Source of the DNA: a bacterium
GTDB taxonomy: Bacteria; Bacillota_I; Bacilli_A; RF39; UBA660
Length of the DNA stretch: 64,000 nucleotides
Assembly (NCBI GenBank): GCA_030524925.1
Contig: JAUNFS010000003.1
Span: forward strand, 2,146-66,145
Direction: 5' to 3'
Numbering within the stretch: position 1 is the stretch's first letter; every line of letters begins with the position of its first letter. Positions 1 through 64,000 of the stretch are shown here, in pieces. The position numbers and the translations under genes are program-made. The notes beneath the pieces were generated by a model. That model was not told where the DNA came from and ran no database searches. It saw only the letters and a program-made list of their open reading frames with translations.

Positions 1-955
1 CAATGGTATCTATTATTTTGATAAATGATGTGAAGTTTACTCTTGCATAATAGTTTACTTCGGTATCTAAAAGGTTACCTACAGTCTTAGCACTTTCTAA
101 GACACCATAAATACCGGCATGGGTTAACTTGTCTTTAGCGTTTTTACTATTTAAAGTTACATAATAGTCTCTTGGAATACTAATTATTAAGATTTTGCCA
201 CTTTTAGGATTTACAACAGCTGCTAGGTTAACATCACTTCTTGCTGATTTATTTACTTTACCACTTGTATCAATTCCACTTAAGTAAACTACAAAAGGCT
301 TCTTTGTCACATTTACTTCATTTAATTCACTTTCAGTTTTAATTTTTAAATCTATGCTTTCAAGATTTCTTATTTGATTTTCAATGTGATGATCTTCTAG
401 ATAAATATCCATTAAGCTGGAGTTGATATAAAGCCCTTCAGTTTCTTCATTTAGTAAAGAATTTACGGCATCATCTATATTAGTGTATTTTTTTTCTTTA
501 AAAGTTAGTTTCCTTTCAAGTTCCTTGATGGAAGAAGCAAATTCTTCTTCACCATTATCATATAGTGCTATTTTTTGATTTTTTAGCTCACTGATTTTTG
601 AATAGTCACTATTATTTAGGACATAAAGCTCGTAAGTTTCTGTTCTTTGCCCGTTATCAAAAATGTTGTTAAAAAAGGAAATTGTACCAAAAGCGTAGTT
701 AATTCCAATAATCATGATAATTATTAATATTATGCTAAAAAAGGAACTAACTAATTTAGTAAATAAACAAGTCTTGCGACATAATTTCTTAACAAGAAAG
801 AATATAATAATACTAAGTAATACGGTTCCAGGTATAAAATATTTAAGTGGTATAATATTAAAATAGATTAAGACAGAAAGTGCTAAAACAGTTACGATTA
901 CTAAGATAAGTGCTAGCACATGATAAAATTTGTCTTTTTTCTTTTTTTGTTTCAT
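1..955 (-). CDS. LCP (LytR/CpsA/Psr) family cell-envelope protein, 3' end outside window
   Basis: Own translation of the minus strand. ATG at 955 follows a GAGGT Shine-Dalgarno (SD). MKQKKKKDKFYHVLALILV... gives N-terminal TM segments, then ...SDVNLAAVVNPKSGKILIISIPRDYYV...LTHAGIYG, the LCP core. Absent from the ORF track because it runs off the window. Confidence 0.75.
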   Translation of the reverse strand, partial: MKQKKKKDKFYHVLALILVIVTVLALSVLIYFNIIPLKYFIPGTVLLSIIIFFLVKKLCRKTCLFTKLVSSFFSIILIIIMIIGINYAFGTISFFNNIFDNGQRTETYELYVLNNSDYSKISELKNQKIALYDNGEEEFASSIKELERKLTFKEKKYTNIDDAVNSLLNEETEGLYINSSLMDIYLEDHHIENQIRNLESIDLKIKTESELNEVNVTKKPFVVYLSGIDTSGKVNKSARSDVNLAAVVNPKSGKILIISIPRDYYVTLNSKNAKDKLTHAGIYGVLESAKTVGNLLDTEVNYYARVNFTSFIKIIDTI

Positions 956-1037
956 ATAAACAACCTCAAAGAAATCATATCATATTATAAAAAAAATAGG
1001 TTATTTTTGTAAATAAAACCTATTTTATTTGACATAA

Positions 1038-2369
1038 CTATTTTGATATAGTTTTTGTTTGCGGAGCACCATAAGTTACTCCAAGAGTAATTTCTGTTAG
1101 TTCTAACATTTGATTATATAGACCATCTATTTCGTTAATTTTTTTATTAACGCTATCATAAAATTTGTCTCCGTAAGCTACTCGTTGATCTATTATTTTC
1201 TTTAAGTCTTCTCTTTCCCAAGCCGCTCTAGAATATAAGCCACCATCCATATCTTTACGATAGCTTGTAAACATTTTTTCTTTATTACTTTTATAAAGTT
1301 CATTTTCGCTTGAAACGTTTGCATTGCGCCAAGTATCAAGAATAAAATATTCTTTACTAATCCAATCATCTTGGATACAGTCTATGTCAGCTATATCAGT
1401 GACAGTTGTCTTGTTGTTATTTTCTTGGTAAGCCTCAAAATTTACTCCAAGAGTAGTTTCCGTCAATTCTACCATCTTATTATATAGCCCATCTATCTCA
1501 TCAACCATATTTTGAATCTTATCATCGTCATATAAAGCTGGAATATCTAGCATATTTCTAAGTTTTTCTCTTTTAGCACTTACTCTTACACGCATGCCAC
1601 TATTTATTTCGCTTTCACCAATATTAAATAAAGCTTCTTTAGTGCTTTTATAAGGTTCATTTTCAACCGAAACTTTTGTCCTGTCCCATTCATCAAAGAC
1701 AAAAAAATCTTTTTTATCCCATTCTTCTTGTTTTGCGTCTATTGTACGTTCTAATTCAGTTTTTTCTGCATCTTTTGGTTCATTTACCTCGTCTTTGTTT
1801 TCATTATTTGATAATGGAGTTTGTTCATTTTGAGGAATAATTCCAAAGACATGTAGTTTTGATAGTGGTACCCAAAGAGAAATTTCCATTCCTGGATATA
1901 TTTTATTTGGATTATCTATATCATTATTTTTGCAAATACTTTTTACTTCTTCTTGGATTTTAGCATTTGAATCACAGTAAAGTGATGCGATTGCTGATAA
2001 ATTATCCCCATTTTCAACCGTATACACTACTCTTTGTTTTTCTTCTTCTACTACATTTACAATACCAGTTGGGTCATCTACTATCTTTTTATCTTTTCCT
2101 TGGGATAATGAACAGCCAGTCATACTAGTAAGCATAATAGTGCCAGCTAGAATTCCTGCTGTAACTCTTTTTAATTTTTGTTTGTTATAAATTGCTACGG
2201 TACCAAACTTTGCTACAAACTGTTTAAAGTTATCTCTGTACCCTGCGATAATTGATTTTTTAGGAATTTTGTTTAAAGTTTCGTTATAAACTGTTATTTT
2301 GCCGCTGGCATTAATTCCTTCAATTGTTCCGTTTACTTTAAAATTTTCTGATGTTTTCATACGACTCAC
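1038..2369 (-). CDS. LysM-domain envelope protein with an internal ~100-aa tandem duplication
   Basis: TM segment ending ...MLTSMTGC. LysM-like block YTVENGDNLSAIASLY...IYPGMEISLWVP. Two paralogous C-terminal repeats, each ending EIDGLYN(K/Q)M(V/L)ELTE.TLGV. Confidence 0.7.
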   Translation of the reverse strand: MSRMKTSENFKVNGTIEGINASGKITVYNETLNKIPKKSIIAGYRDNFKQFVAKFGTVAIYNKQKLKRVTAGILAGTIMLTSMTGCSLSQGKDKKIVDDPTGIVNVVEEEKQRVVYTVENGDNLSAIASLYCDSNAKIQEEVKSICKNNDIDNPNKIYPGMEISLWVPLSKLHVFGIIPQNEQTPLSNNENKDEVNEPKDAEKTELERTIDAKQEEWDKKDFFVFDEWDRTKVSVENEPYKSTKEALFNIGESEINSGMRVRVSAKREKLRNMLDIPALYDDDKIQNMVDEIDGLYNKMVELTETTLGVNFEAYQENNNKTTVTDIADIDCIQDDWISKEYFILDTWRNANVSSENELYKSNKEKMFTSYRKDMDGGLYSRAAWEREDLKKIIDQRVAYGDKFYDSVNKKINEIDGLYNQMLELTEITLGVTYGAPQTKTISK

Positions 2370-2422
2370 CTATTATAAGTATATAATATTATTTTTTAAT
2401 TGGCAAATAAAACTGTAAAGCA

Positions 2423-3694
2423 CTATTTACCGAGAATACTTGCTGTTAGCACTAGATTATCAAGACCAGTTATTTTAACTTCTACAAGCTTATTATGTGG
2501 CATACTTTGATCTACTTTTACTCTTAGATAATTTGTGGTGTATCCATAAGTATAGCCGTCTTTTTCTTCTTCGGTTAAGATTTCCATAGTTTTACCAATA
2601 AACTTTTTTAAATATTCTTTTTCACACTCATCTGATAGCGCTAGTAATTTATGTGCTCTATTTTTTTTATCTTCTTCGGTTACAACATTTTTCATTTTGG
2701 CTGCAGCAGTGCCATCTCTTTTAGAGTATGGAAATACATGAATTTTACCAAATTTGATTTTACGAGCAATTTCTAAACTTTCTTCAAAGTCTTCTTTGGT
2801 TTCAGTTGGGAAACCTACGATAAAGTCAGTTGTAATATTGATACTAGGACGCACTTTTTTGATGTTATTAATTATTTCCATATATGTTTCAATATCATAT
2901 TTACGGTTCATCATTTTTAAAGTACGATTGCAAGTATTTTGAACTGGAATATGCATGTGGTCACAAAGCTTAGGATTAGTTTTTAGTTCTTCTAGAAATT
3001 CAGGTGTATTTATCTCAGTTATTTCAATACTGCTGATGCGAATTCTTTTGATAGTATCTATTTTACTAATTTCTTTAATTAATTTTACTAAATTTGGATA
3101 ACGTCCTGTATGAATACCGGTTAAAACAATTTCTTTAAAACCTTTTTGAGCTAAGGCTTTAATTTCATTTAGAGCTGTATCAAATTCTTTAAATCTAACA
3201 TTACCACGAACATAAGGAATAATACAGTATGAACAGTAATTATCACAACCATCTTCTATTTTAATAAAAGCTCTAGTTCTATCATAAGTACTATCAACTG
3301 TCATGTCTTCAAATTGTACATCAGTTAAATCATATATTTTTTGAATTTTTTCTTGGGTTTTTAAATATTCTTCTACTAATGATACAATCTTAGTTTTATC
3401 TTTATTTCCAAGCATTATATCTATTTCTAAATCTTTTAAGTCTTCTTTAGCATGCTGAGTATAACAGCCACAAACTACGATAATTGCATCTTTGTTCATT
3501 CTTTTGGCTTTTCTGATTATTTTACGGTCTTTAGCATCGCTTTGATTAGTTACACTACATGTATTAATAACAACAATGTCTGGACTTTCTTCTAGTGAAA
3601 CTATTTGATAATTACTATTTAAAAATAAGCTTTTTATTACTTCTGATTCGTAATAATTTACTTTACAACCTAATGTTTCTATTGCTACTTTCAT
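2423..3694 (-). CDS. mtaB: tRNA methylthiotransferase (MiaB-like, MtaB type), radical SAM
   Basis: MKVAIETLGCKVNYYESE N-terminal MTTase domain. CDNYCSYC radical-SAM CxxxCxxC. Size ~423 aa. ATG at 3694 follows AAGGGTGG; the track start at 3703 is a GTG inside the SD. Confidence 0.8.
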   Translation of the reverse strand: MKVAIETLGCKVNYYESEVIKSLFLNSNYQIVSLEESPDIVVINTCSVTNQSDAKDRKIIRKAKRMNKDAIIVVCGCYTQHAKEDLKDLEIDIMLGNKDKTKIVSLVEEYLKTQEKIQKIYDLTDVQFEDMTVDSTYDRTRAFIKIEDGCDNYCSYCIIPYVRGNVRFKEFDTALNEIKALAQKGFKEIVLTGIHTGRYPNLVKLIKEISKIDTIKRIRISSIEITEINTPEFLEELKTNPKLCDHMHIPVQNTCNRTLKMMNRKYDIETYMEIINNIKKVRPSINITTDFIVGFPTETKEDFEESLEIARKIKFGKIHVFPYSKRDGTAAAKMKNVVTEEDKKNRAHKLLALSDECEKEYLKKFIGKTMEILTEEEKDGYTYGYTTNYLRVKVDQSMPHNKLVEVKITGLDNLVLTASILGK

Positions 3695-3719
3695 TTGTAC
3701 CACCCTTTAAAAAAAGCCA

Positions 3720-4208
3720 TTAATGGCTTAAATCTTTTTGTAATTGTTTTAATGCCTTTAGAAAATCTTCTTCTTCTTCATATTCAAACATTTTAACATC
3801 TAGTTTTGGCATTTCTAAAGTATTTTCAGTTTTTTCAGAGTTTAAATCTATTTTCTTAACACTAATTTCAGTTATTGGACTACTATATTCATCATCATAG
3901 TTAATGAACATTTTGTCTTTGTTTTTAATTAGTTCGTCATAACTAATAATTGCATTATTTTCTTGTTCTTCTTCATATGATGTTAATTTGATAGTTTCAG
4001 GTTTGTAATTTTTTTCAATATTTTTACAAACTGCTTCAATATCAAAGCCATCTTTTTTTTGAGGGACTTCTTCTGTGTCATCACATTTAATTAAATAAAT
4101 AATATAAATAAATAAGACAATAAGTAGGAATGTTCCAATAAAGAAGAAATAATCTCCCATACTTAATGAATATATAAATCCTAATAAATTTTCTAAAACT
4201 TCTTTCAC
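3720..4208 (-). CDS. hypothetical single-pass membrane protein with acidic C-terminal region
   Basis: One N-terminal TM (FFFIGTFLLIVLFIYIIYLI). No recognisable motif. Tightly linked to mtaB. Confidence 0.45.
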   Translation of the reverse strand: MKEVLENLLGFIYSLSMGDYFFFIGTFLLIVLFIYIIYLIKCDDTEEVPQKKDGFDIEAVCKNIEKNYKPETIKLTSYEEEQENNAIISYDELIKNKDKMFINYDDEYSSPITEISVKKIDLNSEKTENTLEMPKLDVKMFEYEEEEDFLKALKQLQKDLSH

Positions 4209-4256
4209 TTTAAATCACCAAAATTTCTTTCTATTATACAATATTTTTTATTTTTT

Positions 4257-4952
4257 TCAACTTATAATAAGTATTAAACTTACAAAGTTATTTATTCCAT
4301 GAATTATCATTGGATAGTAGATGTTTTCTTCACTTGCATAGATGTATGCTAGAGTGCAGCCAATTGCTACATAAGGAATGCTTGTAACTAGTGCATACGT
4401 TAAGTCTAAATCAGTTGGAAAAATATGAAGAAAGCCAAATATAAGACCACTTAGTACTATAAATGCTATCTTATTATTAATTACTTTTTTTAATCCTAAT
4501 CTAAAGATGCCCTCTTCTACAACTGGTGTTGTAATACTGGTTGTAAAGAGCATAAGTAGTGGTGCTGCCTCAATATAGCTATTGATTACTTTTTGATTTT
4601 CGCTAACATCTAGTTCAAACCCTAGAAGTAAGCACAGTACACTTGAAATAATGCCACTTCCGATTTTTACGATTATAAAGATTACTAAATATTTAAATAT
4701 TTTATTAATAAATGTTTTTCCCTTTAGTTCAGATAAATTTTTTGTAAATGTCTTTTGATATACAATGAATATAACTGATGCCATAATAATCTCAGCTGTA
4801 GTTGATAAAACTACTAAATCTTTATAATTATTTATTGTAAAACCTAAATATTTAATAGCGGTTACTAGTAAGGTAGATAAGTAAAAAAACATTATTACAA
4901 CACCAATTAGTTTTATGATATTAATTATTTTTTCTTTCATTTTAAACCTCAC
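4257..4952 (-). CDS. CPBP family (CAAX-type) intramembrane glutamic endopeptidase
   Basis: Polytopic protein with the three CPBP motifs EEGIFRLG, FGFLHIF and HGINNF. Confidence 0.8.
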   Translation of the reverse strand: MRFKMKEKIINIIKLIGVVIMFFYLSTLLVTAIKYLGFTINNYKDLVVLSTTAEIIMASVIFIVYQKTFTKNLSELKGKTFINKIFKYLVIFIIVKIGSGIISSVLCLLLGFELDVSENQKVINSYIEAAPLLMLFTTSITTPVVEEGIFRLGLKKVINNKIAFIVLSGLIFGFLHIFPTDLDLTYALVTSIPYVAIGCTLAYIYASEENIYYPMIIHGINNFVSLILIIS

Positions 4953-5629
4953 ATTATATTACTATATAAGATGCCAGCTAGAAGCATGTATAAACTATAA
5001 GTTGTAACACTAACTATAATATTATTATTTTTACGATATATTAGTGCTAGTAATAAGAATAAGACAAATGATGGAATGCTGTTTATTATCATGTTTGGTA
5101 AGGTTCCACCAATTAGATATGCATGATAAACTGCTGCTGATAGACCTGAGATAATAATACTTGCATTGTAGTCAAATAATTTGTTTACTCCAAGAGCAAA
5201 TACGGTTACTTTTAGATAAGGTATTAAGATAATACTTTTAATAAATAATAAGATTAATGCTAAGTTGAATGGTCTATTAAATATATTAAAGAAGCTTACA
5301 GGTGTATAGTTTAAGTAAAAACTTTTACCGATAACTTTACATAGGTAATTAGTTATTAAAATAACGATAAATATAACTAAGAAAGCTACAAATGAGTAAA
5401 TAAAGTTACTTAAGAGTTTTCTTTTATATTTTTTTATGCCACTTTTTAGTTCGTCTTTATAAATTATATAAAAGCATATTGATATGATTAAATATACGAT
5501 AAATTCAGTAAATGTCTTACTTAGATGAATATTTAAAGTACCTAATAGTTTATTAAAATATTCTTCAGCAAAAAGTAAAACTACAAAACTTATTAATAAT
5601 TTAATTAAATTTACTAAAAAATCTTTCAT
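4949..5629 (-). CDS. polytopic membrane protein, possibly a degenerate CPBP paralogue
   Basis: ~6 TM segments. ATGA overlap with the downstream CPBP gene. No intact EExxxR/HxxxN motifs seen. Confidence 0.45.
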   Translation of the reverse strand: MKDFLVNLIKLLISFVVLLFAEEYFNKLLGTLNIHLSKTFTEFIVYLIISICFYIIYKDELKSGIKKYKRKLLSNFIYSFVAFLVIFIVILITNYLCKVIGKSFYLNYTPVSFFNIFNRPFNLALILLFIKSIILIPYLKVTVFALGVNKLFDYNASIIISGLSAAVYHAYLIGGTLPNMIINSIPSFVLFLLLALIYRKNNNIIVSVTTYSLYMLLAGILYSNIM

Positions 5630-5710
5630 ACTGCTCTCCTATTATTATTGTAATAAATAAATGTAAACTATTCAATTTTATTTTGTAAACTTTCAATCAA
5701 GTTGACGCAA

Positions 5711-6364
5711 TTAGACATTTACTAAATCGCTGTTCTTAATAATGTAAATTTTTTTATTTTTATAAAATGCATAGAAGACATTACTTAAATCTATGTCTTG
5801 TTTTCTTAGGTAGTTAGTTAGCCAAAATTTACTGTGTTTAATTTCTTTTAAAGTTTTATCTTGAATGACCCCATCTATTATGAGAGCTAATGGATAAGTA
5901 CTATTAGTTTTAAATATATTATATTTAAAGATACTTAATTTGCCGTTAGTTTCTAAGAAAGCATATTCTACGTCTTCTATGGATTTAATGTTATTTTGAC
6001 GCAAGCTTAGTAAGAGATCGTCAAGAGAATATCTTTGTTTAATCATTTCTTTATAGTTGATAATTCCTTTATTTATGATGATACTTGGTTTACCATCTAA
6101 AAGATTTCTAAACTTTCTTGATTTGACACTGATAAAAGCAAAGAGGATTTCTACCACAACTAAAATGGTTATGGGCGCTACAGTTAGTACTAGGGGTTCA
6201 TCTATATTTTCAATACTTATTGCTACTAATTCAGCTATTAAGATTGATACTATAAGGTCAATAACTCCTAACTGCCCTATTTCTCTTTTGCCCATTAGAC
6301 GATAACTAATCATGATGAAGAAATAAAAAAATAGTGTTCTATATACTGCAATAAATAGTTTCAT
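5711..6364 (-). CDS. DUF421 (YetF-like) membrane protein
   Basis: YRLMGKREIGQLGVIDLIVSILIAE is the signature N-terminal block of DUF421/YetF proteins. ATG at 6364 follows GGTGA; the track start is 6376. Confidence 0.7.
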   Translation of the reverse strand: MKLFIAVYRTLFFYFFIMISYRLMGKREIGQLGVIDLIVSILIAELVAISIENIDEPLVLTVAPITILVVVEILFAFISVKSRKFRNLLDGKPSIIINKGIINYKEMIKQRYSLDDLLLSLRQNNIKSIEDVEYAFLETNGKLSIFKYNIFKTNSTYPLALIIDGVIQDKTLKEIKHSKFWLTNYLRKQDIDLSNVFYAFYKNKKIYIIKNSDLVNV

Positions 6365-6430
6365 ATGGTTCACCAATTATATAATGGAGTATTTATTAAA
6401 AATTTATTCAAAAAAACTTTAAAAAAAGAT

Positions 6431-7243
6431 TTAGTTGTCTTTCTTTAAAGTTTTCTTAGGATTATAATTAATTATTAATATTTGATCTGGTGAAATATTT
6501 TCTTTAACTGTAAGATGTTTACTTGCTAGAGTATTTTTTACTCTTTTTAAATAGCCTAGATCTGTTTCCTTAGAATTTCTTTTGGGAATTTCATCATCTA
6601 AAAAGCTTGCCCTAGGAACTAATAATACAGAGGAATTTTCATTTTTAAATACTTGATAATATTTTTCAAAGAAGTCTAGTACTTTTTGGGCTTCTAAAAC
6701 ATCAAGGTGGTTATCTTTTATTAATTTTTCAACGTTGTGAAGGCATGCTTCGTAGTCTCTATTTCTAAATGCTTCTTTATCATAATGATTTCTTTCCATA
6801 CCACCAGTTGTAAAGTGTAAAAACCATGATGGTGATGATACAGCATAATAAGCAGAAGACGCGATGGTTTCTGATAAATAAATTGGCGTTTTTTGTTCTC
6901 CTTGATATAAGCCAAAAATATTTTGCTTGCCATGATTACTAAATATCGTGCGAATTTCTTCTAGTTCGGTTAAAGACCAGGGTTTATTTTCTAGTATTAA
7001 ACCATTTTCACTTATTGAGGTTTCAAAAGCCCCATTAAAGGTATGAAATAAGTAGCCTTCTAAAAAATAGTTTTGAATAATCTCATTTACTTTAACGCCT
7101 TTTTGCAAAGCAAAGTTTGCTACACATTCAAAATAGTCATCATCGTGATATCTAAACTGTTCATCTTTTTCTAACTTTTCTTTTAAAATATTAGTTAGTT
7201 CTTCAAGATGCTCTTCACTTCTAGTCATTAAATAATACATCAA
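6431..7243 (-). CDS. hypothetical cytoplasmic protein; true start probably further upstream
   Basis: Long ORF with coding-like composition and no known motif. The frame stays open upstream to a TAAGGAGGG SD at 7337-7345 (see finding). Confidence 0.5.
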   Translation of the reverse strand: MMYYLMTRSEEHLEELTNILKEKLEKDEQFRYHDDDYFECVANFALQKGVKVNEIIQNYFLEGYLFHTFNGAFETSISENGLILENKPWSLTELEEIRTIFSNHGKQNIFGLYQGEQKTPIYLSETIASSAYYAVSSPSWFLHFTTGGMERNHYDKEAFRNRDYEACLHNVEKLIKDNHLDVLEAQKVLDFFEKYYQVFKNENSSVLLVPRASFLDDEIPKRNSKETDLGYLKRVKNTLASKHLTVKENISPDQILIINYNPKKTLKKDN

Positions 7244-7431
7244 TACTAAAGATTTTAATTTTAGTTCTTTTTCTAATTTTAGATTGCATTTTACTTTACT
7301 TAAAATGTGATTAATATTTTCTTTAATAAAAATCAGCCCTCCTTAGTACTACTTCTTTAATTTATCATTTTTGGTTCTTAAAATCAATCATACATCTTTT
7401 TATTATAAGTAAATTATGGTATGATATTTGT

Positions 7432-9051
7432 ATGAATAAGATAATGTTTAAGATAAGTTCAAATGTATTATTTGCTCAAATTTTAAATAAAGATATGCCA
7501 AAAGAGGATTTAAATAAAACTAATATCATTGATACTAGAGAGTTAGTTTTCAGTGAATATTATATTAAACAAAACCTTGATTTAGTATCTTCTTTTTTGA
7601 ATGTAATAATTATTAAAAGAAAACTTAGTAAGGTTATTGTTAAGGATTTTGAAATAATTGGACCAGTTTTAGATATTATCAGAAGTATTCCAAATATTAA
7701 AGAGCTTTCAGTAGTTCCTGATGTTTTAATTAATTATGATACTTTTTTAAAACTTTTAGAAAATAATTATTTAGAAAAAATAGATTGTTATGATTTTCCA
7801 AAGATACTTTTAGATAGATTAGATGTTAATAAAAATATTGAGGTAAAAACAAGAACGGAAATTCTTTTTGTTAGTAATTTCATGAAAATAAATAATTTAA
7901 ATACCTACTCCGATATTTACTATAAGAAAAGTATTGTTATAACTAACCCATTTAAAAAAGAAGATCTAGATGATTATATAACTTTTATCAAAATTAATAA
8001 TCATTTAAAGGAGATTGATTTTAAGGATTTTGATCAAGATGCGTTTTTTAATATAATGAATATTTTACTTTTAAATAGTAAAAAGAATATTAAAGTTATT
8101 CTTCATGATTTTAATAATTTAAATGAGGTAATTAATAATGTATCTAAGTTTAAAAAAGAAAATGAAAAGAAACTTATTGAAAATAATATTAACTTTAAAA
8201 TTAATTACAGTGATGAATATAAAAAGAATAATTTCTTAAAGCAGTTGAATCTTAATTTTTTAAAAATTTCTTTAGGCGGGGTTATTATTGTTTTACTAAT
8301 AATGATTGGCATTAATTACTATAAAAATTATGTAGATGAGCAAAATTATCTAGGCATTGAAAATAACTTAAAGGAGATTATTAAGAATAATCAAGCTGAG
8401 AAGGAAGAAGTTCCAGATATTGATATTATTGAGCCTGATGAAAATGATACAACTACTACTAGTAAAACAACAACGGTGTATGATATTCAGTATGAGAAAG
8501 TATTTTCTTCTTTACTTGAAATAAATAAAGATACAACTGGCTGGATCACAGTAAACAATACAAAGATTGATTATCCAGTTGTTCAAGCTAAAGATAATGA
8601 TTATTATTTAAAGAGAGATTATAATGGTGTTAAAAATAGACACGGATGGATTTTTATGGATTATCGTAATAATATTGATGAACTTGATGAAAACACGATT
8701 ATTTACGGACATAATCTAGCAAATCAAACAATGTTTGGAACTTTAAGATATGCTTTAAATCAAGGTTGGTATACAAAAAGTAAAAATCAAGTGATTACAT
8801 TTAATACATTAAAAAGTAATATGAAATGGCAGATATTTTCAGTATATACAATACCAGTAACAAATGATTATTTAGATGTTACTTTTGCTACTGCTGAACA
8901 ATATCAAAGCTTTATTGATATGATTACTGCTAGAAGTATTTATGACTTTCAGCAAACTGTTACTACTAATGATAAGATTTTAACTTTATCTACATGTGCT
9001 AATGGTCATGATAATAGATTAGTAGTTCATGCTAAATTAATCCAAGAATAA
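7432..9051 (+). CDS. srtB: class B sortase with a ~270-aa N-terminal cytoplasmic extension
   Basis: C-terminal 240 aa: TTGWITVNNTKIDYPVVQ, IIYGHN (His), LTLSTC (Cys), NRLVVHAKL (Arg). TM at LGGVIIVLLIMIGINYY. The N-terminal domain is repeat-like and of unknown function. Confidence 0.8.
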   Translation: MNKIMFKISSNVLFAQILNKDMPKEDLNKTNIIDTRELVFSEYYIKQNLDLVSSFLNVIIIKRKLSKVIVKDFEIIGPVLDIIRSIPNIKELSVVPDVLINYDTFLKLLENNYLEKIDCYDFPKILLDRLDVNKNIEVKTRTEILFVSNFMKINNLNTYSDIYYKKSIVITNPFKKEDLDDYITFIKINNHLKEIDFKDFDQDAFFNIMNILLLNSKKNIKVILHDFNNLNEVINNVSKFKKENEKKLIENNINFKINYSDEYKKNNFLKQLNLNFLKISLGGVIIVLLIMIGINYYKNYVDEQNYLGIENNLKEIIKNNQAEKEEVPDIDIIEPDENDTTTTSKTTTVYDIQYEKVFSSLLEINKDTTGWITVNNTKIDYPVVQAKDNDYYLKRDYNGVKNRHGWIFMDYRNNIDELDENTIIYGHNLANQTMFGTLRYALNQGWYTKSKNQVITFNTLKSNMKWQIFSVYTIPVTNDYLDVTFATAEQYQSFIDMITARSIYDFQQTVTTNDKILTLSTCANGHDNRLVVHAKLIQE

Positions 9052-9058
9052 AGGAGCC

Positions 9059-9859
9059 CTAAGCTCCTTTTTGATTTTCTTTGATTACTTCCAAGATTGC
9101 ACGCATTTGTCGATACTCTTCTAAAGTAAACATATCATTATCATTTTTCTTTTCAACCACAACGTATTCTATTTTTGGTTCTGGTTTTGGTTCTTCTTTA
9201 ATAATTGGCATTTCAATTGTTTCTTCTTTAGGTATTACGATTTTTTTCGGCATTTCAATTTCTTCTACTACTTCTTTAACTTTTGTTTTGTCATTTTTAT
9301 TTAAGAAGTAATTAATTATTTTAATTAATATTAGTGATATAATCCATAAAGCAAAGATACCAACACTTACTTCAAATAAAATCATTAAATGATCATTTGA
9401 ATAAATACTTATTTTACTTGCTAAATCAACTTCATTATTATCAATTTCATCTAATATTAAGAAGAATAAATACATATTAGCAGTAAAAACAATAGAATTA
9501 TAAACTCTTATATTACTTTTAATTTTTTTATTTGCTAAGCTATAAATTAGGATACCTAAACTAATTACAAGCATTATTATGTAATTTAGTACTGAAGGAA
9601 AATAAATCATTGTAACAATATTTTTTGATATTGTATTAAATATTTCTAAAATTGAGTCATAGTACATGTATATTAGTATTCCAATAATTATGATACTGAT
9701 AAATGTATATAACCATTTGGTAGTTTTATCTTTTTTATATATAAACTTAATATCTATGATGATTAGTATTAAACCAAATAATAGCACTAAAAAAAGAGGT
9801 GATGAAAAAATCAAACTAAAAATAGTTTTAACTTTTTCTAGTAAAGTAAACTCTACCAT
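9059..9859 (-). CDS. polytopic membrane protein with Glu/Lys/Pro-rich C-terminal tail
   Basis: 5-6 TM segments followed by EEIEMPKKIVIPKEETIEMPIIKEEPKPEPK. No known motif. Confidence 0.45.
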   Translation of the reverse strand: MVEFTLLEKVKTIFSLIFSSPLFLVLLFGLILIIIDIKFIYKKDKTTKWLYTFISIIIIGILIYMYYDSILEIFNTISKNIVTMIYFPSVLNYIIMLVISLGILIYSLANKKIKSNIRVYNSIVFTANMYLFFLILDEIDNNEVDLASKISIYSNDHLMILFEVSVGIFALWIISLILIKIINYFLNKNDKTKVKEVVEEIEMPKKIVIPKEETIEMPIIKEEPKPEPKIEYVVVEKKNDNDMFTLEEYRQMRAILEVIKENQKGA

Positions 9860-9885
9860 TTTATCACCTCTTCCCCTTTTTATTC

Positions 9886-10578
9886 TTAAATTAACTCACA
9901 AATATAAATTGTTTGTGTTTCTTTATCTCCTTTTGTACATGTTATTAATGTTAGTGTATTTTTATTTTTGTTTCTTTTAATAGCAACATCGCCATCTTTA
10001 ATATCTGTATAAATATTACTTATTTTATAGTGATATTCCTTATTATTGTAGGTGATATCGACCAAATCCCCAATTTCTAATTTATACAAATTTTTAAAGA
10101 ATGAAATTGAACTTGTTCCTGAATGGGCTGCTAATATAAAGTTCCCATTTTCAACATCCGGATAATCAGATACTGGAACAATATAGATGTTACGATTTAC
10201 GTTATTATATTTTGAGTCTTTACTAACAAAGCCTCTTTTTAAATCTATTTTAGGAATAGAAATATCACCAATATAGTATTTTGAATAATCAATAGTTTTA
10301 ATAACTGGCGCCTTTTTAGTTGTTGTAGGCACAGTCTCTTTTTCAGGTTCATTTTCACTTGGTGTTTCAGATGGAGTAGTATCTTCTTCTGAATTTACTT
10401 CCTCTTCTTCACTATCGCTTTCTTCAATACTTGCCATAATTTCTTCTAAATATTTTTCATTCATCTCATTAAAGACTTCATATTTTTGACTATTATAGTA
10501 AGTACTTAAAAGTAAGCAAATACCAACAAATGATATTACTACTCCAGATATAATTTTTATTTTAGTTTTCTTTGCCAT
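9886..10578 (-). CDS. sortase family transpeptidase (class uncertain)
   Basis: N-terminal TM, acidic linker, ISIPKIDL, LAAHSG (His), LTLITC (Cys). Start overlaps the adhesin stop by 17 nt. No Arg in the 16 residues after the Cys. Confidence 0.7.
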   Translation of the reverse strand: MAKKTKIKIISGVVISFVGICLLLSTYYNSQKYEVFNEMNEKYLEEIMASIEESDSEEEEVNSEEDTTPSETPSENEPEKETVPTTTKKAPVIKTIDYSKYYIGDISIPKIDLKRGFVSKDSKYNNVNRNIYIVPVSDYPDVENGNFILAAHSGTSSISFFKNLYKLEIGDLVDITYNNKEYHYKISNIYTDIKDGDVAIKRNKNKNTLTLITCTKGDKETQTIYICELI

Positions 10579-12406
10579 TTTTAATTAATACAGCAGCACC
10601 GCCAGCAAGGATTATTCCACCAGCTATATATGTTAATGTACTAGTTAATCCTGTTTTAGGAACTACGATAATTTCAGGTTCTTCCTTTTTGTTATATACA
10701 GTTAAGCTTACTGCATCAACATACTCGCCATTATTTTTAATTTTAATATTGCCTTCATCATCTACACTAAAGTAAATTTTTTCAGTTGTTAATTCATAAC
10801 CACTTGGAGCAGCTTCTTCTGATAAAACATACTCTCCTGCTTCTAATACAATATAACTAGCTGAATTAGTTGTAGTAATTGTAGCTACTGTTTCCCCTTT
10901 GCTATTCTTAATCATTAAGATTGCGCCACTAACATATTCTTTAGTTTCACTATCTAATTTATTAATTTTAATAGACTTTTTATCTTTTAATTCATTAACC
11001 ATTTTAATGTAATCAACTTTGATGAATGTTCCATTTACTTTTTCGTAAACGTTGTTGTTTTCATCAACTTTGAATGTTATAACTGTTTCACTTAATTTAT
11101 AACCTTTTGGTGCAATTGTTTCAGTTAAAGTATATTCTCCTGGTTTTAAATCTACATAATGAGCTGTTGTAGTAGAAACCCATTTATCAATTTCTTTACC
11201 AGTAGAATCTTTTAATACTAATGTTGCACCAGCAATTTCATTTGTACCAGTAATGTCAGTTTTGCTAATTCTAACTTTAGCAATTTTCTTATCTACCATA
11301 GTTACTTTATAAGTACCATCTTGAGCTGTAATATTTACTTTTTGTTTATTAGCAATTAAGTATCCTACTGGAGCACTTTCTTCTACTAAAGTATAAGTGC
11401 CTACTGGAACATCATCAAAATATTTATAATTTGCATCAGTTGTCCAACTTTTATATAGATTAGTTGATGCACAAGTTGTATTTGTACAATCGCCTTTATA
11501 TAAAGCTAGTTTAGCATTTTTTACATAGTTACCACTTTCGTCAACCTTATAAATTGTTAACTTATTATGTTTTTCTTCTTCTTTAGTAATACTAAATGAA
11601 ATATCATCGTCTACTGAATGAGACTCACTATATAATTCACCTAATAATACATACTGATGTGATGAATCATAAAAGTATTCATAAGCATGGTAAGTATAAT
11701 ATACTCCGCTTGCTTCAACTTTAAAGTTTACTGTTGAACCAGCAGCTACTGAACTAACTGGAACAGAAACTTGGAATGAATTACTAGTTTTATTAATAAT
11801 TTGAGCACCACTTGGAGCACCTACTAATTTTAAATTAACTGATTTTACATTTCTTTTAGAAATTGTTATTTCTCCTGAAACATAATTCCCATTGGAAATT
11901 GTAAATTTAGTGTTGCCACTTAAACTTATGCTTCCACTTGTTTGAGAAAATGCTTTTGCACCACTTACTAAATCATAAATTGCTTTTGAAACACTGTTGC
12001 TATTATATGAATTGATGATATTATTTTTAGCAGATGAACTTAAGTTACTAGTTCCACCTACTAAATCTTTAAACCACCAAACTGCAGTTTGCATAATGTA
12101 ATAGTCTACTGTACTATTTCCAGTATTTGGTTCATTATCAATGATGTAAACAAATCCTTGATGAGCTTCACGACTTAATGTCATTGTTGAATTTCTTGGG
12201 AATTTCTTATTTGCTTCTTCACAATAAATTGAAATTCCATCAGCAGTATTCTTAACATATACAGTTGGAACACCACTTACATATGATTTTACTTGTGTAA
12301 TTCCTGTAGTTTTAATAGTGCTTGGAGCACTTGCTGCGGTAACATTTTGAGCTAAGCCAAACATACCTAATACAAAAATTAAAATAGATAAAAATTTCTT
12401 TTTCAT
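10562..12406 (-). CDS. cell-wall-anchored adhesin: N-terminal thioester (TQxA-type) domain, CnaB/SpaA-like repeats, VPKTG sorting signal
   Basis: Signal peptide. IYCEE...DYYIMQTAVWWF (Cys62/Gln106 thioester pair pattern). Three repeats with (E)xAPxGY(x)L. C-terminus is VPKTG, then a hydrophobic stretch, then KNGKEN. Confidence 0.8.
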   Translation of the reverse strand: MKKKFLSILIFVLGMFGLAQNVTAASAPSTIKTTGITQVKSYVSGVPTVYVKNTADGISIYCEEANKKFPRNSTMTLSREAHQGFVYIIDNEPNTGNSTVDYYIMQTAVWWFKDLVGGTSNLSSSAKNNIINSYNSNSVSKAIYDLVSGAKAFSQTSGSISLSGNTKFTISNGNYVSGEITISKRNVKSVNLKLVGAPSGAQIINKTSNSFQVSVPVSSVAAGSTVNFKVEASGVYYTYHAYEYFYDSSHQYVLLGELYSESHSVDDDISFSITKEEEKHNKLTIYKVDESGNYVKNAKLALYKGDCTNTTCASTNLYKSWTTDANYKYFDDVPVGTYTLVEESAPVGYLIANKQKVNITAQDGTYKVTMVDKKIAKVRISKTDITGTNEIAGATLVLKDSTGKEIDKWVSTTTAHYVDLKPGEYTLTETIAPKGYKLSETVITFKVDENNNVYEKVNGTFIKVDYIKMVNELKDKKSIKINKLDSETKEYVSGAILMIKNSKGETVATITTTNSASYIVLEAGEYVLSEEAAPSGYELTTEKIYFSVDDEGNIKIKNNGEYVDAVSLTVYNKKEEPEIIVVPKTGLTSTLTYIAGGIILAGGAAVLIKNGKEN

Positions 12407-12516
12407 ACCAATTTACCCTCTTTCCTAACTCCTTTTTCTTTTTGCGCCATTTATACTACCACAAAACCAGAAAAAAATCAAGTTTTATGGTGCCTACAAG
12501 CGCCTATATGATAGTT

Positions 12517-13404
12517 TTATCTAAAAATATTACTTCTTATAGCACTGTCCATGATAGCTTCATATTCTCCATTAGAAATTGTAAGCCCATAATAAAGTCT
12601 TTTATCAAGAGACATAGCAGAGATTGCTGTAAAAAACTCCCTAAAATCTTTAATAGTATATCCAGCAATGCTAAGCCTATTTAGACTACCAAAATAATAA
12701 AGATTATTCAAAGTTGGTGCATTTGGAAATATGTCTGTACTTTCCTTATATCCATCTAATAATGTATATGCAAGTTCACTGTTTTGATGTCTTCTTACTT
12801 GTGGAATAGGCTTATTTATCATATTAAGTATGCTATTTGTAGTTTTATATGAGTCAATTTCGGCCATTCTTTCAGATGGATCGCTTTTGTAAAACTTTAA
12901 ATATTGATCTTTAAGTGGTTCTACTATGCTTTCAGCTTCTTCTCTACTTAGCCCCCTATTTAACAAATCTAAAGTACTTTTTAAATTTATATAGATTGGA
13001 CTTAATTCTAAAATGCAGGCATCTAAACCATTTTGACCAGTTGCTACCTTCTTAATTTGATTAGCATGTTCTAACTCATGAAGTAATGTTCTAGCAATTA
13101 TAATGTTTCTTATTAAATATACTTCTAATTCATTAAATTTAGGATCAACAAGTTTTAAATAATTTAGCTTGCTTTCTATATTGTCAAAGTCTACTACAAT
13201 ACTTCTATCAACGCTCATATAATAAGCAGCTGTTTTATCAGTTTTAGTTCCTTCTTCACCACGAATGTAATATGCATCTTTGACAAAATCATGTAATTCA
13301 CGATGATTTAAAACGATTTCTAATAATCTATCGCAAAAAGCGTTATCAGCTATCTTACGATTAATAGAATAATCAAATATTAAGGATAATAATTCTTCTT
13401 CCAT
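12517..13404 (-). CDS. hypothetical protein with HExxH zinc-metallopeptidase motif
   Basis: ARTLLHELEHANQ. No signal peptide. No further family recognised. Confidence 0.45.
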   Translation of the reverse strand: MEEELLSLIFDYSINRKIADNAFCDRLLEIVLNHRELHDFVKDAYYIRGEEGTKTDKTAAYYMSVDRSIVVDFDNIESKLNYLKLVDPKFNELEVYLIRNIIIARTLLHELEHANQIKKVATGQNGLDACILELSPIYINLKSTLDLLNRGLSREEAESIVEPLKDQYLKFYKSDPSERMAEIDSYKTTNSILNMINKPIPQVRRHQNSELAYTLLDGYKESTDIFPNAPTLNNLYYFGSLNRLSIAGYTIKDFREFFTAISAMSLDKRLYYGLTISNGEYEAIMDSAIRSNIFR

Positions 13405-13461
13405 ATAAAAACCCCCTTTTTTATGAGGGTTATCATACTATAAAATAAGAAAAAAAGCAAG

Positions 13462-14673
13462 TTATCTTGCACTACGGTAAGATTCACCTGCTACTAATGT
13501 TTTGTTTTTTAAGGTAAATAATTCGGATACAGAGACTACAGCATAGCCTTGCTCAGTTAAAATTGGCATTAATTCTTCTACGGCATTTTTGGTAGTTTCG
13601 TATAAATCATGAAATAGAATAATGTCTCCATCTTGTATGTTTTCTAAAACCATATTTTTAATTTTTTCGGTGTCTCTGCTTTCCCAATCTCTAGTATCTA
13701 AGCTCCAAAGAATAAGTGGAACACTTACTGAGGATTTAATATCCGCATTATAGGAACCATATGGAGGTCTTAAATAAGGCATGTCTGTGCCAGTTATTCC
13801 TTTATATAATTCGTTGTTATCATTTACTTTTCCGAGCATTTTATCAATAGTTAATTTAGTTAATTTTGAGTGATCTATAGTATGATTAGCTATTTCAAAA
13901 CCTCTATTATAGACTTCTTTAACTATGTCCTCATGATTTCTAATATTATAACCTACTTCAAAAAATGTAGCTTTAGCATTATATTTTTCTAAAGTACTAA
14001 TAATATCTAATGTATATTTACTAGGTCCATCGTCAAAAGTAAACGCTACTAACTTTTTATTTTCCAAATCTCTAACTACTTTAGTGGTTGTATAAGGGAC
14101 ATAATCTTTATTTAAATTAAATTTTAAACTAGAATAGTCTTTTACCTCATTATAATCTAGTTTTAAAAAAGTAATATCCCTTTGGTCATTATATTCACTT
14201 AAGTAAATGCTCATATCTTTATCGTTAAACAAGCAATCTATTTCGGCTTTACCTATTTGTTCGTCGGTAATATTTAAATCTAAATTTGCTTTAGCAATAA
14301 TAATTTTATTTCTTAAATCTTCTTCTTTAATAAGATCGTTTAAGTTAACTAAAGAGCCTTCTTTATCAAGCAAAAGTGTATGAACTTTAACTATTTTATC
14401 TTCACTATTAAAAAACTTGAATAAGACTGAGGTATATTTATCAGCAGTTCCTAGTGAATAATTTATTTTATAATTTTCATTTTGATAATCAGTAATATAA
14501 TTTTGAATTATTTCATCTTTCTTATCTTTAAAGTAAGGATAAACAATATCTTTTCCTATTTTCTTTTCACTATATGAATAACTTGAATTATCAAGTCTTA
14601 AAACTATTAAGTTAAGTAAAACTAATACTATTAAAAACGTTCCATATATGATTACACTTTTTTTATTTTTCAT
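13462..14673 (-). CDS. polysaccharide (peptidoglycan) deacetylase, NodB family, membrane anchored
   Basis: N-terminal TM. NodB motifs FTFDDGP, NHTIDH, LRPPYGSYN, ILFHD. Confidence 0.85.
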   Translation of the reverse strand: MKNKKSVIIYGTFLIVLVLLNLIVLRLDNSSYSYSEKKIGKDIVYPYFKDKKDEIIQNYITDYQNENYKINYSLGTADKYTSVLFKFFNSEDKIVKVHTLLLDKEGSLVNLNDLIKEEDLRNKIIIAKANLDLNITDEQIGKAEIDCLFNDKDMSIYLSEYNDQRDITFLKLDYNEVKDYSSLKFNLNKDYVPYTTTKVVRDLENKKLVAFTFDDGPSKYTLDIISTLEKYNAKATFFEVGYNIRNHEDIVKEVYNRGFEIANHTIDHSKLTKLTIDKMLGKVNDNNELYKGITGTDMPYLRPPYGSYNADIKSSVSVPLILWSLDTRDWESRDTEKIKNMVLENIQDGDIILFHDLYETTKNAVEELMPILTEQGYAVVSVSELFTLKNKTLVAGESYRSAR

Positions 14674-14752
14674 GCTACTACTCCATACTTCATCATTATT
14701 ATACCTCTTTTATAAAAAAATAATAGCACTTTTCTTAAAATTTAGTGCTAAT

Positions 14753-14893
14753 TTACTGTTCTTTATAATTTTCAAAAATGGTAGTTACAAGCTGAGCACG
14801 ATTACTAACTATTTTATTTAAAAAGTAAAATAAACCTAAAAAGAAGATAATTAATGATATAAAAATATAACTAAAGATTTTTCTTTTTTTCAT
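14753..14893 (-). CDS. possible 46-aa small membrane protein
   Basis: Own translation: MKKRKIFSYIFISLIIFFLGLFYFLNKIVSNRAQLVTTIFENYKEQ. One TM. Below the track size cut-off. Confidence 0.3.
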   Translation of the reverse strand: MKKRKIFSYIFISLIIFFLGLFYFLNKIVSNRAQLVTTIFENYKEQ

Positions 14894-14982
14894 ACAATCA
14901 CTTACTTTACTTTTTCTTATACTTTAATTATAAACTATATTCATTAAAATTACTATTTTTTTTAATTTTATTTAAAATATTC

Positions 14983-15011
14983 TTGCACAAATATATATGA
15001 TATGGTATATT
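14983..15011 (+). promoter_or_regulatory. candidate sigma-A promoter for the tRNA pair
   Basis: TTGCAC-N17-TATATT ending 12 nt before the first tRNA. Confidence 0.45.
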
Positions 15012-15023
15012 ATTAATTGTCAT

Positions 15024-15100
15024 GGATCTTTAGCTCAGTTGGTTAGAGCATCCGGCTCATAACCGGGCGGTCGTAGGTTCGAGTCCTACAAGATCCACCA
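15024..15100 (+). tRNA. tRNA with CAT anticodon (Met, or Ile2 if lysidine-modified), CCA encoded
   Basis: GGATCTTTAGCTCAGTTGGTTAGAGCATCCGGCTCATAACCGGGCGGTCGTAGGTTCGAGTCCTACAAGATCCACCA. Cloverleaf pairs by eye (acceptor GGATCTT/AAGATCC, anticodon stem CCGG..CCGG, T-arm GTAGG/CCTAC). The body resembles Bacillus tRNA-Ile2(CAU). Confidence 0.9.
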
Positions 15101-15109
15101 TTTTTATTT

Positions 15110-15194
15110 GCGGGTGTGGCGGAACTGGCAGACGCGCTAGACTTAGGATCTAGTGGATTAATCCGTGCAGGTTCAAGTCCTGTCACCCGCACCA
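15110..15194 (+). tRNA. tRNA-Leu (TAG anticodon), long variable arm, CCA encoded
   Basis: GCGGGTGTGGCGGAACTGGCAGACGCGCTAGACTTAGGATCTAGTGGATTAATCCGTGCAGGTTCAAGTCCTGTCACCCGCACCA. 85 nt class II tRNA. Confidence 0.9.
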
Positions 15195-15303
15195 ATTTGT
15201 TTATATACGAACATTACTTATTATTTAGGTGGGTTCGCTACTTATAAATCATTAAAATAGTGTTCGTTAGAACATTATTTTTTTGTTTCTGGGAGGTTTT
15301 GTT

Positions 15304-15969
15304 ATGAAAAGAAGTAAAATTATTATTGAGTTAATTAAGAATGAAATAAGTGTCGTACAAGCAATGGATATTTTAAATTTGTTATTACAAGATATAACGG
15401 ATAAAAAAATAAAGAAATGGCTCTATTGTGAAATTAATGGCTATAATGTTAAAGATAAAGTACCAGAATATAGAATTGTTAAGACTAATTTAAAAGGAAA
15501 TTTTGTTGCTGGCAATTATAAGTGCACAAGCCAAGATATTCCTTTAAAGCCACAATACATTAAAGATTATGCTACTACTAAAATCACTGCTAGCATATAT
15601 GAAATATCACAATTTGCAATAGCCGAGAAAGAAAATAAAAGTCATTCTCTAATAATACCTTTACACGCAGTTATAGCACAAGAGATATCAATGATAAATG
15701 GCGAAGTTATTAGTGCATATAGAGAATTACCACTATATTCACATACGAATATATTAAACAAAATAAAATCAAAATTATTACAAATATTTATTGAGTTAGA
15801 AAAAAAATACGGCAATTTAGATGGTTATTATATTGAATTTGCTAATGATAAAAAAGGAAAAGAAGTGGTTAAAGATATTACAAACATAATATATACGGAT
15901 AATTCGGTACACATAGGCGATGATAACAAGATAGAAAAATCAAATGTAGGTGTTGCAAATGAAAATTAA
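15304..15969 (+). CDS. AbiTii-like abortive-infection protein
   Basis: From ATG 15304, preceded by GGGAGG. N-terminal ...VVQAMDILNLLL...KIKKWLYCEINGYNVKDKVPEYRIVK matches the (W..ELNGY..VPxYR) AbiTii pattern. Asn-rich repeat tail. Confidence 0.55.
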   Translation: MKRSKIIIELIKNEISVVQAMDILNLLLQDITDKKIKKWLYCEINGYNVKDKVPEYRIVKTNLKGNFVAGNYKCTSQDIPLKPQYIKDYATTKITASIYEISQFAIAEKENKSHSLIIPLHAVIAQEISMINGEVISAYRELPLYSHTNILNKIKSKLLQIFIELEKKYGNLDGYYIEFANDKKGKEVVKDITNIIYTDNSVHIGDDNKIEKSNVGVANEN

Positions 15970-16123
15970 AATTGGAAATGGAAATAAAATCAAAAATTCT
16001 AATGTAGGCAAAAATAACAAAATTGAAAGCGAACAAACACCAAATAAAATTTTAATAGATATTTTAGTTGGTCTATTCATAACAATAGTTGGTGGGATAA
16101 TTCTATATTTCATAACAAATTAA
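15959..16123 (+). CDS. 54-aa ORF: repeat continuation plus TM helix, probably the frameshifted C-terminus of the AbiTii-like gene
   Basis: Own translation: MKIKIGNGNKIKNSNVGKNNKIESEQTPNKILIDILVGLFITIVGGIILYFITN. Repeats the IGxxNKIxxSNVG unit of the upstream ORF in the next frame. Confidence 0.4.
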   Translation: MKIKIGNGNKIKNSNVGKNNKIESEQTPNKILIDILVGLFITIVGGIILYFITN

Positions 16124-16140
16124 AACGATTAGTTTGTTTT

Positions 16141-16383
16141 CTAATCGTTTTCTTTTTTTATTAAATCATCTAATGTAACACCTAAAGCAACAGATATTCT
16201 ATAAAAGGTATCAACAGAAAAGTTATAACCGGCTTTATCACTTTGAATTTGTCTTATAAAATCGTGAGATAAATCTACCATTTCAGCAAGTTGCATTGAT
16301 GTTATGTTTTTTTCTTTTCTATATTTTCTAATGTTCTTTCTAATGGTATCGTAGATGTTGGCATCAAAAATTAATTTTTCCAT
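16141..16383 (-). CDS. XRE-family helix-turn-helix transcriptional regulator
   Basis: KNITSMQLAEMVDLSHDFIRQIQS HTH. 80 aa. AGGAGG SD. Confidence 0.8.
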   Translation of the reverse strand: MEKLIFDANIYDTIRKNIRKYRKEKNITSMQLAEMVDLSHDFIRQIQSDKAGYNFSVDTFYRISVALGVTLDDLIKKEND

Positions 16384-16397
16384 AATGTTATCTACCT

Positions 16398-16440
16398 CCT
16401 AACATAATTTTAAAGAAATATATCCAAAAAATATGTTAGG
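16398..16440. promoter_or_regulatory. 9-bp inverted repeat (CCTAACATA / TATGTTAGG), candidate operator
   Basis: Left arm overlaps the SD of the XRE gene. Right arm abuts the -35 of the rightward promoter. Confidence 0.35.
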
Positions 16441-16442
16441 TA

Positions 16443-16471
16443 TTGACTAACAACGATGTATGTGATAAAAT
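16443..16471 (+). promoter_or_regulatory. candidate promoter for the 200-aa membrane protein gene
   Basis: TTGACT-N17-TAAAAT. Confidence 0.45.
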
Positions 16472-16506
16472 TAAGTTATCATTAATAATATGATTTTATA
16501 TATGTT

Positions 16507-17109
16507 GTGAGGTGTTTAAAGGTGAAAAAATTCGGTAATATACTAATTGATATTGTATTGGTACTAGCATTTATAATAACTTGTGCTGGTACATTTGCAG
16601 AAAAAAGTGTTGGTTTTGGTGTTGCCACGATAATTATTATTGTATTGTTTATTTTAAATCTTAAAAAAGGTAATCAAGTTGTAGATAGTAAAGAAGTAAA
16701 AGATTTAGATGCTAAATATACAAATAGCAGTTGGCAAAAAATTGGAAGTTATGAAAATGCTTATCTATATATCAACGAAAATGATAAGAAAGTATTAATT
16801 AACAATCACGAATACAATTTTAAAGATATAATTTCTGCCGAAATAATGGAAAATGAAAAAGAACAAACATATACTGCAACAACTCAAAATGCTATATTCA
16901 CAAGGTCTTATAGTAGTGGTTCAAGAACTTATCATTATTGCAGTAAATTACAAGTAAAAATCGTTCTAAATTCAATAACTAGTCCACAAGAATATATTAC
17001 TTTTATAAGTAAAAAGACAAATAAAAATAGTAATAAATATAAAAGTGCTTATGATATGGCACAAAAATTCATATCAACTTTGCAAGTTATTATTAAGAAT
17101 AACCAATAA
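16507..17109 (+). CDS. two-TM membrane protein with C-terminal globular domain (element cargo)
   Basis: Two TM helices, then a ~130-aa soluble domain. Alternative GTG start at 16522 after GAGGTG. No family recognised. Confidence 0.5.
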   Translation: MRCLKVKKFGNILIDIVLVLAFIITCAGTFAEKSVGFGVATIIIIVLFILNLKKGNQVVDSKEVKDLDAKYTNSSWQKIGSYENAYLYINENDKKVLINNHEYNFKDIISAEIMENEKEQTYTATTQNAIFTRSYSSGSRTYHYCSKLQVKIVLNSITSPQEYITFISKKTNKNSNKYKSAYDMAQKFISTLQVIIKNNQ

Positions 17110-17140
17110 ATTAAGTCGTAAAGGCTTAATTTTTTAATTC

Positions 17141-17350
17141 TTATATATAAATGAAAATATATTTATCACTATTGTATTTATTAAAAATATAATCTTGAAG
17201 ATTTGCAATATTATTAAACTTTTTCCCTTTTTCTTCATAATTACTTATTATATACAAATTATTATTTCTAATTATAATGAATACTCCGGGATGCTTTTTA
17301 TCTAAAACTTTACTTTCTATTTTTGATATTCTTCTTTCTAGTGTATTCAT
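17141..17350 (-). CDS. hypothetical small protein (element)
   Basis: 69 aa. ATGA overlap with the upstream HTH gene. Confidence 0.4.
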   Translation of the reverse strand: MNTLERRISKIESKVLDKKHPGVFIIIRNNNLYIISNYEEKGKKFNNIANLQDYIFNKYNSDKYIFIYI

Positions 17351-17730
17351 TTTATATCAAGCCTTTCTTCTATATTATCAATTCTTTTTAATAATTCTAA
17401 TTGTTGATACTGCAAAATTCTATCTAATATAAAAGTAGATGCCTTTAATTGATTATTTTCATTTTCTGCATTATCAAGTATTGATAACAAATTATTTAGA
17501 GCCTTATCGCCTAAAGTATGCAATTTTATTTCTATACTTTGCAAGGCTTGTATTCTTAAATCAATTAATAGTTGTTTGAATACTGGGTCAGTTCGCCATC
17601 TATAAATTGTGTTTTCATCAACTCCAATTTTAGAGGCAACTACTTTGTTATTATCGCCAATTAAAAGTAAAGATAAAGCAGTTTGCTGTTTATCATTTAA
17701 TTTTTTAAAATTCTCTACAAAATTAGTCAT
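17347..17730 (-). CDS. small HTH protein (terminase-small-subunit-like / phBC6A51-type)
   Basis: LLLIGDNNKVVASKIGVDENTIYRWRTDPVFKQLL, an HTH followed by a coiled-coil tail. Confidence 0.5.
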   Translation of the reverse strand: MTNFVENFKKLNDKQQTALSLLLIGDNNKVVASKIGVDENTIYRWRTDPVFKQLLIDLRIQALQSIEIKLHTLGDKALNNLLSILDNAENENNQLKASTFILDRILQYQQLELLKRIDNIEERLDIK

Positions 17731-17784
17731 TTTCTATCATATCCTTTCATTAGTGTATTATTTGTAGAAAATGTAGTTATTGTA

Positions 17785-19521
17785 TTACTTTGTAATAATT
17801 ACATTATCTACACTTTCTACATTTACTACATTCTTTTTAATAGGTATTTTGTAAAAGACTTTTTGTCTTTCACTTTTTCCAGTTAGTTCGTTTTTAACTG
17901 GGTTTGGTGTTGTATAATAACCGATGCCATCATATTTCTTCAATAATGGTTTTATGGGGTCTAACATTGAATTTTTAACTTTATTATCTGCGAGGTTAGA
18001 ATATAATTTTTGCAGTTCTATTCCTAACTCTTTTAAACTACCAGCCCATTTTCCATTATTCTTGTTTACTAAAGTTTTTATAGTATCAACTAAAGGGTTA
18101 TTATTATATTCTTCTAATTCATTTCGCATCACTTTTTCTTCATAAGATGAAATCATCTGCCATTTACAACTTTCTTTATTGAAGTTTAAAATATATTGAT
18201 TTTGGTCTACATCTCTACCAGTAATAGATAAAATAGTTTCTTTATCGTATCTATTTTGTTTATCTAAAACTATTGTTGTATCAGCAGTACCAGTTATACC
18301 ATTTGTTCCGGATACTTTTCCAAAAACATCATTGTCATTGCCTTTTTTAAGATGATGTATTAAAATAATTGCCAAGCCATTTTCATCAGCAAAATCTTTA
18401 ATAGTTCCAACTTCTTTATAATCATTTGCATAATTGTTTTTTCCATTATAATCACTTCTAATTTTTTGAAGTGTATCTATTACTATAACCTTAATATAAG
18501 GTTCTTTTTTTATAATGCTTTTAATCTCATTAATTAAGCCATTTTCTATATCATCACACCTAGTTGCATAAATAAAATTATCTGGTGCTATTTTGCCATC
18601 TAATACCTTATTTAATCTGCTTTTAAGCCTATGTTCGCTATCTTCTAGTGCTAGATATAAGCATCCAGTTTTAAGTGTCTTAAAGCCTAAGAATGGCATA
18701 CCTTTACTAATACTTAAACATAAATCTAAAGCCATCCAACTTTTTCCTATTTTAGGTAAACTGCAAATTAAAGTAAGTCCTTGAGGTATTAAACTATCTA
18801 CATAAAATGTTATTGGTGGTAAATCTTTATCTTGTAATGATTTGGCAGTTGCATATTGAATATTATTTATCTTATCTTTATTTTTAATTTTATTAGTTTC
18901 TTTTTTTAGAGCACTTTTAACAATATTATTTAATTCTGCTTTTTTTAGTTTATCTTCAAAAACAATATTATTAATTATATTTGCTACATCTTTAATATTC
19001 ATTTCCGGATATGTTTCTTTTATTAATAATAGATGCTTATATAAATGGTTGTTTCTAGCATCACCATCAAGCATTCCAGTTAAATTATTTTTTGCTTTAT
19101 ATAATGGATAAAATTGCAATGGTAGTTCTGGTAAATTATCAATATTTAATTCTCTATTCATTTCTCTAGTTTTGCCATTTAATTTAATGACTGCATAGGC
19201 ATTTTTCCCGGTTAAATAATCACATTGAAAGCCTAAAACAGATATTACATCTGTGTTTCTTTTAAAACTATATCCAGTAGGCATTTTATAGTAGTAATGC
19301 TTTCCTTTAGTTGTTTTAACTCTTAAGGTGGGATAGTTTGCATCTATATAATCACATATTATATTTTCATTTATATTGTCATTGTCAAAATCTAAAACAA
19401 TTACATCATCACCAATAATAAGACCAGCATTTTCTAAATTATCAAAAGTAGTTTGATAGTATTGTTGGTTCATTGATTTAATATTAGGTGATTTATCATT
19501 TTTTAGTGGTATAAATTGCAT
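17785..19521 (-). CDS. replication protein: N-terminal Prim-Pol domain fused to RepA/AAA_25-type P-loop ATPase
   Basis: VLDFDND (DxD) and TTKGKHYYYK in the N-domain. Walker A SLPKIGKS. CLYLALEDS. Walker B VIVIDTLQKI. Confidence 0.75.
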   Translation of the reverse strand: MQFIPLKNDKSPNIKSMNQQYYQTTFDNLENAGLIIGDDVIVLDFDNDNINENIICDYIDANYPTLRVKTTKGKHYYYKMPTGYSFKRNTDVISVLGFQCDYLTGKNAYAVIKLNGKTREMNRELNIDNLPELPLQFYPLYKAKNNLTGMLDGDARNNHLYKHLLLIKETYPEMNIKDVANIINNIVFEDKLKKAELNNIVKSALKKETNKIKNKDKINNIQYATAKSLQDKDLPPITFYVDSLIPQGLTLICSLPKIGKSWMALDLCLSISKGMPFLGFKTLKTGCLYLALEDSEHRLKSRLNKVLDGKIAPDNFIYATRCDDIENGLINEIKSIIKKEPYIKVIVIDTLQKIRSDYNGKNNYANDYKEVGTIKDFADENGLAIILIHHLKKGNDNDVFGKVSGTNGITGTADTTIVLDKQNRYDKETILSITGRDVDQNQYILNFNKESCKWQMISSYEEKVMRNELEEYNNNPLVDTIKTLVNKNNGKWAGSLKELGIELQKLYSNLADNKVKNSMLDPIKPLLKKYDGIGYYTTPNPVKNELTGKSERQKVFYKIPIKKNVVNVESVDNVIITK

Positions 19522-19687
19522 CTTTTTTTATCCTTTCTTCATTATTGATTTTTTTCTTCTTTTCATCCTTGCTGGAAAGCCATTTTTTATATTCTTCTTT
19601 GTGATTATCAATATAGGTTGTTACATCATCAACTAAAATGCCAGAGGCAAATTCTTTTATTAGTTCATCACTAATCATAATTTTCAC
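19496..19687 (-). CDS. hypothetical small protein (element)
   Basis: 63 aa, overlaps neighbours on both sides in an operon-like way. Confidence 0.35.
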   Translation of the reverse strand: MKIMISDELIKEFASGILVDDVTTYIDNHKEEYKKWLSSKDEKKKKINNEERIKKDAIYTTKK

Positions 19688-19868
19688 CTGCTTTAATTAA
19701 CTCTTTGGCTTTCTTTTCCCAGAAAGTGGCATTGTGTTTTTTTACTTTATCTGGGTTATTCTTTCGCCAGTTTTTAAAATATAATTTTCTGGCATCATCA
19801 ATTTGCTTAGTTGAATATTTGTTAATAGCATTACTAAATTGTTTTTCATCATTTTTATTATTATTCAT
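19671..19868 (-). CDS. hypothetical small basic protein (element)
   Basis: ATG at 19868 follows AAAGGAGG; the track start 19886 lies upstream of the SD. Confidence 0.4.
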   Translation of the reverse strand: MNNNKNDEKQFSNAINKYSTKQIDDARKLYFKNWRKNNPDKVKKHNATFWEKKAKELIKAGENYD

Positions 19869-19905
19869 ACAAGAGCCTCCTTTCAAATTTTTTTCTTTTA
19901 TTTTC

Positions 19906-19934
19906 TTGCATTTTTTTGAAAAATGATATATTAT
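19906..19934 (+). promoter_or_regulatory. candidate rightward promoter of the element switch region
   Basis: TTGCAT-N17-TATTAT. Confidence 0.4.
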
Positions 19935-19938
19935 ATAA

Positions 19939-19968
19939 ATGTAAAAGTTATTTCCTTTTCTTTTACAT
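19939..19968. promoter_or_regulatory. 9-bp inverted repeat ATGTAAAAG-N12-CTTTTACAT, candidate operator
   Basis: Perfect arms, located between the two face-to-face candidate promoters. Confidence 0.35.
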
Positions 19969-19988
19969 AAGTGAAGTTTAACACAGAA

Positions 19989-20016
19989 ATTATAGAAAAG
20001 GGATAAAAATATACAA
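19989..20016 (-). promoter_or_regulatory. candidate leftward promoter for the replication operon
   Basis: Minus strand TTGTAT-N16-TATAAT. Confidence 0.4.
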
Positions 20017-20070
20017 AAAAAAATATTTGTTAATTTTGATAAATAAATTTCACAAAAAGGAAGGATAATT

Positions 20071-20658
20071 ATGGAAAGAAAAGAGAGAGAAAAAAATCAT
20101 ATTGACCCAGAAGTTATTAAAGAAAATGTTAATAATACAAAATATACAAATGACATTAAGCAAATGTTATTGTGCTTTTCATTAGAACTTAATAGGTTGC
20201 TATATAAAAAAGAAATAAGTCAAGAAGATTTTTCTAAAATAACAAAAATAGGTCAAACAAGTATTTCTAAATATAGAAATGGTACTGCACTACCAAAACA
20301 AGAAAATATTGATATTATTGCAAAGGCTCTTGGAGTATCAAGTGAATATTTAGTTGGTAAAAGCAAAACAAAAGACTATTCATATAATCAATTAAATAAA
20401 TTATTTGGCTTTAATGATGAAACAATTAATAATCTTTCAAGTTGTTTTAACAAAGACTATCTAAATAATATGTTTGGTGGTGAATTAGATAGTATTAATT
20501 ACTTTCTTGAAAGACTAAAAAATTATGTTGATGCCAAAAATGAATATAAAAAAGAAAAAAAGGAATTAAACAAGGCTTGGGATAAAAATAAAATTGATGA
20601 GGCTAAATATTATTTAACAAATTCACTAATTGATTTAATAGATGAAAATTTAAAATAG
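20071..20658 (+). CDS. XRE-family HTH regulator (repressor-like) with C-terminal extension
   Basis: ISQEDFSKITKIGQTSISKYRNGTALPKQENIDIIAKALGVSSEYLVG. AGGAAGGA SD. Confidence 0.75.
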   Translation: MERKEREKNHIDPEVIKENVNNTKYTNDIKQMLLCFSLELNRLLYKKEISQEDFSKITKIGQTSISKYRNGTALPKQENIDIIAKALGVSSEYLVGKSKTKDYSYNQLNKLFGFNDETINNLSSCFNKDYLNNMFGGELDSINYFLERLKNYVDAKNEYKKEKKELNKAWDKNKIDEAKYYLTNSLIDLIDENLK

Positions 20659-20673
20659 AAAGGAGTTTATATT

Positions 20674-22218
20674 ATGAATATTGCACTTTATTTAAGATAT
20701 AGTTCACAAAATCAAACAGAGGCATCTATTGAGGGACAAAGAGAGGTTTGCCAAGAATATGCCAGAGTAAAAAAATATAATATTATATGCGAATATATTG
20801 ACAGAGCCCACTCGGCTACAACAGATAATCGCCCAGAATTCAAAAGAATGATTAAAGATAGTTCTAAAGGTTTATTTGATGCAGTAGTAGTTTATCAATT
20901 TGATAGATTTGCAAGAAATAGATTAGATAGTCAAAAATATAAACAACTTTTAAAGAAAAATAATGTAATGGTTTTATCTGCTCGTGAGGAAATACCAGAA
21001 GATGCTTCTGGTATACTTATGGAAAGTGTTTTAGAGGGGATGGCAGAATATTATAGTGTTGAGTTAGGACAAAAGGTTTCTCGTGGAATGAAAACAAATG
21101 CCAGTAAATGCTATTATAATGGTGGTTCAGTTCCTTTAGGTTTAAAACTAGAGGTTGTAGAAAAAATACAAACATCTGGTAAAATAAAAGAAAAAAAGAA
21201 ATTTGTTATTGATGAAGAAAAAGCCTCTATTATAAAAACTATATTTGAAAAATTTAACAAAGGCGAAAGTATGATTAAAATTATAAATTATCTAAATAAA
21301 TTAGGCATTAAAACAAGCAAAAATAAGCCATTTAATAAAAATAGTATGAGAAGAATATTAGAAAATAAAAAGTATATTGGTATCTATTCTTATGATGGTG
21401 TAGATACTCCAGATGCTATTCCAAGAATAATTAGTGATGATTTATTTTATAAAGTACAAGATAAACTTGGCAAATATAGATGTGCTCCCGGTAGACAAAA
21501 AGCCAGAACGGAATATCTTTTAACAACTAAATTATTCTGTGGTTATTGTGAAAATATGATGGTTGGTGTTGCCGGTACTTCTAAAAATGGTACATTGCAT
21601 AATTACTATACTTGTAAGGGCAGAAAAACTTGTGGATGCAAAAAAGCCAATATCAAGAAAATATACATTGAGGATATAGTTGTAGATATGGCAAGAGAGG
21701 TCTTGACAGATAAAGAAATACCTATTATTGCTAAAAATGTGGTTGAATATGCAGAAAGCCACGATAACAGCGATTTAAAATATTTGCAAGATAAATTAAA
21801 AAATTTAAACAAACAAAATGAAAGTTTAACTAATAGTTTGAAATATTGTGAAGTTGATGCTGTAAGAAAAACAATTATTGATGAAATGACAAAAATTGAA
21901 AATGAAAAAATAAATACTCTTGAGGCAATTAAAGAAGAAGAAAAAAATCATACTTATATTGAATATGACAAAGTAGTATATTTTCTAGAACAAATGAGAA
22001 AAGGCGATATAAACGATATGAGGTATAGACAAAGACTTATAAATTGCTTTATTAATAAGGTGTTCTTATGGGATGATAAAATTATTACTACTTTTAATAT
22101 TAAAAAAAGTGATATTTCTACTAAATTGCCTAATTTAAAAGACTTGGAGTGTTCGTTTGAAGTTTCAAATGGTGCACCATTGATAAATTTGTTCGGACTA
22201 TTCGGACTTTATATATAG
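20674..22218 (+). CDS. large serine recombinase (resolvase/invertase N-domain, recombinase domain, zinc ribbon, coiled coil)
   Basis: IALYLRYSSQNQ...IEGQ catalytic Ser region. VVVYQFDRFARN. CGYC...YYTCKGRKTCGC zinc ribbon. 514 aa. Confidence 0.9.
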   Translation: MNIALYLRYSSQNQTEASIEGQREVCQEYARVKKYNIICEYIDRAHSATTDNRPEFKRMIKDSSKGLFDAVVVYQFDRFARNRLDSQKYKQLLKKNNVMVLSAREEIPEDASGILMESVLEGMAEYYSVELGQKVSRGMKTNASKCYYNGGSVPLGLKLEVVEKIQTSGKIKEKKKFVIDEEKASIIKTIFEKFNKGESMIKIINYLNKLGIKTSKNKPFNKNSMRRILENKKYIGIYSYDGVDTPDAIPRIISDDLFYKVQDKLGKYRCAPGRQKARTEYLLTTKLFCGYCENMMVGVAGTSKNGTLHNYYTCKGRKTCGCKKANIKKIYIEDIVVDMAREVLTDKEIPIIAKNVVEYAESHDNSDLKYLQDKLKNLNKQNESLTNSLKYCEVDAVRKTIIDEMTKIENEKINTLEAIKEEEKNHTYIEYDKVVYFLEQMRKGDINDMRYRQRLINCFINKVFLWDDKIITTFNIKKSDISTKLPNLKDLECSFEVSNGAPLINLFGLFGLYI

Positions 22219-22245
22219 AATCAATCGCATGATTGATTTTTTTTT
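22219..22245 (+). terminator. rho-independent terminator after the recombinase gene
   Basis: AATCAATC-GCAT-GATTGATT followed by T7. Confidence 0.6.
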
Positions 22246-22266
22246 ATAAAACGAAAAAATCATGAA

Positions 22267-22479
22267 ATGGTTGAATTATATTATAATATAAGACAGACAA
22301 TAAATGAGCTTATTGATGAGTATAATTTAGAAAAATCACAAAACGAAATAATTAAATCTTTTTCTAATAAACTTACAAAACAATTTGGGCAAGGTTTTAG
22401 TGTTCCAAGTTTAAAGAAGATGAAAAAATTTTATCAAGTATTTAACGGTGGTTCCACACTGTGGAACCACTTGAAATAA
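22267..22479 (+). pseudogene. internal fragment of a DUF1016 (YhcG-like PDDEXK nuclease) gene
   Basis: ELYYNIRQTI...IIKSFSNKLTKQFGQGFSVPSLKKMKKFYQVF resembles the LYWEIG...LSKDL..EFG.GFS..NL..MR.FY N-domain. The nuclease domain is missing. Confidence 0.4.
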
Positions 22480-22722
22480 AAATCACAAATTCGGGAAAAT
22501 ATGAATAATTAAGTAGCATTAAATTATTGCTACTTTTTCTATTCTTTGGTAAAAAATGTATAGTGATTGATTTTTTTGTTTATGATAATTTATAATAACA
22601 AGTGCAACACCAGCTGATGTAATTGAAATTTAACTTAGAAATAAAGTGATTTTTTCTTTTTTATTTGTACTTTGATTTACTCAGCATTTAATATATGTTA
22701 TATTATAATCAAGGGAGGTCAA

Positions 22723-22998
22723 ATGGATAATCGTTTAATTGAAAAACTAAAGTGCTTAGATGAATCAATGGCAAGAACACATTTAAAAATTACCAGAGAT
22801 AATTTAAATGAACTACAAGCAGATCAAGCTTTAAATTTATTACATAGCCAGTATAAAGATTGTCTAACAATATTGTCACTTTTAGGTGAAGAATTTGTTT
22901 ATCGTTTTAGATACGCTATATTAAGTGATATAGAAGCACTATTAGTTAAGACTAACTACTTTAAAAAAACAACTGGACAAGCTGGGATTATGAAATGA
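22723..22998 (+). CDS. hypothetical 91-aa protein
   Basis: ATG 22723 follows AAGGGAGG; the track start 22672 is upstream of the SD. Followed by a terminator. Confidence 0.4.
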   Translation: MDNRLIEKLKCLDESMARTHLKITRDNLNELQADQALNLLHSQYKDCLTILSLLGEEFVYRFRYAILSDIEALLVKTNYFKKTTGQAGIMK

Positions 22999-23022
22999 CA
23001 CTTTAAATAGTGTCTTTTTTTT
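22997..23022 (+). terminator. rho-independent terminator
   Basis: GACACT-TTAAAT-AGTGTC followed by T8. Confidence 0.6.
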
Positions 23023-23023
23023 G

Positions 23024-23052
23024 CAAAAGAAAAAATCTCCGAAGAGATTTTG
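23024..23052 (-). terminator. rho-independent terminator closing the seven-gene operon
   Basis: Minus strand AAATCTC-TTCG-GAGATTT followed by a T-rich tract, 10 nt after the stop at 23062. Confidence 0.55.
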
Positions 23053-23061
23053 ATTTGTTTG

Positions 23062-23394
23062 TTAATTACAGTTCCAAGGTTCTAAGACACAATCTTGGCA
23101 TTTTTGGAAATTACTTGCTGGCATTTCACGATAACCATTAATTGTACTAAATAACCACATAACGATTGTTGGTACAAAGAAAATTAATACACCGGCAATA
23201 GCACGATACATTAAACTCTTACTAGCCTTCTTAATGTCATCTTCTTTACCACCTACTACGGCTTTTCCTAAATCAAACATTCCATATCCAATAATTAATA
23301 ATGGAATAGCTATTTTAAATACTGTTAGTATCCAACCTACAAATCCTAAAACGTCTGCTGCTTGATCACAAAAACCAGTTATATTCATACTCAC
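23062..23394 (-). CDS. 110-aa two-TM protein, VirB2/TrbC-pilin-like topology, Cys-rich tail
   Basis: TM1 VLGFVGWILTVFKIAIPLLIIGYGMF. Basic loop DLGKAVVGGKEDDIKKASKSLMYR. TM2 AIAGVLIFFVPTIVMWLF. Tail FQKCQDCVLEPWNCN. Confidence 0.5.
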   Translation of the reverse strand: MSMNITGFCDQAADVLGFVGWILTVFKIAIPLLIIGYGMFDLGKAVVGGKEDDIKKASKSLMYRAIAGVLIFFVPTIVMWLFSTINGYREMPASNFQKCQDCVLEPWNCN

Positions 23395-23446
23395 ATCTCC
23401 CTTACATACTTAAATTCTATATGAATTTATGGTAATTGTCAACAAA

Positions 23447-24562
23447 TTATTTAAATATACCAAAAATTCTACTGCCTTCTTGTCTACTAAAACCTAGTTT
23501 TACAAGAAGTCTATCTACTGCTAACAATCTATCTGCCCTGTCGTTAATGACTGGCATGTTATAGAAGACTTTAAATTTTGTTTCATATTCAAAATTTGTT
23601 AGTTCTTCATCTTTGATAGCGCTTTGATTTAATATTATTTTTCCATCTTTGACTTTTTCACGTAAATTGTTATCTTTTTTTAAAGCTTTATTTAAACTAA
23701 TGATACCTGGATTAACTAAGTATAGTATATCCGTACATAGTTGTTTTTCTGGTAAATCATTTAAATCTATTAATACAATATCAATATTTCTAAGTGCATT
23801 TATTTTGAATCTTAATTCTTCTACTGATGTACAAAAAGAAATATCTTGATCATTAAAGTAGATAGAATCTTGTTTAAACATTTCAAAAGCAATTACTTTA
23901 TAATTGGCTTTCAATTGTTTTAACATCATGTGCATTAGAGTTGTTGCACCAGCATGGTCTGTGACATTTTGAAGACCAATGATTCTAGCTCTAACTTTAA
24001 TTTGTTCTTCTTCTCTAACATAGTCTACATTACTAAATACGTTAGGATTAGTAAATGCAGGTCTATATTCATCATTATTAAGATTTACATTACTATTTGG
24101 ATTAGCAATGTATGATTGATTACCAAAAGAATTTGGTGAAGCACTTACAGTTTGATTCATCATATTTTGATTTTGATAAGATGATTCACTTAAATACTTT
24201 TTAACATTATCTAATGTATTTGGATGATTTAATAAATAATTTATTCCAGCAGCATTTCTAGTAAAGTTATAATAACCGTTTTCAACTAAATATCTTAGAT
24301 AATTATTACTACTGACAAGTTCACTATCATTAAGAAGTATAATTACTTTTGATGCTGGAAAGAAACTTAAAAAGTTTAAAACCTCTTTAATATCAAAATA
24401 ATTCTTAATTGCTGTTATATCAATTATTGCTTTACTATATATAAAGTTAGATAACTGACTTTCTAGCATATCTCTAGTAAACTCACCACTTAAAGTTTTA
24501 ATGGTATCTAAATTAGCACTATCAATGATAATTCCATTAAGATTTTTTATTGCAATATACAT
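23447..24562 (-). CDS. TadZ/CpaE-like protein: receiver-like N-domain, Asn/Gln-rich linker, MinD/ParA-like domain with degenerate P-loop
   Basis: N-domain IIDITAIKN...KVIILLND...LVENGYYNF. Linker SYQNQNMMNQTVSASPNSFGNQSYIANPNSNVNLNN. IIGLQNVTDHAGATT replaces xKGGxGKT. VLIDLN is Walker-B-like. Confidence 0.5.
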   Translation of the reverse strand: MYIAIKNLNGIIIDSANLDTIKTLSGEFTRDMLESQLSNFIYSKAIIDITAIKNYFDIKEVLNFLSFFPASKVIILLNDSELVSSNNYLRYLVENGYYNFTRNAAGINYLLNHPNTLDNVKKYLSESSYQNQNMMNQTVSASPNSFGNQSYIANPNSNVNLNNDEYRPAFTNPNVFSNVDYVREEEQIKVRARIIGLQNVTDHAGATTLMHMMLKQLKANYKVIAFEMFKQDSIYFNDQDISFCTSVEELRFKINALRNIDIVLIDLNDLPEKQLCTDILYLVNPGIISLNKALKKDNNLREKVKDGKIILNQSAIKDEELTNFEYETKFKVFYNMPVINDRADRLLAVDRLLVKLGFSRQEGSRIFGIFK

Positions 24563-24570
24563 TTAATCAC

Positions 24571-25047
24571 CTAATTCCATCCTGGTACTTCATCTTTGGC
24601 AAAGTATATAGGTTTAGTTTCACCTGATATAGGAAATGTAAATATTTCACCTAATATTGGTAGATCTACTCTAAAAAAGACGGTTACTTTGTAATAACTT
24701 TTTTTGATATTACCACTATCGTCAACGGTTTTAGCAACGCAATATCTATATTTGGTTGCATCTGCGGCATAGGGATCAAACCCGCTTACAAGAGTGCCGT
24801 CACCTTGTTCAGTTAGATTTTTAGGACATTTGCTATATACTAAATAACCAACTGTTGATAAATAATCTTTAATTTCTTGTTGACTATCATCACTAAGTCC
24901 CTCTTTTTTTTCAATGATATTTACGATACCATTTTTAACCTTAAATGCCTTAGAGTAATTAATTGAAAGCGCTAAAAAGCTTGAAAATAAAACTATAAAA
25001 ACTAAAACAATTGTTAAAAGCCAAGTTCCACCAATTGCTTCTCTCAT
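24571..25047 (-). CDS. TadE-like pseudopilin candidate (158 aa)
   Basis: MREAIGG, hydrophobic TWLLTIVLVFIVLFSSFLAL, then SINYSKAFKVKNGIVN, which resembles the post-TM block of TadE-family proteins. Confidence 0.5.
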   Translation of the reverse strand: MREAIGGTWLLTIVLVFIVLFSSFLALSINYSKAFKVKNGIVNIIEKKEGLSDDSQQEIKDYLSTVGYLVYSKCPKNLTEQGDGTLVSGFDPYAADATKYRYCVAKTVDDSGNIKKSYYKVTVFFRVDLPILGEIFTFPISGETKPIYFAKDEVPGWN

Positions 25048-25062
25048 TTATATTATTGCTTT

Positions 25063-25311
25063 CTAATTAGTGTCCTTATTTGGGCATTGAACAGATTGTG
25101 GATTAGTGCAATTGTCATCTTGACAATAAAGGCAACTACACATTTTTGCTCCTGACGTACAATTACAACTAAAGGCTTGTGTACACTTTGTACTCCTTGT
25201 GATATTTGACTTAATTGATGGCCATATTAATGTAGTAAATACTACTCCTATTGCGGCGATTGCTACTACTGCTACTGCAGTCATACTTAATTCGCCTGAT
25301 GCTTCTTTCAT
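25063..25311 (-). CDS. 82-aa Flp/pilin-like protein with Cys-rich C-terminal module
   Basis: MKEASGE, then LSMTAVAVVAIAAIGVVFTTLIW, then 8 Cys in the last 40 residues. Strong SD TAGGAGGA. Own promoter. Confidence 0.55.
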   Translation of the reverse strand: MKEASGELSMTAVAVVAIAAIGVVFTTLIWPSIKSNITRSTKCTQAFSCNCTSGAKMCSCLYCQDDNCTNPQSVQCPNKDTN

Positions 25312-25336
25312 TTTTTATTCCTCCTATCTTAAAATA

Positions 25337-25365
25337 ATTATAATATAGTTTAACTTCTAAATCAA
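25337..25365 (-). promoter_or_regulatory. consensus-like sigma-A promoter for the 82-aa pilin candidate
   Basis: Minus strand TTGATT-N17-TATAAT, about 25 nt upstream of the SD. Confidence 0.55.
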
Positions 25366-25372
25366 TATTTAT

Positions 25373-25404
25373 GTAAAAAAAAGATAACAATTTCTTGTTA
25401 TCTT
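25373..25404 (-). terminator. rho-independent terminator/attenuator after the 153-aa gene
   Basis: Perfect 10-bp stem AAGATAACAA/TTGTTATCTT with a 4-nt loop, followed on the minus strand by T8. The stop codon lies in the stem. Confidence 0.6.
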
Positions 25405-25859
25405 GAACTAATACCTGTACGATCTGGGAAGTATGTACTTGGCTTATTCTTACTATTATGGGCATCTTCTAAAATGCCATCAATTTTGTTTACTACAGCA
25501 TAATTTTCTTGGGTACTCTCAACGTTGAATGAGCCAGTCACGGTTGCTACTTTAACACTTACTTTTGGTGGTGCTTCATATATATCATAGAAAGATATTT
25601 TGTAGTTTTTATTAATATTTATGGTTTCTGAAAATCTTCTAATAAAGTTTTCTACAAATTTTTCTTTAATAATTCTTATTTCCCCGTACTTACGATAATG
25701 AGCTAAATCTAATGAATCTCCTAGAGCTGCATCTGTTATTTCTTTAATTAAATATACGTCTTGTTCGTTAGTGGTTGAATAGTTTTGTAAGATTAGCATT
25801 ATTCCTAGAATACCTAGTCCAAAAACTATAATCCAATATCCCCATACACTTTCTTTCAT
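25398..25859 (-). CDS. pseudopilin-like protein (153 aa)
   Basis: MKESVWG, hydrophobic YWIIVFGLGILGIMLIL, then a soluble domain. AGGAGGTG SD. Confidence 0.5.
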   Translation of the reverse strand: MKESVWGYWIIVFGLGILGIMLILQNYSTTNEQDVYLIKEITDAALGDSLDLAHYRKYGEIRIIKEKFVENFIRRFSETININKNYKISFYDIYEAPPKVSVKVATVTGSFNVESTQENYAVVNKIDGILEDAHNSKNKPSTYFPDRTGISSR

Positions 25860-25874
25860 TTACTTTTGCACCTC

Positions 25875-28800
25875 CTATGGATAGATAATACTATCATCGT
25901 CAATATTTACGTCTGGATAGCCGTCTGGCAATAACTGTCTCATTGTACCTACTTTAAATTGATTATCGCTAGCAAAATAGTATTTGTACTTTTGTCTACC
26001 AGATGTATTACTTGCATATCTTGTAACAAAGCTACTTATACATTCTTTGCCATCACTGTTACAGCTAAATAAGCCGCCTGAATAGCCACTGCTCCAGTCA
26101 TAGTAGTTACTATTCTTATTATATTTCTTGATTTCTTGCATTGTTTTAGTATCTAAATTAAATACATATTCAAGAGTTTCGGAATCTGGTGTATCGTCAA
26201 ACATTCCGTCTTTTAAACCAATTTGCTTGATTCGGCTTTCAGCTGCCTCGCCTTTGGCATTTGACCAGTTATCACCTAAATCTCCACTATCTTTACGATT
26301 ATTTGGATCCATGTTGCTAGGATTTATAGTTCTATAAATGTATTCTGGATAGAAATCTTCGCTTTCTCTTCCATCGCAATCAGGTCCTTGACAGCACTCC
26401 GCTCCAAAACAACAAGTAGGACAATCACGGTCGTATAGCACCTCTCTATTACAATATACACATAAACTTTCAAATACGTTTCCTTCTGCTAATTTTTGAT
26501 TTATACGATATTGTACATTAGATTCATTTTTACTTTTACCCTTAGGCTCTATTTCTAAGTGGCCATTATTTTCAATTGTAAACCAAGTTCTATATTTACC
26601 TTGATAATTTGTTATTTGTACATTAAATACATAACCTATTTCTAAAACATCAGGATAACTATAACTTTGCTGGTCAGTAATATATAAACCGCTTGGTACT
26701 AAGCTATAGTAGCCAACTGTTGGTTTATAGTATAGGTCAGCTTTACCAGTTTTTTCACTGTCAGCTTCTCCTCTATCTGTTTCCTCAACATTTTCATAAG
26801 CTGTGTTATAACCTTTTGAATAATCATTTGCTCCTAATTTTCCATAAAGAGGGCCTTCATGCTTACCGCTTGTATCTTTGTAATTTACATTTGTACTATT
26901 TGTTGTTGCTCCAGATGTATTTGGAAGTGTACTTACATGTGTCCAATATTTGCCATCTGATTCTACAGATTTAACAAACTCTACTTCTTGCTCTACAACT
27001 TTAGTATTACCACTTACTGAATCGTAGTATTGTTGCGTATATGTAAATGATAGATCAGGATCTAAAATATATTTCCATGAATTTTTAAAATTACTATTAG
27101 CTTTTTGACAAGAAGTCTTTTTTTCTTCTAGGCCTTGACGTTTTTCGTATGCTTTAACATATGCGTTATGAGCACCTACAACATTTGTTGATGGTTTTGG
27201 TGACACGGCGCAAATTTGTGATGTTGTCCATGAAACAGTTTCTTTTCCTCTTACTCCACTATTGTAAACACCATAATAATAATCATCTTGGGTTCTACCT
27301 GTATATGTAATATATTTTTCTTGTGACCAGCCTAAGCAATGATTATCTTCAGGGTCACGACCACCAGAACAATACCAACAACTGGAATTCATTGGGTGAC
27401 TTGCAGAATCATCTATTGCATCTTGCAGATTAGCTTCTTTTTGCCATGCATCAAATTTTGCCTTTTCATCTCTTACAGCAGCAAGATAATCTCTTTGCCA
27501 TACGTCGTAAGCTGTATAGAAGAAGGCAGTGATTTCACCTTTAACTTCTGGCTGAGAATATTGTCCATCGGAGTCTTTAGTAAATACGAAGAATCTACCA
27601 CTTGTAGATGCAGTTGTCATTGGGTAAATCATGTGATTATTCTCTGTTGTATAAAGTTTGCAATATTCGTTTGTTTCAATATTATTATTGTTATTGAATG
27701 TTTTATCACGCCAGTATTGCATTGCATTTTTTGTATAGTTTTGAAAGCTATCTAAAGTTGCTTGATTATTCATAACTTTATCTTCATATTTTTTTAATTT
27801 GCTCAATAATCCATCACGATTTACTTGTTCTACAGATGAATCTGATGGCATTTGGTTTACTGTTGAGCCATCTGACGCACATTCGCCTTGACAATCCATT
27901 ATTAAATTAACATGGTCTTGATCTTTGCATTGTTCATTATAAATTTCTTCTTGAGATTTTGAAAGATTGAAATTTTCAAGTCCTTCACAACATCCTGCGT
28001 TAATGTATTCTTCTATAGTTGCGTTTTTATTCCCTAATTTTAATTGGCCATTTTCATATTTACATACATTTGGTAGAGTGATGTCTAAGTCAAATGTTAG
28101 TTTGTGATGCATGCTGTCTAAGTAGCCAACCATTCTTTGGTTTGATTCATTTGGGCTTTCTACTAATAAGCCTACGCCTGATGCTCCAAATGGGAAGAAA
28201 TATTTATAGTCAATTTCAACTGTTATTTTAGGATTTGAAGCTATTTCTTCATAACTTCCGTATACTTCTAGTTCAAATGTATCATCGCCATTTAACAAGT
28301 CTGTTCCTTCAGAAATGTTTGCTTTGCACTCACCTTTTGAACAGCTTACTTTTTCAAAGGTTATTTCTGGGTTTAGATATGCAAGGCCATAACTTGAGAT
28401 TGCATTTTTAATATCCTCAATACCTTCAACTTTTACTTTTACTTTTTTATGGTAGCCGTATGATGAACCAGGAACATCTTCTGGAGTTCCGTCTACGACA
28501 AATTCTATATTATAATCTTTGGTTTCTGCTGTATAAATTCCTCCGTAGCCACTTAAAAATGTTCTACAGAAAGCACTTGAGCCACCTGCTAGTTTACCAG
28601 CACAGTAGATTGCTTGAGATGCTTGGTAGTTTTGGTCAGTCTTAAGTGTTGGAAATTTAGGATATTTAGGTTCTAAACCTTCAAAAGCGTTAGCTCCATT
28701 AATATATTTTTCAATGCTTTCCCATTCAGCTCCACCACTTTTGCCATAACCTAGGCCGGCATTAAAAAATCTTACTGCGGTATTGATATCAATATAATCT

Positions 28801-29156
28801 ACAGAATTTTTTTCTGCCAAATAGATTTGATGCATCTTTATAAGTCCAGCATCATAACCACCATTATCAACTGATAACTCTTTACCATAATATAATGTTT
28901 TAGGAGTGTTTCTGTTTGGGTCAATACAATATAAGTCAACTTCAGTGCCTTCAATTGTTGTTTTGTGATGCCAGCTAGTTGTTGTATATCCATCAGTAAA
29001 TACATAACCAGTAGTTTCTGTTGGGTTATCTGTAAGAGGAGTTTCTAATAAACAGTAGCCATTAGCTGCTGAAGGTCTGCCATCACATATACCATTTGAG
29101 GCATCAACATTTATAGTTACAAATAAAAGAGATATTAATAATAGATACTTCTTCAT
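25875..29156 (-). CDS. 1093-aa secreted Cys-rich protein, N-terminal thioester-domain-like region, no cell-wall sorting signal
   Basis: Signal peptide MKKYLLLISLLFVTINVDAS. LYCIDPNRNTP...NSVDYIDINTAVRFF parallels the adhesin motif at 12089-12223. About 29 Cys, including CPTCCFGAECCQGPDC. C-terminus lacks LPxTG and a TM. Confidence 0.6.
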   Translation of the reverse strand: MKKYLLLISLLFVTINVDASNGICDGRPSAANGYCLLETPLTDNPTETTGYVFTDGYTTTSWHHKTTIEGTEVDLYCIDPNRNTPKTLYYGKELSVDNGGYDAGLIKMHQIYLAEKNSVDYIDINTAVRFFNAGLGYGKSGGAEWESIEKYINGANAFEGLEPKYPKFPTLKTDQNYQASQAIYCAGKLAGGSSAFCRTFLSGYGGIYTAETKDYNIEFVVDGTPEDVPGSSYGYHKKVKVKVEGIEDIKNAISSYGLAYLNPEITFEKVSCSKGECKANISEGTDLLNGDDTFELEVYGSYEEIASNPKITVEIDYKYFFPFGASGVGLLVESPNESNQRMVGYLDSMHHKLTFDLDITLPNVCKYENGQLKLGNKNATIEEYINAGCCEGLENFNLSKSQEEIYNEQCKDQDHVNLIMDCQGECASDGSTVNQMPSDSSVEQVNRDGLLSKLKKYEDKVMNNQATLDSFQNYTKNAMQYWRDKTFNNNNNIETNEYCKLYTTENNHMIYPMTTASTSGRFFVFTKDSDGQYSQPEVKGEITAFFYTAYDVWQRDYLAAVRDEKAKFDAWQKEANLQDAIDDSASHPMNSSCWYCSGGRDPEDNHCLGWSQEKYITYTGRTQDDYYYGVYNSGVRGKETVSWTTSQICAVSPKPSTNVVGAHNAYVKAYEKRQGLEEKKTSCQKANSNFKNSWKYILDPDLSFTYTQQYYDSVSGNTKVVEQEVEFVKSVESDGKYWTHVSTLPNTSGATTNSTNVNYKDTSGKHEGPLYGKLGANDYSKGYNTAYENVEETDRGEADSEKTGKADLYYKPTVGYYSLVPSGLYITDQQSYSYPDVLEIGYVFNVQITNYQGKYRTWFTIENNGHLEIEPKGKSKNESNVQYRINQKLAEGNVFESLCVYCNREVLYDRDCPTCCFGAECCQGPDCDGRESEDFYPEYIYRTINPSNMDPNNRKDSGDLGDNWSNAKGEAAESRIKQIGLKDGMFDDTPDSETLEYVFNLDTKTMQEIKKYNKNSNYYDWSSGYSGGLFSCNSDGKECISSFVTRYASNTSGRQKYKYYFASDNQFKVGTMRQLLPDGYPDVNIDDDSIIYP

Positions 29157-29854
29157 TATAATACACGCTTCTTTCTATAAATTATCACACCTACTACACC
29201 ACCAGCTATTAAAACTGTTCCCCCAATTATGTATAGATAATTTTCTTTTAAGAACTTTAAAAACTTATTTTCTTTAGTTGGATCAGCATCGCCGTCTTTG
29301 CCATTTTCTATCTCTGTTATTTTATTTACTATTTGAGTAATATCCATGTCTACTTCTTTAGTAACAAAAGTTTGACAGTATGGTAAGTCTTCATGCCCTT
29401 TACATACTAAATATTCTGAATAAGGATTATATTTTGGTTTAGTAAATGAAAAACTTCTTAATCTTTTTCTACCGCAATTTTCAGTGCTTGAATATACAAT
29501 AATGTCATAAGATATGATATTATCTTGATCTTCTGATGTTATTGTATATTTACCATTTTCAGTATCACTGTAATATATTGATTTTTTTTCTTTGGTTTTA
29601 GAGTCAGTTACTTCTAATGATAAATTTTCAGTTATATTATAAAAAGATATAATAAAGTTATAACTTATTTGCTCGTACTCGCCACCGCCTTCACTAGTAA
29701 CTTTATTTTTGATTTCTTTTAATTCATAATTTGCTTGTACTAGTGCTGCTTCTTTATTTAGATTTGCTTGTTCTTTGTATGAACATTCAGCGGCATAAAC
29801 GTTAACATAAAAAAACAATAAAGGTATTAATATTTTAAAATATTTCACATCCAT
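29156..29854 (-). CDS. signal-peptide protein with C-terminal TM anchor (about 230 aa)
   Basis: KYFKILIPLLFFYVNVYA-AEC signal. C-terminal YIIGGTVLIAGGVVGVIIYRKKRVL. Start is ambiguous (ATG 29854 or GTG 29848 after AGGTGA). Stop overlaps the next start (ATGA). Confidence 0.55.
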   Translation of the reverse strand: MDVKYFKILIPLLFFYVNVYAAECSYKEQANLNKEAALVQANYELKEIKNKVTSEGGGEYEQISYNFIISFYNITENLSLEVTDSKTKEKKSIYYSDTENGKYTITSEDQDNIISYDIIVYSSTENCGRKRLRSFSFTKPKYNPYSEYLVCKGHEDLPYCQTFVTKEVDMDITQIVNKITEIENGKDGDADPTKENKFLKFLKENYLYIIGGTVLIAGGVVGVIIYRKKRVL

Positions 29855-29870
29855 CACCTATCCTATGACA

Positions 29871-29899
29871 AGTATAGCATAACTAAGTGTCATTTTCAA
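29871..29899 (-). promoter_or_regulatory. candidate promoter of the seven-gene operon
   Basis: Minus strand TTGAAA-N17-TATACT. Confidence 0.5.
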
Positions 29900-29955
29900 A
29901 CTATTTTAAGGTGTTAAACGATGAATTTTTATGGTATATTAGTGTTGGTGAAATA

Positions 29956-30510
29956 ATGAAAAAGTATAAAACTATTAAAATCTTATTTATATTTTTAGTT
30001 GCTTCTAGTATTTCAAATAAATATCCTTTATTTGGTGGATTATTTGGAGTATTATTAATTTACTTTTTAAATTTTAAAGATGTTAATAAAAAACTTAGTT
30101 TTAGTAAGAGAAATTTAAAGTATTTACTTTTTGGATCACTTGTTTGTTTGTTATTTTTTATTAAGTATTTTATAGGAAATAGTGAGCATGATAGTTTTTT
30201 AATTTCATTAATAAATGCGAGAGCTTGGTATTATTTTATATATTTGGTAATACTTTCCCCTATTTTGGAAGAGCTTACTTTTAGATATGGGTTTGATACT
30301 ATTAAAAATGAGTATTTGTATTTAATAATTAGTTCTTTATTATTTAGTGTTATTAGAGTTAATAGTTTATCTGAATATTTATATTTTATTATTGCTTTTA
30401 TATTTAGTTTACTTTTAGGTTATGTTTATAGGAAAAGTGATGATATTAAGTTACCAATATGTTTTCATATGTTATATAATTTGTTATTTTATTTAATGGT
30501 GGTGTTCTAA
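29956..30510 (+). CDS. CPBP family intramembrane protease
   Basis: LEELTFRYGF and CFHMLYNL motifs, polytopic. ATG 29956 follows GGTGAA; the track start 29887 is unlikely. Confidence 0.7.
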   Translation: MKKYKTIKILFIFLVASSISNKYPLFGGLFGVLLIYFLNFKDVNKKLSFSKRNLKYLLFGSLVCLLFFIKYFIGNSEHDSFLISLINARAWYYFIYLVILSPILEELTFRYGFDTIKNEYLYLIISSLLFSVIRVNSLSEYLYFIIAFIFSLLLGYVYRKSDDIKLPICFHMLYNLLFYLMVVF

Positions 30511-31349
30511 TGAAGAAAGAAAATAAAAAGGGATTGTTATATAGGATTATTATTTTTTTAGTTATCTTAGTGTTTTTAACCTATTTAGATGCTAGATATA
30601 TTGGTACTAAGGGTTTAGTTATTAGAGAAGAAGCTATTACTAGTGAGAATTTACCAGAAGCTTTTAATGGGTTTAAGATAGTTCACTTTTCTGATTTACA
30701 TTATGGGACAACAGTGTTTTTAGAAGAACTTGAAAATTTAGTTGAGAAGATCAATTTATTAAATCCGGATATTGTGGTTTTTACTGGTGATTTAATAGAT
30801 AAGAATTATAAGTTAACTGATGAAGAAAAGAATGATGTTATTAATGTACTTAAAAAAATAAATCCTAAAGAGGAAGTTTATGCAGTTAGAGGTAATCATG
30901 ATAGTAATGATTATTTTGAAAGTATTATGTCACTTTCTAATATTATTTTACTTAATAATAGTAATGTTAATATTTATAATGGTTCTTTAGATTATATTAG
31001 TTTGATTGGTTTAGATGATTATTTAGAAGGTAATTTAGATTTAAGTAAGGCTTATGAAGGAATATCTGATGATAGTTATAAGATTATGCTTACGCATGCT
31101 CCGGATGTTATTGATAAGTTAGAGGTATTACCAGATTTAATACTTGCTGGTCACTCTCATAATGGTCAAGTTAGAATTCCGTTTATACCACCTTTATTTA
31201 AGGTTAATGGTGCTAGAACTTATAATGATGAGAAGTATGTACTTGATAATTCTTTACTTTATATTAGTGGTGGTGTTGGTACTAGTAGATATCCACTTAG
31301 GTTATTTAATAAGCCTTCTATTAATTTATATCGCTTTTATAGTAAATAA
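30510..31349 (+). CDS. membrane-anchored metallophosphoesterase (YkuE/calcineurin-like)
   Basis: HFSDLHYG, TGDLID, RGNHD, AGHSHNGQ. Confidence 0.8.
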   Translation: MKKENKKGLLYRIIIFLVILVFLTYLDARYIGTKGLVIREEAITSENLPEAFNGFKIVHFSDLHYGTTVFLEELENLVEKINLLNPDIVVFTGDLIDKNYKLTDEEKNDVINVLKKINPKEEVYAVRGNHDSNDYFESIMSLSNIILLNNSNVNIYNGSLDYISLIGLDDYLEGNLDLSKAYEGISDDSYKIMLTHAPDVIDKLEVLPDLILAGHSHNGQVRIPFIPPLFKVNGARTYNDEKYVLDNSLLYISGGVGTSRYPLRLFNKPSINLYRFYSK

Positions 31350-31376
31350 CATATAATACTCTGAGAGGAGTTTATT

Positions 31377-31607
31377 ATGTATTACAATTATCAAAATTAT
31401 CCTAATATGAGTGGTGAAAGACAATTTTGGTTTCCTTTTTTACTTGGAGGACTTGGTGGAGCTGCTGTAGTATCTGCTTCTAGACCAAGACCAGTGTATG
31501 CTGTAAATAATATGCCATACCAAGGTAATTATCAAATGCCACCTACTATGCCACCTTATGGATATAATTACTATGGAGGATATAATTATTATCCACCTTA
31601 TAGATAA
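31377..31607 (+). CDS. 76-aa Tyr/Pro/Asn/Gly-rich protein with one central hydrophobic segment
   Basis: GAGAGGAG SD. MYYNYQNYPN...FWFPFLLGGLGGAAVV...PPYGYNYYGGYNYYPPYR. Confidence 0.45.
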   Translation: MYYNYQNYPNMSGERQFWFPFLLGGLGGAAVVSASRPRPVYAVNNMPYQGNYQMPPTMPPYGYNYYGGYNYYPPYR

Positions 31608-32680
31608 GTATCATCTGATACTTTTTTTAGTGTTAGAGTAAGTAAGATCATATTAGATAATAAGCTAGAGCCACCATATGATAGAAATGGTAGTGTGATG
31701 CCGATTATTGGAAATAAACCGATGTTCATAAGGACGTTGATAGTTAACTGAATTGTCACAACTGATAAAAGAGATATTTTTAGGTATTTATCAGTTTTTA
31801 ATTTGGTTATTAGGATGAGCATTGCTAGGTAAATTATTAAAAAGATGCTTGCTCCCATGATACCACATGATGCTAGTAAAAGTGTAAAAGCAAAGTCAGT
31901 AGTGCTTTCTGGAAAGTATAAATAGTCTTTGATACCAAAAATAGATGATGATTTAATGCTGTCTAGTGCAGTGTTTATTTGGTACCCTTCTCCTTTGGTA
32001 AATGAAGTTATGCGGTCCATACGGTAGAAAAATGAGGTTCCAAAGATATTTATGAATAAGTCTTGTTTTTGATAGTATAAATATAGGAATAGCCCACCAA
32101 ATATTAGGATGATGGATGCTAGAATAAAGTATATTTTTTTAGGATATTTATAGAGAAATAAAAATGATAAATAGATGATTAAATAGATGATAACGGCACC
32201 CGTGTCTGGCTCTAAGAAGGTTAAAAGACTCGGTATTAAAGTAAGCATTGTACTATAAATAAAAAATTTTAATTTACTATATCTTTTTAGAGAAATGGTT
32301 CTAAGTGATAGAATAAGAGCAATTTTCATAAACTCGCTTGTTTGAAAACTGATACTACCTATTTGAAGCCAGCACCTACTGCCACCAACATTGACACCAA
32401 ATATAAGAGTTACTAGTAGTAAAATGTTTCCTAGAATATAAAAATATTTGGAATTATTTAAGATAAAGTTAGAGTTTATTTTTGATGATAAGTAAATTAG
32501 AGCAAATGAAAAAATATACCAAATAAGCTGTTTTAAGTAGAGATTTTGGTATGATAGTGAAATAAATTTTGCACAGTATAAATTATAAATGCTTATTATA
32601 GATATTAAAAAGATAGTAATTAAAATATAATATTTCTTTTTCATGTTATTATTGTGGCAAATTATGTATTTTTTAATCAT
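31598..32680 (-). CDS. SEDS family glycosyltransferase (FtsW/RodA/SpoVE)
   Basis: 10 TM, SEFMK, LPFLSYGGSS C-terminal motif. Start ambiguous (32680 or 32644). Confidence 0.8.
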   Translation of the reverse strand: MIKKYIICHNNNMKKKYYILITIFLISIISIYNLYCAKFISLSYQNLYLKQLIWYIFSFALIYLSSKINSNFILNNSKYFYILGNILLLVTLIFGVNVGGSRCWLQIGSISFQTSEFMKIALILSLRTISLKRYSKLKFFIYSTMLTLIPSLLTFLEPDTGAVIIYLIIYLSFLFLYKYPKKIYFILASIILIFGGLFLYLYYQKQDLFINIFGTSFFYRMDRITSFTKGEGYQINTALDSIKSSSIFGIKDYLYFPESTTDFAFTLLLASCGIMGASIFLIIYLAMLILITKLKTDKYLKISLLSVVTIQLTINVLMNIGLFPIIGITLPFLSYGGSSLLSNMILLTLTLKKVSDDTYL

Positions 32681-32694
32681 ATATTTTATTAAAG

Positions 32695-32931
32695 GTGATT
32701 AATGTGAGTAATTTATATAAAAATGAGTTTGATGAAGATATCGTGAAGTATACATTTCCAATAAATGAGAGAAGTAAGGATCCTTTTGAGGTGCTTCCTG
32801 CTAGAATTAAGTTTAAGGTTAATGGCAAAGTATCAGAGAGAATTATAATTGGTGCTACGGATAATTATATTGTGACAAGTTTTAAGGAAGTAATTGATAA
32901 AAAAAATGTTTCAGATATTGAAACATTATGA
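32695..32931 (+). CDS. hypothetical 78-aa protein
   Basis: GTG start after AAAGGTGA. No motif recognised. Confidence 0.35.
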   Translation: MINVSNLYKNEFDEDIVKYTFPINERSKDPFEVLPARIKFKVNGKVSERIIIGATDNYIVTSFKEVIDKKNVSDIETL

Positions 32932-33687
32932 GATTTTACTGTATTTAAGTATGTAATAGTCAATTGTTGGGATAGTATTTATTAGAAATTCGTAGTTATT
33001 AAAATACATAAATATTTCAGATGGATTTCCTAGCGAATAGTATCCTCTTGGGGCATCATAAGCTTGTTCTAGGGTGTCGTCAAAATATTTTATGAAGTAT
33101 TTATTAGCTTTATTTATTTTATTTAGATATGATTTAGCTTTTTTATCATTACCCATTTTATAGTATAGAGCAAATAATGGAAATAACATTTCTAGAGATT
33201 CTTCGGGATACTTTTTGTAAAATTTTAGCATTTCGCTTTCTTCTTCTAAACAAGCAAGTAAGGCCATTTTTAAATATCTAGTACCAGTATTGTCATTTTC
33301 ATTTAATCTTAGTATTTCATCGCATACACTAAGGGCTTGTTTTATTTTGCCATCATTTGCTAGGTAAGATGCTTTTAAATAAAGGGCTCTAATGTAGGGT
33401 CTTGTTTCAAAAACACCGTAAAATATTCCTATATAATCTTTTTCAAAGTACCCTTCTTTTGTTAATTTGTTTTTTTCTTTTTCTATTGAATCATTTAGGA
33501 GTTTATCTCTTTTTAAGGGATTTTCTTCCATACGAATTTGAAAAAGTGTAGCATCTAAGAAATCCGGGCAAATTTTAAGGGCCTCTTTTGATAATCTTAG
33601 AGCTTCTTTCTTGGTTTTAGCATATTCTGCTGTTTCTAATAAGTCAAATGCTTGAGCTTTAGGACTTATTTCATAGTCTGTTTTCAT
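32926..33687 (-). CDS. TPR-like helical repeat protein
   Basis: Helical repeats with A/L/Y spacing (ALRLSKEALKICPDF, ALYLKASYLANDGKIKQALSVCDEILRLN). Confidence 0.5.
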   Translation of the reverse strand: MKTDYEISPKAQAFDLLETAEYAKTKKEALRLSKEALKICPDFLDATLFQIRMEENPLKRDKLLNDSIEKEKNKLTKEGYFEKDYIGIFYGVFETRPYIRALYLKASYLANDGKIKQALSVCDEILRLNENDNTGTRYLKMALLACLEEESEMLKFYKKYPEESLEMLFPLFALYYKMGNDKKAKSYLNKINKANKYFIKYFDDTLEQAYDAPRGYYSLGNPSEIFMYFNNYEFLINTIPTIDYYILKYSKIS

Positions 33688-33738
33688 TATAATACCTCTT
33701 TTCTACTTATTTAATAACCAATCAATTTTTTGAATTTA

Positions 33739-34698
33739 TTATTCGTAAACTTTATTAAAATATTCTTTAATCTTGTTAGTATTAATTGTTTTTTTATTTT
33801 CAGTATTAGTCCATGGTTCTTCGTCATGAGTTAAATTAATCAAGGTTCCAGCTTCCATCTGTCCATAGCTTGATACAACTAATTCTATTATTTTTTTTAG
33901 ACCATCACATATAATACAACTTGCTTTTGGCGTAGAAATTGGGTTACGTCCTTTGTATTTTTGATAAATGGCTTCTATTACTGGGCCATACTGCCACGCA
34001 ACTATATTATCGGAATATGCTGGTTTATCATAAATCCTTAGGGTTAATCCCTGTATATAATATAATAATTTTTGAAGTTTTAATGGCGTAATGTATTCTG
34101 CTTTAGCACAGTTATCTTCTATTCCATATTTTTTGCTAACGTTATCTATTTGTGTGTTATATTCAATAATTAACCAATTAGCAACATTGTCAACTGTTTC
34201 TGTTTTGAAATCCAAATTAATATAGTCATTAATATTAAAATTCGCAATTTTATGATGTTTTAATTTTTTTAAGGCAATAACTTTATTTAGAAATTTATTA
34301 AAGTCATTATTTGATAAATTATTTTGATTTTTAATAAGTAAATTATACATTATATCAGGATCTTCACTTAATTTAATAATTGAATCAACTGATTCGGTTT
34401 GAATAGAACCATTTTCAAAACGATGAATGGTAATTTCTCCAACGCCAATTGCTAAAGCAAATTCTTTTTGATTCATATCATATTTTTTTCTTATATCTTT
34501 TATTTCTGATGATGTTAATAAATTCACTTGCTTTTTATAGAGATCATATAACCTCGTATCATTTTCAATTTCAATATTTCTATCAAATATTTCTTCACCT
34601 GTTACTGGGTCAATTTTGTAATATTCTTCAAATTCTATATTGATACCCTTAACATTTGCTTCTACTTTTCTTATTTTAACATTTTCTCTTTTATCCAT
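33739..34698 (-). CDS. antitoxin: MqsA-like N-terminal/HTH region fused to a Panacea (DUF4065/SocA) domain
   Basis: IRKKYDMNQKEFALAIGVGEITIHRFENGSIQTESVDSIIKL aligns by eye to the MqsA HTH. LKLQKLLYYIQG...AWQYGPVIEAIYQKYKG is the DUF4065 core. Confidence 0.65.
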   Translation of the reverse strand: MDKRENVKIRKVEANVKGINIEFEEYYKIDPVTGEEIFDRNIEIENDTRLYDLYKKQVNLLTSSEIKDIRKKYDMNQKEFALAIGVGEITIHRFENGSIQTESVDSIIKLSEDPDIMYNLLIKNQNNLSNNDFNKFLNKVIALKKLKHHKIANFNINDYINLDFKTETVDNVANWLIIEYNTQIDNVSKKYGIEDNCAKAEYITPLKLQKLLYYIQGLTLRIYDKPAYSDNIVAWQYGPVIEAIYQKYKGRNPISTPKASCIICDGLKKIIELVVSSYGQMEAGTLINLTHDEEPWTNTENKKTINTNKIKEYFNKVYE

Positions 34699-34709
34699 AA
34701 CTATTCCTC

Positions 34710-35018
34710 CTAAGTTTCATCCTCGTGACAAGATAAAATTTTAATTTGATTATTTTTATATTTTAACTTAATATAAAAAATAACATCTGGTTTTATCTCC
34801 TTTTTAAAGATGAATAATTCCTCCCCTGGGTAATCACGATCTGGTTCTGGACCTTTAAATAAATCTTCTACTTCTAAACTTGCAATATAATCTTCAATAT
34901 CATATTGTGATAGTCCGTATTTTCGCTTAGAATTTTTATTTTTTTCTGTTGGAACCAAATCATAATTCTTAAATTCTATGGATGATTTTATTTTTGCTAT
35001 TATTTCTGATACATCCAA
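34710..35018 (-). CDS. MqsR-like toxin (102 aa)
   Basis: YGLSQYDIEDYIASLEVEDLFKG...VIFYIKLKYKNNQIKILSCHEDE parallels E. coli MqsR LGLDFDGMCNVIIGLSESDFYKS...QVYLKITVIHDVLIVSFKEK. The toxin gene comes first, as in mqsRA. Confidence 0.6.
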   Translation of the reverse strand: MDVSEIIAKIKSSIEFKNYDLVPTEKNKNSKRKYGLSQYDIEDYIASLEVEDLFKGPEPDRDYPGEELFIFKKEIKPDVIFYIKLKYKNNQIKILSCHEDET

Positions 35019-35150
35019 TTTTAATCACCAATAATATTATACATTGTTTTTGCTAAATTATCAATTGATAATTTAAAATTTATATTACATTCTATTTTAT
35101 GCTTTGTCAAGCTATTAATATACACTTTTTCCATATAATAAAAAAGAGGC

Positions 35151-35768
35151 CTAACCTCTTAATATTTCTATGCTTTTTTCATAGTCGTTAGATTCACAGA
35201 TGAATGAGCCACTGATGGCCATATCAGCTTTTTTTACTAGTTTGATTGTTTCAGCATTGATTCCACCATCTACTGCTAGAATGTAATCGCCAAGGTTATT
35301 TAGCTTATCTATTTTCTTGGTCATTTCTTCTATAAAGGTTTGGCCACCTTTTCCTGGATGGACAGTCATTATTAGAACTTCATCTATTCTATCTAAATAT
35401 GGTTTTATTTTTTCTACACTGGTTTCAGGATTAAGACTGATACCAGCTTTGATTCCATAAGAATGAATTAAGTCAATAATTTCATTTACTTTATCGGTTG
35501 CTTCTACATGGAATGTAATGCATTTAACATTTAAGTGAGCTAGGCCTTCAATATAACTTTCAGGATTTAGCACCATTAAATGAATATCTAAAAGTTTACT
35601 TGTATGTTTTGCTAGGTTTACAATGTCTTCCACACTGTAATTTTTTTGACCAGCAAATTTTCCATCCATGATATCTACGTGCAAGTAGTCAGCACTTGTT
35701 TCATCTATTTTTTGAATTGTTGTGATATCGTCATATTTACTTTTAATAAAAGAAACTGCTATTTTCAT
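35151..35768 (-). CDS. rpe: ribulose-phosphate 3-epimerase
   Basis: LHVDIMDGKF, HLMV, HVE, MTVHPGKGGQ, DGGIN. Confidence 0.85.
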   Translation of the reverse strand: MKIAVSFIKSKYDDITTIQKIDETSADYLHVDIMDGKFAGQKNYSVEDIVNLAKHTSKLLDIHLMVLNPESYIEGLAHLNVKCITFHVEATDKVNEIIDLIHSYGIKAGISLNPETSVEKIKPYLDRIDEVLIMTVHPGKGGQTFIEEMTKKIDKLNNLGDYILAVDGGINAETIKLVKKADMAISGSFICESNDYEKSIEILRG

Positions 35769-36607
35769 AATTCCCCCATAAATTTTAAATAATTTTCGTA
35801 TCTTGATTTTAATATTTTACCTGAGTTAACCATTTTCTTTACCTCACAGTTTTTCTCATTTTGATGATTACAGTCTTTGTATTCACAGTTTAAGTTAAAC
35901 TCTATAAAAGTATTTTTTAGTTCTTTTTTAGGTATTTTATTTAGTTCTAGAGCACTAAATCCTGGAGTATCAGCAATTAGTGAGGTTTTATATTTAAATA
36001 GTTCTACGTGCCTTGTTGTATGTTTTCCTCGGCCTAGAGCTTTGCTAATTTCATTGGTTTCAAGATTTAAATTAGGATTTAGTTTGTTAAGTAGTGTACT
36101 TTTTCCTGCTCCTGTTTGCCCAGTTAGAACGACAATTTTATGGGCTATCATTTTAGTTAACTTTGATAATTTTTTATTGGTTGTTACTTTTATACCAATT
36201 TTTTCGTAGTATTTCATTATTTTCTTTAGTTCTCTTTTTTCTTTAAATGATAAAAGATCGGTTTTAGTAAAGCAAATTATTGGCTCTATTTTTTCATAGA
36301 TAACATTTGATAACATTTTATCTAGTAAGTTAAGTGAAAGGTCTGGTTTTTTTACACTTGTTACAATGATGCAACTATCAACATTACTAATTAGAGGCCT
36401 AGCAAGTTCGTTTTTTCTAGGCTTAATTTTAAGAATATATTTATTTTCAGGGTCTATCTCTACAATATCCCCAACGATTGGGGATATTTTTTCGTGATAG
36501 AACTTACCTCTTGGTTTACAATCATATAGATTGCCATTTGCTTCTACTGTAACTAAGTTACTAATTATTTTAACTATTGTTCCTTCCATATTACTCATCC
36601 ACAGCAT
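35765..36607 (-). CDS. rsgA: ribosome small-subunit-dependent GTPase A
   Basis: NVDSCIIV, FTKTDL, GQTGAGKSTLLN, zinc knuckle C..CNHQNEKNCEV. The start is probably one of the internal Met at 36598/36589. Confidence 0.85.
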   Translation of the reverse strand: MLWMSNMEGTIVKIISNLVTVEANGNLYDCKPRGKFYHEKISPIVGDIVEIDPENKYILKIKPRKNELARPLISNVDSCIIVTSVKKPDLSLNLLDKMLSNVIYEKIEPIICFTKTDLLSFKEKRELKKIMKYYEKIGIKVTTNKKLSKLTKMIAHKIVVLTGQTGAGKSTLLNKLNPNLNLETNEISKALGRGKHTTRHVELFKYKTSLIADTPGFSALELNKIPKKELKNTFIEFNLNCEYKDCNHQNEKNCEVKKMVNSGKILKSRYENYLKFMGEL

Positions 36608-38318
36608 CTGGATCTAGAGCTTCAGCAATAATTATTTTTAAAGTCATATTACTAATTATTGAGGAACCTGCTAGTCTTGATTGACTGATAATTGCTCCTT
36701 GTTCATATTCATCAGTTGATTTATATTCTACTTGTAGTTCTAATTTATATTTTTCACAGAAGGCTTCAATATCTTTTAAACTGTAGCTTCCATTAGTAAA
36801 GTCTGGGTATGTATCGGTAATATCTGGAACGTATAATGTTATAGTATCTCCTTCTTTTACCTCACTGCCAGCAGCAGGTTCTTGACGAATTATTTCATCT
36901 TTTTCGTAGTTGTCACCATTTTTAACTTCTTCAGTCTTTTGGATAACAAATAGTTTATGAACTTGTTCTAAGATTGTTTTAGTTTCAATATAGTTTTTAC
37001 CTGTATAATCTTCTAAGGTAATTGTACCACTACCGATTGATTCATATAATACTACCTCAGAACCTTTTTTTACAGTTCTTCCTTTACTTGGACTTGTTTT
37101 AACTATTTTACCTTTTTCTACAGTATCACTTGTTGTTGTTTTGTTTTCAGCACTAATTCTTAGTCCTAATTTTGTTAGCTCGTCTATTGCTTCATCTACA
37201 GTCATATTGGTTACATCTGGAACTACTAAATCTTTTGATGATGTAAGTTTAGGAATTAGTAAGACTACAGATGTAGTGATAACTACTAGAGCTGCAAATA
37301 TAAATGCTAGGACTACTAGAGTTTTATTTTCTTTTTTATGAGAATCTATATCTTTTTCAGTTATTTTTTTCACATCAACAACTTCTTTCTTTACAGTTTT
37401 TTCTTCAGGTAAAGATTTGGTTATAACTTTTTCTTTCTTTTCTTTTTCATCATATTCAGGATAGTTATATACGTATTTTGGTTCATTTGCTCTTGATTTA
37501 TCCAAGCAAGTTTTTAGGTCTTCGTGCATTTCTCTGGCATCGGCATATCTATTCTTAGGATTTTTAGCACAAGCTTTTAAAATGATATTTTCTACTGGCA
37601 CTGGTATATTTGGTAATTCTTCTCTAATGCTTGGTAGTGGATCTTTTAAGTGTTTAAGTGCTATTTCTACGGCATTATCTCCTTTATATGGAAGAGTACC
37701 AGTAAGTAGTTCGTAAAATAAGATACCCATTGAGTATACATCACTTTGGATGGTTGAGCCTTTTCCTGATGCTTGCTCTGGTGGCAGATAGTGAACACTA
37801 CCCATAACGCTATTTGTTTGCGTAAGCTGGGTACTATTTAAAGCCATTGCAATACCAAAGTCAGTTATTTTTACTAAACCATTTTCTAAAATCATAATGT
37901 TTTGAGGTTTAATATCTCTATGAATAATGTAAGAGTCATGAGCACAAGCCATTCCATCAGTTACTTGAAGCATGATATCTACAGCTTCTTCAGTTGTTAG
38001 TTTACCTCTTCTTTTTAGAAGCTGTTTAAGATGTTTGCCTTCAATATATTCCATTACGATGTAGTAAATTCCATTGTCTTCACCGACGTCATAAACTTCA
38101 ACGATATTTGGATGAGATAGTGAGCTTGCACTTAGAGCTTCTCTTTGAAAACGTCTTACAAATTTTTCATCGTTTGCTAGGTCTCCTCTTAATACTTTTA
38201 CTGCAACATTTCTTTCTAAAATTGTATCAAACGCTAAGTATACGTTAGCCATTCCACCTTCACCAATAGATTTAATTATTTGGTAACGGCCGTTTATTTT
38301 TTGCCCCTTTTGTATCAT
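36591..38318 (-). CDS. prkC: Ser/Thr protein kinase with PASTA repeats
   Basis: GEGGMANVY, HRDIKPQN, DFGIA, TM, then three PASTA-like repeats. Confidence 0.9.
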   Translation of the reverse strand: MIQKGQKINGRYQIIKSIGEGGMANVYLAFDTILERNVAVKVLRGDLANDEKFVRRFQREALSASSLSHPNIVEVYDVGEDNGIYYIVMEYIEGKHLKQLLKRRGKLTTEEAVDIMLQVTDGMACAHDSYIIHRDIKPQNIMILENGLVKITDFGIAMALNSTQLTQTNSVMGSVHYLPPEQASGKGSTIQSDVYSMGILFYELLTGTLPYKGDNAVEIALKHLKDPLPSIREELPNIPVPVENIILKACAKNPKNRYADAREMHEDLKTCLDKSRANEPKYVYNYPEYDEKEKKEKVITKSLPEEKTVKKEVVDVKKITEKDIDSHKKENKTLVVLAFIFAALVVITTSVVLLIPKLTSSKDLVVPDVTNMTVDEAIDELTKLGLRISAENKTTTSDTVEKGKIVKTSPSKGRTVKKGSEVVLYESIGSGTITLEDYTGKNYIETKTILEQVHKLFVIQKTEEVKNGDNYEKDEIIRQEPAAGSEVKEGDTITLYVPDITDTYPDFTNGSYSLKDIEAFCEKYKLELQVEYKSTDEYEQGAIISQSRLAGSSIISNMTLKIIIAEALDPDAVDE

Positions 38319-39058
38319 TCTATACCACCTTCTTTAACAAGATACGCTATTGATATATTGTCTGTTCCCCCTCTTACGTTACATTTTTTGATTAGTTTAA
38401 TTAATTTTGTTTCTTCATTAAGTTCTGGATCTATTAATACTTTCTCTATTTGATCTTTTGTTAGCATGTTAGTTAGGCCATCGCTACATAATAAGACGGC
38501 ATCAACGTTTGGATCTACGTCAAAGATGTCTAGGTCTTGTTTGTCTGCGGCACCCAAAGCACGCATAAGGACATTTTTCTTTGGATGATTTTCAGCCTCA
38601 GCTGCTGATAACTCACCGCTTTCTACTAAAAGATTAACTAGAGTGTGGTCCTTAGTGATTTTATGAAGTTTATTATTTTTTAGAACGAAACCACTTGAAT
38701 CGCCAATGTTGCCAAAGATTAGAAAGTCTTTTGTTAAAAGTGCCATAACAACGGTTGTTCCAAGACCCATTGAGTCAGGATTTTCTTCGGCATATTTAAT
38801 AATATTAGTATTTATTTCGTTAATGTTTTCATTTAGCCAAGCCGCGGCGTCTAATTTTGAACCAATACTTGATAGTTCACTAAAGCGAGAGCCAATATGA
38901 GTTACGACCATTGAGGAAGCAACTTCACCAGCACGGTGTCCGCCCATGCCATCAGCGACAATCATTAAGTGCTCGCCACTAGCGTTTTTTACAATTGTTA
39001 CGGAGTCTTCATTGTGACTTCTTACTTTTCCTGTGTCTGTTAAATAAAATGATTTCAT
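38315..39058 (-). CDS. stp: PP2C-family Ser/Thr phosphatase
   Basis: RSHNEDS, ADGMGGHRAGEVAS, GGTDNIS. Overlaps prkC by 4 nt. Confidence 0.9.
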   Translation of the reverse strand: MKSFYLTDTGKVRSHNEDSVTIVKNASGEHLMIVADGMGGHRAGEVASSMVVTHIGSRFSELSSIGSKLDAAAWLNENINEINTNIIKYAEENPDSMGLGTTVVMALLTKDFLIFGNIGDSSGFVLKNNKLHKITKDHTLVNLLVESGELSAAEAENHPKKNVLMRALGAADKQDLDIFDVDPNVDAVLLCSDGLTNMLTKDQIEKVLIDPELNEETKLIKLIKKCNVRGGTDNISIAYLVKEGGIE

Positions 39059-40072
39059 CTACTTCACCTCTTTTGCTCTTAATTGTCCACATGCTGCGTC
39101 TATGTTTCCACCAAATTCTCTTCTAACAGTTACATTTATTCCGCATTTTTTTAATGTATCATAAAAATTATTTATATTATCACTTCTTTTAAATTCTAAA
39201 TGACTAGTTTCATTATATGGAATTAGATTAACATAAACATTCATTCCTTTAAGTAGGTGTGCTAGTTCTAATGCATTTTTATTACTATCATTTACATTAT
39301 TAAGCATAACATACTCTATGGTTACTCGTCTATTAGTTTTTGCAATATATTCTTTTAAAACGTTAACTAAATCGTCAAGTGGATAGGCATTACTTATAGG
39401 CATTATTTGTTTTCTAAGTTCGTTATTTGTTGCATGCAAGCTAATTGCCAGATTGACTTGTAGTGGCAATATCATAAACTCTTTGATTTTAGGGATGATT
39501 CCGCAAGTACTAATGGTTATGTGTCTTGCGCCAATTGCTAAGCCATAAGAGTTATTGATGATTTTAACAAACTTGATAATGTTATCGTAGTTATCAAACG
39601 GCTCACCAATTCCCATGATGACAACGCTTGAAATTCTTTCGTTTATATCATTTGAGACTAGAATAATTTGACTAATGATTTCGCCAGCTTCTAGGTTTCT
39701 TACTTTTTTAAGTCTACCACTTTCACAAAAGGCACAGCCCATATTACAACCAACTTGACTAGATACACATATTGAAAGGCCATAGTCGTGTCTCATTAGA
39801 ACGGCTTCTATGAAGTTGCCGTCAAACAGTTCAAATAAGTATTTGTTTGTTAGTTTACTTTCTTGTTTTTTTAATATTTTAATATTTGGAAATGTAAAGT
39901 TTTCTTCTAGTTTTGATATTAAATCTTTACCTAAGTTAGTCATCTCCTTAAATGATGAGACTTTTTTTTGGTATAGCCACTCCCATATTTGGCGAGTACG
40001 ATATTTTTTTTCGCCTAATTCTATTAATTTATTTTCTAATTCTTGATAATCATAATTATATATATTTTGCAT
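39059..40072 (-). CDS. rlmN: 23S rRNA/tRNA m2A methyltransferase RlmN (radical SAM)
   Basis: KYRTRQIWEWLY, GCNMGCAFC, MGIGEP, C-terminal AACGQL. Confidence 0.9.
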   Translation of the reverse strand: MQNIYNYDYQELENKLIELGEKKYRTRQIWEWLYQKKVSSFKEMTNLGKDLISKLEENFTFPNIKILKKQESKLTNKYLFELFDGNFIEAVLMRHDYGLSICVSSQVGCNMGCAFCESGRLKKVRNLEAGEIISQIILVSNDINERISSVVIMGIGEPFDNYDNIIKFVKIINNSYGLAIGARHITISTCGIIPKIKEFMILPLQVNLAISLHATNNELRKQIMPISNAYPLDDLVNVLKEYIAKTNRRVTIEYVMLNNVNDSNKNALELAHLLKGMNVYVNLIPYNETSHLEFKRSDNINNFYDTLKKCGINVTVRREFGGNIDAACGQLRAKEVK

Positions 40073-40119
40073 TAATGCACCCCACTTAATTATATAGCAA
40101 AAAAGACTTATTTAAAAGT

Positions 40120-41364
40120 CTATTTCTTTGTTACTACTTTATTTGTTTCGGAATTTATTCTTTCAATAGTGCCGTATTCTTCGTTTTCAGTTGGCAACTT
40201 TTTATTTCTTAGTCTATTGATGATTTTGTTATCTAAATAGCCGTAGATAAGAGCAAATACTGGTACTGCTACTAACATGCCTACGATACCAAAGGCGTTA
40301 CCGAATAGTAAGATTGATGCTAGGACCCAGAAACTTTTTAGACCAGTTCTTGAGCCACATAGTCTTGGTTCAATTAGGTAACTATCTACTTGTTGTAAGG
40401 CAATGATAAATAGAACAAATACTAAACACTTAGCTGGACTATCCATAAGAATTAATAAGGCACTTGGAATGGTACCAATGTATGGACCAAAGTATGGAAT
40501 CATATTAGTTACACCAATTAAGACACCAATTAATAATGAGTATGGATAACCAAAGATTGTTAAGAAAACAAAGGTTATAAAACCGATTACAGCGCCATCA
40601 AGAAGTTTACCAATGATAAAGTTACCGAAGATATAGTCTGTATGTCTAGCATTTTCAATTACTTTATTAGCACTTTTTACTGGTAAAACTGCATAGGTTA
40701 ATCTCTTAGTTCCATTAATAAAGCATTCTTTATCAGCAAGATAATAGATAGAAATTACAAAGCCCATAACAATATTAAAGATAACTTTAACAGCGCCAAA
40801 GACACCGTCAGAAAGTACTACTAACCACTCTTCTACTTGTGGTAAAAGTTTAGTATTTAAAATGTTAGTTAGATAGTTATTGATTGCATCATAGTTATTT
40901 AGTACGATTTTTTGAATTTCTTCATGGTCTTTTAATCTAGCAAGTAAATAATTTTTAGCTTCATTAATATAGCTTGGCATATTAAGACCAATTTTTTCAA
41001 TACTCTTTAATAGTTCTGGTAAGATAAAACTAAATAGTAAAATAATTATTCCTAAGAAAATTATGATTGTTACAAAGATACTTATGTTATTCACTAATTT
41101 GTTTTTCTTATCTTCTTTTAGTTTAGAGTTTTTAAAACATTTAGATATTACTTTTTTATTAAAGAAGTTAACTATTGGATTTAAGAGATATGCAAAGATG
41201 AAGCCAATAATAAATGGTGTAAAGAAACCAATAAAGGCTTTTAAGTATGCATAGATAAGTCCTAGTTTAAATATTAAAAAATAGAATACGATAGCTGCAG
41301 CTATAACGATAAAAGCAGTTAAACCAATTTGAAAGTATTTATTTTCTTTTAGATTTTTTCTCAT
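40120..41364 (-). CDS. AI-2E family (PerM/UPF0118) transporter
   Basis: 8 TM. NMIPYFGPYIGTIP and QQVDSYLIEPRL motifs. Confidence 0.75.
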   Translation of the reverse strand: MRKNLKENKYFQIGLTAFIVIAAAIVFYFLIFKLGLIYAYLKAFIGFFTPFIIGFIFAYLLNPIVNFFNKKVISKCFKNSKLKEDKKNKLVNNISIFVTIIIFLGIIILLFSFILPELLKSIEKIGLNMPSYINEAKNYLLARLKDHEEIQKIVLNNYDAINNYLTNILNTKLLPQVEEWLVVLSDGVFGAVKVIFNIVMGFVISIYYLADKECFINGTKRLTYAVLPVKSANKVIENARHTDYIFGNFIIGKLLDGAVIGFITFVFLTIFGYPYSLLIGVLIGVTNMIPYFGPYIGTIPSALLILMDSPAKCLVFVLFIIALQQVDSYLIEPRLCGSRTGLKSFWVLASILLFGNAFGIVGMLVAVPVFALIYGYLDNKIINRLRNKKLPTENEEYGTIERINSETNKVVTKK

Positions 41365-42103
41365 TTTTCTTTTCCTCTCCTAACCTTTGTAATAGTGGTT
41401 CTTTTTTAGTTTTTTGATAATATTCGGTGTCAAATAAAGCAAAGAGTAAATCATCTTTTTTCTTAAGTTGGTACTCTTTGGCTTTTAGGCCTTGCTCTTT
41501 GGCTTTTTTGATTTCACTTTTGTTTCTTGAACGGTAATCTGCTGCTACCATGATATCACAGCCAGCACAAACTGATGCAAGAATAGAAATAACTGCTTCT
41601 TTATGTTTTATTATATATGTAAAAAGATTAATTAATTCATTACCTATTTTAGTTGTTTCATTAAATAGTAAAATAATGTCTTCTGAATACAGTGTGAAGA
41701 AACCAAAGACGATTGCAATGCCAAAAATCCAGGTTTTGAATTTTCCTAAGAATGAACTTTCGGTTGAGCCACCATTTGCAGCTCCATTAGTATTTATTAA
41801 ACAAATAAGGGTTTCGGTTATAATTGGCAAAAACATTATTGGATAACTAAAAGCTAGAACTGCTAGAGTTGCTATACCTAAAAGTTTATCGGCAACTGCA
41901 TCTAGAAGAGCGCCAAATGTTGTGCAAGCATTTAATCTTCTAGCCATAATGCCGTCTATGCTGTCTGTTAATAGTAAAATGATAATATAAAATATAACTT
42001 CACTAGGAGTCATTATCATACTTACAAATGGCATAATTAATGTACCAATAACTCTAACCATTGTTATAGAATTAACAAAGATCTTAGCTTTCATATTCTT
42101 CAT
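41339..42103 (-). CDS. CDP-alcohol phosphatidyltransferase family protein
   Basis: DSIDGIMARRLNACTTFGALLDAVADK = D(x2)DG(x2)AR(x8)G(x3)D(x3)D. Confidence 0.75.
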   Translation of the reverse strand: MKNMKAKIFVNSITMVRVIGTLIMPFVSMIMTPSEVIFYIIILLLTDSIDGIMARRLNACTTFGALLDAVADKLLGIATLAVLAFSYPIMFLPIITETLICLINTNGAANGGSTESSFLGKFKTWIFGIAIVFGFFTLYSEDIILLFNETTKIGNELINLFTYIIKHKEAVISILASVCAGCDIMVAADYRSRNKSEIKKAKEQGLKAKEYQLKKKDDLLFALFDTEYYQKTKKEPLLQRLGEEKKNEKKSKRK

Positions 42104-42181
42104 AGTTTACCTCACGATATAATTGTACTAAAAAAAAAGAAAAAAGTCTACGATGTATGGTAGACTTTGTAATTAATTTGA

Positions 42182-44197
42182 TTAGACAGCGATTTTGTAT
42201 GGGTCGGTTGCTGTACCGGTACCTGATGATATTTTGATATTTGAAACAAGTGAGATTGATGGTCTAATATATGCTTGGTCTAACTCATCATGTGTTCCAA
42301 AATCATATAATCCATCTGATTCTATTAGCCATGTTCTGGCAACTCCATAAGCATATGAATGTGGAGATAATAACCACCAATCTTTTAATGCATTTTGATA
42401 TAAATAATATGAACTATTTGGTCTACGCGCTGCACCTCCAGCAAATGTAATTTCGTCTATAGTTAAAAGTCCAATTTTTTTAGACAAATCTCCATTACCG
42501 TTAATGGTATCGCTTACGGTAAATTTTGACAAATTTCCTCCTAGATTATCATTTGGACAGATTAAACTTGGTTCACCGGCTGATATTCTTATAGCTGGTG
42601 CATATGATGTCGTGTTTTCTCCATATCCTAACGAAATCGTATTTTCGGTTTTTTTATCATTACACCATATGGTATCAGCCAATTGGTCATCATTAAAGCC
42701 GCTTTGTTTAGAAAGTACATTATCGTACCATTCTTCTAAATTTATTAATATTGTACTTTTGTTAATATTGGCGTGCGCTTCTAAATATGATGAAGAATTC
42801 TTCCAAGTGCCGCCCGCTTCTAAGCAAGCTTTTTCACGCAAAGAAATTCCATCTGAACATCCAATATTACCATACATCAACCCTTCGTGTGCATTGTCCG
42901 CTCCGAATCTGTTAAAGTATACACTATTATATGTTTGATTATAACTTACAAAACTTAATTCAGCACCTGTCTCATTGCATGGTGTTTTACTTGCTACATT
43001 AAAACCGTTTTCAGTTAATCCATTATAATTATATAAGACTAATTTTATGGAACCGTCGCCAGTTACTCTTACTATTCGCCAACACATATTTGCATACTCA
43101 ACGTAATTATTTTCTACTGCGCCTCTAAAATAATAACTCGTGCCATAATCGTCTTGCGTGCTAGAAAGAATTTTTTCTGTAACATTTTTAGTTGAAGACA
43201 ATACCTTATATGTAAATTCATTTGCTGTAGCACTTACTATATAATATATTTTGTTTAAATTAGTAGTATTTTTCAATACGGTAGAGGTACTAGATCCAGA
43301 GTAGTTTATTGAATTAGAATTAATATATTTTCCAACTAGGGTAGCATAAGAGTTTGTGTAAGTACTTGGTGTTACTGTTACTCCTGTTAAATTAAAATTT
43401 GTGCCGTTTGATTCCCAACCAGTACCATAAGTAACATAATAGGATCTTGCTGTTGAATATACACCGCTAGTGAAAGTTCTGACACTCTCTAAAGTGTGAG
43501 CATTAACTTCTTTTCCTGGAATCGTTAAAGTATCGTTTACAGTGTTATTACTTTTGATAGCCGCAAGTAATGTCCCGTCTTCAGGGTTATCCCAGGTTGG
43601 TAACTTAGTTTCCGCTACTGCACTTACTACTACGCTACCTTTCCAGGTTTTATTTAAACCTTGTTCTACGGTTACGCTTTCATCCATCCATAGTCTTAAG
43701 TCATATTCTTTTTCTTCATTAGCTTCTAGCCAAGTTTCTTTTATTACATAACCTTGATTGCCATTATCTATTTCTTTTAAGGTTTGTTCTGTTAATATTA
43801 CTGAAGGTGCGGTTGTTTCTCCTTTTAGATTTATATTTTCTCTTATATAACTATCGCTTAAATATGATGAACTAGTACTAGTTCTGTATGTACTATCTAT
43901 TGTAACGTAGACTTTTACTGGCTTATCACAGTTATTTGTTAATTTGAAAGTAAAAGGTGTTGTTTCTAAGCCTTTTTCGTGAGTTAAAGGATAAGCTTTG
44001 TCCAAAGTTATCTTGCTTGTTTCTTCTGTTAAAGATGTACTGAAACAAGTTCTTGTTGCTAGACTATTATTTTCTGTTTGTTTTAAAAATATTGTAAATA
44101 GTGCGTATGTAAGCCCAATAAGGCAGATTACAGTCACTAATAGTGATATATATATTTTTCTTCTATTTTCTTTAGATTTGACTATATTTTCATTCAT
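42182..44197 (-). CDS. large extracellular protein with TasA/SipW-type-like N-terminal signal-anchor
   Basis: ATG 44197 follows AGGTGA. RRKIYISLLVTVICLIGLTYALFT. C-terminal ...DWWLLSP...IRPSISL...GTGTATDPYKI block. Confidence 0.55.
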   Translation of the reverse strand: MNENIVKSKENRRKIYISLLVTVICLIGLTYALFTIFLKQTENNSLATRTCFSTSLTEETSKITLDKAYPLTHEKGLETTPFTFKLTNNCDKPVKVYVTIDSTYRTSTSSSYLSDSYIRENINLKGETTAPSVILTEQTLKEIDNGNQGYVIKETWLEANEEKEYDLRLWMDESVTVEQGLNKTWKGSVVVSAVAETKLPTWDNPEDGTLLAAIKSNNTVNDTLTIPGKEVNAHTLESVRTFTSGVYSTARSYYVTYGTGWESNGTNFNLTGVTVTPSTYTNSYATLVGKYINSNSINYSGSSTSTVLKNTTNLNKIYYIVSATANEFTYKVLSSTKNVTEKILSSTQDDYGTSYYFRGAVENNYVEYANMCWRIVRVTGDGSIKLVLYNYNGLTENGFNVASKTPCNETGAELSFVSYNQTYNSVYFNRFGADNAHEGLMYGNIGCSDGISLREKACLEAGGTWKNSSSYLEAHANINKSTILINLEEWYDNVLSKQSGFNDDQLADTIWCNDKKTENTISLGYGENTTSYAPAIRISAGEPSLICPNDNLGGNLSKFTVSDTINGNGDLSKKIGLLTIDEITFAGGAARRPNSSYYLYQNALKDWWLLSPHSYAYGVARTWLIESDGLYDFGTHDELDQAYIRPSISLVSNIKISSGTGTATDPYKIAV

Positions 44198-44252
44198 AAT
44201 TCTCACCTATTTTTTCTAATAATATTCTATAATATTTTTAGATGTTGGTCAA

Positions 44253-44985
44253 TTATTTATTGCACTCGATGTTTGTTATTATGAATCTATCAGGTATATA
44301 ATCTACTACAGCGTTACAATATTCACATCTACCATTTTCATGAACTACGATTTTTTCACCACAATTTGGGCAGATTACTAATGGGTCATTACTAGAATCT
44401 TTAGCAAAAGTTACCATGTATTCTTTGTCTACTTTACTGGAAGAACTTCCCTTTATCACTTTATTAGTGTTTGTATCAATTATGTAATCGTATAATATGA
44501 CATGAATGTAAGTCATTATAACTGTTACATCATTATCTTCTTCTGCTGTGAGAATTTTAATTTCGATTTTTTCAAAGTCTTTTAAGATATTTTGTTCATT
44601 TCTTTGTTTTAGTGTTTCAAGTTCGTTTAGATAGTTAAAGTATGTTTGACCTGTAACATTTTGTTTTAGGGTTTCTTCATCAAAATTCATATATGCGGTT
44701 AAAGTCTCGGTAAATATTTTGAAGGCTTGCTCTTTAAATTCACTTGTTGTTAGTCCCATTAGTTCCAGCTTATCTTCACAATCTTGATTTTTTAAGTTTT
44801 CAAAATCAATGTTTGGATTTTTTCTTTTAGTACCAACATAAAATACGATTATTGCGATACCTATAAAAAGTACAATGTCAGTTATTATGCTTTTAATGTT
44901 AAAGCCAGTTATTTTATTGTTTATTAAAATGAATATTATACCTACTATTATTATTTTAATTATTTGAATTTTTTTTATTTTTCAT
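44253..44985 (-). pseudogene. membrane-anchored Tim44-like/zinc-ribbon protein interrupted by a frameshift in an A8 tract
   Basis: GAGGT SD then ATG 44985: MKNKKNSNN-stop. Removing one A of the A8 run (44969-44976) joins it to the TM segment and the 168-aa ORF (44253-44759), which ends CPNCGEKIV...CEYCNAVV. Confidence 0.55.
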
Positions 44986-44994
44986 ATTACCTCT

Positions 44995-45480
44995 TTATTC
45001 ATATTTATAAGTTATATTATACGTGTCAGTAGCGCCTGTAATTGTTACTTTGGTTATTTTATCTTCTTTGGTTGTTACTTCTATTTTGGTTTCGTTGATG
45101 TCGTAGATATAGACATTTTCTTCATCTTTTACTTTTAGGATGTATTCGTTTGCATCTAATAAATTTATTAATTTAGATGGGTTTAAGTATTCTTCGTTTA
45201 GGTTACTAGTTTGTGATGAATAAAGGGTATTATCTTGGTAGATTAGTTTACCTTCTTCTTCGTTTACTTGATATTCTATTTCTAGTTTAGATGAGACAAA
45301 TTTATTTTTTATTTCTTTGTAGGTTATCTTTGGAGTTTCTACTTCTTTTTTTGAGCCGTCATCTAATTTTGGTGATAAGCGCATTAGTAAAATTAGTATT
45401 ATAAAAAAGATTGCCCATAAGAGTAGTTTTATTAATGCTTGATATTGAGGATTTTGCCATAGATTTTTTAATTCTTTCAT
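44995..45480 (-). CDS. hypothetical membrane-anchored protein (161 aa)
   Basis: N-terminal TM ALIKLLLWAIFFIILILLM. No motif. Confidence 0.45.
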   Translation of the reverse strand: MKELKNLWQNPQYQALIKLLLWAIFFIILILLMRLSPKLDDGSKKEVETPKITYKEIKNKFVSSKLEIEYQVNEEEGKLIYQDNTLYSSQTSNLNEEYLNPSKLINLLDANEYILKVKDEENVYIYDINETKIEVTTKEDKITKVTITGATDTYNITYKYE

Positions 45481-45481
45481 A

Positions 45482-46408
45482 TTAGTTTACTTTCTTTCCT
45501 AGGAGTTTTTCTTTATAACCGTTTTTAAATTCTTTAATTGTCATGATGTTTTTACCTACTGGTTTTATTTTAGTTATTTTAAGACTATTTTCTTGGCATG
45601 CGATGGTTATACTATCTTTTTCTTCTTTGATGATACTATTTGGCGTTCCTGTTTCACTAGTGACTTCACACTCTGCTACTTTATATTCTTTTTCATCTAA
45701 AATAAAGTATGGAAGCGGACTTGGTGATAGCGCTCTAAATCTATTAAAGTTTGCGGTGGCACTTTCTAAGAAGTTAAGTTGTTCATCTGATCTTTTAATT
45801 ATTTTAGCAAAGGTTACTTTACTTTCATCTTGCTTTTCGCCTTTTATTTTACCTGTGATGATATCTTCTAGGTATTTGATAATCATGTTTGCTCCTAGAT
45901 TAGATAGTTTTAGTGATAGAGTTTCTATGTTATCATTTTTAGTTATTTCTACTTTTTCTTGTACTAAAGCATCTCCACTATCCATCTTTTCATCCATGTA
46001 CATTAAAGTAATGCCAGTTTCGGTTTCACCGTCCATGATTGCTCTATGGATTGGTGCTCCACCACGATATTTTGGTAATAGTGATGCATGGATATTAATA
46101 CATTTATATTTTGGGATATCTAAGACAGCTTTTGGGATTATTTGACCATAAGCACATGTTATAATAACATCAGGATTTAAGTCTTTAATTATTTGATAGT
46201 CTTCTTTAATGTTTGCTGGACTAAAGACATTGATGTTGTGCTCTAAGGCACATTTTTTTACTTCACATGGAGTTAAAATTTTTTTTCTGCCAACAGGGGC
46301 ATCTTTTTGAGTTACTACTAATACAACATTGGTATTTTTTATTAGGTTTTCTAGGATTGGGACACTGAAAAATGGCGTACCCATAAATATTACTTTTAAG
46401 TCTTTCAT
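45482..46408 (-). CDS. fmt: methionyl-tRNA formyltransferase
   Basis: VIFMGTPFFSVPIL, HASLLPKYRGGAPI. Confidence 0.9.
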   Translation of the reverse strand: MKDLKVIFMGTPFFSVPILENLIKNTNVVLVVTQKDAPVGRKKILTPCEVKKCALEHNINVFSPANIKEDYQIIKDLNPDVIITCAYGQIIPKAVLDIPKYKCINIHASLLPKYRGGAPIHRAIMDGETETGITLMYMDEKMDSGDALVQEKVEITKNDNIETLSLKLSNLGANMIIKYLEDIITGKIKGEKQDESKVTFAKIIKRSDEQLNFLESATANFNRFRALSPSPLPYFILDEKEYKVAECEVTSETGTPNSIIKEEKDSITIACQENSLKITKIKPVGKNIMTIKEFKNGYKEKLLGKKVN

Positions 46409-46472
46409 TTGTATATCACCTTCTAGTTATATTTTATCAAAGTATATTAAATATTTAAAGAAAAAAAGAAGA

Positions 46473-47429
46473 CTATGCGTTAGTCTCCTTATAAGTCTTA
46501 CAAGCTTCGTCTAGTTCTTTAAATAGTTTGTTTATGTCATCTTCATTTTTTATTCTTGCACCTGAGGCAAATTTATGACCACCACCGTTAAAGTGTGAAG
46601 CTATTTCATTGATAACTGGGCCTCTTGAACGAATATTTACTTTGTATAGTTCTTGTTTTTCATCGTATGAGACAAATGACCAAGCAATAACTTCTTTGAT
46701 GTAATTAAAGTTATTTACCATATTAGAGGCACTTCCAGCATCAACACCGAATTCTTTAATCATTTCATTAGTTATTTTCATGTAAGCAAAACCATTTTCA
46801 GTTACAGTCATATTAATTGCTAGATAGCCTTGAAAACGAAATTCATTTAGGGGTCTATCGTATAGATGTTTATAGCTTTCTTTTAGATCTATATTATAAT
46901 TTTTTACTAAGTATGAGGCAACATCTAAAGTTCTTGAGGTTGTCGTAGATAGTAAGAATCTATCTGAGTCAGCAACCATTCCTAAATATAGGTTTTCAGC
47001 TATTTTGTCATTCATTTTTAGTTTAGTTTTATTTATTAGTAATGAAACTAATTCACAGGTAGAAGATGATGTTGTATCTACAATTTCTATTTTGCCCATT
47101 TTATCTTCGTATGGATGATGGTCTATTTTAATTACTTCTGCGTAATTTTTGATATTTGCACCATCTATGCGAGCAATATTAGGAACGTCTAGTACGATTA
47201 AAAGTGCGTTTTCTAGAGTACTATCATCTATGTGATCTAGGGTACCAAAATATTTAAATCTTGATACACTTAAACCTACTGCATAAACATTTTTATTAGG
47301 AAAAGTTAATTTAATAGATTCTTTTAAGGCTAGCTGACTACATACCGCATCTGGGTCAGGTCCTATATGCCTTGCTAATACTATATTATCGTATTTACTA
47401 ATTTTTTTATATATACTTTTTTCTTTCAA
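46473..47429 (-). CDS. nrnA: DHH/DHHA1 phosphoesterase (NrnA-type oligoribonuclease/pAp phosphatase)
   Basis: HIGPDPDAVCS, KIDHHP, GGGHKFASG. Confidence 0.85.
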   Translation of the reverse strand: MKEKSIYKKISKYDNIVLARHIGPDPDAVCSQLALKESIKLTFPNKNVYAVGLSVSRFKYFGTLDHIDDSTLENALLIVLDVPNIARIDGANIKNYAEVIKIDHHPYEDKMGKIEIVDTTSSSTCELVSLLINKTKLKMNDKIAENLYLGMVADSDRFLLSTTTSRTLDVASYLVKNYNIDLKESYKHLYDRPLNEFRFQGYLAINMTVTENGFAYMKITNEMIKEFGVDAGSASNMVNNFNYIKEVIAWSFVSYDEKQELYKVNIRSRGPVINEIASHFNGGGHKFASGARIKNEDDINKLFKELDEACKTYKETNA

Positions 47430-47448
47430 TTAACTTCCCTCCTTATTT

Positions 47449-48627
47449 CTATTTTACTAAGTTGTATGTATCTTTTGCTATCATTAGTTCTTCGTTAGTT
47501 GGTACTATGTAGCATGGTATTTTAGATTCTTCTTTAGTAATTAATGTGAATTTGCCACGAGTGTTATTAGCTTCTTCGTCTAAGACAATTCCTAGTTTAG
47601 ATAGTTTATTAATTATATCTTTTCTTGTCATGCTTGAGTTTTCACCAATTCCACCAGTAAAGCAGATTGCATCTATTTTGTCCATGAAGATTGCTAGTTT
47701 GCCAATGTAGCCAACTATTCTATTTGTAAATAGTTCTTGAGCTAGAATGCATCTTTCATTTCCTGATTCTACGCCTTCTTCAATGTCTCTTGAGTCATTA
47801 CTGATTCCTGATACACCAAGAAGTCCACCTTTTTTATTTAAGCTATCAAGTACTTCTTCCATAGTCATTCCTGATTCTTTCATAACGTATGGAACGATAA
47901 ATGCATCAATGTCTCCTGAACGAGTTCCCATGATTAGTCCTGAGTTAGTTGAGAAGCTCATTGATGTATCAAAGCATTTTCCATCTTTAATACTATACAT
48001 TGAGCAGCCACCACCTAAGTGACAAGTAATTAGATTTACATCTTTCTTGCCTAGATAGTTTTGCATGTACTCAGTAATATATTGATGACTAATTCCATGG
48101 TATGCATATCTTCTTACACCATATTTTTCATACCATTCGTAAGGAGCTGCATACATGTAATTTTCTTTTGGCATTGTTTGATGGAAGCCAGTATCAAATA
48201 CAGCTACTTCTTTAGCATCTGGAATAAATTCTTGGAATGCTTCAATTCCCATTAGATTTGATGGATTATGTAATGGTGCTAGATGGAATAAGTTACGGAT
48301 TGTGTTTGTTACATCTTCAGTAATTATTACACTGTCAGCATATTTATCGCCACCATGAACTACTCTATGTCCTACTCCACCAATTTCATGTAAGTCTTTT
48401 ACTACATTATAATTGATTAATTCTTCTGTTAAAATTTTTACTGCTTCTTCATGATTTTTTAAAACGCAGTCTTTTTTAATTTTTTCACCATTCATTTTAA
48501 TTGAATATAAAGATGTTTCTTCTCCTATTCTTTCAAAAACCCCACTTATTATTTCTTTTTCTTCTGGCATTTCAAATAAAGTAAACTTTAATGAAGATGA
48601 TCCAGCATTTACACTTAAAATTTTCAT
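47449..48627 (-). CDS. ackA: acetate kinase
   Basis: MKILSVNAGSSSLKF, VGHRVVHGG, HLGGGCS, TGGIGENS. ATG 48627 is preferred over the track start 48654. Confidence 0.9.
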   Translation of the reverse strand: MKILSVNAGSSSLKFTLFEMPEEKEIISGVFERIGEETSLYSIKMNGEKIKKDCVLKNHEEAVKILTEELINYNVVKDLHEIGGVGHRVVHGGDKYADSVIITEDVTNTIRNLFHLAPLHNPSNLMGIEAFQEFIPDAKEVAVFDTGFHQTMPKENYMYAAPYEWYEKYGVRRYAYHGISHQYITEYMQNYLGKKDVNLITCHLGGGCSMYSIKDGKCFDTSMSFSTNSGLIMGTRSGDIDAFIVPYVMKESGMTMEEVLDSLNKKGGLLGVSGISNDSRDIEEGVESGNERCILAQELFTNRIVGYIGKLAIFMDKIDAICFTGGIGENSSMTRKDIINKLSKLGIVLDEEANNTRGKFTLITKEESKIPCYIVPTNEELMIAKDTYNLVK

Positions 48628-48820
48628 TTCTTTCACCCGTTTTAATTTTATCAAAAAAAAAAGAGTTTTACCACTTTTATTAAACTAATATGTCATTTTT
48701 TGATTTTTTAGCAAAAAAATAGGACTCCATCATTTGACAGTGTCCATGCAAAAATGATTAAACATTTTTTTCTCACATAGATAATATATCATCCTTAGTT
48801 GCGTGTGTCAATAACTTAAA

Positions 48821-48852
48821 CAAGAAAAAATATGACGTGTGATTGTCATATT
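48821..48852 (-). terminator. rho-independent terminator
   Basis: Minus strand AATATGAC-loop-GTCATATT followed by TTTTTTCTT. Confidence 0.5.
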
Positions 48853-48997
48853 ATTTTCTTTTGATATTAGTAAAGTTTTGATTATGGGGTTTAAAATATT
48901 CTTTGAATATATCTGGTTCTATTTCTTTAAAGTTGTAGCCATAATCGTTAGTGTAGTCTTTTAATCTTTCTTTTTTTAATGCACTATAATCTTTCAC
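48851..48997 (-). CDS. possible 48-aa protein downstream of thiI
   Basis: Own translation: GTG after GGGTGG, VKDYSALKKERLKDYTNDYGYNFKEIEPDIFKEYFKPHNQNFTNIKRK. Ends in the terminator. Confidence 0.3.
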   Translation of the reverse strand: MKDYSALKKERLKDYTNDYGYNFKEIEPDIFKEYFKPHNQNFTNIKRK

Positions 48998-49029
48998 TTT
49001 TAACCACCCATTATATTATGGGTAGATTT

Positions 49030-50211
49030 TTATAAAATATTAGAAAACTCAGATTTTTCTTCAGGTAATTTAATAGTATTTTTATTTTTTACTGATTGTA
49101 AGTTTAGAGTTCTAAAGTCAAAGGCTTCTTCATATGTTCTTGCTAGTTTTCTTTCAGGGTTAATTACAGGATGTTCAGGAACAAAGATAGTACAACAGTC
49201 TTCGTATGGTAAAATGCTGGTTTCATAGGTATCTATCTTTTTCGCAATATCTATAATTTCTAGTTTATCTAGGCAGCATACTGGTCTTATTACTGGAGTT
49301 GTTATAACTTCATTAATAGTACTAATGCTGGTTAGGGTTTGACTTGCTACTTGACCAATACTTTCCCCGTTAATTATACATTTACAGTTTTCTCTTCTTG
49401 CTAGTAGTTCAGCGATGCGGTACATTTGTCTTCTCATGATTGTGATCATATATTCTTTTGGACAATTTTTATAGATTTGTTCTTGAATTTCGGTAAAGTG
49501 AATGATGTGAAGTTTAATATCATTTTGGTAAGTAGATAAGATACTTGCTAGCTCTTTTACTTTGTTTAGGGCTTCTTTACTAGTATGAGGGGGACTATCA
49601 AAGTAGATGCATTCTAATTTGATTCCTCTTTTCATGGCAAGGTAGCCAGCTACTGGGGAGTCAATTCCGCCACTTAACATCAGCATGCCTTTTCCTAGGG
49701 TACCAACTGGGTAGCCACCGATTCCTTTGATTTTTTCAAAATAGATGTAGGCTTCATTTTTTCTAATTTCAATATTTATTTCTAAATTTGGATTATGAAC
49801 GTCTACTTCTATGTTTGGAATATTCTTTAAAATAGTACCTCCTACTTTTTTACTTATTTCCATACTATTTATTGGGTATGATTTATCACTTCTTTTAGTA
49901 GTTACTTTGAAAGTTTTAAATTCTTTGTCTTTAAGTAGGTTTAGTAATTCAGCATTTATTTCTTCTAAGCTGTTAGTTTTTAGTTTATAACCGATATTTA
50001 TTTCATGTATACCGAATGTTTTTTTTAAGATGTTTAAAACGTTTTCGTAGTCGCTTGTTTCAATAAACATTCTACCGTGGTCATAGATAATTTTGTTATC
50101 GATATCTTTTAGAGATTTTTTTATATTATCTCTTAAGGCATTTATAAAATAGTTAATATTATCTTTTTTGGTAGTTAGTTCACCGTATTTAATTATTATT
50201 ATTTTTTCCAT
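49030..50211 (-). CDS. thiI: tRNA 4-thiouridine synthase
   Basis: THUMP-like N-domain. PP-loop LSGGIDSPVA. Confidence 0.9.
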   Translation of the reverse strand: MEKIIIIKYGELTTKKDNINYFINALRDNIKKSLKDIDNKIIYDHGRMFIETSDYENVLNILKKTFGIHEINIGYKLKTNSLEEINAELLNLLKDKEFKTFKVTTKRSDKSYPINSMEISKKVGGTILKNIPNIEVDVHNPNLEINIEIRKNEAYIYFEKIKGIGGYPVGTLGKGMLMLSGGIDSPVAGYLAMKRGIKLECIYFDSPPHTSKEALNKVKELASILSTYQNDIKLHIIHFTEIQEQIYKNCPKEYMITIMRRQMYRIAELLARRENCKCIINGESIGQVASQTLTSISTINEVITTPVIRPVCCLDKLEIIDIAKKIDTYETSILPYEDCCTIFVPEHPVINPERKLARTYEEAFDFRTLNLQSVKNKNTIKLPEEKSEFSNIL

Positions 50212-50271
50212 GGTAACTCCTTTGCAAACGTTACTTATTATAACACGGATTTTTTGGTAGTAAATAATTTT

Positions 50272-51405
50272 TTATTGGGCTTTGTCTGCTAGCTCGCTTA
50301 GTTTGGTATAGACGTTATTAAAGATTGTTAAAAATTCGTCTATTTCTTCGGTGGTTGTTAAGTAAGATAGACTAATTCTAATTGTAGTAAGGGCTCTTAC
50401 TTTATCGCGATATAAATTAAATACAGTTGGGCTCATTTTACCACTTGCACAGGCAGTGTTGCTACCAACATAAACTTCATGTTTTTCTAGGGCATGAATA
50501 AAAGTTTCAGGTTTAATGTCCATCAGACTTATATTTAATACATAAGGAATAGTATTTTTATTTTTATTAATTAATATTTTTGGATATTCTTTTAATTTAT
50601 TGCATATTTTTTCGTTTAGTTTAGTTACTTTTTCGTTTTTAGCTGGTATGTCTTCTAAAGCAATTCTTAGAGCTTTAGAGAATGATGCGATTAAGGGAAC
50701 TATTGGAGTTCCTGGTCTTAGTTCATTTTTTGAGCCGTAGAATAATGGTTTTATTTTGACTTTGGTATTTTTGTATAGCATGCCTATTCCTTTGACTCCA
50801 TAGATTTTTTGACTGTCAAATGATGCCATGTCTACGTCGGCTAGATTGATTGGTATTTTGCCGACGGCAGCTGTCATATCACTGTGGAATATACAGTTAG
50901 GATTTTCTTTATTAATTACTTGTTTGATTATTTTTAGTGGTTGTCTGATTCCCATTTCACTATTTACAGCGCTTATTGTAACTAAAATTGTATCATTCGT
51001 TACTTTCTTTTTTAAGTCTTCAAAGTCAATTAGGCCATTTTCATCGTTGTTAACGTAGTCAATGATAAAGCCGTTTTTTTCTAGGTAAGAACAAATTTCA
51101 TAGATGCTTTCATGTTCTAGTTTGCTTGTTAGAATGTGCGATCCTCTTTTACCTTTTTCTAGAGCTAGGCCAATGATTGCCATGTTGTTACTTTCTGTTG
51201 AACCACTTGTATAGATTACTTCGTTTTCTTTGATTTTTAGTAAGCTACTTATTTGTTTTGTGGCATTTAAAAGAAGTTCATGGGATTTGATTCCAAGTGA
51301 ATGAAGACTATTTGGATTGGCAAAATAGTCAGTACTTACTTTGTTAAAGCTTTCTAGGATTTCTTTAAGTACTGGGGTTGTACTACTATAATCTAAATAT
51401 ATCAT
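50272..51405 (-). CDS. class V aminotransferase / cysteine desulfurase (NifS/IscS-like)
   Basis: IYLDYSSTTP, TSGSTESNN, SFDSQKIYGVKGIG (PLP-Lys region), TACASG. Paired with thiI as in Bacillus nifZ-thiI. Confidence 0.8.
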   Translation of the reverse strand: MIYLDYSSTTPVLKEILESFNKVSTDYFANPNSLHSLGIKSHELLLNATKQISSLLKIKENEVIYTSGSTESNNMAIIGLALEKGKRGSHILTSKLEHESIYEICSYLEKNGFIIDYVNNDENGLIDFEDLKKKVTNDTILVTISAVNSEMGIRQPLKIIKQVINKENPNCIFHSDMTAAVGKIPINLADVDMASFDSQKIYGVKGIGMLYKNTKVKIKPLFYGSKNELRPGTPIVPLIASFSKALRIALEDIPAKNEKVTKLNEKICNKLKEYPKILINKNKNTIPYVLNISLMDIKPETFIHALEKHEVYVGSNTACASGKMSPTVFNLYRDKVRALTTIRISLSYLTTTEEIDEFLTIFNNVYTKLSELADKAQ

Positions 51406-51454
51406 TTTTAATTACTCCTTTATTTGTTGACATGAGCAAAAATAAGCTTAACGC

Positions 51455-53173
51455 TTATTTATTACTTACTTTTAATATTTTACTGTGGATGTCTGGATCT
51501 GCTTCGCTTACAGCGTTTATTGCTAGTTCTAGACTATTTTTATAATTTCCTTTATAGAATTCTTTTTCAGCTTTGGCAAGGCCAGCATCTACTTTGATGC
51601 TTTCGCTTCTAAATCTGTTTCCGTAGACAATAGTATTTTCGCTTAGTCTTGCGGCTTTAATATAGTCTGTTGTTGTTTTATATAGTTTTAACACTAGGTC
51701 CCTTGCGGTATCTACACGAATATTTAATACTTTAATAGATATTGGTTTTTTGTTTAGTTCATTTATCATATTATCTAGGGCATCAGATGCTTCTAGGGTT
51801 TCAGTATAGTATTCTTTAGGTATTACTGGTAGTTTGTACGATAATAAAGCATTTTCACATTTTTTAAAGATTTCTCTAATTTCATCTAACTGCTCTCTTG
51901 CACGAATTTCATCTTCTTTTAGACTACTTAGATTTCTAAGAGTTAGTTCTAGTTTGTCTTCTTCTTTAACTAAGCGAAAGTTTAAATTAACTAGTTCATC
52001 ATTTAGTTTTGAGTATGCAAAAGATTTATTGCGGTAGTTTTCTACAACAACTTCATAGTCGCTTTGAATGGATTTGATATTTAAATTTAGTTCATCTATG
52101 ATTTTTACTTCATCGTCGTTTAGGTCGTAGCTGTATTTGATGTCTTCTATTTTTGATGTTAAGTTTTTGATGATTGCTAGTAGTTTTTTACATTTAACTC
52201 CCATTTTACGAGCATTTTCTTCATAAGCTTTTTTGCTGTCTTTTTCTTTTTCAAAATCATTATATAGTTCGTCAAAGTAGTTTACGATGGTTTCTAGTTC
52301 CATTACACTGTCAGTTAGGTTTAGGACGTTTAGTCTATCAAAAACATCAGCAATTTTTTTCTCGGCTTCTGAGATATTATAGTCTATATTTAGATAATCT
52401 AAGTTATAGCCTTCACTAATTAGTTTATTACTGATTCTTTCAATGTCGGCAATTTTTTCAGGGATTAATTTTTTACCCATAACGATGACGCTTGGAGACT
52501 CGTCTATAACAACTTTTAAGTTACCTACGGCATCATCTAGGGCTTTTACTATTTTAGGTGCTTCGGCATAGGCGTTATTTTCCATTGTTAATTCAAAGGA
52601 TGCAAATAGTTTATCTACGTTTTCAAATTGGAGTTCAATAGCTTTTTTTATTAGTTCGTAGTCATCTATATTGTGATGATATTTTAGGTATATTTCGCGG
52701 TAGTCTTTTTTTAGTCTTGTGATTATTTCTCTGTTTTTGGTTTCACTTAAAGTTATTTCTTTGATATCTCTAAGCAAGAATTCACTTTTAGATTTTACAT
52801 AGTAAAGTTCTAGTTCTAGTTTGGCGATAGCTTCATTTATTTTGCGAAACTTACGTGTTTTAAAAAGATTTTCTAATTCATTTAGTTTATCATCTAAGTC
52901 AGGAATATCTTCTTCTTTAATCTTTTTGTAACGATTTTGCCAAATTATATAACTTTTTTCTAGATCTTTGTTATTGATTAAAGTTGATAGTTTGTTTAGT
53001 TCTGTAAGAATTGAGCCAGATAATATAAGATTTTTGTTACGTTCTAGTTCTCTTAATATTTCTTCGTATTTCTTTTTGTTGTGTTTATCAACAAGCACTA
53101 AACATAAGACAATTAAAATAATTGCCACAATAATATAGATAATTCCTAAAACCATACTTGTTTTATCACTCAT
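51455..53173 (-). CDS. ezrA: septation ring formation regulator EzrA
   Basis: Single N-terminal TM then ~540 aa of coiled coil. Size and position upstream of the desulfurase/thiI pair match Bacillus. Confidence 0.7.
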   Translation of the reverse strand: MSDKTSMVLGIIYIIVAIILIVLCLVLVDKHNKKKYEEILRELERNKNLILSGSILTELNKLSTLINNKDLEKSYIIWQNRYKKIKEEDIPDLDDKLNELENLFKTRKFRKINEAIAKLELELYYVKSKSEFLLRDIKEITLSETKNREIITRLKKDYREIYLKYHHNIDDYELIKKAIELQFENVDKLFASFELTMENNAYAEAPKIVKALDDAVGNLKVVIDESPSVIVMGKKLIPEKIADIERISNKLISEGYNLDYLNIDYNISEAEKKIADVFDRLNVLNLTDSVMELETIVNYFDELYNDFEKEKDSKKAYEENARKMGVKCKKLLAIIKNLTSKIEDIKYSYDLNDDEVKIIDELNLNIKSIQSDYEVVVENYRNKSFAYSKLNDELVNLNFRLVKEEDKLELTLRNLSSLKEDEIRAREQLDEIREIFKKCENALLSYKLPVIPKEYYTETLEASDALDNMINELNKKPISIKVLNIRVDTARDLVLKLYKTTTDYIKAARLSENTIVYGNRFRSESIKVDAGLAKAEKEFYKGNYKNSLELAINAVSEADPDIHSKILKVSNK

Positions 53174-53251
53174 AACTATACCTCTATTATCATTTTATCA
53201 TATTTATTTTATTATTTATACTAAAAGTTTTAGTCCTACTTTGTAATCTTT

Positions 53252-54055
53252 TTATTTTTGACAGTTTTCACAGTAGTAAGTACTGCGTCCACCTAACTTG
53301 GTCCTTTTAATGATAGTGCCGCATTTACAGGCTTGGCCTTCTTTTTTATGGACCTTTAGAAAATTTTGATAGTTGCCAATTACGCCTAGAGATGATGTAT
53401 AACTTTTGATGGTTGTTCCGCCTTCTTCTATTGCTTTGGTTAAAATTTCTTTGGCACTGGTTATGATGTTTTCACACTCTTCTAAAGTGATTGTGCTTCC
53501 TAGTCTAAATGGACTAATTTTTGATTGATATAGAACTTCATCAGCATAGATGTTTCCTAGGCCGGCAATGATATCTTGTTCTAAAAGTAAGCTTTTGATG
53601 GGTTTATTTTTGGTGTGAACGTGAGAATAAAGTTTTTCTTTGTCCATCGTAAATGGCTCATCAGCTAGTTTTTTTAGAGCGGGATAATTCATTACATCTT
53701 CCTTGTTTACGATGCACATTCTACCAAATTTTCTAGTGTCGTGATATCTTAGAGAAACGTTATCAAAGTTAATTATAATATGCTCGTGTTTTTCTATAGC
53801 GTCATCTTTTTCTTTAATGAAGTATTTACCTTCCATTCTTAAATGGCTTATTAAGGTAAGCGCTTCAAAGTTAAATAGTAAGTATTTGCCTTTAGTTTCT
53901 ATGTCTTTTAGTGTGCTACCTATTAAACTATTTAGGGGCATGCTTTCTGGTTCAATGATTTTAGGATAAATTATGATGGTTTCCGTAACGGTTTTACCAA
54001 TAAGTTTTCTTTTTAGGGTGCTTGCTACGGTTCTTACTTCTGCTAATTCTGGCAT
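53252..54055 (-). CDS. mutM: formamidopyrimidine-DNA glycosylase
   Basis: MPELAEV N-terminus, GNIYADE, C-terminal zinc finger CKCG...YYCENCQ. Confidence 0.9.
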   Translation of the reverse strand: MPELAEVRTVASTLKRKLIGKTVTETIIIYPKIIEPESMPLNSLIGSTLKDIETKGKYLLFNFEALTLISHLRMEGKYFIKEKDDAIEKHEHIIINFDNVSLRYHDTRKFGRMCIVNKEDVMNYPALKKLADEPFTMDKEKLYSHVHTKNKPIKSLLLEQDIIAGLGNIYADEVLYQSKISPFRLGSTITLEECENIITSAKEILTKAIEEGGTTIKSYTSSLGVIGNYQNFLKVHKKEGQACKCGTIIKRTKLGGRSTYYCENCQK

Positions 54056-54064
54056 AATTATCTC

Positions 54065-56620
54065 CTACTTTGCTTCGTAAAGGTCAGTTCCTGAGTCAAT
54101 ACTTACTTTTAGTGGAACTTTTAAGCTGACAATATTTTCCATTTCCGATTTAATTAAGTTAACTAGTTTTTCTTTTTCGCTATTTACTACGTCAAATACA
54201 AGTTCGTCATGAATTTGTAAAAGCATTTTACTTTGAAAGTTTTCTTCAGTCATTTTTTCGTCTATTTTAATCATCGCCATTTTAATAATGTCGGCAGCAG
54301 TTCCTTGGATTGGCGTATTAAGGGCGATTCTTTCACCAGCCATTTTAATCATGTAGTTTTTATTGTTTAGTTCTTCTATGGTTCTTTTGCGGTTAAATAG
54401 AGTTCTTACGGAGCCATAGATATGAGCTTCTTCTTTGATTTCGTCCATATATTTTTTAACGCCTGGATATTTTTCTAGATATTTATCAATGAACTTTTTA
54501 GCGTCTGCTGGTTTGATGTTTAAGTTTTCACCTAGGCCAAAACCACTGATACCATAAACGATTCCGAAAATTACGGCTTTAGCAGTTCTTCTCATTGATT
54601 TTGTTACTTCTTCTTTAGGAACATCAAAGATATCACTTGCAACAGTTTTATGAATGTCTTCATCGTTTTTAAAGGCATTAATCATTTCTTCAGAGTTACT
54701 GATGTGTGATAAGACTCTTAGTTCTATTTGGGAATAGTCTGCACTTATAAAGATGTCTTTTTCAGGAATGAATGCTTTACGAACTTTGCGGTCAGTTTCA
54801 TCTCTAGTTGGAATATTTTGAAGGTTTGGCTCAGCACTTGATAGTCTACCGGTTCTTGTTAGAGTTTGTTTATAGATTGTATGAATTTTACCATCTGCTA
54901 AAATATAGTTGTTTAAACCTTCTAGGTAAGTACTTTTTAATTTTGCTAAATTACGGTATTCAAGAATTAATTCAATGATTGGATGAACACCAATTAGTTT
55001 TTCTAAGATGCTGGCATCAGTACTGTATGATTTATTTTTAACCAGCTTTTTAGGGTATGGTAGCCCCATTTTGTCAAAGAGAATTACACCTAATTGTTTA
55101 GGACTAGATACATTAAATTCTTCTTTAGCGTAAGAATATATTTCATTTTGGATGTTTTCTATTTTTTTGCCTACTTCATCGTTCATGTTTTTTAGAATGG
55201 CTTTATCGCATTTAATTCCATTAAATTCCATTTTTGCTAGGACTTTAACTAAAGGCATTTCTACATTGTTAAATAAATCAAACATTTCTTCCATTTTTAG
55301 TTTTTTGATAAGGTCATCTCTTGTATCATAGATGTATTTAGCTTTTAAAGTTACAGCTATTTTTAAGTCTTCTTCATTTTTTAGAGCGTCACTGTAAAAA
55401 GGAACGTCAATACCTTCATTGTTCATTAGGTAAGCTAAGTCTTCTTTGATTTGATAGTTTAAAAGGTAAGTTGCTATCATGTTATCAAAGATAGTATTTA
55501 GGTTAAAGTCTTTTAGTAGTATCATGTTCTTTTTTAGATCGTATGTGTATTTTATACTGTTTCTTATATAATCAATAACTTCTTTAACTTTTTCTTTTTC
55601 TACGTAAAATAAGTTTTCGCCATCGTATACGCCTGCACCTAAAATGTTTGCTAGGTGATAGTTTTCTTTATCACATTCTATATAATAAGAAATGATTTTG
55701 TCTTTGTTTATTTCATTTACATCTTTTAAAATTTTGTATTCTTTTTGATAGTTTTTTTCTTTTTGAGGAATCTTTTTTAGTAGTGAATAAAATTCTAGTT
55801 CTGCAAATAGTTCATCTAGCATTGGTGTACTTCCCGTATATACCATGTCTTTTAATTCATCTTTTAGAGGTACTTCTTTATAAATAGTACAGATGTCTTT
55901 ACTAAAGAAAGCACTGTCACGGTCGTTTACTAGTTTGTCATGGACACTTCCTTTAATCATGTCTATGTTAGCATAGATGTTTTCTAGGGAGCCATATTCT
56001 TTTAAAAGTTTTAGGGCAGTTTTTTCACCAATTCCTTTAACGCCAGGAACGTTATCAGATGCATCACCACTTAAGGCTTTTAGGTCTATTATTCTTATTG
56101 GTTCAATGCCATAGTCTTCTTTAAATGTCTTCGGATTATATCTAACGTAGCCTTTTTGTTTTAGAAGTTTTACGTCTACTACATCGCTTATTAACTGCAA
56201 TAGGTCACGGTCTGACGAGACAATTGTCGCATCAAATTCAGGGTCTTTATCAGCATAGGCAGCGATAGTACCAATGATATCATCTGCTTCAAAGTTTTCT
56301 ACTTCATAGTGTTTAATGCCCATAGCGTCTAATATTTTGTGAGCAATTACCATTTGAGATTTTAAATCTTCAGGTGTTTCTCTTCTTCCTTCTTTGTAAT
56401 GATCATATTTTTCGTGTCTAAAATTTTTACCGATATCAAACGCTACGGCCATATATTTGGGTTTTTCTTCTTCAATTATTTTATTAATCATGGTTGTAAA
56501 ACCGTATAAGGCATTAGTTACAACGCCTTTGCTATTTTTCATAATAGAGCCACTATAAAGGGTCGCATAGTAGCTTCTAAACATTAGATTATTTCCGTCA
56601 ATTAGGATAACTTTTTTCAT
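54065..56620 (-). CDS. polA: DNA polymerase I
   Basis: 5' nuclease LIDGNNLMFRSYYA. Pol motifs DYSQIELR, RRTAKAVIFGIVYG, QIHDELVF. Confidence 0.95.
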   Translation of the reverse strand: MKKVILIDGNNLMFRSYYATLYSGSIMKNSKGVVTNALYGFTTMINKIIEEEKPKYMAVAFDIGKNFRHEKYDHYKEGRRETPEDLKSQMVIAHKILDAMGIKHYEVENFEADDIIGTIAAYADKDPEFDATIVSSDRDLLQLISDVVDVKLLKQKGYVRYNPKTFKEDYGIEPIRIIDLKALSGDASDNVPGVKGIGEKTALKLLKEYGSLENIYANIDMIKGSVHDKLVNDRDSAFFSKDICTIYKEVPLKDELKDMVYTGSTPMLDELFAELEFYSLLKKIPQKEKNYQKEYKILKDVNEINKDKIISYYIECDKENYHLANILGAGVYDGENLFYVEKEKVKEVIDYIRNSIKYTYDLKKNMILLKDFNLNTIFDNMIATYLLNYQIKEDLAYLMNNEGIDVPFYSDALKNEEDLKIAVTLKAKYIYDTRDDLIKKLKMEEMFDLFNNVEMPLVKVLAKMEFNGIKCDKAILKNMNDEVGKKIENIQNEIYSYAKEEFNVSSPKQLGVILFDKMGLPYPKKLVKNKSYSTDASILEKLIGVHPIIELILEYRNLAKLKSTYLEGLNNYILADGKIHTIYKQTLTRTGRLSSAEPNLQNIPTRDETDRKVRKAFIPEKDIFISADYSQIELRVLSHISNSEEMINAFKNDEDIHKTVASDIFDVPKEEVTKSMRRTAKAVIFGIVYGISGFGLGENLNIKPADAKKFIDKYLEKYPGVKKYMDEIKEEAHIYGSVRTLFNRKRTIEELNNKNYMIKMAGERIALNTPIQGTAADIIKMAMIKIDEKMTEENFQSKMLLQIHDELVFDVVNSEKEKLVNLIKSEMENIVSLKVPLKVSIDSGTDLYEAK

Positions 56621-56686
56621 ATATTTCACCTACATTTATTATAGTATAATTTAGTTTTTTTATAAAGAAAAAATAGGTTTATTTCC

Positions 56687-56881
56687 CTATTTTATCTTGA
56701 TTAGTCCTGCATCTATCTCTTCTAGTGCTCTACCTAGTTCTTTTTTGTTTTTGTATTCGTTTTCTTTCATTTGTAGCCAGCCAGTTTCTTGGATTTGTTT
56801 AGCACGAGTTGCTATTACATGAACTAATTTGTACTTACTGTCAATTTGATTTAAGATTTTATCAACTGATGGATATAACAT
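56687..56881 (-). CDS. rpoZ: DNA-directed RNA polymerase subunit omega
   Basis: From ATG 56881 after GGAGAG: MLYPSVDKILNQIDSKYKLVHVIATRAKQIQ matches Bacillus RpoZ [31 protein letters not shown]. The upstream part of the track ORF is not coding. Confidence 0.8.
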   Translation of the reverse strand: MLYPSVDKILNQIDSKYKLVHVIATRAKQIQETGWLQMKENEYKNKKELGRALEEIDAGLIKIK

Positions 56882-56968
56882 TTTAATCACTCTCCTATTA
56901 ATACTAATATAATATAATTTTTTTAATAAAACATCGTTATGGACTAATTTTAGACATTTTATTGACAA

Positions 56969-57652
56969 CTATTTTAATTTACTATCTCCGTTTAGGTAAT
57001 TTATTTCTATTCCGTCTTGGACATTGTAGACGTAGACATTAAATTTTAAGCCGGCTCCGTTATCTTCAACACTTAGTGCTTCCATATGAATTCCACTTGC
57101 TAGAAGGTTATCGTTTTCAAAGATTGGGGTAACACGGTACATAACATGATTGCTTGTTTCTTTAATGTAGTCTGCTACTTTATTTTCAAATTCTAGCATA
57201 GTTTGACTGTTAGTTTGTCTTGTACAGGTTATTAAATTGTTTTTGTTAGCATTTTGGCCAGTTAATTGAAAGCCAATTAGATGACATCTATTATATAGGT
57301 ATTTACCATCTACTATGTCATATTTTACTGTGTGCCAGCCACTTGGTTTGATCATGCCGATACCAGTACGTTTTTCAGTTGGCATGAGGTCTTTTCCTAG
57401 GGATGCATAAGCAACAGTGCACCTACCAAGATCATCTAAGTCTCCATAAAGTTCAAAAGATTCAGTTGTTAGACTATTAAAACTTGGCTCATTATTATTT
57501 ATTTCTATATAGGCTTTATCAGCGTATGCTGGAATATTTTCCATGGTTATATTTGTAGCACTTAAAGTATCGGGTACTTTATTATTTTCATTGATATATG
57601 TGTATAGGCTAAATACACTAATTAGGATTATTAAACTTAAAAACTTCTTCAT
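56969..57652 (-). CDS. secreted/membrane DNA-RNA non-specific endonuclease (NucA/EndA-like)
   Basis: Signal anchor. YNRCHLIGFQLTGQNANKNNL catalytic region. Confidence 0.75.
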   Translation of the reverse strand: MKKFLSLIILISVFSLYTYINENNKVPDTLSATNITMENIPAYADKAYIEINNNEPSFNSLTTESFELYGDLDDLGRCTVAYASLGKDLMPTEKRTGIGMIKPSGWHTVKYDIVDGKYLYNRCHLIGFQLTGQNANKNNLITCTRQTNSQTMLEFENKVADYIKETSNHVMYRVTPIFENDNLLASGIHMEALSVEDNGAGLKFNVYVYNVQDGIEINYLNGDSKLK

Positions 57653-57727
57653 TTTTTACCTCACAAAAGAATTATACTTTATTTAGTGAAAAAGAAAAAG
57701 TCTATTATGTAAGACTTTTGTAAAGAT

Positions 57728-58153
57728 TTATTTCTTTTTTAGTAAATCTCTTATTTCTTCTAAAAGAATAGTTTTATCATCCTTTTTAGGTGGTGCTGGT
57801 GGTGTTTCTTTTTTACGATTAAATTTATTAATTATTTTTACAAATATAAAGATGCATAGTGCTACTATTAAAAAGTCAAGAATGTTTTGTAAAAATACAC
57901 CATAGTTTACCGTAGCATCTCCTAGTTTTAGAGTAAGATTTGTTAAGTTAATGCCACCAATTACGATACCGATTAAAGGCATAATGATGTCGTTTACTAG
58001 TGATGAGACAATTTTACTAAAAGCACCACCAATGATTACACCTACTGCTAAGTCTATTACGTTACCTTTAGAGATAAATTCTTTAAATTCTTTGATAGTT
58101 TTACCACTTTTGGTTTTAATTTCTTTTCTGATTTCTTTATTATTTTTTTTCAT
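57728..58153 (-). CDS. mscL: large-conductance mechanosensitive channel
   Basis: [40 protein letters not shown]. Confidence 0.9.
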
Positions 58154-58164
58154 GTTACTTCCTC

Positions 58165-59802
58165 TTATATTTCTTGAATTACAGCGATTATCATTGGTTT
58201 ACATTCAGTTTCTACGTAGAAGTATTTACCTAGTTTTTCTCTTATTTCAGCTTTGATGTTATTATAATCAACATAACCATTATTTGTATTATTGATAATT
58301 ACTTCTAGGGATATTCTTTTAATTTCTTCAATCATTTCTTTACTGTCTTTTACATAGATGAAACCTCTTGTTGTTACTTCGGGCCCAACGATAACATGTT
58401 TATCTTTTTTAGATAGAGTTGCACTTACTAGGACAATGCCGTTTTCTGATAGCATTTCTCTGTCTTTGATTACTAGGTCGCCTACGTCATCAGAGCTAGT
58501 TCCATCAATTAAAACGTCATCTATAAACATGTGCTCAAAGTTATCTTCTAGTTTTTTATTAGTAATAGTTACAATGTCACCATTTTGTTTTAGTAAGATA
58601 TTTTCTTTTTTGTAGCCTAGGTCACTCGCTAGGTTTGCGGCTCCGACCATATAACGATACTCGCCTTTTACTGGCATAAAGTATTTTGGTTTTAGAAGAT
58701 TTATCATTAACATTAAGTCTTCAGATGAAGCATGAAGGGAAATACCTTTATCTTTAGGAATGCTAATTGTGTTAATACCTTTATATGCTAGTTCATTTTC
58801 TAGTTTTACGATAATTTTTTCGTTTTCGTCATATTTTGGTTCAGCAAAACAGAAAGTGTCACTGCTTCTTAGTTTGATAAATTTATCATTGCCAGCTACT
58901 ATTTTTTCTATGGCATTATATGGATGAGAGCGATCATCACAAACTAATAAGATAGCGTTTTCATCTTCAATGTTTGATAGATCACCAATTAGGTTTTCGC
59001 CGACTATCATATATTTTTCTTTAATAGCCATATTAATAATGTTTTGTAGTTTCTTACCCATAATGACAATTTTACGATGAGTGTTTCTAGCAGCATTAAA
59101 GATGCCTTCAATAGTATAAAGATGGATATGGAGAACACTAAAAATTACTCTACCATTTGCTTTATTGATAACGTTTTTAAAGAATGAACTCATGTGATGA
59201 CTTGGACTAGTATGGCCAATGTTTTCCGAAAAAGATGATTCACATAATAGTGCTAGAACTCCTTGTTTACCAACATAAGCGATTTTCCCTAAGTCCATAT
59301 TATATGCTCCCATCATTGATGGATCTATAATAAAGTCACCAGTATAGGCGATAGCACCATCTTTCGTATTTAGAACGTACATAACAGCATCTGGTACTGA
59401 ATGATTAACATTTATTGGAAATACGCTTAAGTCTTTATCAAAAACAATCTTTTTGTGGGCTTCTATTAGATTTAAGTTTTTATCATTAATTCCTTCTAGT
59501 TTCATTTGATTGATAGTGTATTTAGTTGCATAAATTTTAATGTCAGGAATGTCTTTAATTAAGTCTGATACTCCGCCATAACTTTCTGGATGCGCATGAG
59601 TGATAAAGACTCCAACTATTTTTTTACTATTTTTTTCTAGATATGAATAGTCTGGCAAAATATAATCTACTCCGTACATACTGTCGTTTGCAAATTTTAA
59701 ACCAGCGTCAAATACAAATATTTTATTATCTACTTCTATGATATAAGTGTTTTTACCATTTTCGTTAAGTCCACCCATACCAAAAATTTTTATTTTACTC
59801 AT
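58165..59802 (-). CDS. rnj: RNase J family protein with degenerate metallo-beta-lactamase motifs
   Basis: Colinear with B. subtilis RNase J1 ([39 protein letters not shown]). HGHEDH is replaced by HAHPES. Confidence 0.8.
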
Positions 59803-59920
59803 AAAATTCCTCTTTCTATATTTTAAATTAAATTACAAGTTTGGTAATTGCTTAATAAGTATAGCAAATTTTAGTTACTTTTTCAAATTTTTCTCTTTAA
59901 ACTTAGGAAATGAAAAAAAC

Positions 59921-60352
59921 TTAGTTTAGCTGTCCTAAGTTTATTACAGGGTCATTGGCTTCTTCTTCAGTCATTTGATCATACTTTTGAACAAAGTCTT
60001 CAATTAGTTTAATAAATGTTATATCGTTGTTTGTAAAAGAGATTTCTTTAACGTATTTTTTTAAGCTTTTGGGCAAGTTATTATTTAATGAAAAGAATAG
60101 TTTTGGTTTTTCTACTTGACTTAGCCATTTAAGTTCTAGTTTTAGACCAAAAGATGGAGTTGATACTTCAGCTACTACTAGGTCTGCTTTATTGATTAAG
60201 TCTTTCGCGTATTTTTCTTTATATGTTTTTGTTAGTGGCAGCATTAGTTCATGTTTATTTAGAATTGGACTACTTAAAATGTCTTTATATAGTAAGTTAT
60301 TATAGTCGTATCTTGATGAGTGAATAAAGTATATTTTTAGTCTTCTTTTCAT
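59921..60352 (-). CDS. hypothetical protein (nucleoside 2-deoxyribosyltransferase-like fold suspected)
   Basis: 143 aa, IYFIHSS...ADLVVAEVS pattern. Weak. Confidence 0.35.
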   Translation of the reverse strand: MKRRLKIYFIHSSRYDYNNLLYKDILSSPILNKHELMLPLTKTYKEKYAKDLINKADLVVAEVSTPSFGLKLELKWLSQVEKPKLFFSLNNNLPKSLKKYVKEISFTNNDITFIKLIEDFVQKYDQMTEEEANDPVINLGQLN

Positions 60353-60421
60353 ATTATCACCAAAATAATAATATCATAAGTTTTAAAGTTTTGCTATAAT
60401 TAAAGACGGAGGGATAGCTTT

Positions 60422-61519
60422 ATGGATGTTATTGGAATAGTTGCTGAGTATAATCCTTTTCATAATGGGCATATTTATCAAATTAAAAAAGTTAGAGAGC
60501 TTTATAAGGATGCAATCATCATCGTGGTTGTAAATGGCTATTTTTTAGAACGCGGTGAGATAAGTATTTTATCTAAGGATGAAAAAACGCGAATTTGTTT
60601 AGAGTACGGCGTAGATTTAGTGGTAGAACTTCCTTTTGTATTTGGTAGTAATTCCGCAGATATATTTGCTGAAAGTGCGGTTACTATTTTAAATAAGCTT
60701 GGCGTAAATAAACTAATTTTTGGCAGTGAAAGCAATAATTTAGATTTACTTTATGAAAGTGCTAGAAAGCAGTTAGATAGTTCTTTTGATGATTTAGTTA
60801 GTAAGCAGATGAAAAGTGGTGTTAACTACCCTACTACTATTAATAATTTGGTGGGCATTTCTATTTCTACGCCTAATGATTTACTTGGAGTATCTTATAT
60901 TAAAGCAATTCTTAAAAATGATTTTAAAATTCAGCCAGTAGCTATTCAAAGGACGAATGATTTTCATGATGTATGTTTAGATGAGCAAGTTGTTAGTGCT
61001 TCAAATGTAAGAAATAGACTATTAAATGGTGAGGATGTTTCTAAGTATACGCCTTGCACTAAATTTAATAAAGTAGATAAAGATTTACTATTTAAACTTT
61101 TAAGGTATAAGATTATTACATGTAAGGATTTGAGCATTTATCTAACTGTTGATGAAGGAATAGAATATAAGATAAAAAAAGAGATTGGTAAAGCTAATAG
61201 TTTAGATGATTTAATTTTAAGAGTTAAGTCTAAGCGTTATACTTATAATAGAATACAAAGAATGTTTATGCATATTTTAGTGGGATTTACTAAGGAAGAT
61301 AAAGAAAAATTAAAATTAGAATATATTAAAGTTTTGGGATTTAACGAGACAGGAAAGAAATATTTAAAGGGTATTAAATCAGATATTCTAGTTAGTAGAA
61401 AGATTAGTGAAGAGTTTCTTGCACAAAGATATGAACTTACTGCTTCGTTACTATATGATTTGGTTACTTTAGATAATACTTATAATTTTGAGGTTAATAA
61501 TAAACCTGTTATTAAATAA
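60422..61519 (+). CDS. tmcAL: tRNA(Met) cytidine acetate ligase (YlbM/UPF0348)
   Basis: GIVAEYNPFHNGHIYQI, VVNGYFLERGE. Confidence 0.85.
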   Translation: MDVIGIVAEYNPFHNGHIYQIKKVRELYKDAIIIVVVNGYFLERGEISILSKDEKTRICLEYGVDLVVELPFVFGSNSADIFAESAVTILNKLGVNKLIFGSESNNLDLLYESARKQLDSSFDDLVSKQMKSGVNYPTTINNLVGISISTPNDLLGVSYIKAILKNDFKIQPVAIQRTNDFHDVCLDEQVVSASNVRNRLLNGEDVSKYTPCTKFNKVDKDLLFKLLRYKIITCKDLSIYLTVDEGIEYKIKKEIGKANSLDDLILRVKSKRYTYNRIQRMFMHILVGFTKEDKEKLKLEYIKVLGFNETGKKYLKGIKSDILVSRKISEEFLAQRYELTASLLYDLVTLDNTYNFEVNNKPVIK

Positions 61520-61531
61520 AAAAATATCGGC

Positions 61532-61783
61532 TTAAAATGAGTCGATATTTATTTTGACACGATTTAGTTCATGGATATAAGCATAGGCTTGAACTAGAGT
61601 TCTAATACTATTAGCCATTTTACCATTTCTACCAATTACAGCACCCATATCACTTTCATGAACAATGATTTCTAACATTATTTCAGCATCATCGCCACTA
61701 AATTCTTGAACACTTACCATGTCTGGTTCTTTACAAATGTTTTTTACTAAGTCTAAAGTAAAATCAATTAAATCTTGATGCAT
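61532..61783 (-). CDS. KH-domain RNA-binding protein (YlqC-like)
   Basis: DMGAVIGRNGKMANSIRTLV. Immediately downstream of rpsP, as in Bacillus. Confidence 0.8.
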   Translation of the reverse strand: MHQDLIDFTLDLVKNICKEPDMVSVQEFSGDDAEIMLEIIVHESDMGAVIGRNGKMANSIRTLVQAYAYIHELNRVKINIDSF

Positions 61784-61785
61784 AA

Positions 61786-62061
61786 TTATTTACCACTTTT
61801 CTTAGTTTCTTTGAATTTTGACCATACGCCTGATTTTTGAAAGATATTTTTTACTGTATCAGTTGGGATAGCGCCATTGTTTAGCCATTTCATAGCTTTT
61901 TCTTCATCTACAGTAATATTGTTTTCTTTATAGATTGGTGCATAAGTTCCGACAACTTCAATGAATCTTCCATCTCTTGGACTTCTTGAATCAGCAGCTA
62001 CAATACGATAAAATGGTCTAGCTTTTGATCCCATTCTTTTTAATCTTAATTTTACAGCCAT
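61786..62061 (-). CDS. rpsP: 30S ribosomal protein S16
   Basis: [35 protein letters not shown]. Confidence 0.95.
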
Positions 62062-62096
62062 TATAATATGCCTCCTTTTTCTAACAATATGTTAGC

Positions 62097-62137
62097 AAAA
62101 AAAAAACATGATGTCAACTATTTTTGGTTGACATCAT
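62097..62137 (-). terminator. rho-independent terminator after cotE
   Basis: 11-bp stem ATGATGTCAAC/GTTGACATCAT followed by T10 on the minus strand. Confidence 0.65.
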
Positions 62138-62630
62138 TTAGGTAGTCTTCTTTAATATCAATATCTTCGTCTTCGATCTCTTCATAGTCATCTGCTTCAT
62201 CATAAGCATTTACTTTAACTTTAGTTTCGCCAATAACTTCAATACCTAGTTCTTTTTCAACACTTAAAGTTACTACATTTTCGTTAATATCTGCCTTAGA
62301 TACATTTGGTGCGGTTAAGGCTTTAACAGTTACATCAGTAGCTTCGTTTGGATTTTTTAGTTTCATTTCAAATTTTTCTTCATAGTTAATTGTTTTTACT
62401 AGGACACTAGTTTTAGTATTATTATCATAAGAGTACCAAAGATTTAAATCATAACTACCTCTTACTAAGTACCCGCTTTCGTTTTTCTCGCCTTTAAATG
62501 AATGATTTATGATCCAACAACCAAGCACCTTATCTATTTTTATTTCAGTAATGATTTTGATATCTTCAGTGTTTTTCTTTTTACTTTTACCGATAACTGC
62601 TTTAGTTACTATTTCTTTAAGATTAGCCAT
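62118..62630 (-). CDS. cotE: outer spore coat morphogenetic protein CotE
   Basis: LKEIVTKAVIGKSKK...VLGCWIINHSF...YDLNLWYSYDNNTKT...VIGETKV, then an acidic tail. Colinear with B. subtilis CotE. Confidence 0.8.
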   Translation of the reverse strand: MANLKEIVTKAVIGKSKKKNTEDIKIITEIKIDKVLGCWIINHSFKGEKNESGYLVRGSYDLNLWYSYDNNTKTSVLVKTINYEEKFEMKLKNPNEATDVTVKALTAPNVSKADINENVVTLSVEKELGIEVIGETKVKVNAYDEADDYEEIEDEDIDIKEDYLNDVNQK

Positions 62631-62718
62631 TTATATTCCCCCTCAATTTAATTTATGCTTTTGCCTAAGAAAAGTGTACTATTTTATAATTAAAAAAACC
62701 CTTTTGTAAGGGTTAATT

Positions 62719-64000
62719 TTAAAGCACTGAGAATAATACTAATACTAAGATATTAACAAGTGCTATTGTTAAAACTACTTTAAATGCCCATTTAAACCAT
62801 GTAGAGTATTCTACTTTAGCTAGTGCTAAACCTCCCATGATAGCTCCGCAAGTTGGGGTAATTAAGTTTACTAAACCATTTGCAGATACGATGGTCATTA
62901 TTGATACTTCAGTACTATAACCTAGATTAGCAGTAAGTGGTGCAATAATTGGTGTTGATAGGGTTGCTAATCCTGATGATGATGGTACTAAAATAGATAA
63001 TACTATATGTAATACATAATTTAGTGGTACAAATAGTATTTCTGGTAATTTTGATAGGAAGTCACTTGCATTATAGATAATAAAGTTATCTAAGAATGTT
63101 TGACTCATTAAAACGCTTGCTCCTCTAGCAACAGCAATTACTAGAATTACACCGATCATATCATCTGCGCCGTCAACAAATGTGTCAACAAAGTCTTTTT
63201 CTCCATAGCCATTTATAAATGAAATTATTAATGACATAATGAAGAACCATAATGCAGCTTCATAGAACCACCAATCTCCTAGAGCTTCACCTGTTAACCA
63301 GCCAGTAAAACTACTAAAGAATGAGATATTAAATTCTCCCCATGGAATAAATCCGATAATCATTATTACAAATGTTAATGCGAATAACCATAGTGTTACT
63401 TTTTGTTTTCCAGTTAGATGAGCTTTTTCTTTAGAAGCTTCTACAAATTTTCCGAATGCTTTTTCGGCTTTTTGTTGTTCTCTTAGTGAAAGAATTGTTG
63501 ATCCTTTGTCTTTCTTTACTTTTTTAGCATATGCTAAGACGAATAGTGTAGATATCGCATATGTTGTTAGCCATAGTACAACTGCAATAAATATTACTAA
63601 ACCTTGATTTGCTGCTACTCCACTAGGTAATGAACTTAAGGCAACGCCTGTTGCAAATGGGTTGATTGTAGAGCCTAAAACTCCTGAACCAGCTCCTAAT
63701 AGAATAACTGCTGAACCAACTAATGGGTCCATACCTGCGGCAAACATGGTTGCTGCTAGTAAAACGTAAAAGCCAACTGTTTCTTCTAACATTCCGTATG
63801 TAGTTCCACAAATTGAGAAGATAAACATTAAGATTGGTATTAACCATAGTTCTCTTCCATGTAATTTTTGAACTAATACTTTGATTCCTGTCTCTAAGGC
63901 TTTTGTTTTATCCATTATTTTTAGGAATCCACCTAGTATCATGATGAATATTGCAACATCTATTGCGTTTTCAAAACCTAAAATTGGGGCTTTTAATACT
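62719..64000 (-). CDS. YfcC/C4-dicarboxylate-anaerobic-carrier-type membrane transporter, 5' end outside window
   Basis: Polytopic. The frame stays open upstream of the track Met to the window edge (VLKAPILGFENAIDVAIFIMILGGFLKIM). Confidence 0.65.
   Translation of the reverse strand, partial: VLKAPILGFENAIDVAIFIMILGGFLKIMDKTKALETGIKVLVQKLHGRELWLIPILMFIFSICGTTYGMLEETVGFYVLLAATMFAAGMDPLVGSAVILLGAGSGVLGSTINPFATGVALSSLPSGVAANQGLVIFIAVVLWLTTYAISTLFVLAYAKKVKKDKGSTILSLREQQKAEKAFGKFVEASKEKAHLTGKQKVTLWLFALTFVIMIIGFIPWGEFNISFFSSFTGWLTGEALGDWWFYEAALWFFIMSLIISFINGYGEKDFVDTFVDGADDMIGVILVIAVARGASVLMSQTFLDNFIIYNASDFLSKLPEILFVPLNYVLHIVLSILVPSSSGLATLSTPIIAPLTANLGYSTEVSIMTIVSANGLVNLITPTCGAIMGGLALAKVEYSTWFKWAFKVVLTIALVNILVLVLFSVL

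Follow-up and report, generated by a model that had tools for sequence, protein, structure and literature searches.

Why do three small proteins, encoded next to one another in the DNA of an uncultured gut bacterium, start alike, and are they pilins? In the window (the whole 64-kb stretch of DNA analysed here), three small minus-strand ORFs encode proteins with M-[KR]-E-[AS] leaders followed by a hydrophobic segment, exactly as a preliminary description of the locus had noted. That description recognised in them the layout of a class III (prepilin) signal, a TadE-like block in the largest of the three, and a divergent gene for a CPBP-type protease nearby. The genes and sites concerned are as follows.

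23062..23394, minus strand: 110-aa, two-TM, VirB2-like (T4SS_pilin) protein with a C-terminal C-x2-C-x6-C and its own promoter-like site
23447..24562, minus strand: 371-aa protein, predicted to lack TM segments, with a degenerate P-loop-like block IIGLQNVTDHAGATTL and a TadZ-like position
24571..25047, minus strand: 158-aa protein MREAIGGTWLLTIVLVFIVLFSSFLAL, leader MREAIG(G), then a TM helix
25063..25311, minus strand: 82-aa protein MKEASGELSMTAVAVVAIAAIGVVF, leader MKEASG, a helix ending in a conserved W-P, and a Cys-rich tail
25320..25365, minus strand: promoter-like TTGATT-17-TATAAT (25365..25337) and ribosome-binding site AGGAGG (25325..25320) for the 82-aa gene
25375..25402, minus strand: terminator-like hairpin GATAACAA-gaaa-TTGTTATC followed by T8, read from the sequence and overlapping the DUF5411 stop codon
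25398..25859, minus strand: 153-aa DUF5411 protein MKESVWGYWIIVFGLGILGIMLIL, leader MKESVWG, then a TM helix; last gene of the upstream operon
25875..29156, minus strand: 1093-aa secreted Cys-rich protein, conserved upstream partner of DUF5411
29156..29857, minus strand: first gene of the operon; its 233-aa product has a signal peptide and, at the C-terminus, a TM anchor that ends in RKKRVL
29887..30510, plus strand: divergent CPBP (Rce1-like) intramembrane protease (PF02517, 55 bits)

A common N-terminal motif

The three proteins start MKESVWG (153 aa), MKEASG (82 aa) and MREAIGG (158 aa), a hydrophobic helix follows in each, and the start codon of each ORF is the first possible one after an in-frame stop. 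The 153-aa and 82-aa genes have ribosome-binding sites of the AGGAGG type 8-9 nt upstream; that of the 158-aa gene is weak. With 66 non-overlapping long ORFs of the window taken as genes, an M[KR]E[AS] start occurs only in these three, and it was found in 0 of 1311 other ORFs from 93 related loci, even when an internal Met within the first 40 residues was allowed. This occurrence is far beyond chance. Across hundreds of homologues the motif is kept at the protein level; it runs as far as residue 9 and persists in families of <50% identity. At the invariant positions of the 82-aa family the codons vary freely among synonyms; selection therefore acts on the protein, and this variation rules out an RNA-level or regulatory (nucleotide-level) cause of the N-terminal conservation.

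What the three families have in common is confined to residues 1-21 (hhalign E=0.0038; BLASTP), which counts for the pilin reading, since the pilins of a single system are alike in this way. Global homology among the 153-, 82- and 158-aa proteins was rejected, as neither BLASTP nor hhalign aligns anything beyond that stretch.

Conservation of the leader and its glycine was the point on which the preliminary description had let its reading depend. Alignments of homologues from all three families show that the leader and a small residue at its end are conserved. The glycine itself stands in most homologues but is not invariant, with Ser, Glu, Asn, Ala, Thr, Ile and Leu among the variants.

The 153-aa protein belongs to Pfam family PF17424 (DUF5411; 184.1 bits against a cutoff of 30, residues 1-132 covered), for which we found 744 homologues and 636 representatives. 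Among 145 representatives at 50% clustering, K/R2 is kept in 126, E3 in 94 (thus lost in about one third), W6 in 118 and G7 in 110; position 7 is Ala in 12 and A, S, T, I or L in roughly a quarter. The domain begins at residue 1 in nearly all homologues, and C-terminal extensions reach 1224 aa. Both extended members checked (L094 and L095) carry Flg_new repeats in the extension, a domain type known from cell-surface proteins. An AF2 model of the DUF5411 protein has a continuous helix over residues 3-55 but is poor (pLDDT 60.7) and unreliable beyond residue 95, and for that reason it was discarded for any reading of the fold.

Conservation in the 82-aa family (84 unique sequences) is concentrated in residues 1-32, which are near-invariant (mean 0.79, against 0.46 in the tail). 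M1, A4, E7, L8 and T11 are conserved at 1.00 and G6 at 0.92, the latter being replaced in 7 of the 84, by Ser in six and by Glu in one. The sequence after the glycine is ELSMTA, with the invariant Glu at +1. The number of Cys residues in the tail is always even (4, 6 or 8). The protein matches no Pfam, NCBIfam or PHROG family, and its homologue in locus L006 likewise has no Pfam match.

Homologues of the 158-aa protein number 369, none with a Pfam domain. In 35 diverse members M1, E3, I5, G6 and W9 are invariant, and conservation is highest over the N-terminal 50 residues; a subgroup of paralogues has Asn in place of Gly. The AF2 model (pLDDT 80.6) consists of a 44-residue helix (5-48), a second helix (53-66) and a five-stranded beta-sheet.

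All cluster genes of the window are under purifying selection, with dN/dS computed against loci L013 and L010. The values are 0.01-0.03 for the DUF5411 gene, 0.05 for the 110-aa gene, 0.06-0.08 for the 371-aa gene, 0.07-0.11 for the 233-aa gene, 0.13-0.16 for the 158-aa gene, 0.2 for the 1093-aa gene and 0.49-0.57, the maximum of the cluster, for the 82-aa gene.

Gene order in the window and in relatives

The three genes do not form one operon: a hairpin and T8 follow the 153-aa gene and the 82-aa gene has a promoter-like site of its own (10 of 12 consensus matches). A consensus terminator scan missed this hairpin because its stem is AT-rich; locus L001 has a comparable hairpin and T-run after its DUF5411 gene. 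Locus L006 has the identical TTGATT / TATAAT / AGGAGG layout upstream of its 82-aa gene, and its BLAST match with the window (95% over 82 nt) takes in the -10 hexamer, the ribosome-binding site and ~50 nt of the 82-aa gene.

Upstream, a homologue of the 233-aa protein precedes the DUF5411 gene in most loci that have one, with none detected in L061 and L080. The 233-aa protein has no family match other than weak ones resembling C-terminal sorting signals. The 1093-aa protein matches no family in Pfam or NCBIfam and is 34% identical, over its full length, to a 1134-aa protein of L001. Downstream, the 371-aa gene is the invariable neighbour after the 158-aa gene in more than 80 loci. Its product has no Pfam, NCBIfam or PDB sequence match, a 28-sequence profile included, and its assignment as TadZ, ParA or MinD was rejected, since neither the single sequence nor the profile has a match in the PDB. 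The 110-aa protein scores 26.0 bits against PF18895 (gathering cutoff 26.6, E=9.5e-6), and its paralogues in relatives score 21-23 bits; its promoter-like site (23442..23414) has 11 of 12 consensus matches. It is the only T4SS-like gene within the window. Origin from plasmids or conjugative plasmids was also considered for the 158-aa and 371-aa genes and rejected, with 0 tblastn matches in 72,556 plasmids.

In distant relatives there is one cluster: DUF5411, a CpaB-like protein, a CpaF/VirB11-type ATPase, two membrane proteins, the 82-aa, 158-aa and 371-aa proteins, and then T4SS genes, namely VirB2-like pilins, VirB6, VirB3 and VirB4. Ten contiguous clusters have the order DUF5411, CpaB-like, T2SSE ATPase, 297-aa, 264-aa, 82-aa (one or two copies), 158-aa (one or two copies) and 371-aa. 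In these ten the 82-aa gene lies directly downstream of the second polytopic-protein gene and is duplicated in some, and the 158-aa family occurs as two paralogues. The cluster is chromosomal and adjoins the replication-initiation genes dnaB and dnaI; its carriers are uncultured Bacilli, in records labelled Tenericutes or Mollicutes.

The ATPase of the relatives matches Pfam T2SSE at 98 bits. Its best PDB match is CpaF (1e-18, against 5e-15 for VirB11) and its best NCBIfam match is VirB11 (115 bits, below the cutoff), so VirB11 is as close to it as CpaF. The CpaB-like protein matches TIGR03177 at 9e-13, with 48 bits falling below the cutoff of 71. The polytopic 297-aa and 264-aa proteins have no Pfam, NCBIfam or PDB match and are not detectably paralogous to each other; their identification as TadB and TadC was dropped on these grounds. 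The T4SS part comprises VirB6 (MMCAP2_0566 family, E=9e-15), a VirB3/PrgI-like protein, VirB4 (Mbov_0397 family, E=2e-108) and a cell-wall hydrolase.

Closer relatives have the cluster divided into two loci, and in most lineages the 82-aa and 158-aa genes adjoin VirB4 genes, not the ATPase. In the lineage of the window, the DUF5411 operon directly abuts the 82-aa gene, and any motors would therefore be encoded elsewhere. Searches of the window by tblastn and Pfam returned no motor gene (ATPase, VirB4) and none of the Tad components CpaF/TadA, TadB/TadC, CpaB/RcpC and TadV. An assembly chimera was rejected as the source of the junction, which is the same in two independent assemblies, L010 and L013. 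The three genes stand side by side because two halves of a larger machine cluster have been brought together in this lineage, a key context that the preliminary description could not see.

Readings of the three proteins

So, do the leaders qualify as class III signals? Such a signal has been defined as a short hydrophilic leader with Gly or Ala as its last residue, followed by 20-25 hydrophobic residues, with a frequent but optional Glu5 (PMC10191384). A hydrophilic leader with this ending is found in the window proteins and in most family members, not in all, and about 20-25 hydrophobic residues come right after it in all three proteins, judged from sequence and, for the 158-aa and DUF5411 proteins, from the AF2 helices. 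Position +5 is Thr in the 82-aa protein, Leu in the 158-aa protein for either cleavage site, and Val in the 153-aa protein. The layout read by the preliminary description thus fits the published definition, but it comes with neither Glu5 nor a match to a pilin HMM or fold.

The resemblance to TadE, in contrast, did not hold up: 0 of 35 members of the 158-aa family match Pfam TadE (PF07811), Flp or N_methyl at E<=10, and these three profiles give no match at E<=1 to any of the three window proteins. Neither the Flp/Fap profile (PF04964) nor the G/XXXXEY motif fits the 82-aa protein. Membership in TadE, Flp or pilin families was accordingly rejected across Pfam, NCBIfam and PHROGs. The 158-aa model has the secondary-structure order of a lollipop fold, yet Foldseek against the PDB finds no pilin and nothing else at E<=0.001. 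The best matches are phage coat proteins at E ~0.3, and assignment by PDB fold was given up.

With motif conservation, gene context and its rearrangement, and purifying selection observed, our best explanation, at a rough probability of 0.45, is that the three proteins are pilin-like subunits of a divergent type-IV-filament (Tad-like) module within a larger envelope machine of uncultured gut Bacilli. The best reading of the gene neighbourhoods is that this module is tied to a Mollicutes-ICE-like T4SS. In each, a hydrophobic alpha-1 helix would be preceded by a class-III-type signal of very few residues, M-[KR]-E-[SA]-x-x-G. Inserted by this signal, the protein would have a cytoplasmic N-terminus and an external C-terminus, a prepilin-type peptidase whose gene lies elsewhere would cut the leader after Gly6 or Gly7, and the three subunits would assemble into a filament, with the helix as the common assembly module and differing C-terminal parts. 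The 82-aa protein is the candidate major (Flp-like) subunit, presumably abundant, fast-evolving and stabilised by disulfides. The 158-aa protein is a candidate pseudopilin-like minor subunit, and DUF5411 may be a modular minor subunit that has large C-terminal extensions in other species.

Several features favour pilins. The 82-aa and 158-aa families set a conserved N-terminal segment against a variable C-terminus, the 158-aa model combines a long helix with a sheet, and the relatives supply a context of CpaB, ATPase and polytopic-protein genes. For the 82-aa protein as the major subunit there are its own promoter-like site, a strong ribosome-binding site, duplications, a dN/dS of ~0.5 and the even Cys count.

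Other features point away from them. The leader residues are strongly conserved, an unusual feature in a peptide destined only for removal; Glu5, an A24 peptidase and a pilin HMM or fold match are missing, the Gly is sometimes replaced, and the window is motorless. A Tad identity in particular has against it an ATPase that is equally VirB11-like, the lack of similarity to TadB, TadC and TadZ, and 82-aa and 158-aa genes that mostly keep company with VirB4. As for the peptidase, the preliminary description was right that no A24 gene is nearby: none is encoded in the 64-kb window, and a crude scan for the GxGD[..]K motif over 1.55 Mb around 95 clusters gave no A24/TadV candidate among the membrane proteins.

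Could the N-termini stay in place? They may belong to uncleaved bitopic scaffolds, the seven-residue N-terminus serving as a cytoplasmic docking peptide for the 371-aa protein or the ATPase in a stationary structure that is not a filament. There is a precedent for such a peptide in PilN, which binds PilM. We regard this as doubtful, while noting that it would account for motif residues (M-K/R-E-S/A, W/G) conserved more tightly than a disposable leader needs, for the 371-aa protein, predicted to be TM-less, invariably encoded after the 158-aa gene, and for the lack of a nearby prepilin peptidase and of pilin HMM or fold matches. Seven residues, however, make a very short docking tail. The 82-aa protein moreover looks exposed and abundant, with its own promoter-like site, strong ribosome-binding site, variable tail, dN/dS of 0.5 and duplications, and the long DUF5411 extensions, with Flg_new in the two checked, fit a displayed subunit better than a basal scaffold.

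An unlikely variant is a hybrid envelope machine, in which a CpaF/VirB11-type ATPase module and a Mollicutes-ICE-type VirB4 system would have pilin-like subunits in common, these bearing a new seven-residue N-terminal signature that lacks Glu5 and is either left unprocessed or cut by a non-A24 enzyme.

Less likely still, the subunits could be leaderless and polymerise unprocessed, Glu3 (Glu7 in the 82-aa protein) and the free N-terminus neutralising charge much as Glu5 and the amine do; such subunits would need no prepilin peptidase, which would account for the lack of one in the cluster, none being seen in or near the 95 clusters by the motif scan. The extreme N-terminus is indeed conserved in the manner of a mature pilin N-terminus and not of a leader, E3 hardly varies among the 158-aa homologues and E7 not at all among those of the 82-aa protein, and the Gly is not strictly required, given its Ser, Asn, Ala, Thr and Ile variants. 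Against this, Lys/Arg2 would need to be buried in the filament core and E3 is missing in about a third of DUF5411 representatives; the idea is pure inference, and we know of no precedent for leaderless pilins.

Very improbable is removal of the leaders by a non-A24 protease, for which the CPBP protein (29887-30510) would be the candidate. Its gene is divergently transcribed near the three genes, as previously described, and it and the 233-aa gene stand head-to-head in the window, in L001-L005, L010 and L013 and in the distant L074. Next to the cluster of L068, L085 and L095 there is no such gene, and as synteny is just as good for the neighbouring Metallophos and RodA genes, this may be a mere conserved neighbourhood. 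With synteny only partial and two more CPBP-like genes in the window (4257-4952, Pfam-confirmed, and 4949-5629, an ORF with no Pfam match), the proposal that this enzyme processes the leaders stays the speculation it was when first made. The 233-aa protein is a likelier substrate because of its C-terminal anchor and because the NCBIfam matches of the CPBP protein are to MrtJ-type proteases, which act on C-terminal sorting signals.

Ordinary Sec signal peptides or anchors, their common start reflecting a preference for A-rich codons after AUG at low GC, are hardly credible: MK- starts are common in a 28% GC genome, but M[KR]E[AS] is confined to these genes (0 of 1311 others in related loci), reaches residue 9 across families of <50% identity with varying synonymous codons, and is followed by no evident A-x-A type cleavage site after the helix.

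If the three proteins are pilin-like subunits, their very short conserved leader, M-[KR]-E-[SA]-x-x-G without Glu5, is a new N-terminal signature to which today's pilin detectors are blind. Pfam DUF5411 would then have a role, as would two unannotated families whose members, numbering in the hundreds, come from human and animal gut metagenomes. Of possibly greater importance is the wider context: the cluster, chromosomal and vertically inherited, links an ATPase module of the type-IV-filament kind with a Mollicutes-ICE-like T4SS that has no relaxase. In this it resembles the chromosomal T4SS and pilin arrays of Patescibacteria, and it points to a conserved apparatus, at the surface or for DNA handling, in a gut lineage that is abundant but uncultured. 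With no prepilin peptidase seen in any cluster by the motif scan, the question of processing is directly testable.

Comparison with known systems

The closest parallels are with Tad (type IVc) systems, whose TadV-processed Flp, TadE and TadF are likewise small subunits with a short Gly-ended leader and a hydrophobic helix. Here, too, there is one short, sometimes duplicated, putative major subunit with two larger minor ones, and the relatives have these genes directly after those for a CpaF-type ATPase and two polytopic proteins, with a CpaB-like gene upstream. Unlike Tad pilins, these proteins lack G/XXXXEY, Glu5 and any Flp or TadE HMM match, their leader has only 6-7 residues and is itself conserved, and the 82-aa tail is Cys-rich; the motif scan showed no tadV in any cluster, and homology to TadB, TadC and TadZ is undetectable.

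DUF5411 has been seen in such company before. In Clostridia it co-occurs with CpaF and PilC/GspF in predicted operons of Roseburia, Ruminococcus and Eubacterium (PMC9523054). Those operons resemble the present ones in placing PF17424 with a CpaF ATPase and a large adhesin-like protein, just as some DUF5411 proteins here carry Flg_new. That study assigned DUF5411 no role and did not report the N-terminal motif, the 82-, 158- and 371-aa families or the link to VirB4 (PMC9523054). In TANB77, a Tad-like cluster encodes CpaB, TadZ/CpaE, TadA and TadB/C, then six one-TM proteins that could not be assigned by sequence or structure and were named pilin-like from their context (PMC11680825). The likeness lies in an uncultured Gram-positive gut lineage with small one-TM proteins encoded after Tad genes; TANB77, however, belongs to the Clostridia, and neither a shared N-terminal signature nor T4SS linkage was described there (PMC11680825).

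On the T4SS side, Patescibacteria have a chromosomal, relaxase-less T4SS of the MPF_FATA type with arrays of VirB2-like (PF18895) pilins (PMC12102498). The module of the relatives, followed by VirB2-like arrays, VirB6, a VirB3/PrgI-like protein, VirB4 and a cell-wall hydrolase, is similar to this system and to the Mycoplasma ICE. A T2SSE-family ATPase with CpaB, or the present N-terminal motif, has not been reported in either.

The ComGC competence pilins of Firmicutes also have a very short leader, with one Lys, one Glu and a Gly end (MNEKG/FTLVE), and positive charges after the helix. ComGC differs in its FTLxE signature and ComC peptidase, neither of which is present here. Its charge pattern nevertheless equals that of the 82-aa and 158-aa proteins, whose charges are therefore compatible with a pilin topology. 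An objection from the positive-inside rule was set aside in view of this pattern and of the DUF5411 extensions with their Flg_new repeats.

A shared N-terminus on three small proteins

Three neighbouring genes encode proteins that begin MKESVWG, MKEASG and MREAIGG; this observation is confirmed, and the N-termini quoted in the preliminary description match the ORF translations exactly.

25398-25859, minus strand: ORF of the 153-aa protein
25063-25311, minus strand: ORF of the 82-aa protein
24571-25047, minus strand: ORF of the 158-aa protein

All three start codons are the earliest possible after an in-frame stop, with AGGAGG-type ribosome-binding sites 8-9 nt 5' of the 153-aa and 82-aa genes and a weak one for the 158-aa gene. 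With non-overlapping long ORFs taken as genes, only these three of the window's 66 ORFs have an M[KR]E[AS] start, as do 0 of 1311 other ORFs in 93 related loci; this absence excludes A-rich codons after the AUG as the source of the motif. Paralogy of the three proteins is also ruled out, as BLASTP and profile-profile alignments are confined to residues 1-21. The 153-aa protein is a full-length DUF5411 protein (Pfam, 184 bits, matched from residue 1), the 82- and 158-aa proteins and the downstream 371-aa protein have no match in Pfam, NCBIfam or PHROGs, and the 110-aa product of the gene after that is a borderline T4SS_pilin (VirB2-like; 26.0 versus 26.6 bits). Relative to loci L013 and L010, all seven cluster genes of the window are under purifying selection (dN/dS 0.01-0.2), with the 82-aa gene (~0.5) as the exception.

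The leader is conserved among homologues in all three families, a check that the preliminary description had proposed, but the Gly proved replaceable. In the 158-aa family, all 35 diverse members share M1, E3, I5, G6 and W9, and conservation is best over residues 1-50. For the 82-aa family, related loci supplied 84 unique sequences, in which M1, A4, E7, L8 and T11 are invariant and G6 is present at 0.92 (Ser in six, Glu in one). Synonymous codons are free to vary at these invariant residues, so selection acts on the peptide. Mean conservation in this family is 0.79 over residues 1-32 versus 0.46 in the tail, where Cys residues always number 4, 6 or 8. An exhaustive DUF5411 profile search returned 636 representatives, nearly all with the domain from residue 1; of 145 N-termini, 126 have K/R2, 94 E3, 118 W6 and 110 G7, and position 7 is Ala in 12 and Ser in 8. 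In an 'MKWSF' subgroup of DUF5411 the Glu is absent, and often the Gly as well.

The AlphaFold model of the 158-aa protein (pLDDT 80.6, pTM 0.70) has helices at 5-48 and 53-66 and a five-stranded sheet, a predicted secondary-structure order that is that of a pilin lollipop; at E ≤ 0.001, Foldseek matched it to no PDB structure. The DUF5411 model is poor (pLDDT 60.7; helices 3-55 and 61-79). DUF5411 proteins of other species carry C-terminal extensions up to 1224 aa, and both extended members with fetched loci contain Flg_new repeats, a domain type of cell-surface proteins; this favours a topology with the N-terminus inside and the C-terminus outside, and a displayed subunit of modular build.

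The presumed extracellular parts of the system are Cys-rich in regular patterns (window 25063-25311, 23062-23394 and 25875-29156; L006, L008 and L068). Each VirB2-like protein has a C-terminal C-x2-C-x5-6-C motif plus a single N-terminal Cys, and in L068 a membrane-anchored protein just upstream appears thioredoxin-like by eye. The sequence patterns suggest disulfide-stabilised surface structures in an anaerobe.

Cluster arrangements and motor proteins in relatives

Contig look-ups and a scan with the 158-aa profile, with one genome per species, gave 95 related loci, which were mapped with phmmer. Hosts are labelled uncultured Tenericutes, Bacilli, Mollicutes and Erysipelotrichaceae, Firmicutes bacterium CAG:582 included; the few records labelled Bacteroidota (Muribaculaceae, Phocaeicola vulgatus) may be binning or labelling artefacts. 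No homologues of the 158-aa or 371-aa proteins occur on 72,556 plasmids.

The cluster has three main arrangements. In ten distant loci (e.g. L068, L071, L074, L080 and L085) it is contiguous, running from the 233-aa protein, large secreted protein, DUF5411, CpaB-like protein, T2SSE ATPase and 297-aa and 264-aa polytopic proteins through one or two 82-aa genes, one or two 158-aa genes, the 371-aa gene and VirB2-like pilin(s) to VirB6-like, PrgI/VirB3-like, TraC-like, VirB4-like and hydrolase genes. The window's nearer relatives have it divided into two separate loci. Locus A comprises RodA, Metallophos and CPBP genes and, divergently, the 233-aa, large protein, DUF5411, CpaB, ATPase and two polytopic protein genes. 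Locus B adjoins dnaB and dnaI and encodes large surface proteins that are Cys-rich and match Cadherin-like domains, followed by VirB2-like, 82-aa, 158-aa, 371-aa and VirB2-like genes, VirB6 to VirB4, and the hydrolase. In the window, L010 and L013, the latter two independent assemblies of the same lineage (L013 from UMGS1372), the front of locus A is fused to the middle of locus B, and no ATPase, CpaB, platform or VirB4 gene is found anywhere in the 64 kb. The junction is clean: the DUF5411 gene retains a hairpin and T8 terminator, and the 82-aa gene retains its own promoter-like site (TTGATT-17-TATAAT) and AGGAGG. L006 has the same layout 5' of its 82-aa gene, and a 95% BLAST match between the two spans the -10 hexamer, ribosome-binding site and gene start.

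CAG:582-type loci carry a five-gene block (158-aa paralogue starting MRDSINGLW, 82-aa, 158-aa, 371-aa, 110-aa) alone among housekeeping genes, after dnaB and dnaI (L066 9139-11879; L070 8369-11114), with no T4SS or ATPase genes within 9 kb. It follows that 82-158-371-110 forms the invariant core, that motor genes can lie in trans, and that motor-less subunit genes are not unique to the window's lineage.

The relatives' ATPase belongs to the T2SSE family (98 bits). Its closest solved structures are CpaF (1e-18), then FlaI and VirB11 (5e-15), and its top NCBIfam match is VirB11, with every NCBIfam match below cutoff; we therefore place it in the CpaF/FlaI/VirB11 group, and no more firmly. Among the best 120 database matches, the ATPase (L001 11457-12584 and homologues P0241-P0360) is 79-98% identical, mostly 80-96%, well above the conservation of its neighbours, versus only ~50-65% for the pilin-like genes among theirs, so the motor is under unusually strong constraint. 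The CpaB-like protein matches TIGR03177 below cutoff (9e-13) and Pfam RcpC weakly. The 297-aa and 264-aa proteins sit at the TadB/TadC position, with no demonstrable homology to either. VirB4 matches the Mbov_0397 family (2e-108), the single fused VirB4 of Mycoplasma ICEs; PrgI-, TraC- and VirB4-like ORFs (L006 15926-18567; L008 15054-17701) match its consecutive parts 2-79, 99-281 and 294-891, the first two being N-terminal. The VirB6-like protein matches the MMCAP2_0566 family of a Mycoplasma mycoides ICE (9e-15). The T4SS half is therefore Mollicutes-ICE-like; it is chromosomal and syntenic beside dnaB and dnaI.

Other features of the window

7432-12406: sortase-dependent pilus or adhesin locus
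7432-9051: 539-aa sortase-domain protein
9886-10578: sortase
15195-22563: 7.4-kb element, directly 3' of tRNA-Leu(tag) (15110-15194)
15283-15969: AbiTii, in the element
17785-19521: primase/AAA_25 protein, in the element
20674-22218: large serine recombinase, in the element
31377-31607: 76-aa Tyr/Pro/Asn/Gly-rich protein, MYYNYQNYPN...YYGGYNYYPPYR
33123-35139: MqsR-like toxin and HTH/MqsA-SocA(Panacea) antitoxin genes
62118-62630: CotE, outer spore coat protein

The 7.4-kb element also encodes an HTH regulator and a small HTH protein, has the 9-bp repeat TTTGTTTAT at both ends (15196, 22575) and is absent from the corresponding site of UMGS1372 (L013). L013 is otherwise collinear but lacks the toxin-antitoxin region, which marks that region as a second recent insertion. 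The two sortase genes flank that of a 614-aa SpaA-fold protein with a C-terminal anchor. Metallophos and RodA genes flank the 76-aa gene; a gene of 73-75 aa, likened by size and position, occurs there in relatives. Given CotE, and SpoIVA in a relative's locus (L004 18898-20376), these organisms, many recorded as Tenericutes or Mollicutes, seem to form spores.

Readings of the leaders and known systems

We put at roughly 45% the probability that the three proteins are pilin-like subunits of a divergent Tad-like module. A shared N-terminal module sits on otherwise unrelated proteins with conserved N-termini and variable C-termini, the 82-aa and 158-aa genes occur duplicated, the 82-aa subunit is fast-evolving and predicted to be strongly expressed, and the genes are associated with a T2SSE ATPase and CpaB. 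Pilins and minor pilins that serve one type IV filament system share such features. DUF5411 occurs together with CpaF and PilC/GspF in Clostridia (PMC9523054), and a TANB77 Tad cluster encodes six unassignable one-TM 'pilin-like' proteins (PMC11680825). A class III signal has a hydrophilic leader ending in Gly/Ala and, after it, a stretch of 20-25 hydrophobic residues; Glu5 is common without being obligatory (PMC10191384). The proposed class III reading is partly supported: the layout fits, but Glu5 is absent, and neither a pilin, Flp or TadE profile nor a known fold is matched, which holds confidence down. The suggested TadE resemblance fell away, with no such profile matching any member tested. 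Confidence is also limited by the replaceable Gly and by peptidase content: the window has no A24 peptidase gene, and none was picked up by a crude motif search covering 1.55 Mb around the clusters.

The leader residues are themselves conserved, an oddity if the peptide is discarded, and this further limits confidence in pilin-like subunits. A less likely reading is that the proteins are stationary and bitopic and that the motif, never cleaved, serves for docking in the cytoplasm as in PilN; leaderless pilins using Glu3 or Glu7 are distinctly improbable. We give little credence to leader processing by the neighbouring CPBP protease.

4257-4952: second CPBP/Rce1-like protease (Pfam, 57.7 bits)
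4949-5629: polytopic gene in tandem with it, of similar size and hydrophobicity, no Pfam match
29156-29857: 233-aa gene, C-terminal anchor
29887-30510: divergent CPBP gene (MrtJ-type match below cutoff, E=6e-10)

Synteny of the divergent CPBP gene reaches as far as the distant L074, but Metallophos and RodA are equally syntenic, the CPBP gene is not found beside other clusters, and two further CPBP-like genes lie elsewhere in the window. Moreover, its NCBIfam matches are proteases of C-terminal sorting signals, for which the 233-aa C-terminal anchor would be the better fit. That C-terminus has a Gly-rich TM segment and RKKRVL, like a C-terminal sorting signal, with weak LPXTG-anchor-type matches. 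The two may form a protease-substrate pair that has nothing to do with the N-terminal leaders. That the leaders are ordinary Sec signals or signal anchors is very improbable.

No published report was found of this N-terminal signature or of a T4SS of this type joined with a T2SSE-ATPase/CpaB module. The canonical Gram-positive tad operon opens with tadV (PMC12786226), unlike the window with its lack of an A24 peptidase gene. Flp and TadE/TadF are closest to the three proteins in presumed working, although in sequence-based membership tests none belongs to these families, and DUF5411 was the only family recovered. Patescibacteria have chromosomal, relaxase-less MPF_FATA-type T4SS with VirB2-like arrays (PMC12102498); the T4SS around the present genes resembles these, and likewise the machinery of Mycoplasma ICEs.

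Follow-up and report, generated by a model that had tools for sequence, protein, structure and literature searches.

The locus analysed here poses a question of identity: is an 82-residue, Cys-rich protein, encoded behind a terminator-like hairpin and under a promoter of its own, the major subunit of a pilus? The initial annotation had proposed as much. The gene, g82, is real and widely conserved; it encodes a pilin-like subunit that has so far gone without annotation. It lies on the reverse strand of the window (the whole 64,000-nucleotide stretch of DNA analysed) in a cluster of seven genes, given below in the direction of transcription together with the signals between them.

29156-29857, reverse strand: g233, a secreted Cys-rich protein with a C-terminal transmembrane anchor
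25875-29156, reverse strand: g1093, a secreted Cys-rich protein
25398..25859, reverse strand: DUF5411 protein of 153 residues (Pfam PF17424, 1.4e-54), N-terminus MKESVWGYW, candidate minor pilin
25375..25404, reverse strand: hairpin, probable intrinsic terminator of the upstream unit, with a 10-bp AT-rich stem, GAAA loop and U8
25337..25365, reverse strand: predicted sigma-A-type promoter TTGATT-17-TATAAT, private to g82 and the genes downstream of it
25320..25325, reverse strand: Shine-Dalgarno sequence AGGAGG, 8 nt before the ATG at 25311
25063..25311, reverse strand: g82, open reading frame of the 82-residue pilin-like protein, with a leader-like start MKEASG, a hydrophobic helix and a Cys-rich head (residues 43-76)
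24571..25047, reverse strand: g158, 158 residues, N-terminus MREAIGGTW, a hydrophobic segment and two invariant Cys, candidate minor pilin (TadE/F-like role)
23447..24562, reverse strand: g371, TadZ/CpaE-like, its N-terminal alpha/beta domain joined through a disordered linker (131-185) to a MinD/ParA-like domain
23414..23442, reverse strand: separate predicted promoter TTGACA-17-TAGAAT ahead of g110
23062..23394, reverse strand: g110, a VirB2-like hairpin of two transmembrane segments whose predicted outer tails each contain Cys

The signals ahead of g82 are all present where they were originally described. The promoter consists of TTGATT (25365-25360), a 17-nt spacer and TATAAT (25342-25337), with 10 of 12 consensus matches. 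Taken alone, such a score is at chance level in DNA this AT-rich (130 sites in 16 kb against 105 ± 10 expected). Conservation was measured in 71 distinct orthologous loci, with the −10 box placed 15-45 nt before the ATG and with shuffled upstream regions as the control. A promoter with at least 10 of 12 matches lies upstream of g82 in 76% of these loci versus 5.6% of shuffles, and one with at least 9 of 12 in 99% versus 32%; the identical test applied to g158 and g371 returns 3% and 0%, respectively. g82 is preceded by its own predicted sigma-A promoter, conserved across species. The strong Shine-Dalgarno sequence is likewise in place (AGGAGG, 25325-25320), and GGAGG or GGAGA occurs upstream of g82 in nearly all orthologous loci displayed. 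The separate promoter of g110 scores at least 10 of 12 in 89% of loci tested and 12 of 12 in 11 of 18. Both the g82 and the g110 promoter have TGTAAA/TTTACA elements upstream, to which candidate regulators may bind.

The hairpin has the arms AAGATAACAA (25404-25395) and TTGTTATCTT (25390-25381) around a GAAA loop (25394-25391), and six more T follow the 3' arm to give a run of eight T after C. The TAA stop codon of the DUF5411 gene (25400-25398) lies inside the 5' arm. Folding gives −9.6 kcal/mol (z = −3.6), a value equalled by 2 of 200 shuffles. The stem is a perfect 10 bp with two G-C pairs, as against the G+C-rich stem of the standard terminator definition, and the terminator scan missed it because it requires at least three such pairs. 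An identical stem is found in the related loci L001 and L008, and hairpin, promoter and ribosome-binding site are all conserved within the window's clade. Terminator-like hairpins precede the promoter in that clade, and among the other lineages only a minority have one. A lax criterion counts 28 of the 71 loci, and by eye roughly a dozen are convincing. The probable terminator of the initial annotation, with its 10-bp stem, T8 and enclosed stop codon, is present but specific to some lineages. In L145, an intact cluster, a hairpin follows the TadC-like gene and is succeeded by a promoter before the first pilin gene. Rfam finds no RNA family over 22900-30000. The idea that the subunit is made in excess over its partners fits the conserved private promoter, the terminator-plus-promoter of L145 and the start of g158, 15 nt past the g82 stop and without a Shine-Dalgarno sequence.

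The protein family of g82 is large, with 616 homologues found that form 497 clusters at 50% identity. g82 has no Pfam match at E ≤ 0.01, none in NCBIfam or PHROGs, and no match in an exact-sequence look-up. Among 103 homologues, no Pfam, NCBIfam or PHROG pilin model is matched, and Pfam at E ≤ 5 yields only scattered matches to transmembrane and Cys-rich families. The family alignment divides the protein into nearly invariant residues 1-42 and a hypervariable tail. Comparison of the window with L001 gives dN/dS of 0.52 for g82, with dN of 0.011 in the N-terminal part and 0.44 in the head. The AlphaFold model (pLDDT 77) has a 41-residue helix (5-45) and a three-stranded sheet (47-50, 57-63 and 71-77). 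Tandem paralogous copies of g82 occur in L065, L078, L081, L145 and L170, and in the distant homologues P0296, P0303, P0309, P0318 and P0387 the helix and head are fused behind extra membrane segments.

The tail had been singled out for its eight Cys, with metal binding as one suggested role. All eight are present, within residues 43-76, but only four are conserved: C43, C49, C60 and C76 are invariant in the 103 homologues, with no CxxC pairs among them. The remaining four are gained and lost as two pairs, for which the expected disulfides are C51-C58 and C63-C68, and every one of the 103 sequences has an even Cys total (4, 6 or 8). This constant parity and paired gain and loss favour disulfides inside the g82 head and disfavour metal binding.

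The N-terminus of g82 follows the type IV pattern, in which a short Gly-ended leader gives way to about 20 hydrophobic residues that open a long helix: MKEASG is followed by LSMTAVAVVAIAAIGVVFTTLIW, and G6 is at least 90% conserved. The hallmarks of Flp pilins are missing. Flp_Fap (PF04964) is not matched by g82 and is absent from the 25 most-matched of 42 families (103 homologues, E ≤ 5). The Flp processing motif G/XXXXEY is absent, the family reading MKEA[ST]G-ELSMTAV or ELNMTVI, with Glu at +1 after the Gly and Thr then Ala/Val at +5/+6. The predicted mature protein has Thr at +5 in place of Glu, and its invariant Glu is at +1 (E7). The beta head of the model is contrary to the single-helix, headless form by which Flp pilins are defined. 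Foldseek against the PDB gives no significant match (best E-value 1.2), and the sole pilin-type entry among the 50 matches listed is a pseudopilin at rank 41 with an E-value of 6.4. The charges flanking the helix, neutral before and +3 after, do not favour an N-in orientation by the positive-inside rule. The pilin idea draws its support from the Gly-ended leader, the near-invariant N-terminal helix, the variable head and the homologues that lie directly behind CpaB/CpaF-type loci; it falls short in that the protein lacks the defining features of Flp pilins and that the window shows no motor genes among the 50 ORFs scanned.

The order g82-g158-g371-g110 is a fixed four-gene core. g158 adjoins g82 in nearly all loci, g371 adjoins g82-g158 in 69 of 70 species, and g110, always the last core gene, is adjacent to the core in 69 of 70 species. 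g158 matches nothing in Pfam, NCBIfam or PHROGs, and its profile gives only chance-level matches to PDB sequences (best E = 0.18). The N-terminus of DUF5411 resembles those of g82 and g158, and the three proteins have the motif M-[KR]-E-[AS]-x-(x)-G in common and nothing else. The possibility that g158 and DUF5411 are paralogues was rejected: a profile comparison aligns their first 12 residues only, which makes them separate families with a common N-terminal motif.

The AlphaFold model of g371 shows two domains (pLDDT 82.5) that Foldseek matches to HypB, MinD and FlhG at 1e-6 to 1e-4 and to E. rectale TadZ (3fkq) only at 8e-4, in an alignment of 446 columns with low TM-scores. At its Walker A position, HAGATT stands in place of the expected GKT/S, without a Lys, and searches of Pfam, NCBIfam, PHROGs and PDB sequences return no match. 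g110 scores 26.0 bits against the Pfam T4SS_pilin model (PF18895), just below the cut-off of 26.6; its orthologues and paralogues score 14-22 bits, and the paralogues carry signal peptides. g233 and g1093 head the cluster (25875..29857), as in intact clusters, and their homologues precede DUF5411-CpaB-CpaF in L143, L145 and L150. Neither matches Pfam, NCBIfam or PHROGs, and g1093 is fast-evolving (dN 0.18 versus L001). All seven cluster genes are intact in the window and the neighbours of g82 have dN/dS of 0.04-0.23 versus L001; judged by such ratios, the subunit genes are under purifying selection.

The motor that such a core might serve is found in relatives. In L031, L078-80, L143, L145, L150, L157, L161, L162 and L170, g82 homologues lie directly behind genes for CpaB, a CpaF-type ATPase and two polytopic membrane proteins, and in intact clusters DUF5411 is directly upstream of CpaB-CpaF. 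The best solved relatives of this T2SSE ATPase are CpaF proteins (1.5e-17), while its best NCBIfam model is VirB11, with a score well below the cut-off. The protein adjoining it passes the Pfam RcpC/CpaB model (37.5 bits versus a cut-off of 28.8). The two membrane proteins match no family model, T2SSF included, and are called TadB/TadC-like from their position, their size and the literature only. The same lineage also has motor-only loci, CpaB-CpaB-CpaF-TadB-TadC without a pilin gene, which indicates that pilin genes are often unlinked from the motor.

A second module lies on the other side of the core. In many relatives the core precedes VirB6/VirB3/VirB4-like genes, which are found at most 10 kb downstream in half of the species loci (18 of 36) and in 9 of the 12 loci from metagenomes; linkage to CpaF, in comparison, is seen in 1 of 49 and 6 of 21 loci, the 49 being species loci with enough upstream sequence, 48 of them without a motor upstream. 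The module comprises VirB2-like arrays, a VirB6-like and a VirB3-like gene and a split VirB4, and no relaxase or coupling protein is seen in the relatives' loci. Its VirB4 scores 3.5e-107 against the NCBIfam model VirB4_plasma (Mbov_0397 family), and the Mbov_0396 family model reaches 1.5e-7 on the module, both below cut-off. In L145 the CpaB-CpaF-type motor genes, the core and the VirB-like module are all contiguous, with the core flanked by both. No monoderm system combining CpaF with VirB4 came up in a search of the literature.

The window contains the core and neither machine. Among the 50 ORFs scanned (most, not all, of those of at least 100 residues) there is no assembly ATPase (T2SSE or VirB4), platform protein or prepilin peptidase, and no part of the VirB-like module is present. 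An A24 prepilin peptidase is likewise missing within about 10 kb in the annotated relative loci. The slot between an Rce1-like (CPBP) gene and g82 holds g233-g1093-DUF5411 in the window and CpaB-CpaF-TadB-TadC in L031, L082 and L084. A reduced layout like that of the window recurs in L001-3, L008 and L090-92. The Rce1-like gene adjoins the cluster in the window, L031, L082 and L084 and is absent beside the core in L004, L034 and L145, where the core lies elsewhere in the genome.

These observations lead us to favour, with moderate confidence, a model in which uncultured gut Bacilli of low GC content build an atypical filament of Tad type (type IVc-like) and g82 supplies its major pilin-like subunit. 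Most transcripts begun in the upstream unit would end at the AT-rich hairpin, and the private promoter and ribosome-binding site would then yield g82 in large excess over g371 and over g158, which has no ribosome-binding site. The invariant helix would insert g82 into the membrane, and the protein may be cut after Gly6; the common start of g82, g158 and DUF5411 suggests a single shared recognition step. A CpaF-type motor would polymerise g82 with the helices packed in the filament core, while the small, highly variable head, held by two to four disulfides, would face outward. g158 and DUF5411 would act as minor pilins and g371 as a TadZ-like docking or localisation factor. Motor and platform genes are missing from the window locus, and an active system would need them to be supplied by another part of the genome. 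Counting against this model are the distant homologues with helix and head fused behind extra membrane segments, an arrangement that a pilin would not tolerate unless cleaved. The same holds for the failure of g82 to match pilin models or solved structures, its missing Flp motif and +5 Glu, the charges around its helix, the lack of an A24 peptidase within about 10 kb and of an ATPase in the window, the platform proteins that match no family, and the closer linkage of the core to VirB4-like genes than to CpaF.

The frequent company of VirB-like genes raises an alternative, that g82 and g158 belong to the T4SS-like VirB2/3/4/6 apparatus and not to the Tad-like motor, for example as accessory or tip subunits of a VirB2-type pilus or as part of an envelope channel. 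Such genes are near the core far more often than CpaF is upstream of it, the last core gene, g110, is VirB2-like, and the CpaF-like ATPase scores best, if well below cut-off, against VirB11. We nevertheless judge this unlikely: the T4SS-like unit has VirB2-like subunits and a promoter of its own, L031 and L170 carry the full core with CpaF and no VirB4 nearby, the motor-only Tad loci have no pilin candidate other than the g82 family, and a short Gly-ended leader followed by a hydrophobic helix is the pattern of type IV filaments, not of VirB2. Somewhat less likely again is a g82 that does not polymerise, a single-pass membrane protein made abundantly as an anchored, disulfide-knotted surface or machine-associated peptide. 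That would agree with a protein that neither pilin model nor fold matches, whose charge distribution is unlike that of a classical prepilin, whose distant homologues include the fusions and for which neither the stretch of about 10 kb covered in relatives nor the 50 scanned ORFs of the window yielded a prepilin peptidase, but the combination of a near-invariant hydrophobic helix and a hypervariable head is what filament subunits show, the tandem paralogous copies resemble pilin gene sets, and the position of g82 directly after the platform genes is fixed.

The window locus could also be a remnant that has lost both ATPase modules, leaving g82 an orphan without a filament to build. Seven intact genes argue against decay, as do the low dN/dS of the neighbours and a g82 whose N-terminus is nearly unchanged, the retention of promoter, ribosome-binding site and hairpin within the clade, and the separation of motor and pilin modules, which is the rule in this lineage; they make this account improbable despite the g233-g1093-DUF5411 genes that stand in for the motor, the failure to find T2SSE or VirB4 among the ORFs scanned and the same reduced layout in relatives. 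It is very improbable that the tail is a cytoplasmic metal-binding domain, or that the neighbouring CPBP (Rce1-like) protease processes g82 into a secreted peptide rich in Cys. The positive-inside rule would put the tail in the cytoplasm, the weak, scattered Pfam matches include Cys-rich, knottin and FeoB-associated families, and the Rce1-like gene adjoins the cluster in four loci, the window's among them. Cys parity and synteny nevertheless rank both metal binding and a bacteriocin-type precursor low: CxxC pairs are missing among the invariant four, the additional Cys come and go strictly in twos with an even total throughout, the tail is polar and hypervariable, a peptide exporter is absent nearby, and the Rce1-like gene is not beside the core in L004, L034 and L145.

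The Tad-type filament that we favour resembles the Flp/Tad systems (flp-1 and tadZABC of Aggregatibacter; PilA and CpaF of Caulobacter) in its small pilin gene with predicted strong expression of its own, in the CpaF-type ATPase, CpaB/RcpC protein and two platform-sized membrane proteins of relatives, in a candidate TadZ-like MinD/ParA protein (g371) without the Walker A lysine, and in minor-pilin-like proteins that carry the pilin's N-terminal motif. It differs in a pilin with no Flp_Fap match, no G/XXXXEY and a leader of only six residues. Tad pilins have no globular head (PMC12786226), whereas g82 has a predicted disulfide-stabilised beta head. The cluster has no TadV peptidase, and the platform proteins of relatives match no T2SSF model.

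Two gene clusters of Firmicutes bear comparison. DUF5411 co-occurs with CpaF and PilC in Clostridia, in a predicted secretion operon of Roseburia, Ruminococcus and Eubacterium (Miller et al. 2022, PMC9523054). As far as the available part of that paper describes it, the operon has DUF5411 beside a CpaF-type ATPase and platform genes with its other genes unannotated, the same organisation as here, and the cluster is probably related to it. In contrast, that part of the paper names no pilin family, MinD-like or VirB2-like gene or link to a VirB4 module, and it concerns Clostridia and not this Bacilli lineage. TANB77, an uncultured gut order, has a Tad-like cluster in which CpaB, TadZ/CpaE, TadA and TadB/C are followed by unannotated pilin-like genes, several of them with predicted promoters of their own (PMC11680825). 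The likeness lies in this gene set and in its occurrence in an uncultured gut Firmicutes lineage, but the TANB77 pilin-like proteins have 143-621 residues and their families appear to differ, being set apart by size; Table 1 of that paper lists no VirB2/VirB4-like genes (PMC11680825).

The VirB-like module downstream of the core in many relatives recalls relaxase-less VirB2/3/4/6 systems, namely the archaeal Ced system, which accompanies Ups type IV pili, and the chromosomal T4SS of Patescibacteria, and its nearest relative by sequence is the VirB4 of Mycoplasma ICEs. The pairing of a type IV pilus with such a module is reminiscent of Ups plus Ced (PMC11868833, PMC9905601, PMC12102498). Here, unlike in those systems, both modules are physically linked around one pilin core, and in bacteria; they may serve DNA exchange, adhesion or delivery. 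The recurrent linkage of Tad-like motor, pilin core and relaxase-less VirB4 module suggests the coupling of a pilus to a transfer channel in bacteria. How the g82 family is matured and assembled becomes a question in its own right, given that it has no Flp motif, no +5 Glu and no prepilin peptidase nearby. A bolder proposal, which we hold tentatively and regard as doubtful, is that g82 founds a new class of type IV filament subunit, with a six-residue leader, Glu at +1 instead of +5, a cystine-knotted mini-head and maturation without an A24 peptidase, in an undescribed gut-Bacilli machine that couples a Tad-like pilus genetically, and perhaps functionally, to a VirB2/3/4/6 module that is akin to the machinery of Mycoplasma ICEs and beside which no relaxase is seen. 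If true, the composite machine would be a bacterial counterpart of archaeal Ups-plus-Ced, for cell-to-cell DNA exchange or contact-dependent transfer.

The host Bacilli appear here from metagenome assemblies only, mostly gut and rumen, under the public labels 'Tenericutes', 'Mollicutes' and 'Erysipelotrichaceae'. A conserved, hypervariable and predicted strongly expressed surface subunit with about 500 sequence clusters constitutes a gap in annotation, and g82 would stand out as a colonisation factor, as an antigen and as a marker of strains. In a different uncultured gut clade, a pilin-like protein has been reported to modulate the response to immunotherapy (PMC11680825).

Two further neighbours were considered. 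A thioredoxin-like gene was rejected as a dedicated disulfide catalyst, being present only in L145. We also asked whether the cluster belongs to the mobile element next to it (serine recombinase, PrimPol helicase and AbiTii, 14.7-23 kb); this element is absent from the syntenic L001-3, which keep the cluster, and the cluster is therefore not part of it.

The 82-aa ORF under study, g82, lies in a cluster whose genes of interest are all on the minus strand. Its neighbours are named here by product length, apart from the gene for a DUF5411 protein (PF17424).

Genes of the cluster in the window
29156-29857, minus strand: g233, first gene of the cluster in gene order
25875-29156, minus strand: g1093
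25398-25859, minus strand: DUF5411 protein, 153 aa
25063-25311, minus strand: g82, 82-aa ORF
24571-25047, minus strand: g158, starting 15 nt past the g82 stop
23447-24562, minus strand: g371
23414-23442, minus strand: g110 promoter, TTGACA-17-TAGAAT, an 11/12 match
23062-23394, minus strand: g110

The decisive evidence on g82 comes from its gene neighbourhood in relatives. Homologues are carried by 72 species genomes, every one an uncultured MAG, labelled Bacilli, Tenericutes, Mollicutes, Erysipelotrichaceae or 'Firmicutes bacterium CAG:582', with a few bins labelled otherwise. In 69 of 70 species g371 and g110 follow g82-g158, and g82-g158-g371-g110 is a fixed core. A locus of the window's lineage (L031), in the same chromosomal slot by its FtsW, metallophosphoesterase and Rce1-like genes, has the order CpaB, CpaB, CpaF-like, TadB-like, TadC-like, g158 paralogue, g82, g158, g371, g110. 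Around the distant homologue P0390, at L078-80, the genes run DUF5411, CpaB-like, T2SSE ATPase, then a pair of polytopic proteins, two pilins and two g158. The best solved relatives of the cluster ATPase are CpaF (1.5e-17), and the protein adjoining it scores above the Pfam RcpC/CpaB cut-off. Other loci of the window's lineage (L082-85) hold motor genes only and no pilin genes, and the CpaF-like protein is 84-97% identical over very many MAGs; motor and subunit genes therefore commonly occupy separate loci. CpaF lies upstream of the core in 1 of 49 species genomes and 6 of 21 independent metagenome contigs, linkage counts here and below being restricted to loci with sufficient flanking sequence on the side concerned. 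One locus (L170) has the CpaF module and the full core, with VirB4 not nearby.

The core is also syntenic with a T4SS-like module. At two loci (L086, L087) the genes behind it encode proteins with VirB2-like domains, the module's own subunits, as well as one large polytopic and one small two-TM protein, and a split VirB4-type ATPase. The nearest NCBIfam entries are Mycoplasma ICE proteins, VirB4_plasma (3.5e-107) and the Mbov_0396 family (1.5e-7), both matched below cut-off, and no relaxase or coupling protein lies past the module at either locus. A VirB4-like gene is found at most 10 kb downstream of the core in 18 of 36 species genomes and 9 of 12 independent metagenome contigs. A single metagenome contig, L145 (OJMO01000419.1, 1-20462), carries an intact supercluster, with surface proteins, a Tad-like motor, the pilin core and the T4SS-like module in one stretch.

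Gene order in L145
Part 1: g233-like, g1093-like, DUF5411
Part 2: CpaB, CpaF-like, TadB-like, TadC-like
Part 3: terminator and promoter
Part 4: two pilins, two g158, g371-like
Part 5: g110-like, more proteins with VirB2-like domains, VirB6-like, VirB3-like, split VirB4 (Mycoplasma-ICE type)

At the start of the L145 supercluster lies a divergently transcribed gene for a membrane-anchored thioredoxin-like CxxC protein, seen at this locus only. The window cluster is an L145-type cluster minus two segments, CpaB to TadC in the DUF5411/g82 gap and VirB6 to VirB4 past g110, and the same reduced layout occurs at L001-3, L008 and L090-92. A scan of 50 window ORFs turned up no gene for a T2SSE, a VirB4 or an A24 peptidase; the genes kept are intact and under purifying selection.

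The g82 family comprises 616 homologues in a 90% identity collection (497 clusters at 50% identity), all unnamed or 'hypothetical', with zero matches to Pfam, NCBIfam and PHROGs. Residues 1-42 are nearly invariant, MKEASGELSMTAVAVVAIAAIGVVFTTLIWPSIKxNITRSTxC running into the first Cys, and more distant members read MKEATGELNMTVITVVAIAA..., while neither the length nor the sequence of the tail is constant. C43, C49, C60 and C76 are invariant; by alignment the other four Cys form two optional pairs, C51 with C58 in the window and C63 with C68. The total is 4, 6 or 8 in 103 of 103 sequences and never odd. The initial annotation had proposed metal binding or inter-subunit disulfide or cross-link chemistry for these residues. 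Since Cys are gained and lost strictly pairwise and the invariant ones form no CxxC, the pattern indicates two to four disulfides in an extracytoplasmic head and argues against a metal site. The AlphaFold model (pLDDT 77), a single helix (5-45) followed by a three-stranded sheet, predicts a miniature pilin 'lollipop', and a search of solved structures gave it no match.

Against the syntenic locus L001, the first 42 codons give dN 0.011 and dS 0.069 and the head dN 0.44 and dS 1.4, while neighbour genes show dN/dS of 0.04-0.23 and dS of 0.37-0.80. This contrast in dS suggests that head-encoding segments are exchanged by recombination, or else that the nucleotide sequence itself is constrained. 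The first 42 codons and the upstream intergenic region are near-identical between the window (25186-25311) and L001 (10001-10126). Tandem arrays of two to four g82-family genes occur in several lineages and look like pilin paralogue sets, the second gene mostly with a C-x-[YW]-K-G end (L065 9743-9982; L078 4636-5476; L081 30-618; L145 8946-9470; L170 3411-4875). In some metagenomic members (P0296, P0303, P0309, P0318, P0387) additional membrane segments at the N-terminus, which may be DUF4190-like, take the place of the MKEATGEL start, and the g82-type helix and Cys-rich head are fused to them. P0309 carries a zinc ribbon at its N-terminus as well, and the N-terminal region of P0318 is rich in Gln and Pro. 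A simple pilin role does not easily fit these fused members.

Pilins and minor pilins that belong to one system have a common N-terminal signal. In a similar manner both g158 and the DUF5411 protein, unrelated to each other over their length, start as g82 does, a hydrophobic stretch following the motif M-[KR]-E-[AS]-x-(x)-G. The model of g371 consists, from the N-terminus, of an alpha/beta domain, a linker that is disordered and a MinD/ParA-like domain. Structures similar to it are HypB, MinD and FlhG, with the two-domain TadZ of E. rectale (3fkq) a weaker match, and its Walker A lysine is replaced (HAGATT). The g110 protein is a two-TM hairpin whose predicted outer tails both contain Cys; it scores just below the Pfam T4SS_pilin cut-off, and its paralogues in other genomes have signal peptides.

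The 86-nt gap between the DUF5411 gene and g82 holds a hairpin, a promoter and a ribosome-binding site, and the initial annotation's observation of these elements and of the ORF is confirmed in the sequence. The hairpin is AAGATAACAA-GAAA-TTGTTATCTT and then more T, with eight T past the C and the DUF5411 stop TAA within its 5' arm. It folds at -9.6 kcal/mol (z = -3.6 against shuffles), and a consensus terminator scan does not list it because it has just two G-C pairs. The promoter is TTGATT, 17 nt, TATAAT, and AGGAGG lies 8 nt ahead of the ATG; g158 has no Shine-Dalgarno sequence. Taken alone, a single promoter match in 29% G+C DNA carries little weight, and 16 kb contain 130 sites as good as this one against 105 expected. 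Across relatives, TTGAnn-N17-TATAAT is kept at nearly all loci within intergenic sequence whose divergence is almost complete, ending 21-37 nt ahead of the ATG and followed by GGAGG/GGAGA.

Regions with a promoter site of at least 10/12, and of at least 9/12
Upstream of g82 (71 loci): 76%, 99%
Shuffled g82 upstream regions: 5.6%, 32%
Upstream of g158: 3%, 26%
Upstream of g371: 0%, 17%
Upstream of g110: 89%, 89%

Judged by this cross-locus comparison, the g82 promoter is real. Hairpins resembling terminators precede it in the window's clade and, among other lineages, in a minority; at L145 a hairpin with T7 and then TTGATA-17-TATAAT lie between the last platform gene and the first pilin gene. 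The pairing of terminator and private promoter thus recurs, and its universal part is the promoter only. The g110 promoter matches at 12/12 in 11 of 18 loci tested; such a near-consensus promoter suggests that VirB2-like g110 is a second small subunit made at a high level and that it opens a transcription unit of its own. Within the 45 nt that precede the -35 box (L004-L077), the hexamer TGTAAA is present in 32 and TTTACA in 26 of the 71 regions upstream of g82, where shuffles predict about 3, often as an inverted and sometimes as a direct repeat. TGTAAA also occurs upstream of g110 (31 of 72 regions), and the motif may be a shared regulator site for both genes; the window carries only TTTACAT (25371-25377), overlapping the terminator T tail.

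The proposal that g82 is a pilin is well supported, not proven, by synteny and predicted protein architecture. The most economical assignment is that a Tad-like motor uses g82, g158 and DUF5411, because motor-only loci offer no alternative pilin candidate and these proteins share the N-terminal pattern of type IV filament subunits. The hairpin would end the upstream transcription unit, and the private promoter and ribosome-binding site would yield g82 in excess over g158 and g371. Some peptidase may cut g82 past G6, after which a CpaF-type motor would polymerise it, with the invariant helices at the core of the filament and the fast-evolving head, locked by disulfides, on its exterior. Minor pilins would be g158 and DUF5411, and g371 a putative TadZ-like docking factor. 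The tight linkage of the core to a VirB4 module near which no relaxase was seen suggests, speculatively, that pilus and channel are functionally coupled; named parallels are Ups and Ced of Sulfolobales (PMC11868833, PMC9905601) and the Patescibacteria T4SS (PMC12102498).

Although g82 is proposed to work like a Tad/Flp major pilin, its membership of the Flp family is not supported: it has no profile match, no G/XXXXEY motif, no nearby TadV and no helix-only architecture, and unlike type IV pilins in general it has no Glu at +5. One study predicts a 'secretion-related' operon of Clostridia with CpaF, PilC and DUF5411, to which the Tad-like part of the cluster seems to correspond (PMC9523054). 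The TANB77 pilus cluster is analogous, its pilin-like genes too having their own promoters (PMC11680825). No description of the g82 family or of a combined CpaF-core-VirB4 cluster was found in the literature. The logic of g82, a major subunit with its own promoter, is ordinary; its sequence class and gene company are unusual.

Genes ahead of the pilin core (window 25875-29857; L034 3781-9550) encode secreted Cys-rich products that may be pilus-associated adhesins. Several of these are very large, and several have a TM anchor at the C-terminus; g1093 diverges fast among close relatives (72% identity, dN 0.18). An Rce1-like (CPBP) intramembrane protease gene (29887-30510, plus strand) adjoins the cluster start divergently, a second copy lies at 4257-4952 (minus strand), and such a gene adjoins the CpaB-CpaF module at L031 (2035-2904) and L082-85. 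It may be mere conserved neighbourhood or, as no A24 peptidase was found, a candidate processing enzyme.

A mobile element occupies 14700-23000, between a polysaccharide deacetylase gene and g110.

Genes of the mobile element
15283-15969: AbiTii
17785-19521: PrimPol/AAA_25 helicase
20071-20658: HTH regulator
20674-22218: large serine recombinase

The syntenic loci L001-3 are without it, and there roughly 1 kb, holding a single small ORF on the minus strand, separates the deacetylase gene from the g110 homologue. Two further loci are unrelated to g82: an MqsR-like toxin with an HTH/MqsA-like antitoxin bearing a SocA/Panacea domain (33739-35018, minus strand), and a sortase-dependent SpaA-type pilus locus with one sortase-domain and one SpaA-domain protein (7432-12406), at whose syntenic position L001 has a second sortase annotated.

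What the first reader, a model, noticed from the sequence alone, without database searches (positions are those of the whole stretch)
25875..29156. 1093-aa secreted giant: thioester-domain-like N-terminus with the Gln replaced by Asn, plus dense Cys clusters and no anchor
The N-terminal region LYC(77)IDPNRNTP...NSVDYIDIN(125)TAVRFF parallels the bona fide thioester pattern of the sortase-anchored adhesin in this window, IYC(62)EEANKKFP...NSTVDYYIMQ(106)TAVWWF. The Cys is retained (codon 28926-28928). The thioester-forming Gln is Asn (codon 28782-28784) and the Trp pair is RF. That suggests a paralogous but chemically altered adhesin head. By my count the protein has about 29 Cys, including the knot CVYCNREVLYDRDCPTCCFGAECCQGPDCDG (about 26360-26470). 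There is no LPxTG or TM, so it must be retained by partner proteins, as a pilus tip adhesin would be.
Basis: partly seen in the sequence, partly recalled or inferred. Interest (0 to 1): 0.6.

Follow-up and report, generated by a model that had tools for sequence, protein, structure and literature searches.

The report
Thioester-headed adhesin of Tad-like pilus operon

Summary
The ORF (25875-29156, minus strand) is real: 1093 aa, Sec signal peptide, 29 Cys, no LPxTG and no membrane helix. It belongs to a large unnamed family (183 representatives at 50% identity) with no Pfam, NCBIfam or PHROG match.

AlphaFold models of residues 21-362 (pLDDT 89.7) match only the class II TED of E. faecium TIE86 (6FWY; Foldseek E 5e-7, prob 1.00, TM 0.44-0.51). 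Sequence alone does not show it (BLASTP E 1.1).

N125 sits at the Gln position of the auxiliary TQxxΦW motif, which is not bond-forming (PMC6194298). The likely bond-forming Gln is Q340 (NQRMV; family consensus YQRM). C77 is Cys in 69 of 69 family domains and Q340 is Gln in 66 of 67. Profile alignment places them on Cys68 and Gln256 of TIEpLS20.

The gene order (membrane partner, giant protein, DUF5411, T2SSE ATPase, pilin-like proteins, T4SS_pilin) is conserved down to 20% identity and parallels pLS20 genes from 34 onward.

Best reading: an unanchored covalent adhesin displayed by a Tad-like machine. This scan has reached the same reading in at least eight other genomes.

The parts
25875..29156 (-). 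ORF of the 1093-aa secreted Cys-rich protein (P0001), stop codon included
   Evidence: There are 177 close and 183 representative homologues of similar length.
29097..29156 (-). Sec-type signal peptide, residues 1-20 (MKKYLLLISLLFVTINVDAS)
   Evidence: Read from the sequence. It is the only hydrophobic segment in the protein and is modelled with low pLDDT.
28071..29096 (-). Class II thioester-domain-like head, residues 21-362: an N-terminal strands-plus-helices lobe, a β-sandwich and a closing β-hairpin
   Evidence: AF2 domain model pLDDT 89.7, pTM 0.87. Foldseek against PDB finds only 6fwy_A/C as significant (E 5.2e-7, prob 1.00, TMt 0.51). The full-length model gives the same hit.
28926..28928 (-). 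C77 in LYCID ([YFL]CΦζ motif): candidate thioester cysteine
   Evidence: Cys in 69 of 69 N-terminal domains of family representatives; D79 in 68 of 69. It aligns with the TED Cys of a 29-sequence TED profile and with Cys68 of TIEpLS20.
28770..28784 (-). N125-T-A-V-R129 on the second helix: counterpart of the auxiliary TQxxΦW motif, with Gln replaced by Asn and Trp by Arg
   Evidence: hhalign puts N/R on the Q/W of the TED profile. R129 is Arg in 69 of 69; N125 is variable. The motif is not bond-forming and is described as not essential for bond formation (PMC6194298).
28137..28139 (-). Q340 in NQRMV (family consensus YQRM, a ΦQζΦΦ-type motif): candidate thioester glutamine, just before the β-hairpin of residues 342-358
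   Evidence: Gln in 66 of 67 and invariant in the 49-sequence alignment A2. It aligns with Q245 of the RefSeq TIEpLS20 ORF, which is Gln256 in the paper's numbering (SSYQRLM), in both local and global hhalign. Secondary structure.
27837..28070 (-). Cys-rich linker, residues 363-440, with family-invariant C365, C389, C390 and C410 and nearly invariant C422
   Evidence: moderate pLDDT.
27078..27509 (-). Two long helices (550-585 and 659-693) flanking a hypervariable β-rich insert (about 586-658; 27183-27401)
   Evidence: DSSP of the model. Mean pairwise identity is 0.31-0.45 in the insert against 0.9 or more in the flanks among 31 close relatives. Mosaic pattern: P0019 is 95% identical in the head but 40% here.
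25878..26708 (-). Most conserved part of the family, residues 817-1093. It includes CxxC...CxxC (26412-26462) and a tail ending in Φ-Pro (IYP)
   Evidence: 56-57% identity between clades against 21-25% for the head. Low pLDDT. About 75 of some 135 long family members end in WP, LP, TP, CP, YP, NP or IP.
29156..29857 (-). 233-aa partner with a signal peptide and a C-terminal membrane helix. Its stop overlaps the start of the giant gene
   Evidence: A gene of 233-245 aa lies directly upstream of every homologue examined. No Pfam family.
25398..25859 (-). DUF5411 protein (153 aa) with an N-terminal pilin-like leader and membrane helix
   Evidence: PF17424, E 1.4e-54. A DUF5411 gene lies downstream of the giant gene in all loci seen. 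It is directly adjacent in four of them and follows a second paralogue pair in L034. pLS20 has a counterpart (E 1.4e-5).
23062..25311 (-). Rest of the operon: 82-aa pilin-like protein, 158-aa pseudopilin-like protein, 371-aa protein and 110-aa T4SS_pilin-like protein
   Evidence: The reading of the 371-aa protein as TadZ-like comes from my inspection of the sequence and from earlier scan notes; I did not test it.

Best explanation
The protein is an unanchored, secreted adhesin.

Head. Residues 21-362 form a diverged class II thioester domain. C77 (LYCID) and Q340 (NQRMV) probably form the self-generated Cys-Gln thioester, which can react with an amine on a target and bond covalently to it.

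Body. The head sits on a new cysteine-rich body. This contains a helical hairpin bearing a strain-variable insert, followed by a strongly conserved C-terminal module that ends in a hydrophobic residue plus proline.

Display. The protein is exported by Sec. It is probably held on the cell by products of its own operon: the co-translated 233-aa membrane partner and/or the pilin-like proteins (DUF5411, 82 aa, 158 aa). The machine would be a Tad-like one (RcpC/CpaB, T2SSE ATPase, two polytopic proteins), whose genes have moved to another contig in this genome. The conserved C-terminal module would be the docking end and the thioester head the distal end.

Shown: the fold match, the conservation of C77 and Q340, the motif register, the synteny, and the absence of an anchor.

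Inferred: that the thioester bond exists, that the protein is displayed on a filament or at its tip, and the nature of the target.
For: Fold:
- Both AF2 models hit only the EfmTIE86 TED.
- The domain model is confident.
- The topology matches what the class II paper describes: Cys at the end of a strand, the auxiliary motif on the second helix, and the Gln on a hairpin after a β-sandwich.

Residues:
- C77 is Cys in 69 of 69 domains and Q340 is Gln in 66 of 67. 64 of the 65 domains that cover both positions have Cys and Gln.

Register:
- hhalign of the family profile against TIEpLS20 residues 1-330 gives E 2e-4 and score 36.4. The reversed sequence scores 12.2 and the best of 30 shuffles scores 21.4.
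- C77 falls on Cys68 and Q340 on Gln256.

Context:
- The order partner, giant, DUF5411, RcpC-like, T2SSE ATPase, two membrane proteins, small pilin-like proteins, T4SS_pilin-like is kept down to 20% identity of the giant.
- The missing motor genes are on C27 of the same genome, 87-94% identical to those of the 1112-aa clade. RcpC scores above Pfam's cut-off. An A24 prepilin peptidase is on C18.
- pLS20 has TIE, DUF5411-like, T2SSE ATPase (34% identical, E 1e-43) and T4SS_pilin in the same order.
- TIEpLS20 also lacks a sorting signal, is found in the cell-wall fraction as surface foci (PMC11730352), and needs Cys68 for function (PMC8092201).

Gradient of conservation: head 21-25%, C-terminal module 56-57%, DUF5411 77%, motor 87-94%.
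Against: - No sequence method finds a TED. Pfam TED and TED_2 do not match at E up to 1, family profiles find nothing in PDB sequences, and hhalign probabilities are only 27-47%.
- The TM-score of 0.44-0.51 with rmsd 7.4 Å is borderline. Only one TED entry (6FWY) is hit; BaTIE, SaTIE and the class I TEDs are not.
- I could not read model coordinates, so the closeness of C77 and Q340 in space was not checked.
- The TQxxΦW Gln and Trp are replaced by Asn and Arg.
- In the local hhalign against the 29-sequence TED profile the third motif was not in register. Only the global run placed Q340 on the TED Gln.
- Display on a filament is inferred from gene order only.
- The C-terminal module is modelled with low confidence.
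Confidence: 0.55

Rival explanations
1. It has the same thioester head, but it works as a mating or cell-to-cell aggregation adhesin of a pLS20-like type IV secretion (conjugation-type) apparatus. On this reading the T2SSE ATPase is a VirB11, the small proteins are T4SS parts, and there is no host-directed pilus adhesin.
For: The operon is colinear with pLS20 genes from 34 onward, which lie in a conjugation operon upstream of VirD4. The pLS20 literature calls the ATPase virB11. The last gene of the operon is T4SS_pilin-like. The genome carries VirB4-like and VirD4-like genes at C6:890-10233. TIEpLS20 is needed for conjugation in liquid.
Against: RcpC/CpaB scores above Pfam's cut-off, there are pilin-like leaders with a prepilin peptidase in the genome, and the 371-aa protein looks TadZ-like; these are Tad traits. 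No PF03432 relaxase was found in an 85%-complete genome. The locus lies among core genes (FtsW, rsgA, rpe, prkC) in the same place in distant relatives, so it is not on a mobile element. The VirB4 and VirD4 genes are on another contig.
Confidence: 0.25
2. It keeps a TED-like fold but forms no thioester. The head is a non-covalent binding or structural domain, and C77 has another role, such as a disulfide or metal site in this Cys-rich protein.
For: The auxiliary Gln/Trp motif is lost (N125, R129). TED HMMs do not match. The fold match is only moderate. The bond itself is untested.
Against: C77 and Q340 are kept together in 64 of 65 divergent domains, while the rest of the head drifts to about 20% identity. 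No second Cys of the head is conserved to the same degree that could pair with C77 (C24 44 and C35 51 of 72 aligned domains). The Gln/Trp motif is reported as dispensable for bond formation.
Confidence: 0.12
3. One reading: a chemically altered head in which Asn125 takes the place of the thioester Gln, giving no bond or an alternative Cys-Asn cross-link.
For: N125 is invariant in the nearer clades and lies on the helix next to the predicted bond site.
Against: That position corresponds to the TQxxΦW Gln, which is not bond-forming. Across the family it is N, D, Q, E or another residue. The adhesin used for comparison has its own later Gln (Q251 in SSHQYVLL), 189 residues after C62, at the class II spacing.
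Confidence: 0.03
4. It is a secreted enzyme or toxin that uses C77 as a catalytic nucleophile, for example a papain- or transglutaminase-like hydrolase, rather than an adhesin.
For: It has an invariant Cys with a nearby invariant Asp (D79) and Arg (R129), it is secreted, and it has no anchor.
Against: No protease or transglutaminase fold appears in the Foldseek lists. There is no conserved His in the head. The conserved synteny is with pilus-type genes.
Confidence: 0.05

Closest known systems
TIEpLS20 (gene 34) and the genes after it in the conjugation operon of Bacillus subtilis plasmid pLS20 (NC_015148; PMC8092201)
   Same: Both have a class II-type TED head with YCID(P) and YQR[LM] motifs in the same register. 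Both have a signal peptide and no LPxTG or membrane anchor. Both are followed by a DUF5411-like protein, a T2SSE ATPase (34% identical to the ATPase on C27 of this genome), two membrane proteins, small pilin-like proteins and a T4SS_pilin.
   Different: TIEpLS20 is 767-778 aa with predicted CnaB-type stalk domains and a single Cys. This protein has a 730-aa Cys-rich body with no CnaB domains. The whole proteins are not detectably similar by BLASTP (E 0.15). pLS20 is a plasmid with relaxase and VirD4 in the same operon, whereas this is a chromosomal locus among core genes. The upstream 233-aa partner, RcpC and the 371-aa protein had no detectable counterpart among the pLS20 genes I compared (BLASTP against the genes between 6124 and 16861; Pfam scan of ten of them).
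Class II thioester domains of TIE adhesins: EfmTIE86 (6FWY), BaTIE (6FWV), SaTIE (PMC6194298)
   Same: The fold matches 6FWY. There is a [YFL]CΦζ Cys and a later ΦQζΦΦ Gln after a β-sandwich. The domain is at the N-terminus after a signal peptide.
   Different: TM is only 0.44-0.51. TQxxΦW is replaced by NxxΦR. The Cys-to-Gln spacing is 263 residues against 171-204. There are no isopeptide stalk domains and no sortase signal. Pfam TED models do not match.
PilC/PilY1 (and MshQ) tip adhesins of type IVa pili; CpaL/TadG of Tad pili (PMC13533445)
   Same: This is a resemblance of working principle only. These are proteins of roughly 1000-1200 aa with a Sec signal and no anchor, encoded beside minor pilins, with a variable distal part, a conserved proximal part and a conserved extreme C-terminus.
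   Different: There is no sequence or fold match. No β-propeller or vWA domain was detected. The β-strand-addition docking was not tested here. CpaL has its own pilin-like N-terminus, which this protein lacks.
The window's own sortase-anchored 614-aa TED-SpaA adhesin (10562-12406, minus strand)
   Same: Both have TED-type heads, and the Cys and helix motifs are colinear.
   Different: The adhesin is a standard TIE protein. It is homologous to BaTIE (E 2.4e-15), has SpaA/CnaB-type domains, a VPKTG sorting signal and a neighbouring sortase. It is not significantly similar in sequence to the giant protein (E 1.1).

Membership tests
Thioester domain (TED), class II | Bond-forming Cys in a [YFL]CΦζ motif | tested here: met
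   LYC77ID. Cys in 69 of 69 family domains. Aligned with the TED Cys.
Thioester domain (TED), class II | Bond-forming Gln in a weak ΦQζΦΦ motif, contributed by a β-hairpin after the β-sandwich | tested here: met
   Q340 in NQRMV (family consensus YQRM). Gln in 66 of 67. It lies just before the hairpin 342-358 and aligns with Gln256 of TIEpLS20. Met at the level of sequence and topology; closeness in space was not measured.
Thioester domain (TED), class II | TED fold: head lobe plus inserted β-sandwich | tested here: met
   Foldseek hit to 6fwy_A with E 5.2e-7, prob 1.00, TMt 0.51, over the whole target. Moderate TM, and only one TED entry was hit.
Thioester domain (TED), class II | TQxxΦW motif on helix α2 | tested here: not met
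   The motif reads INTAVR, with Asn for Gln and Arg for Trp. The source paper says these residues are not essential for bond formation.
Thioester domain (TED), class II | Match to the curated family models (Pfam PF08341 TED, PF20610 TED_2) | tested here: not met
   No Pfam family at E up to 1. The genome-wide PF08341 search finds only the 614-aa adhesin.
Thioester domain (TED), class II | An actual Cys-Gln thioester bond (17 Da mass loss; continuous density) | not testable with these tools
   This needs mass spectrometry or a solved structure.
TIE proteins (sortase-anchored thioester-isopeptide-ester adhesins) | Stalk of isopeptide or ester domains and a C-terminal LPXTG sorting signal | tested here: not met
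   No CnaB or SpaA domains. No C-terminal LPxTG or membrane helix.
pLS20-type module (TED adhesin, DUF5411, T2SSE ATPase, T4SS_pilin) | The same families in the same gene order | tested here: met
   In this genome the ATPase block lies on another contig.
pLS20-type module (TED adhesin, DUF5411, T2SSE ATPase, T4SS_pilin) | Part of a conjugative element (relaxase, VirD4 and VirB4 in the same operon) | tested here: not met
   There are none in the window. VirB4-like and VirD4-like genes lie on contig C6. No PF03432 relaxase was found; the genome is 85% complete.
PilC/PilY1 tip adhesins | C-terminal β-propeller domain, and a terminal β-strand that completes a PilK-type minor pilin | tested here: not met
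   No PilY1 family or propeller fold was found, so the propeller criterion is not met. The β-strand docking could not be modelled because no multimer prediction was available. Only the conserved Φ-Pro end is seen.
Tad (type IVc) pilus system (context of the gene) | CpaF/TadA ATPase, TadB/C platform, RcpC/CpaB, Flp-type pilin with prepilin peptidase | tested here: inconclusive
   T2SSE ATPase and RcpC are above Pfam's cut-off, and an A24 peptidase is present. The two polytopic proteins match no T2SSF model. The pilin-like leaders are atypical (earlier notes).

The most novel reading that the evidence does not exclude
A covalent (thioester) adhesin is mounted on a Tad-type filament of a wall-bearing, small-genome gut bacterium without sortase. 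It would be plugged in by its conserved C-terminal module and Φ-Pro tail onto a DUF5411-type pseudopilin, much as PilC/PilY1 is held by β-strand addition. A strain-variable insert on a helical hairpin would serve to evade host antibodies or phages. This would be a new way to display thioester domains, and it would suggest that the related pLS20 genes also build a short adhesin-bearing filament in Gram-positive conjugation.
Probability: 0.3. Interest if true: 0.75.

Novelty: new variant of a known kind. Interest (0 to 1): 0.55.

Why it matters
Thioester domains are known as the tips of sortase-built pili and of wall-anchored TIE adhesins. The one studied exception without a sorting signal is TIEpLS20.

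This family places a probable thioester head on a new cysteine-rich body. It ties that protein to a Tad-like gene set in the chromosomes of uncultured small-genome gut Bacilli, labelled 'uncultured Tenericutes' or 'uncultured Bacilli' in the records.

If the bond and the display are confirmed, three things follow:
- It would explain how such adhesins are held on a cell without sortase.
- It would give a candidate for how these abundant, uncultured gut bacteria attach.
- It would offer a testable model for the unexplained genes after tie in pLS20-type conjugation operons. The Gram-positive conjugation literature states that no pilus-like structure is known (PMC11730352).

The family has no name or model in Pfam, NCBIfam or PHROGs, so it is missed by routine annotation.

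Tried and rejected
- Mobile-element idea. Early on I suspected the giant gene belonged to the adjacent serine-recombinase, primase-helicase and repressor element, and that the many contigs of about 19 kb pointed to a plasmid or phage. I rejected this. The flanks (FtsW, metallophosphoesterase, CAAX protease) are the same in distant relatives that lack that element. tblastn of the protein finds nothing in the phage or plasmid collections.
- Paralogy with the second giant protein on C27 (1115 aa, repeats, membrane anchor): no similarity.
- Sequence routes to a TED all failed or were weak: Pfam and NCBIfam, family profiles against PDB sequences, and hhalign of the family against the single adhesin.
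- A profile search with the 49-sequence alignment returned almost only close relatives.
- tblastn against plasmids with the DUF5411 protein, the T4SS_pilin-like protein and the adhesin's TED region found nothing. The pLS20 link appeared only by reading the annotated record and using Pfam and hhalign.
- The viral structure library (BFVD) gave no match for the full model, and no PDB fold was found for residues 363-1093.
- The internal LPNTSG at residues 744-749 is not a sorting signal. It is not conserved and no membrane helix follows it.


Full report
**The object.** The minus-strand ORF 25875-29156 encodes 1093 residues. It has a typical Sec signal peptide, 29 cysteines, no hydrophobic segment after residue 30 and no C-terminal sorting signal. 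Pfam, NCBIfam and PHROGs give no family. The protein is nonetheless far from an orphan. 177 proteins match at E ≤ 1e-3 in the 90%-clustered collection. A profile search of 1.84 billion representatives finds 183 clusters at 50% identity, nearly all 950-1300 aa long and unnamed. The records that carry names are 'uncultured Tenericutes', 'uncultured Bacilli' or 'Mollicutes bacterium' MAGs from gut and digester samples. The window's genome is 905 kb at 85% completeness.

**The claimed similarity to the 614-aa adhesin.** hhalign of a 49-sequence family profile against the adhesin alone gives 13% probability. A genome-wide search with the Pfam TED model finds only the adhesin.

**Fold.** I modelled the full protein with a 33-sequence alignment (mean pLDDT 71.7; residues 30-360 mostly 80-94; residues 817-1093 mostly below 50). 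I also modelled residues 21-362 alone (pLDDT 89.7, pTM 0.87). In Foldseek searches of the PDB, both models have one significant match only, the class II thioester domain of E. faecium TIE86 (6FWY). The full model gives E 6.9e-6 and the domain model gives E 5.2e-7, prob 1.00, TMq 0.44, TMt 0.51, covering the whole target. Everything else in the lists is a weak Ig-like match to the β-sandwich lobe. The match is moderate (rmsd 7.4 Å; BaTIE, SaTIE and the class I TEDs are not listed).

**Which residues matter.** The paper on class II TEDs (PMC6194298) names three motifs:
- the bond-forming Cys, in [YFL]CΦζ;
- the bond-forming Gln, in a weak ΦQζΦΦ motif 171-204 residues later (BaTIE C71+Q266, SaTIE C296+Q467, EfmTIE86 C88+Q292), supplied by a β-hairpin of the inserted β-sandwich;
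- a third motif, TQxxΦW on helix α2. [quoted passage not shown]

The profile alignment puts N125 on the Q and R129 on the W of a TED profile that I built from 29 TED proteins of related genomes. In the model they lie on the second helix. The adhesin's own candidate bond-forming Gln is Q251 (SSHQYVLL), 189 residues after C62. 'Gln replaced by Asn' is therefore true of the auxiliary motif, not of the bond.

**The likely real pair.** In a 49-sequence alignment that reaches 19% identity, only 15 columns are invariant. They include C77, R129 and Q340. In an HMM alignment of 72 N-terminal domains from the 50%-identity representatives:
- C77 is Cys in 69 of 69;
- D79 is Asp in 68 of 69;
- R129 is Arg in 69 of 69;
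- Q340 is Gln in 66 of 67. In the one exception a Gln lies a few residues away in the sequence, so it may be a misalignment;
- N125 is N 31, D 13, Q 10, E 7, with a few others.

Q340 stands in NQRMV (family consensus YQRM, which fits ΦQζΦΦ). It comes directly before the β-hairpin 342-358 that closes the domain after the β-sandwich. TIEpLS20 of plasmid pLS20 is a class II TED adhesin in which Cys68 is required for function and Gln256 was assigned as the partner (PMC8092201). It reads VYCIDPD at the Cys and SSYQRLM at that Gln. hhalign of the family profile against TIEpLS20 1-330 places C77 on Cys68 and Q340 on Gln256 in both local and global modes. The local run gives E 2e-4 and score 36.4, against 12.2 for the reversed sequence and at most 21.4 in 30 shuffles. 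I could not read model coordinates, so the spatial closeness of C77 and Q340 is inferred, not measured. The bond itself can only be shown by mass spectrometry or a structure.

**The rest of the protein.** After the head come, in order:
- a Cys-rich linker with invariant C365, C389, C390 and C410;
- a mixed helical and β region;
- two long helices (550-585 and 659-693) flanking a β-rich insert;
- a β region;
- residues 817-1093, the best-conserved part of the family, which is modelled with low confidence.

Among 31 close relatives the insert (about 581-680) drops to 0.31-0.52 mean pairwise identity, while the flanks stay near 0.9. Relatives with a 95%-identical head can be only 40% identical there. 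This is a mosaic pattern, suggesting recombination or diversifying selection. Between clades the gradient runs the other way: head 21-25%, C-terminal module 56-57%. The CCFGAECCQGPDC stretch is a variable insert. The family commonly ends in a hydrophobic residue plus Pro (WP, LP, TP, CP, YP and similar). No PDB or viral structure matches residues 363-1093.

**Context.** The giant gene is translationally coupled to an upstream 233-aa gene whose product has a signal peptide and a C-terminal membrane helix. It is followed by DUF5411 (E 1.4e-54), an 82-aa and a 158-aa protein with pilin-like leaders, a 371-aa protein, and a T4SS_pilin-like 110-aa protein. The recombinase, primase-helicase and repressor genes next door form a separate insertion, absent from the same locus in relatives.

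In the 1112-aa clade, and in a relative only 20% identical (P0270), the order is: partner, giant, DUF5411, RcpC-like, T2SSE ATPase, two polytopic proteins. In P0270 this is followed by small pilin-like proteins, a roughly 350-aa protein and a roughly 114-aa protein. One relative carries two partner-giant pairs in tandem. In the window's genome the RcpC, ATPase and two membrane-protein genes lie on contig C27. They are 87-94% identical to those of the 1112-aa clade, although the giant proteins are only 36% identical. RcpC scores above Pfam's cut-off. A prepilin peptidase gene lies on C18. So this genome does not lack the motor; the motor genes have been relocated.

**Closest known system.** A lead from earlier notes of this scan sent me to the pLS20 record (NC_015148). 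There the thioester-domain protein (gene 34, TIEpLS20) is followed by:
- small proteins, including one that matches DUF5411 (E 1.4e-5);
- a T2SSE ATPase that RefSeq calls tadA and the pLS20 papers call virB11 (34% identical to the C27 ATPase, E 1.2e-43);
- two membrane proteins;
- small pilin-like proteins;
- a T4SS_pilin (above Pfam's cut-off);
- later, VirD4.

TIEpLS20 also lacks a sorting signal. It is reported in the cell-wall fraction as surface foci. The window's operon is thus a chromosomal relative of this module, with a different and much larger body on the adhesin, an added membrane partner, and RcpC. The own genome also has VirB4-like and VirD4-like genes at the start of contig C6, but no PF03432 relaxase was found. 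I found no paper in the library that links a thioester domain with type IV or Tad pili.

**How it most likely works.**
- Shown: a secreted, unanchored protein with a TED-like head, whose candidate Cys-Gln pair is the most conserved feature of the head, encoded at a fixed place in a Tad-like/pLS20-like operon.
- Inferred: the thioester forms autocatalytically and bonds to an amine on a target. The conserved C-terminal module and tail dock the protein onto operon products, either the membrane partner or the pilin-like proteins, so that the head points outwards. The hypervariable insert is exposed and under pressure to vary.
- By analogy: the parallel with PilC/PilY1, whose last residues complete a minor pilin's β-sheet (PMC13533445), is an analogy of principle only. 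I could not test it.
- Main rival: the machine is a conjugation-type apparatus and the adhesin serves cell-to-cell contact, as in pLS20.

**Verdict.** The family is a new variant of a known kind (TIEpLS20-like class II thioester adhesins). This scan has already reached the same reading on other DNA at least eight times. That repeats the idea but is not independent evidence for it.

Noticed in passing
window 10562-12406 (-): The sortase-anchored 614-aa adhesin is a standard class II TIE protein (BaTIE 6FWV, E 2.4e-15). It has C62, the TQxxΦW-type motif at Q106, and a probable bond-forming Gln at Q251 (SSHQYVLL). It ends in VPKTG plus a membrane helix.
   Followed up: partly
G000:C27:16428-22028 (own genome, outside the window): Directly upstream of the relocated RcpC/ATPase block lies a second set of surface genes. 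It comprises a 1115-aa Cys-rich protein with C-terminal repeats and a membrane anchor (32 Cys, unrelated to the giant protein), Cys-rich proteins of 205 and 394 aa with membrane anchors, and a second 148-aa protein whose two-helix layout resembles the window's T4SS_pilin-like protein (judged by eye; no family search was run).
   Followed up: partly
G000:C6:39-10233 (own genome): A block of T4SS-type genes sits at a contig start: a VirB4-like gene (596 aa), a 697-aa secreted protein, and a VirD4-like gene (786 aa). Core genes follow. No PF03432 relaxase was found in the genome.
   Followed up: partly
L002 13354-14529; L001 13360-14535: In the 1112-aa clade the DUF5411 protein is 391 aa long and carries a weak Peptidase_C39_2 match in the precomputed Pfam hits for that gene. 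This is a possible fusion of the pseudopilin-like protein with a cysteine peptidase domain.
   Followed up: no
L034 5725-14027: One relative carries two partner-plus-giant pairs in tandem (245 aa + 1126 aa, then 242 aa + 1018 aa) before DUF5411. They may be interchangeable adhesins.
   Followed up: no
L033 8719-9174: In the most distant relative examined, a thioredoxin-family gene lies between the CAAX protease gene and the operon. This fits a need for disulfide handling of these Cys-rich proteins.
   Followed up: no
window 15283-22218: An inserted element lies next to the operon: AbiTii-like gene, Prim-Pol/AAA_25 primase-helicase, HTH repressor and large serine recombinase. It is absent from the same locus in relative L004.
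   Followed up: partly
window 26925-26942 (residues 744-749): There is an internal LPNTSG in the variable β region of the giant protein. It is not conserved in other clades and no membrane helix follows, so it is probably not a sortase signal.
   Followed up: partly
G000:C15:1663-4290: After the motor block, here and in L002, come a membrane-associated P-loop protein (500 aa) and a partner with a weak DUF2357 match (seen in L002's precomputed Pfam hits). They look like a McrBC-type restriction pair rather than pilus parts.
   Followed up: no
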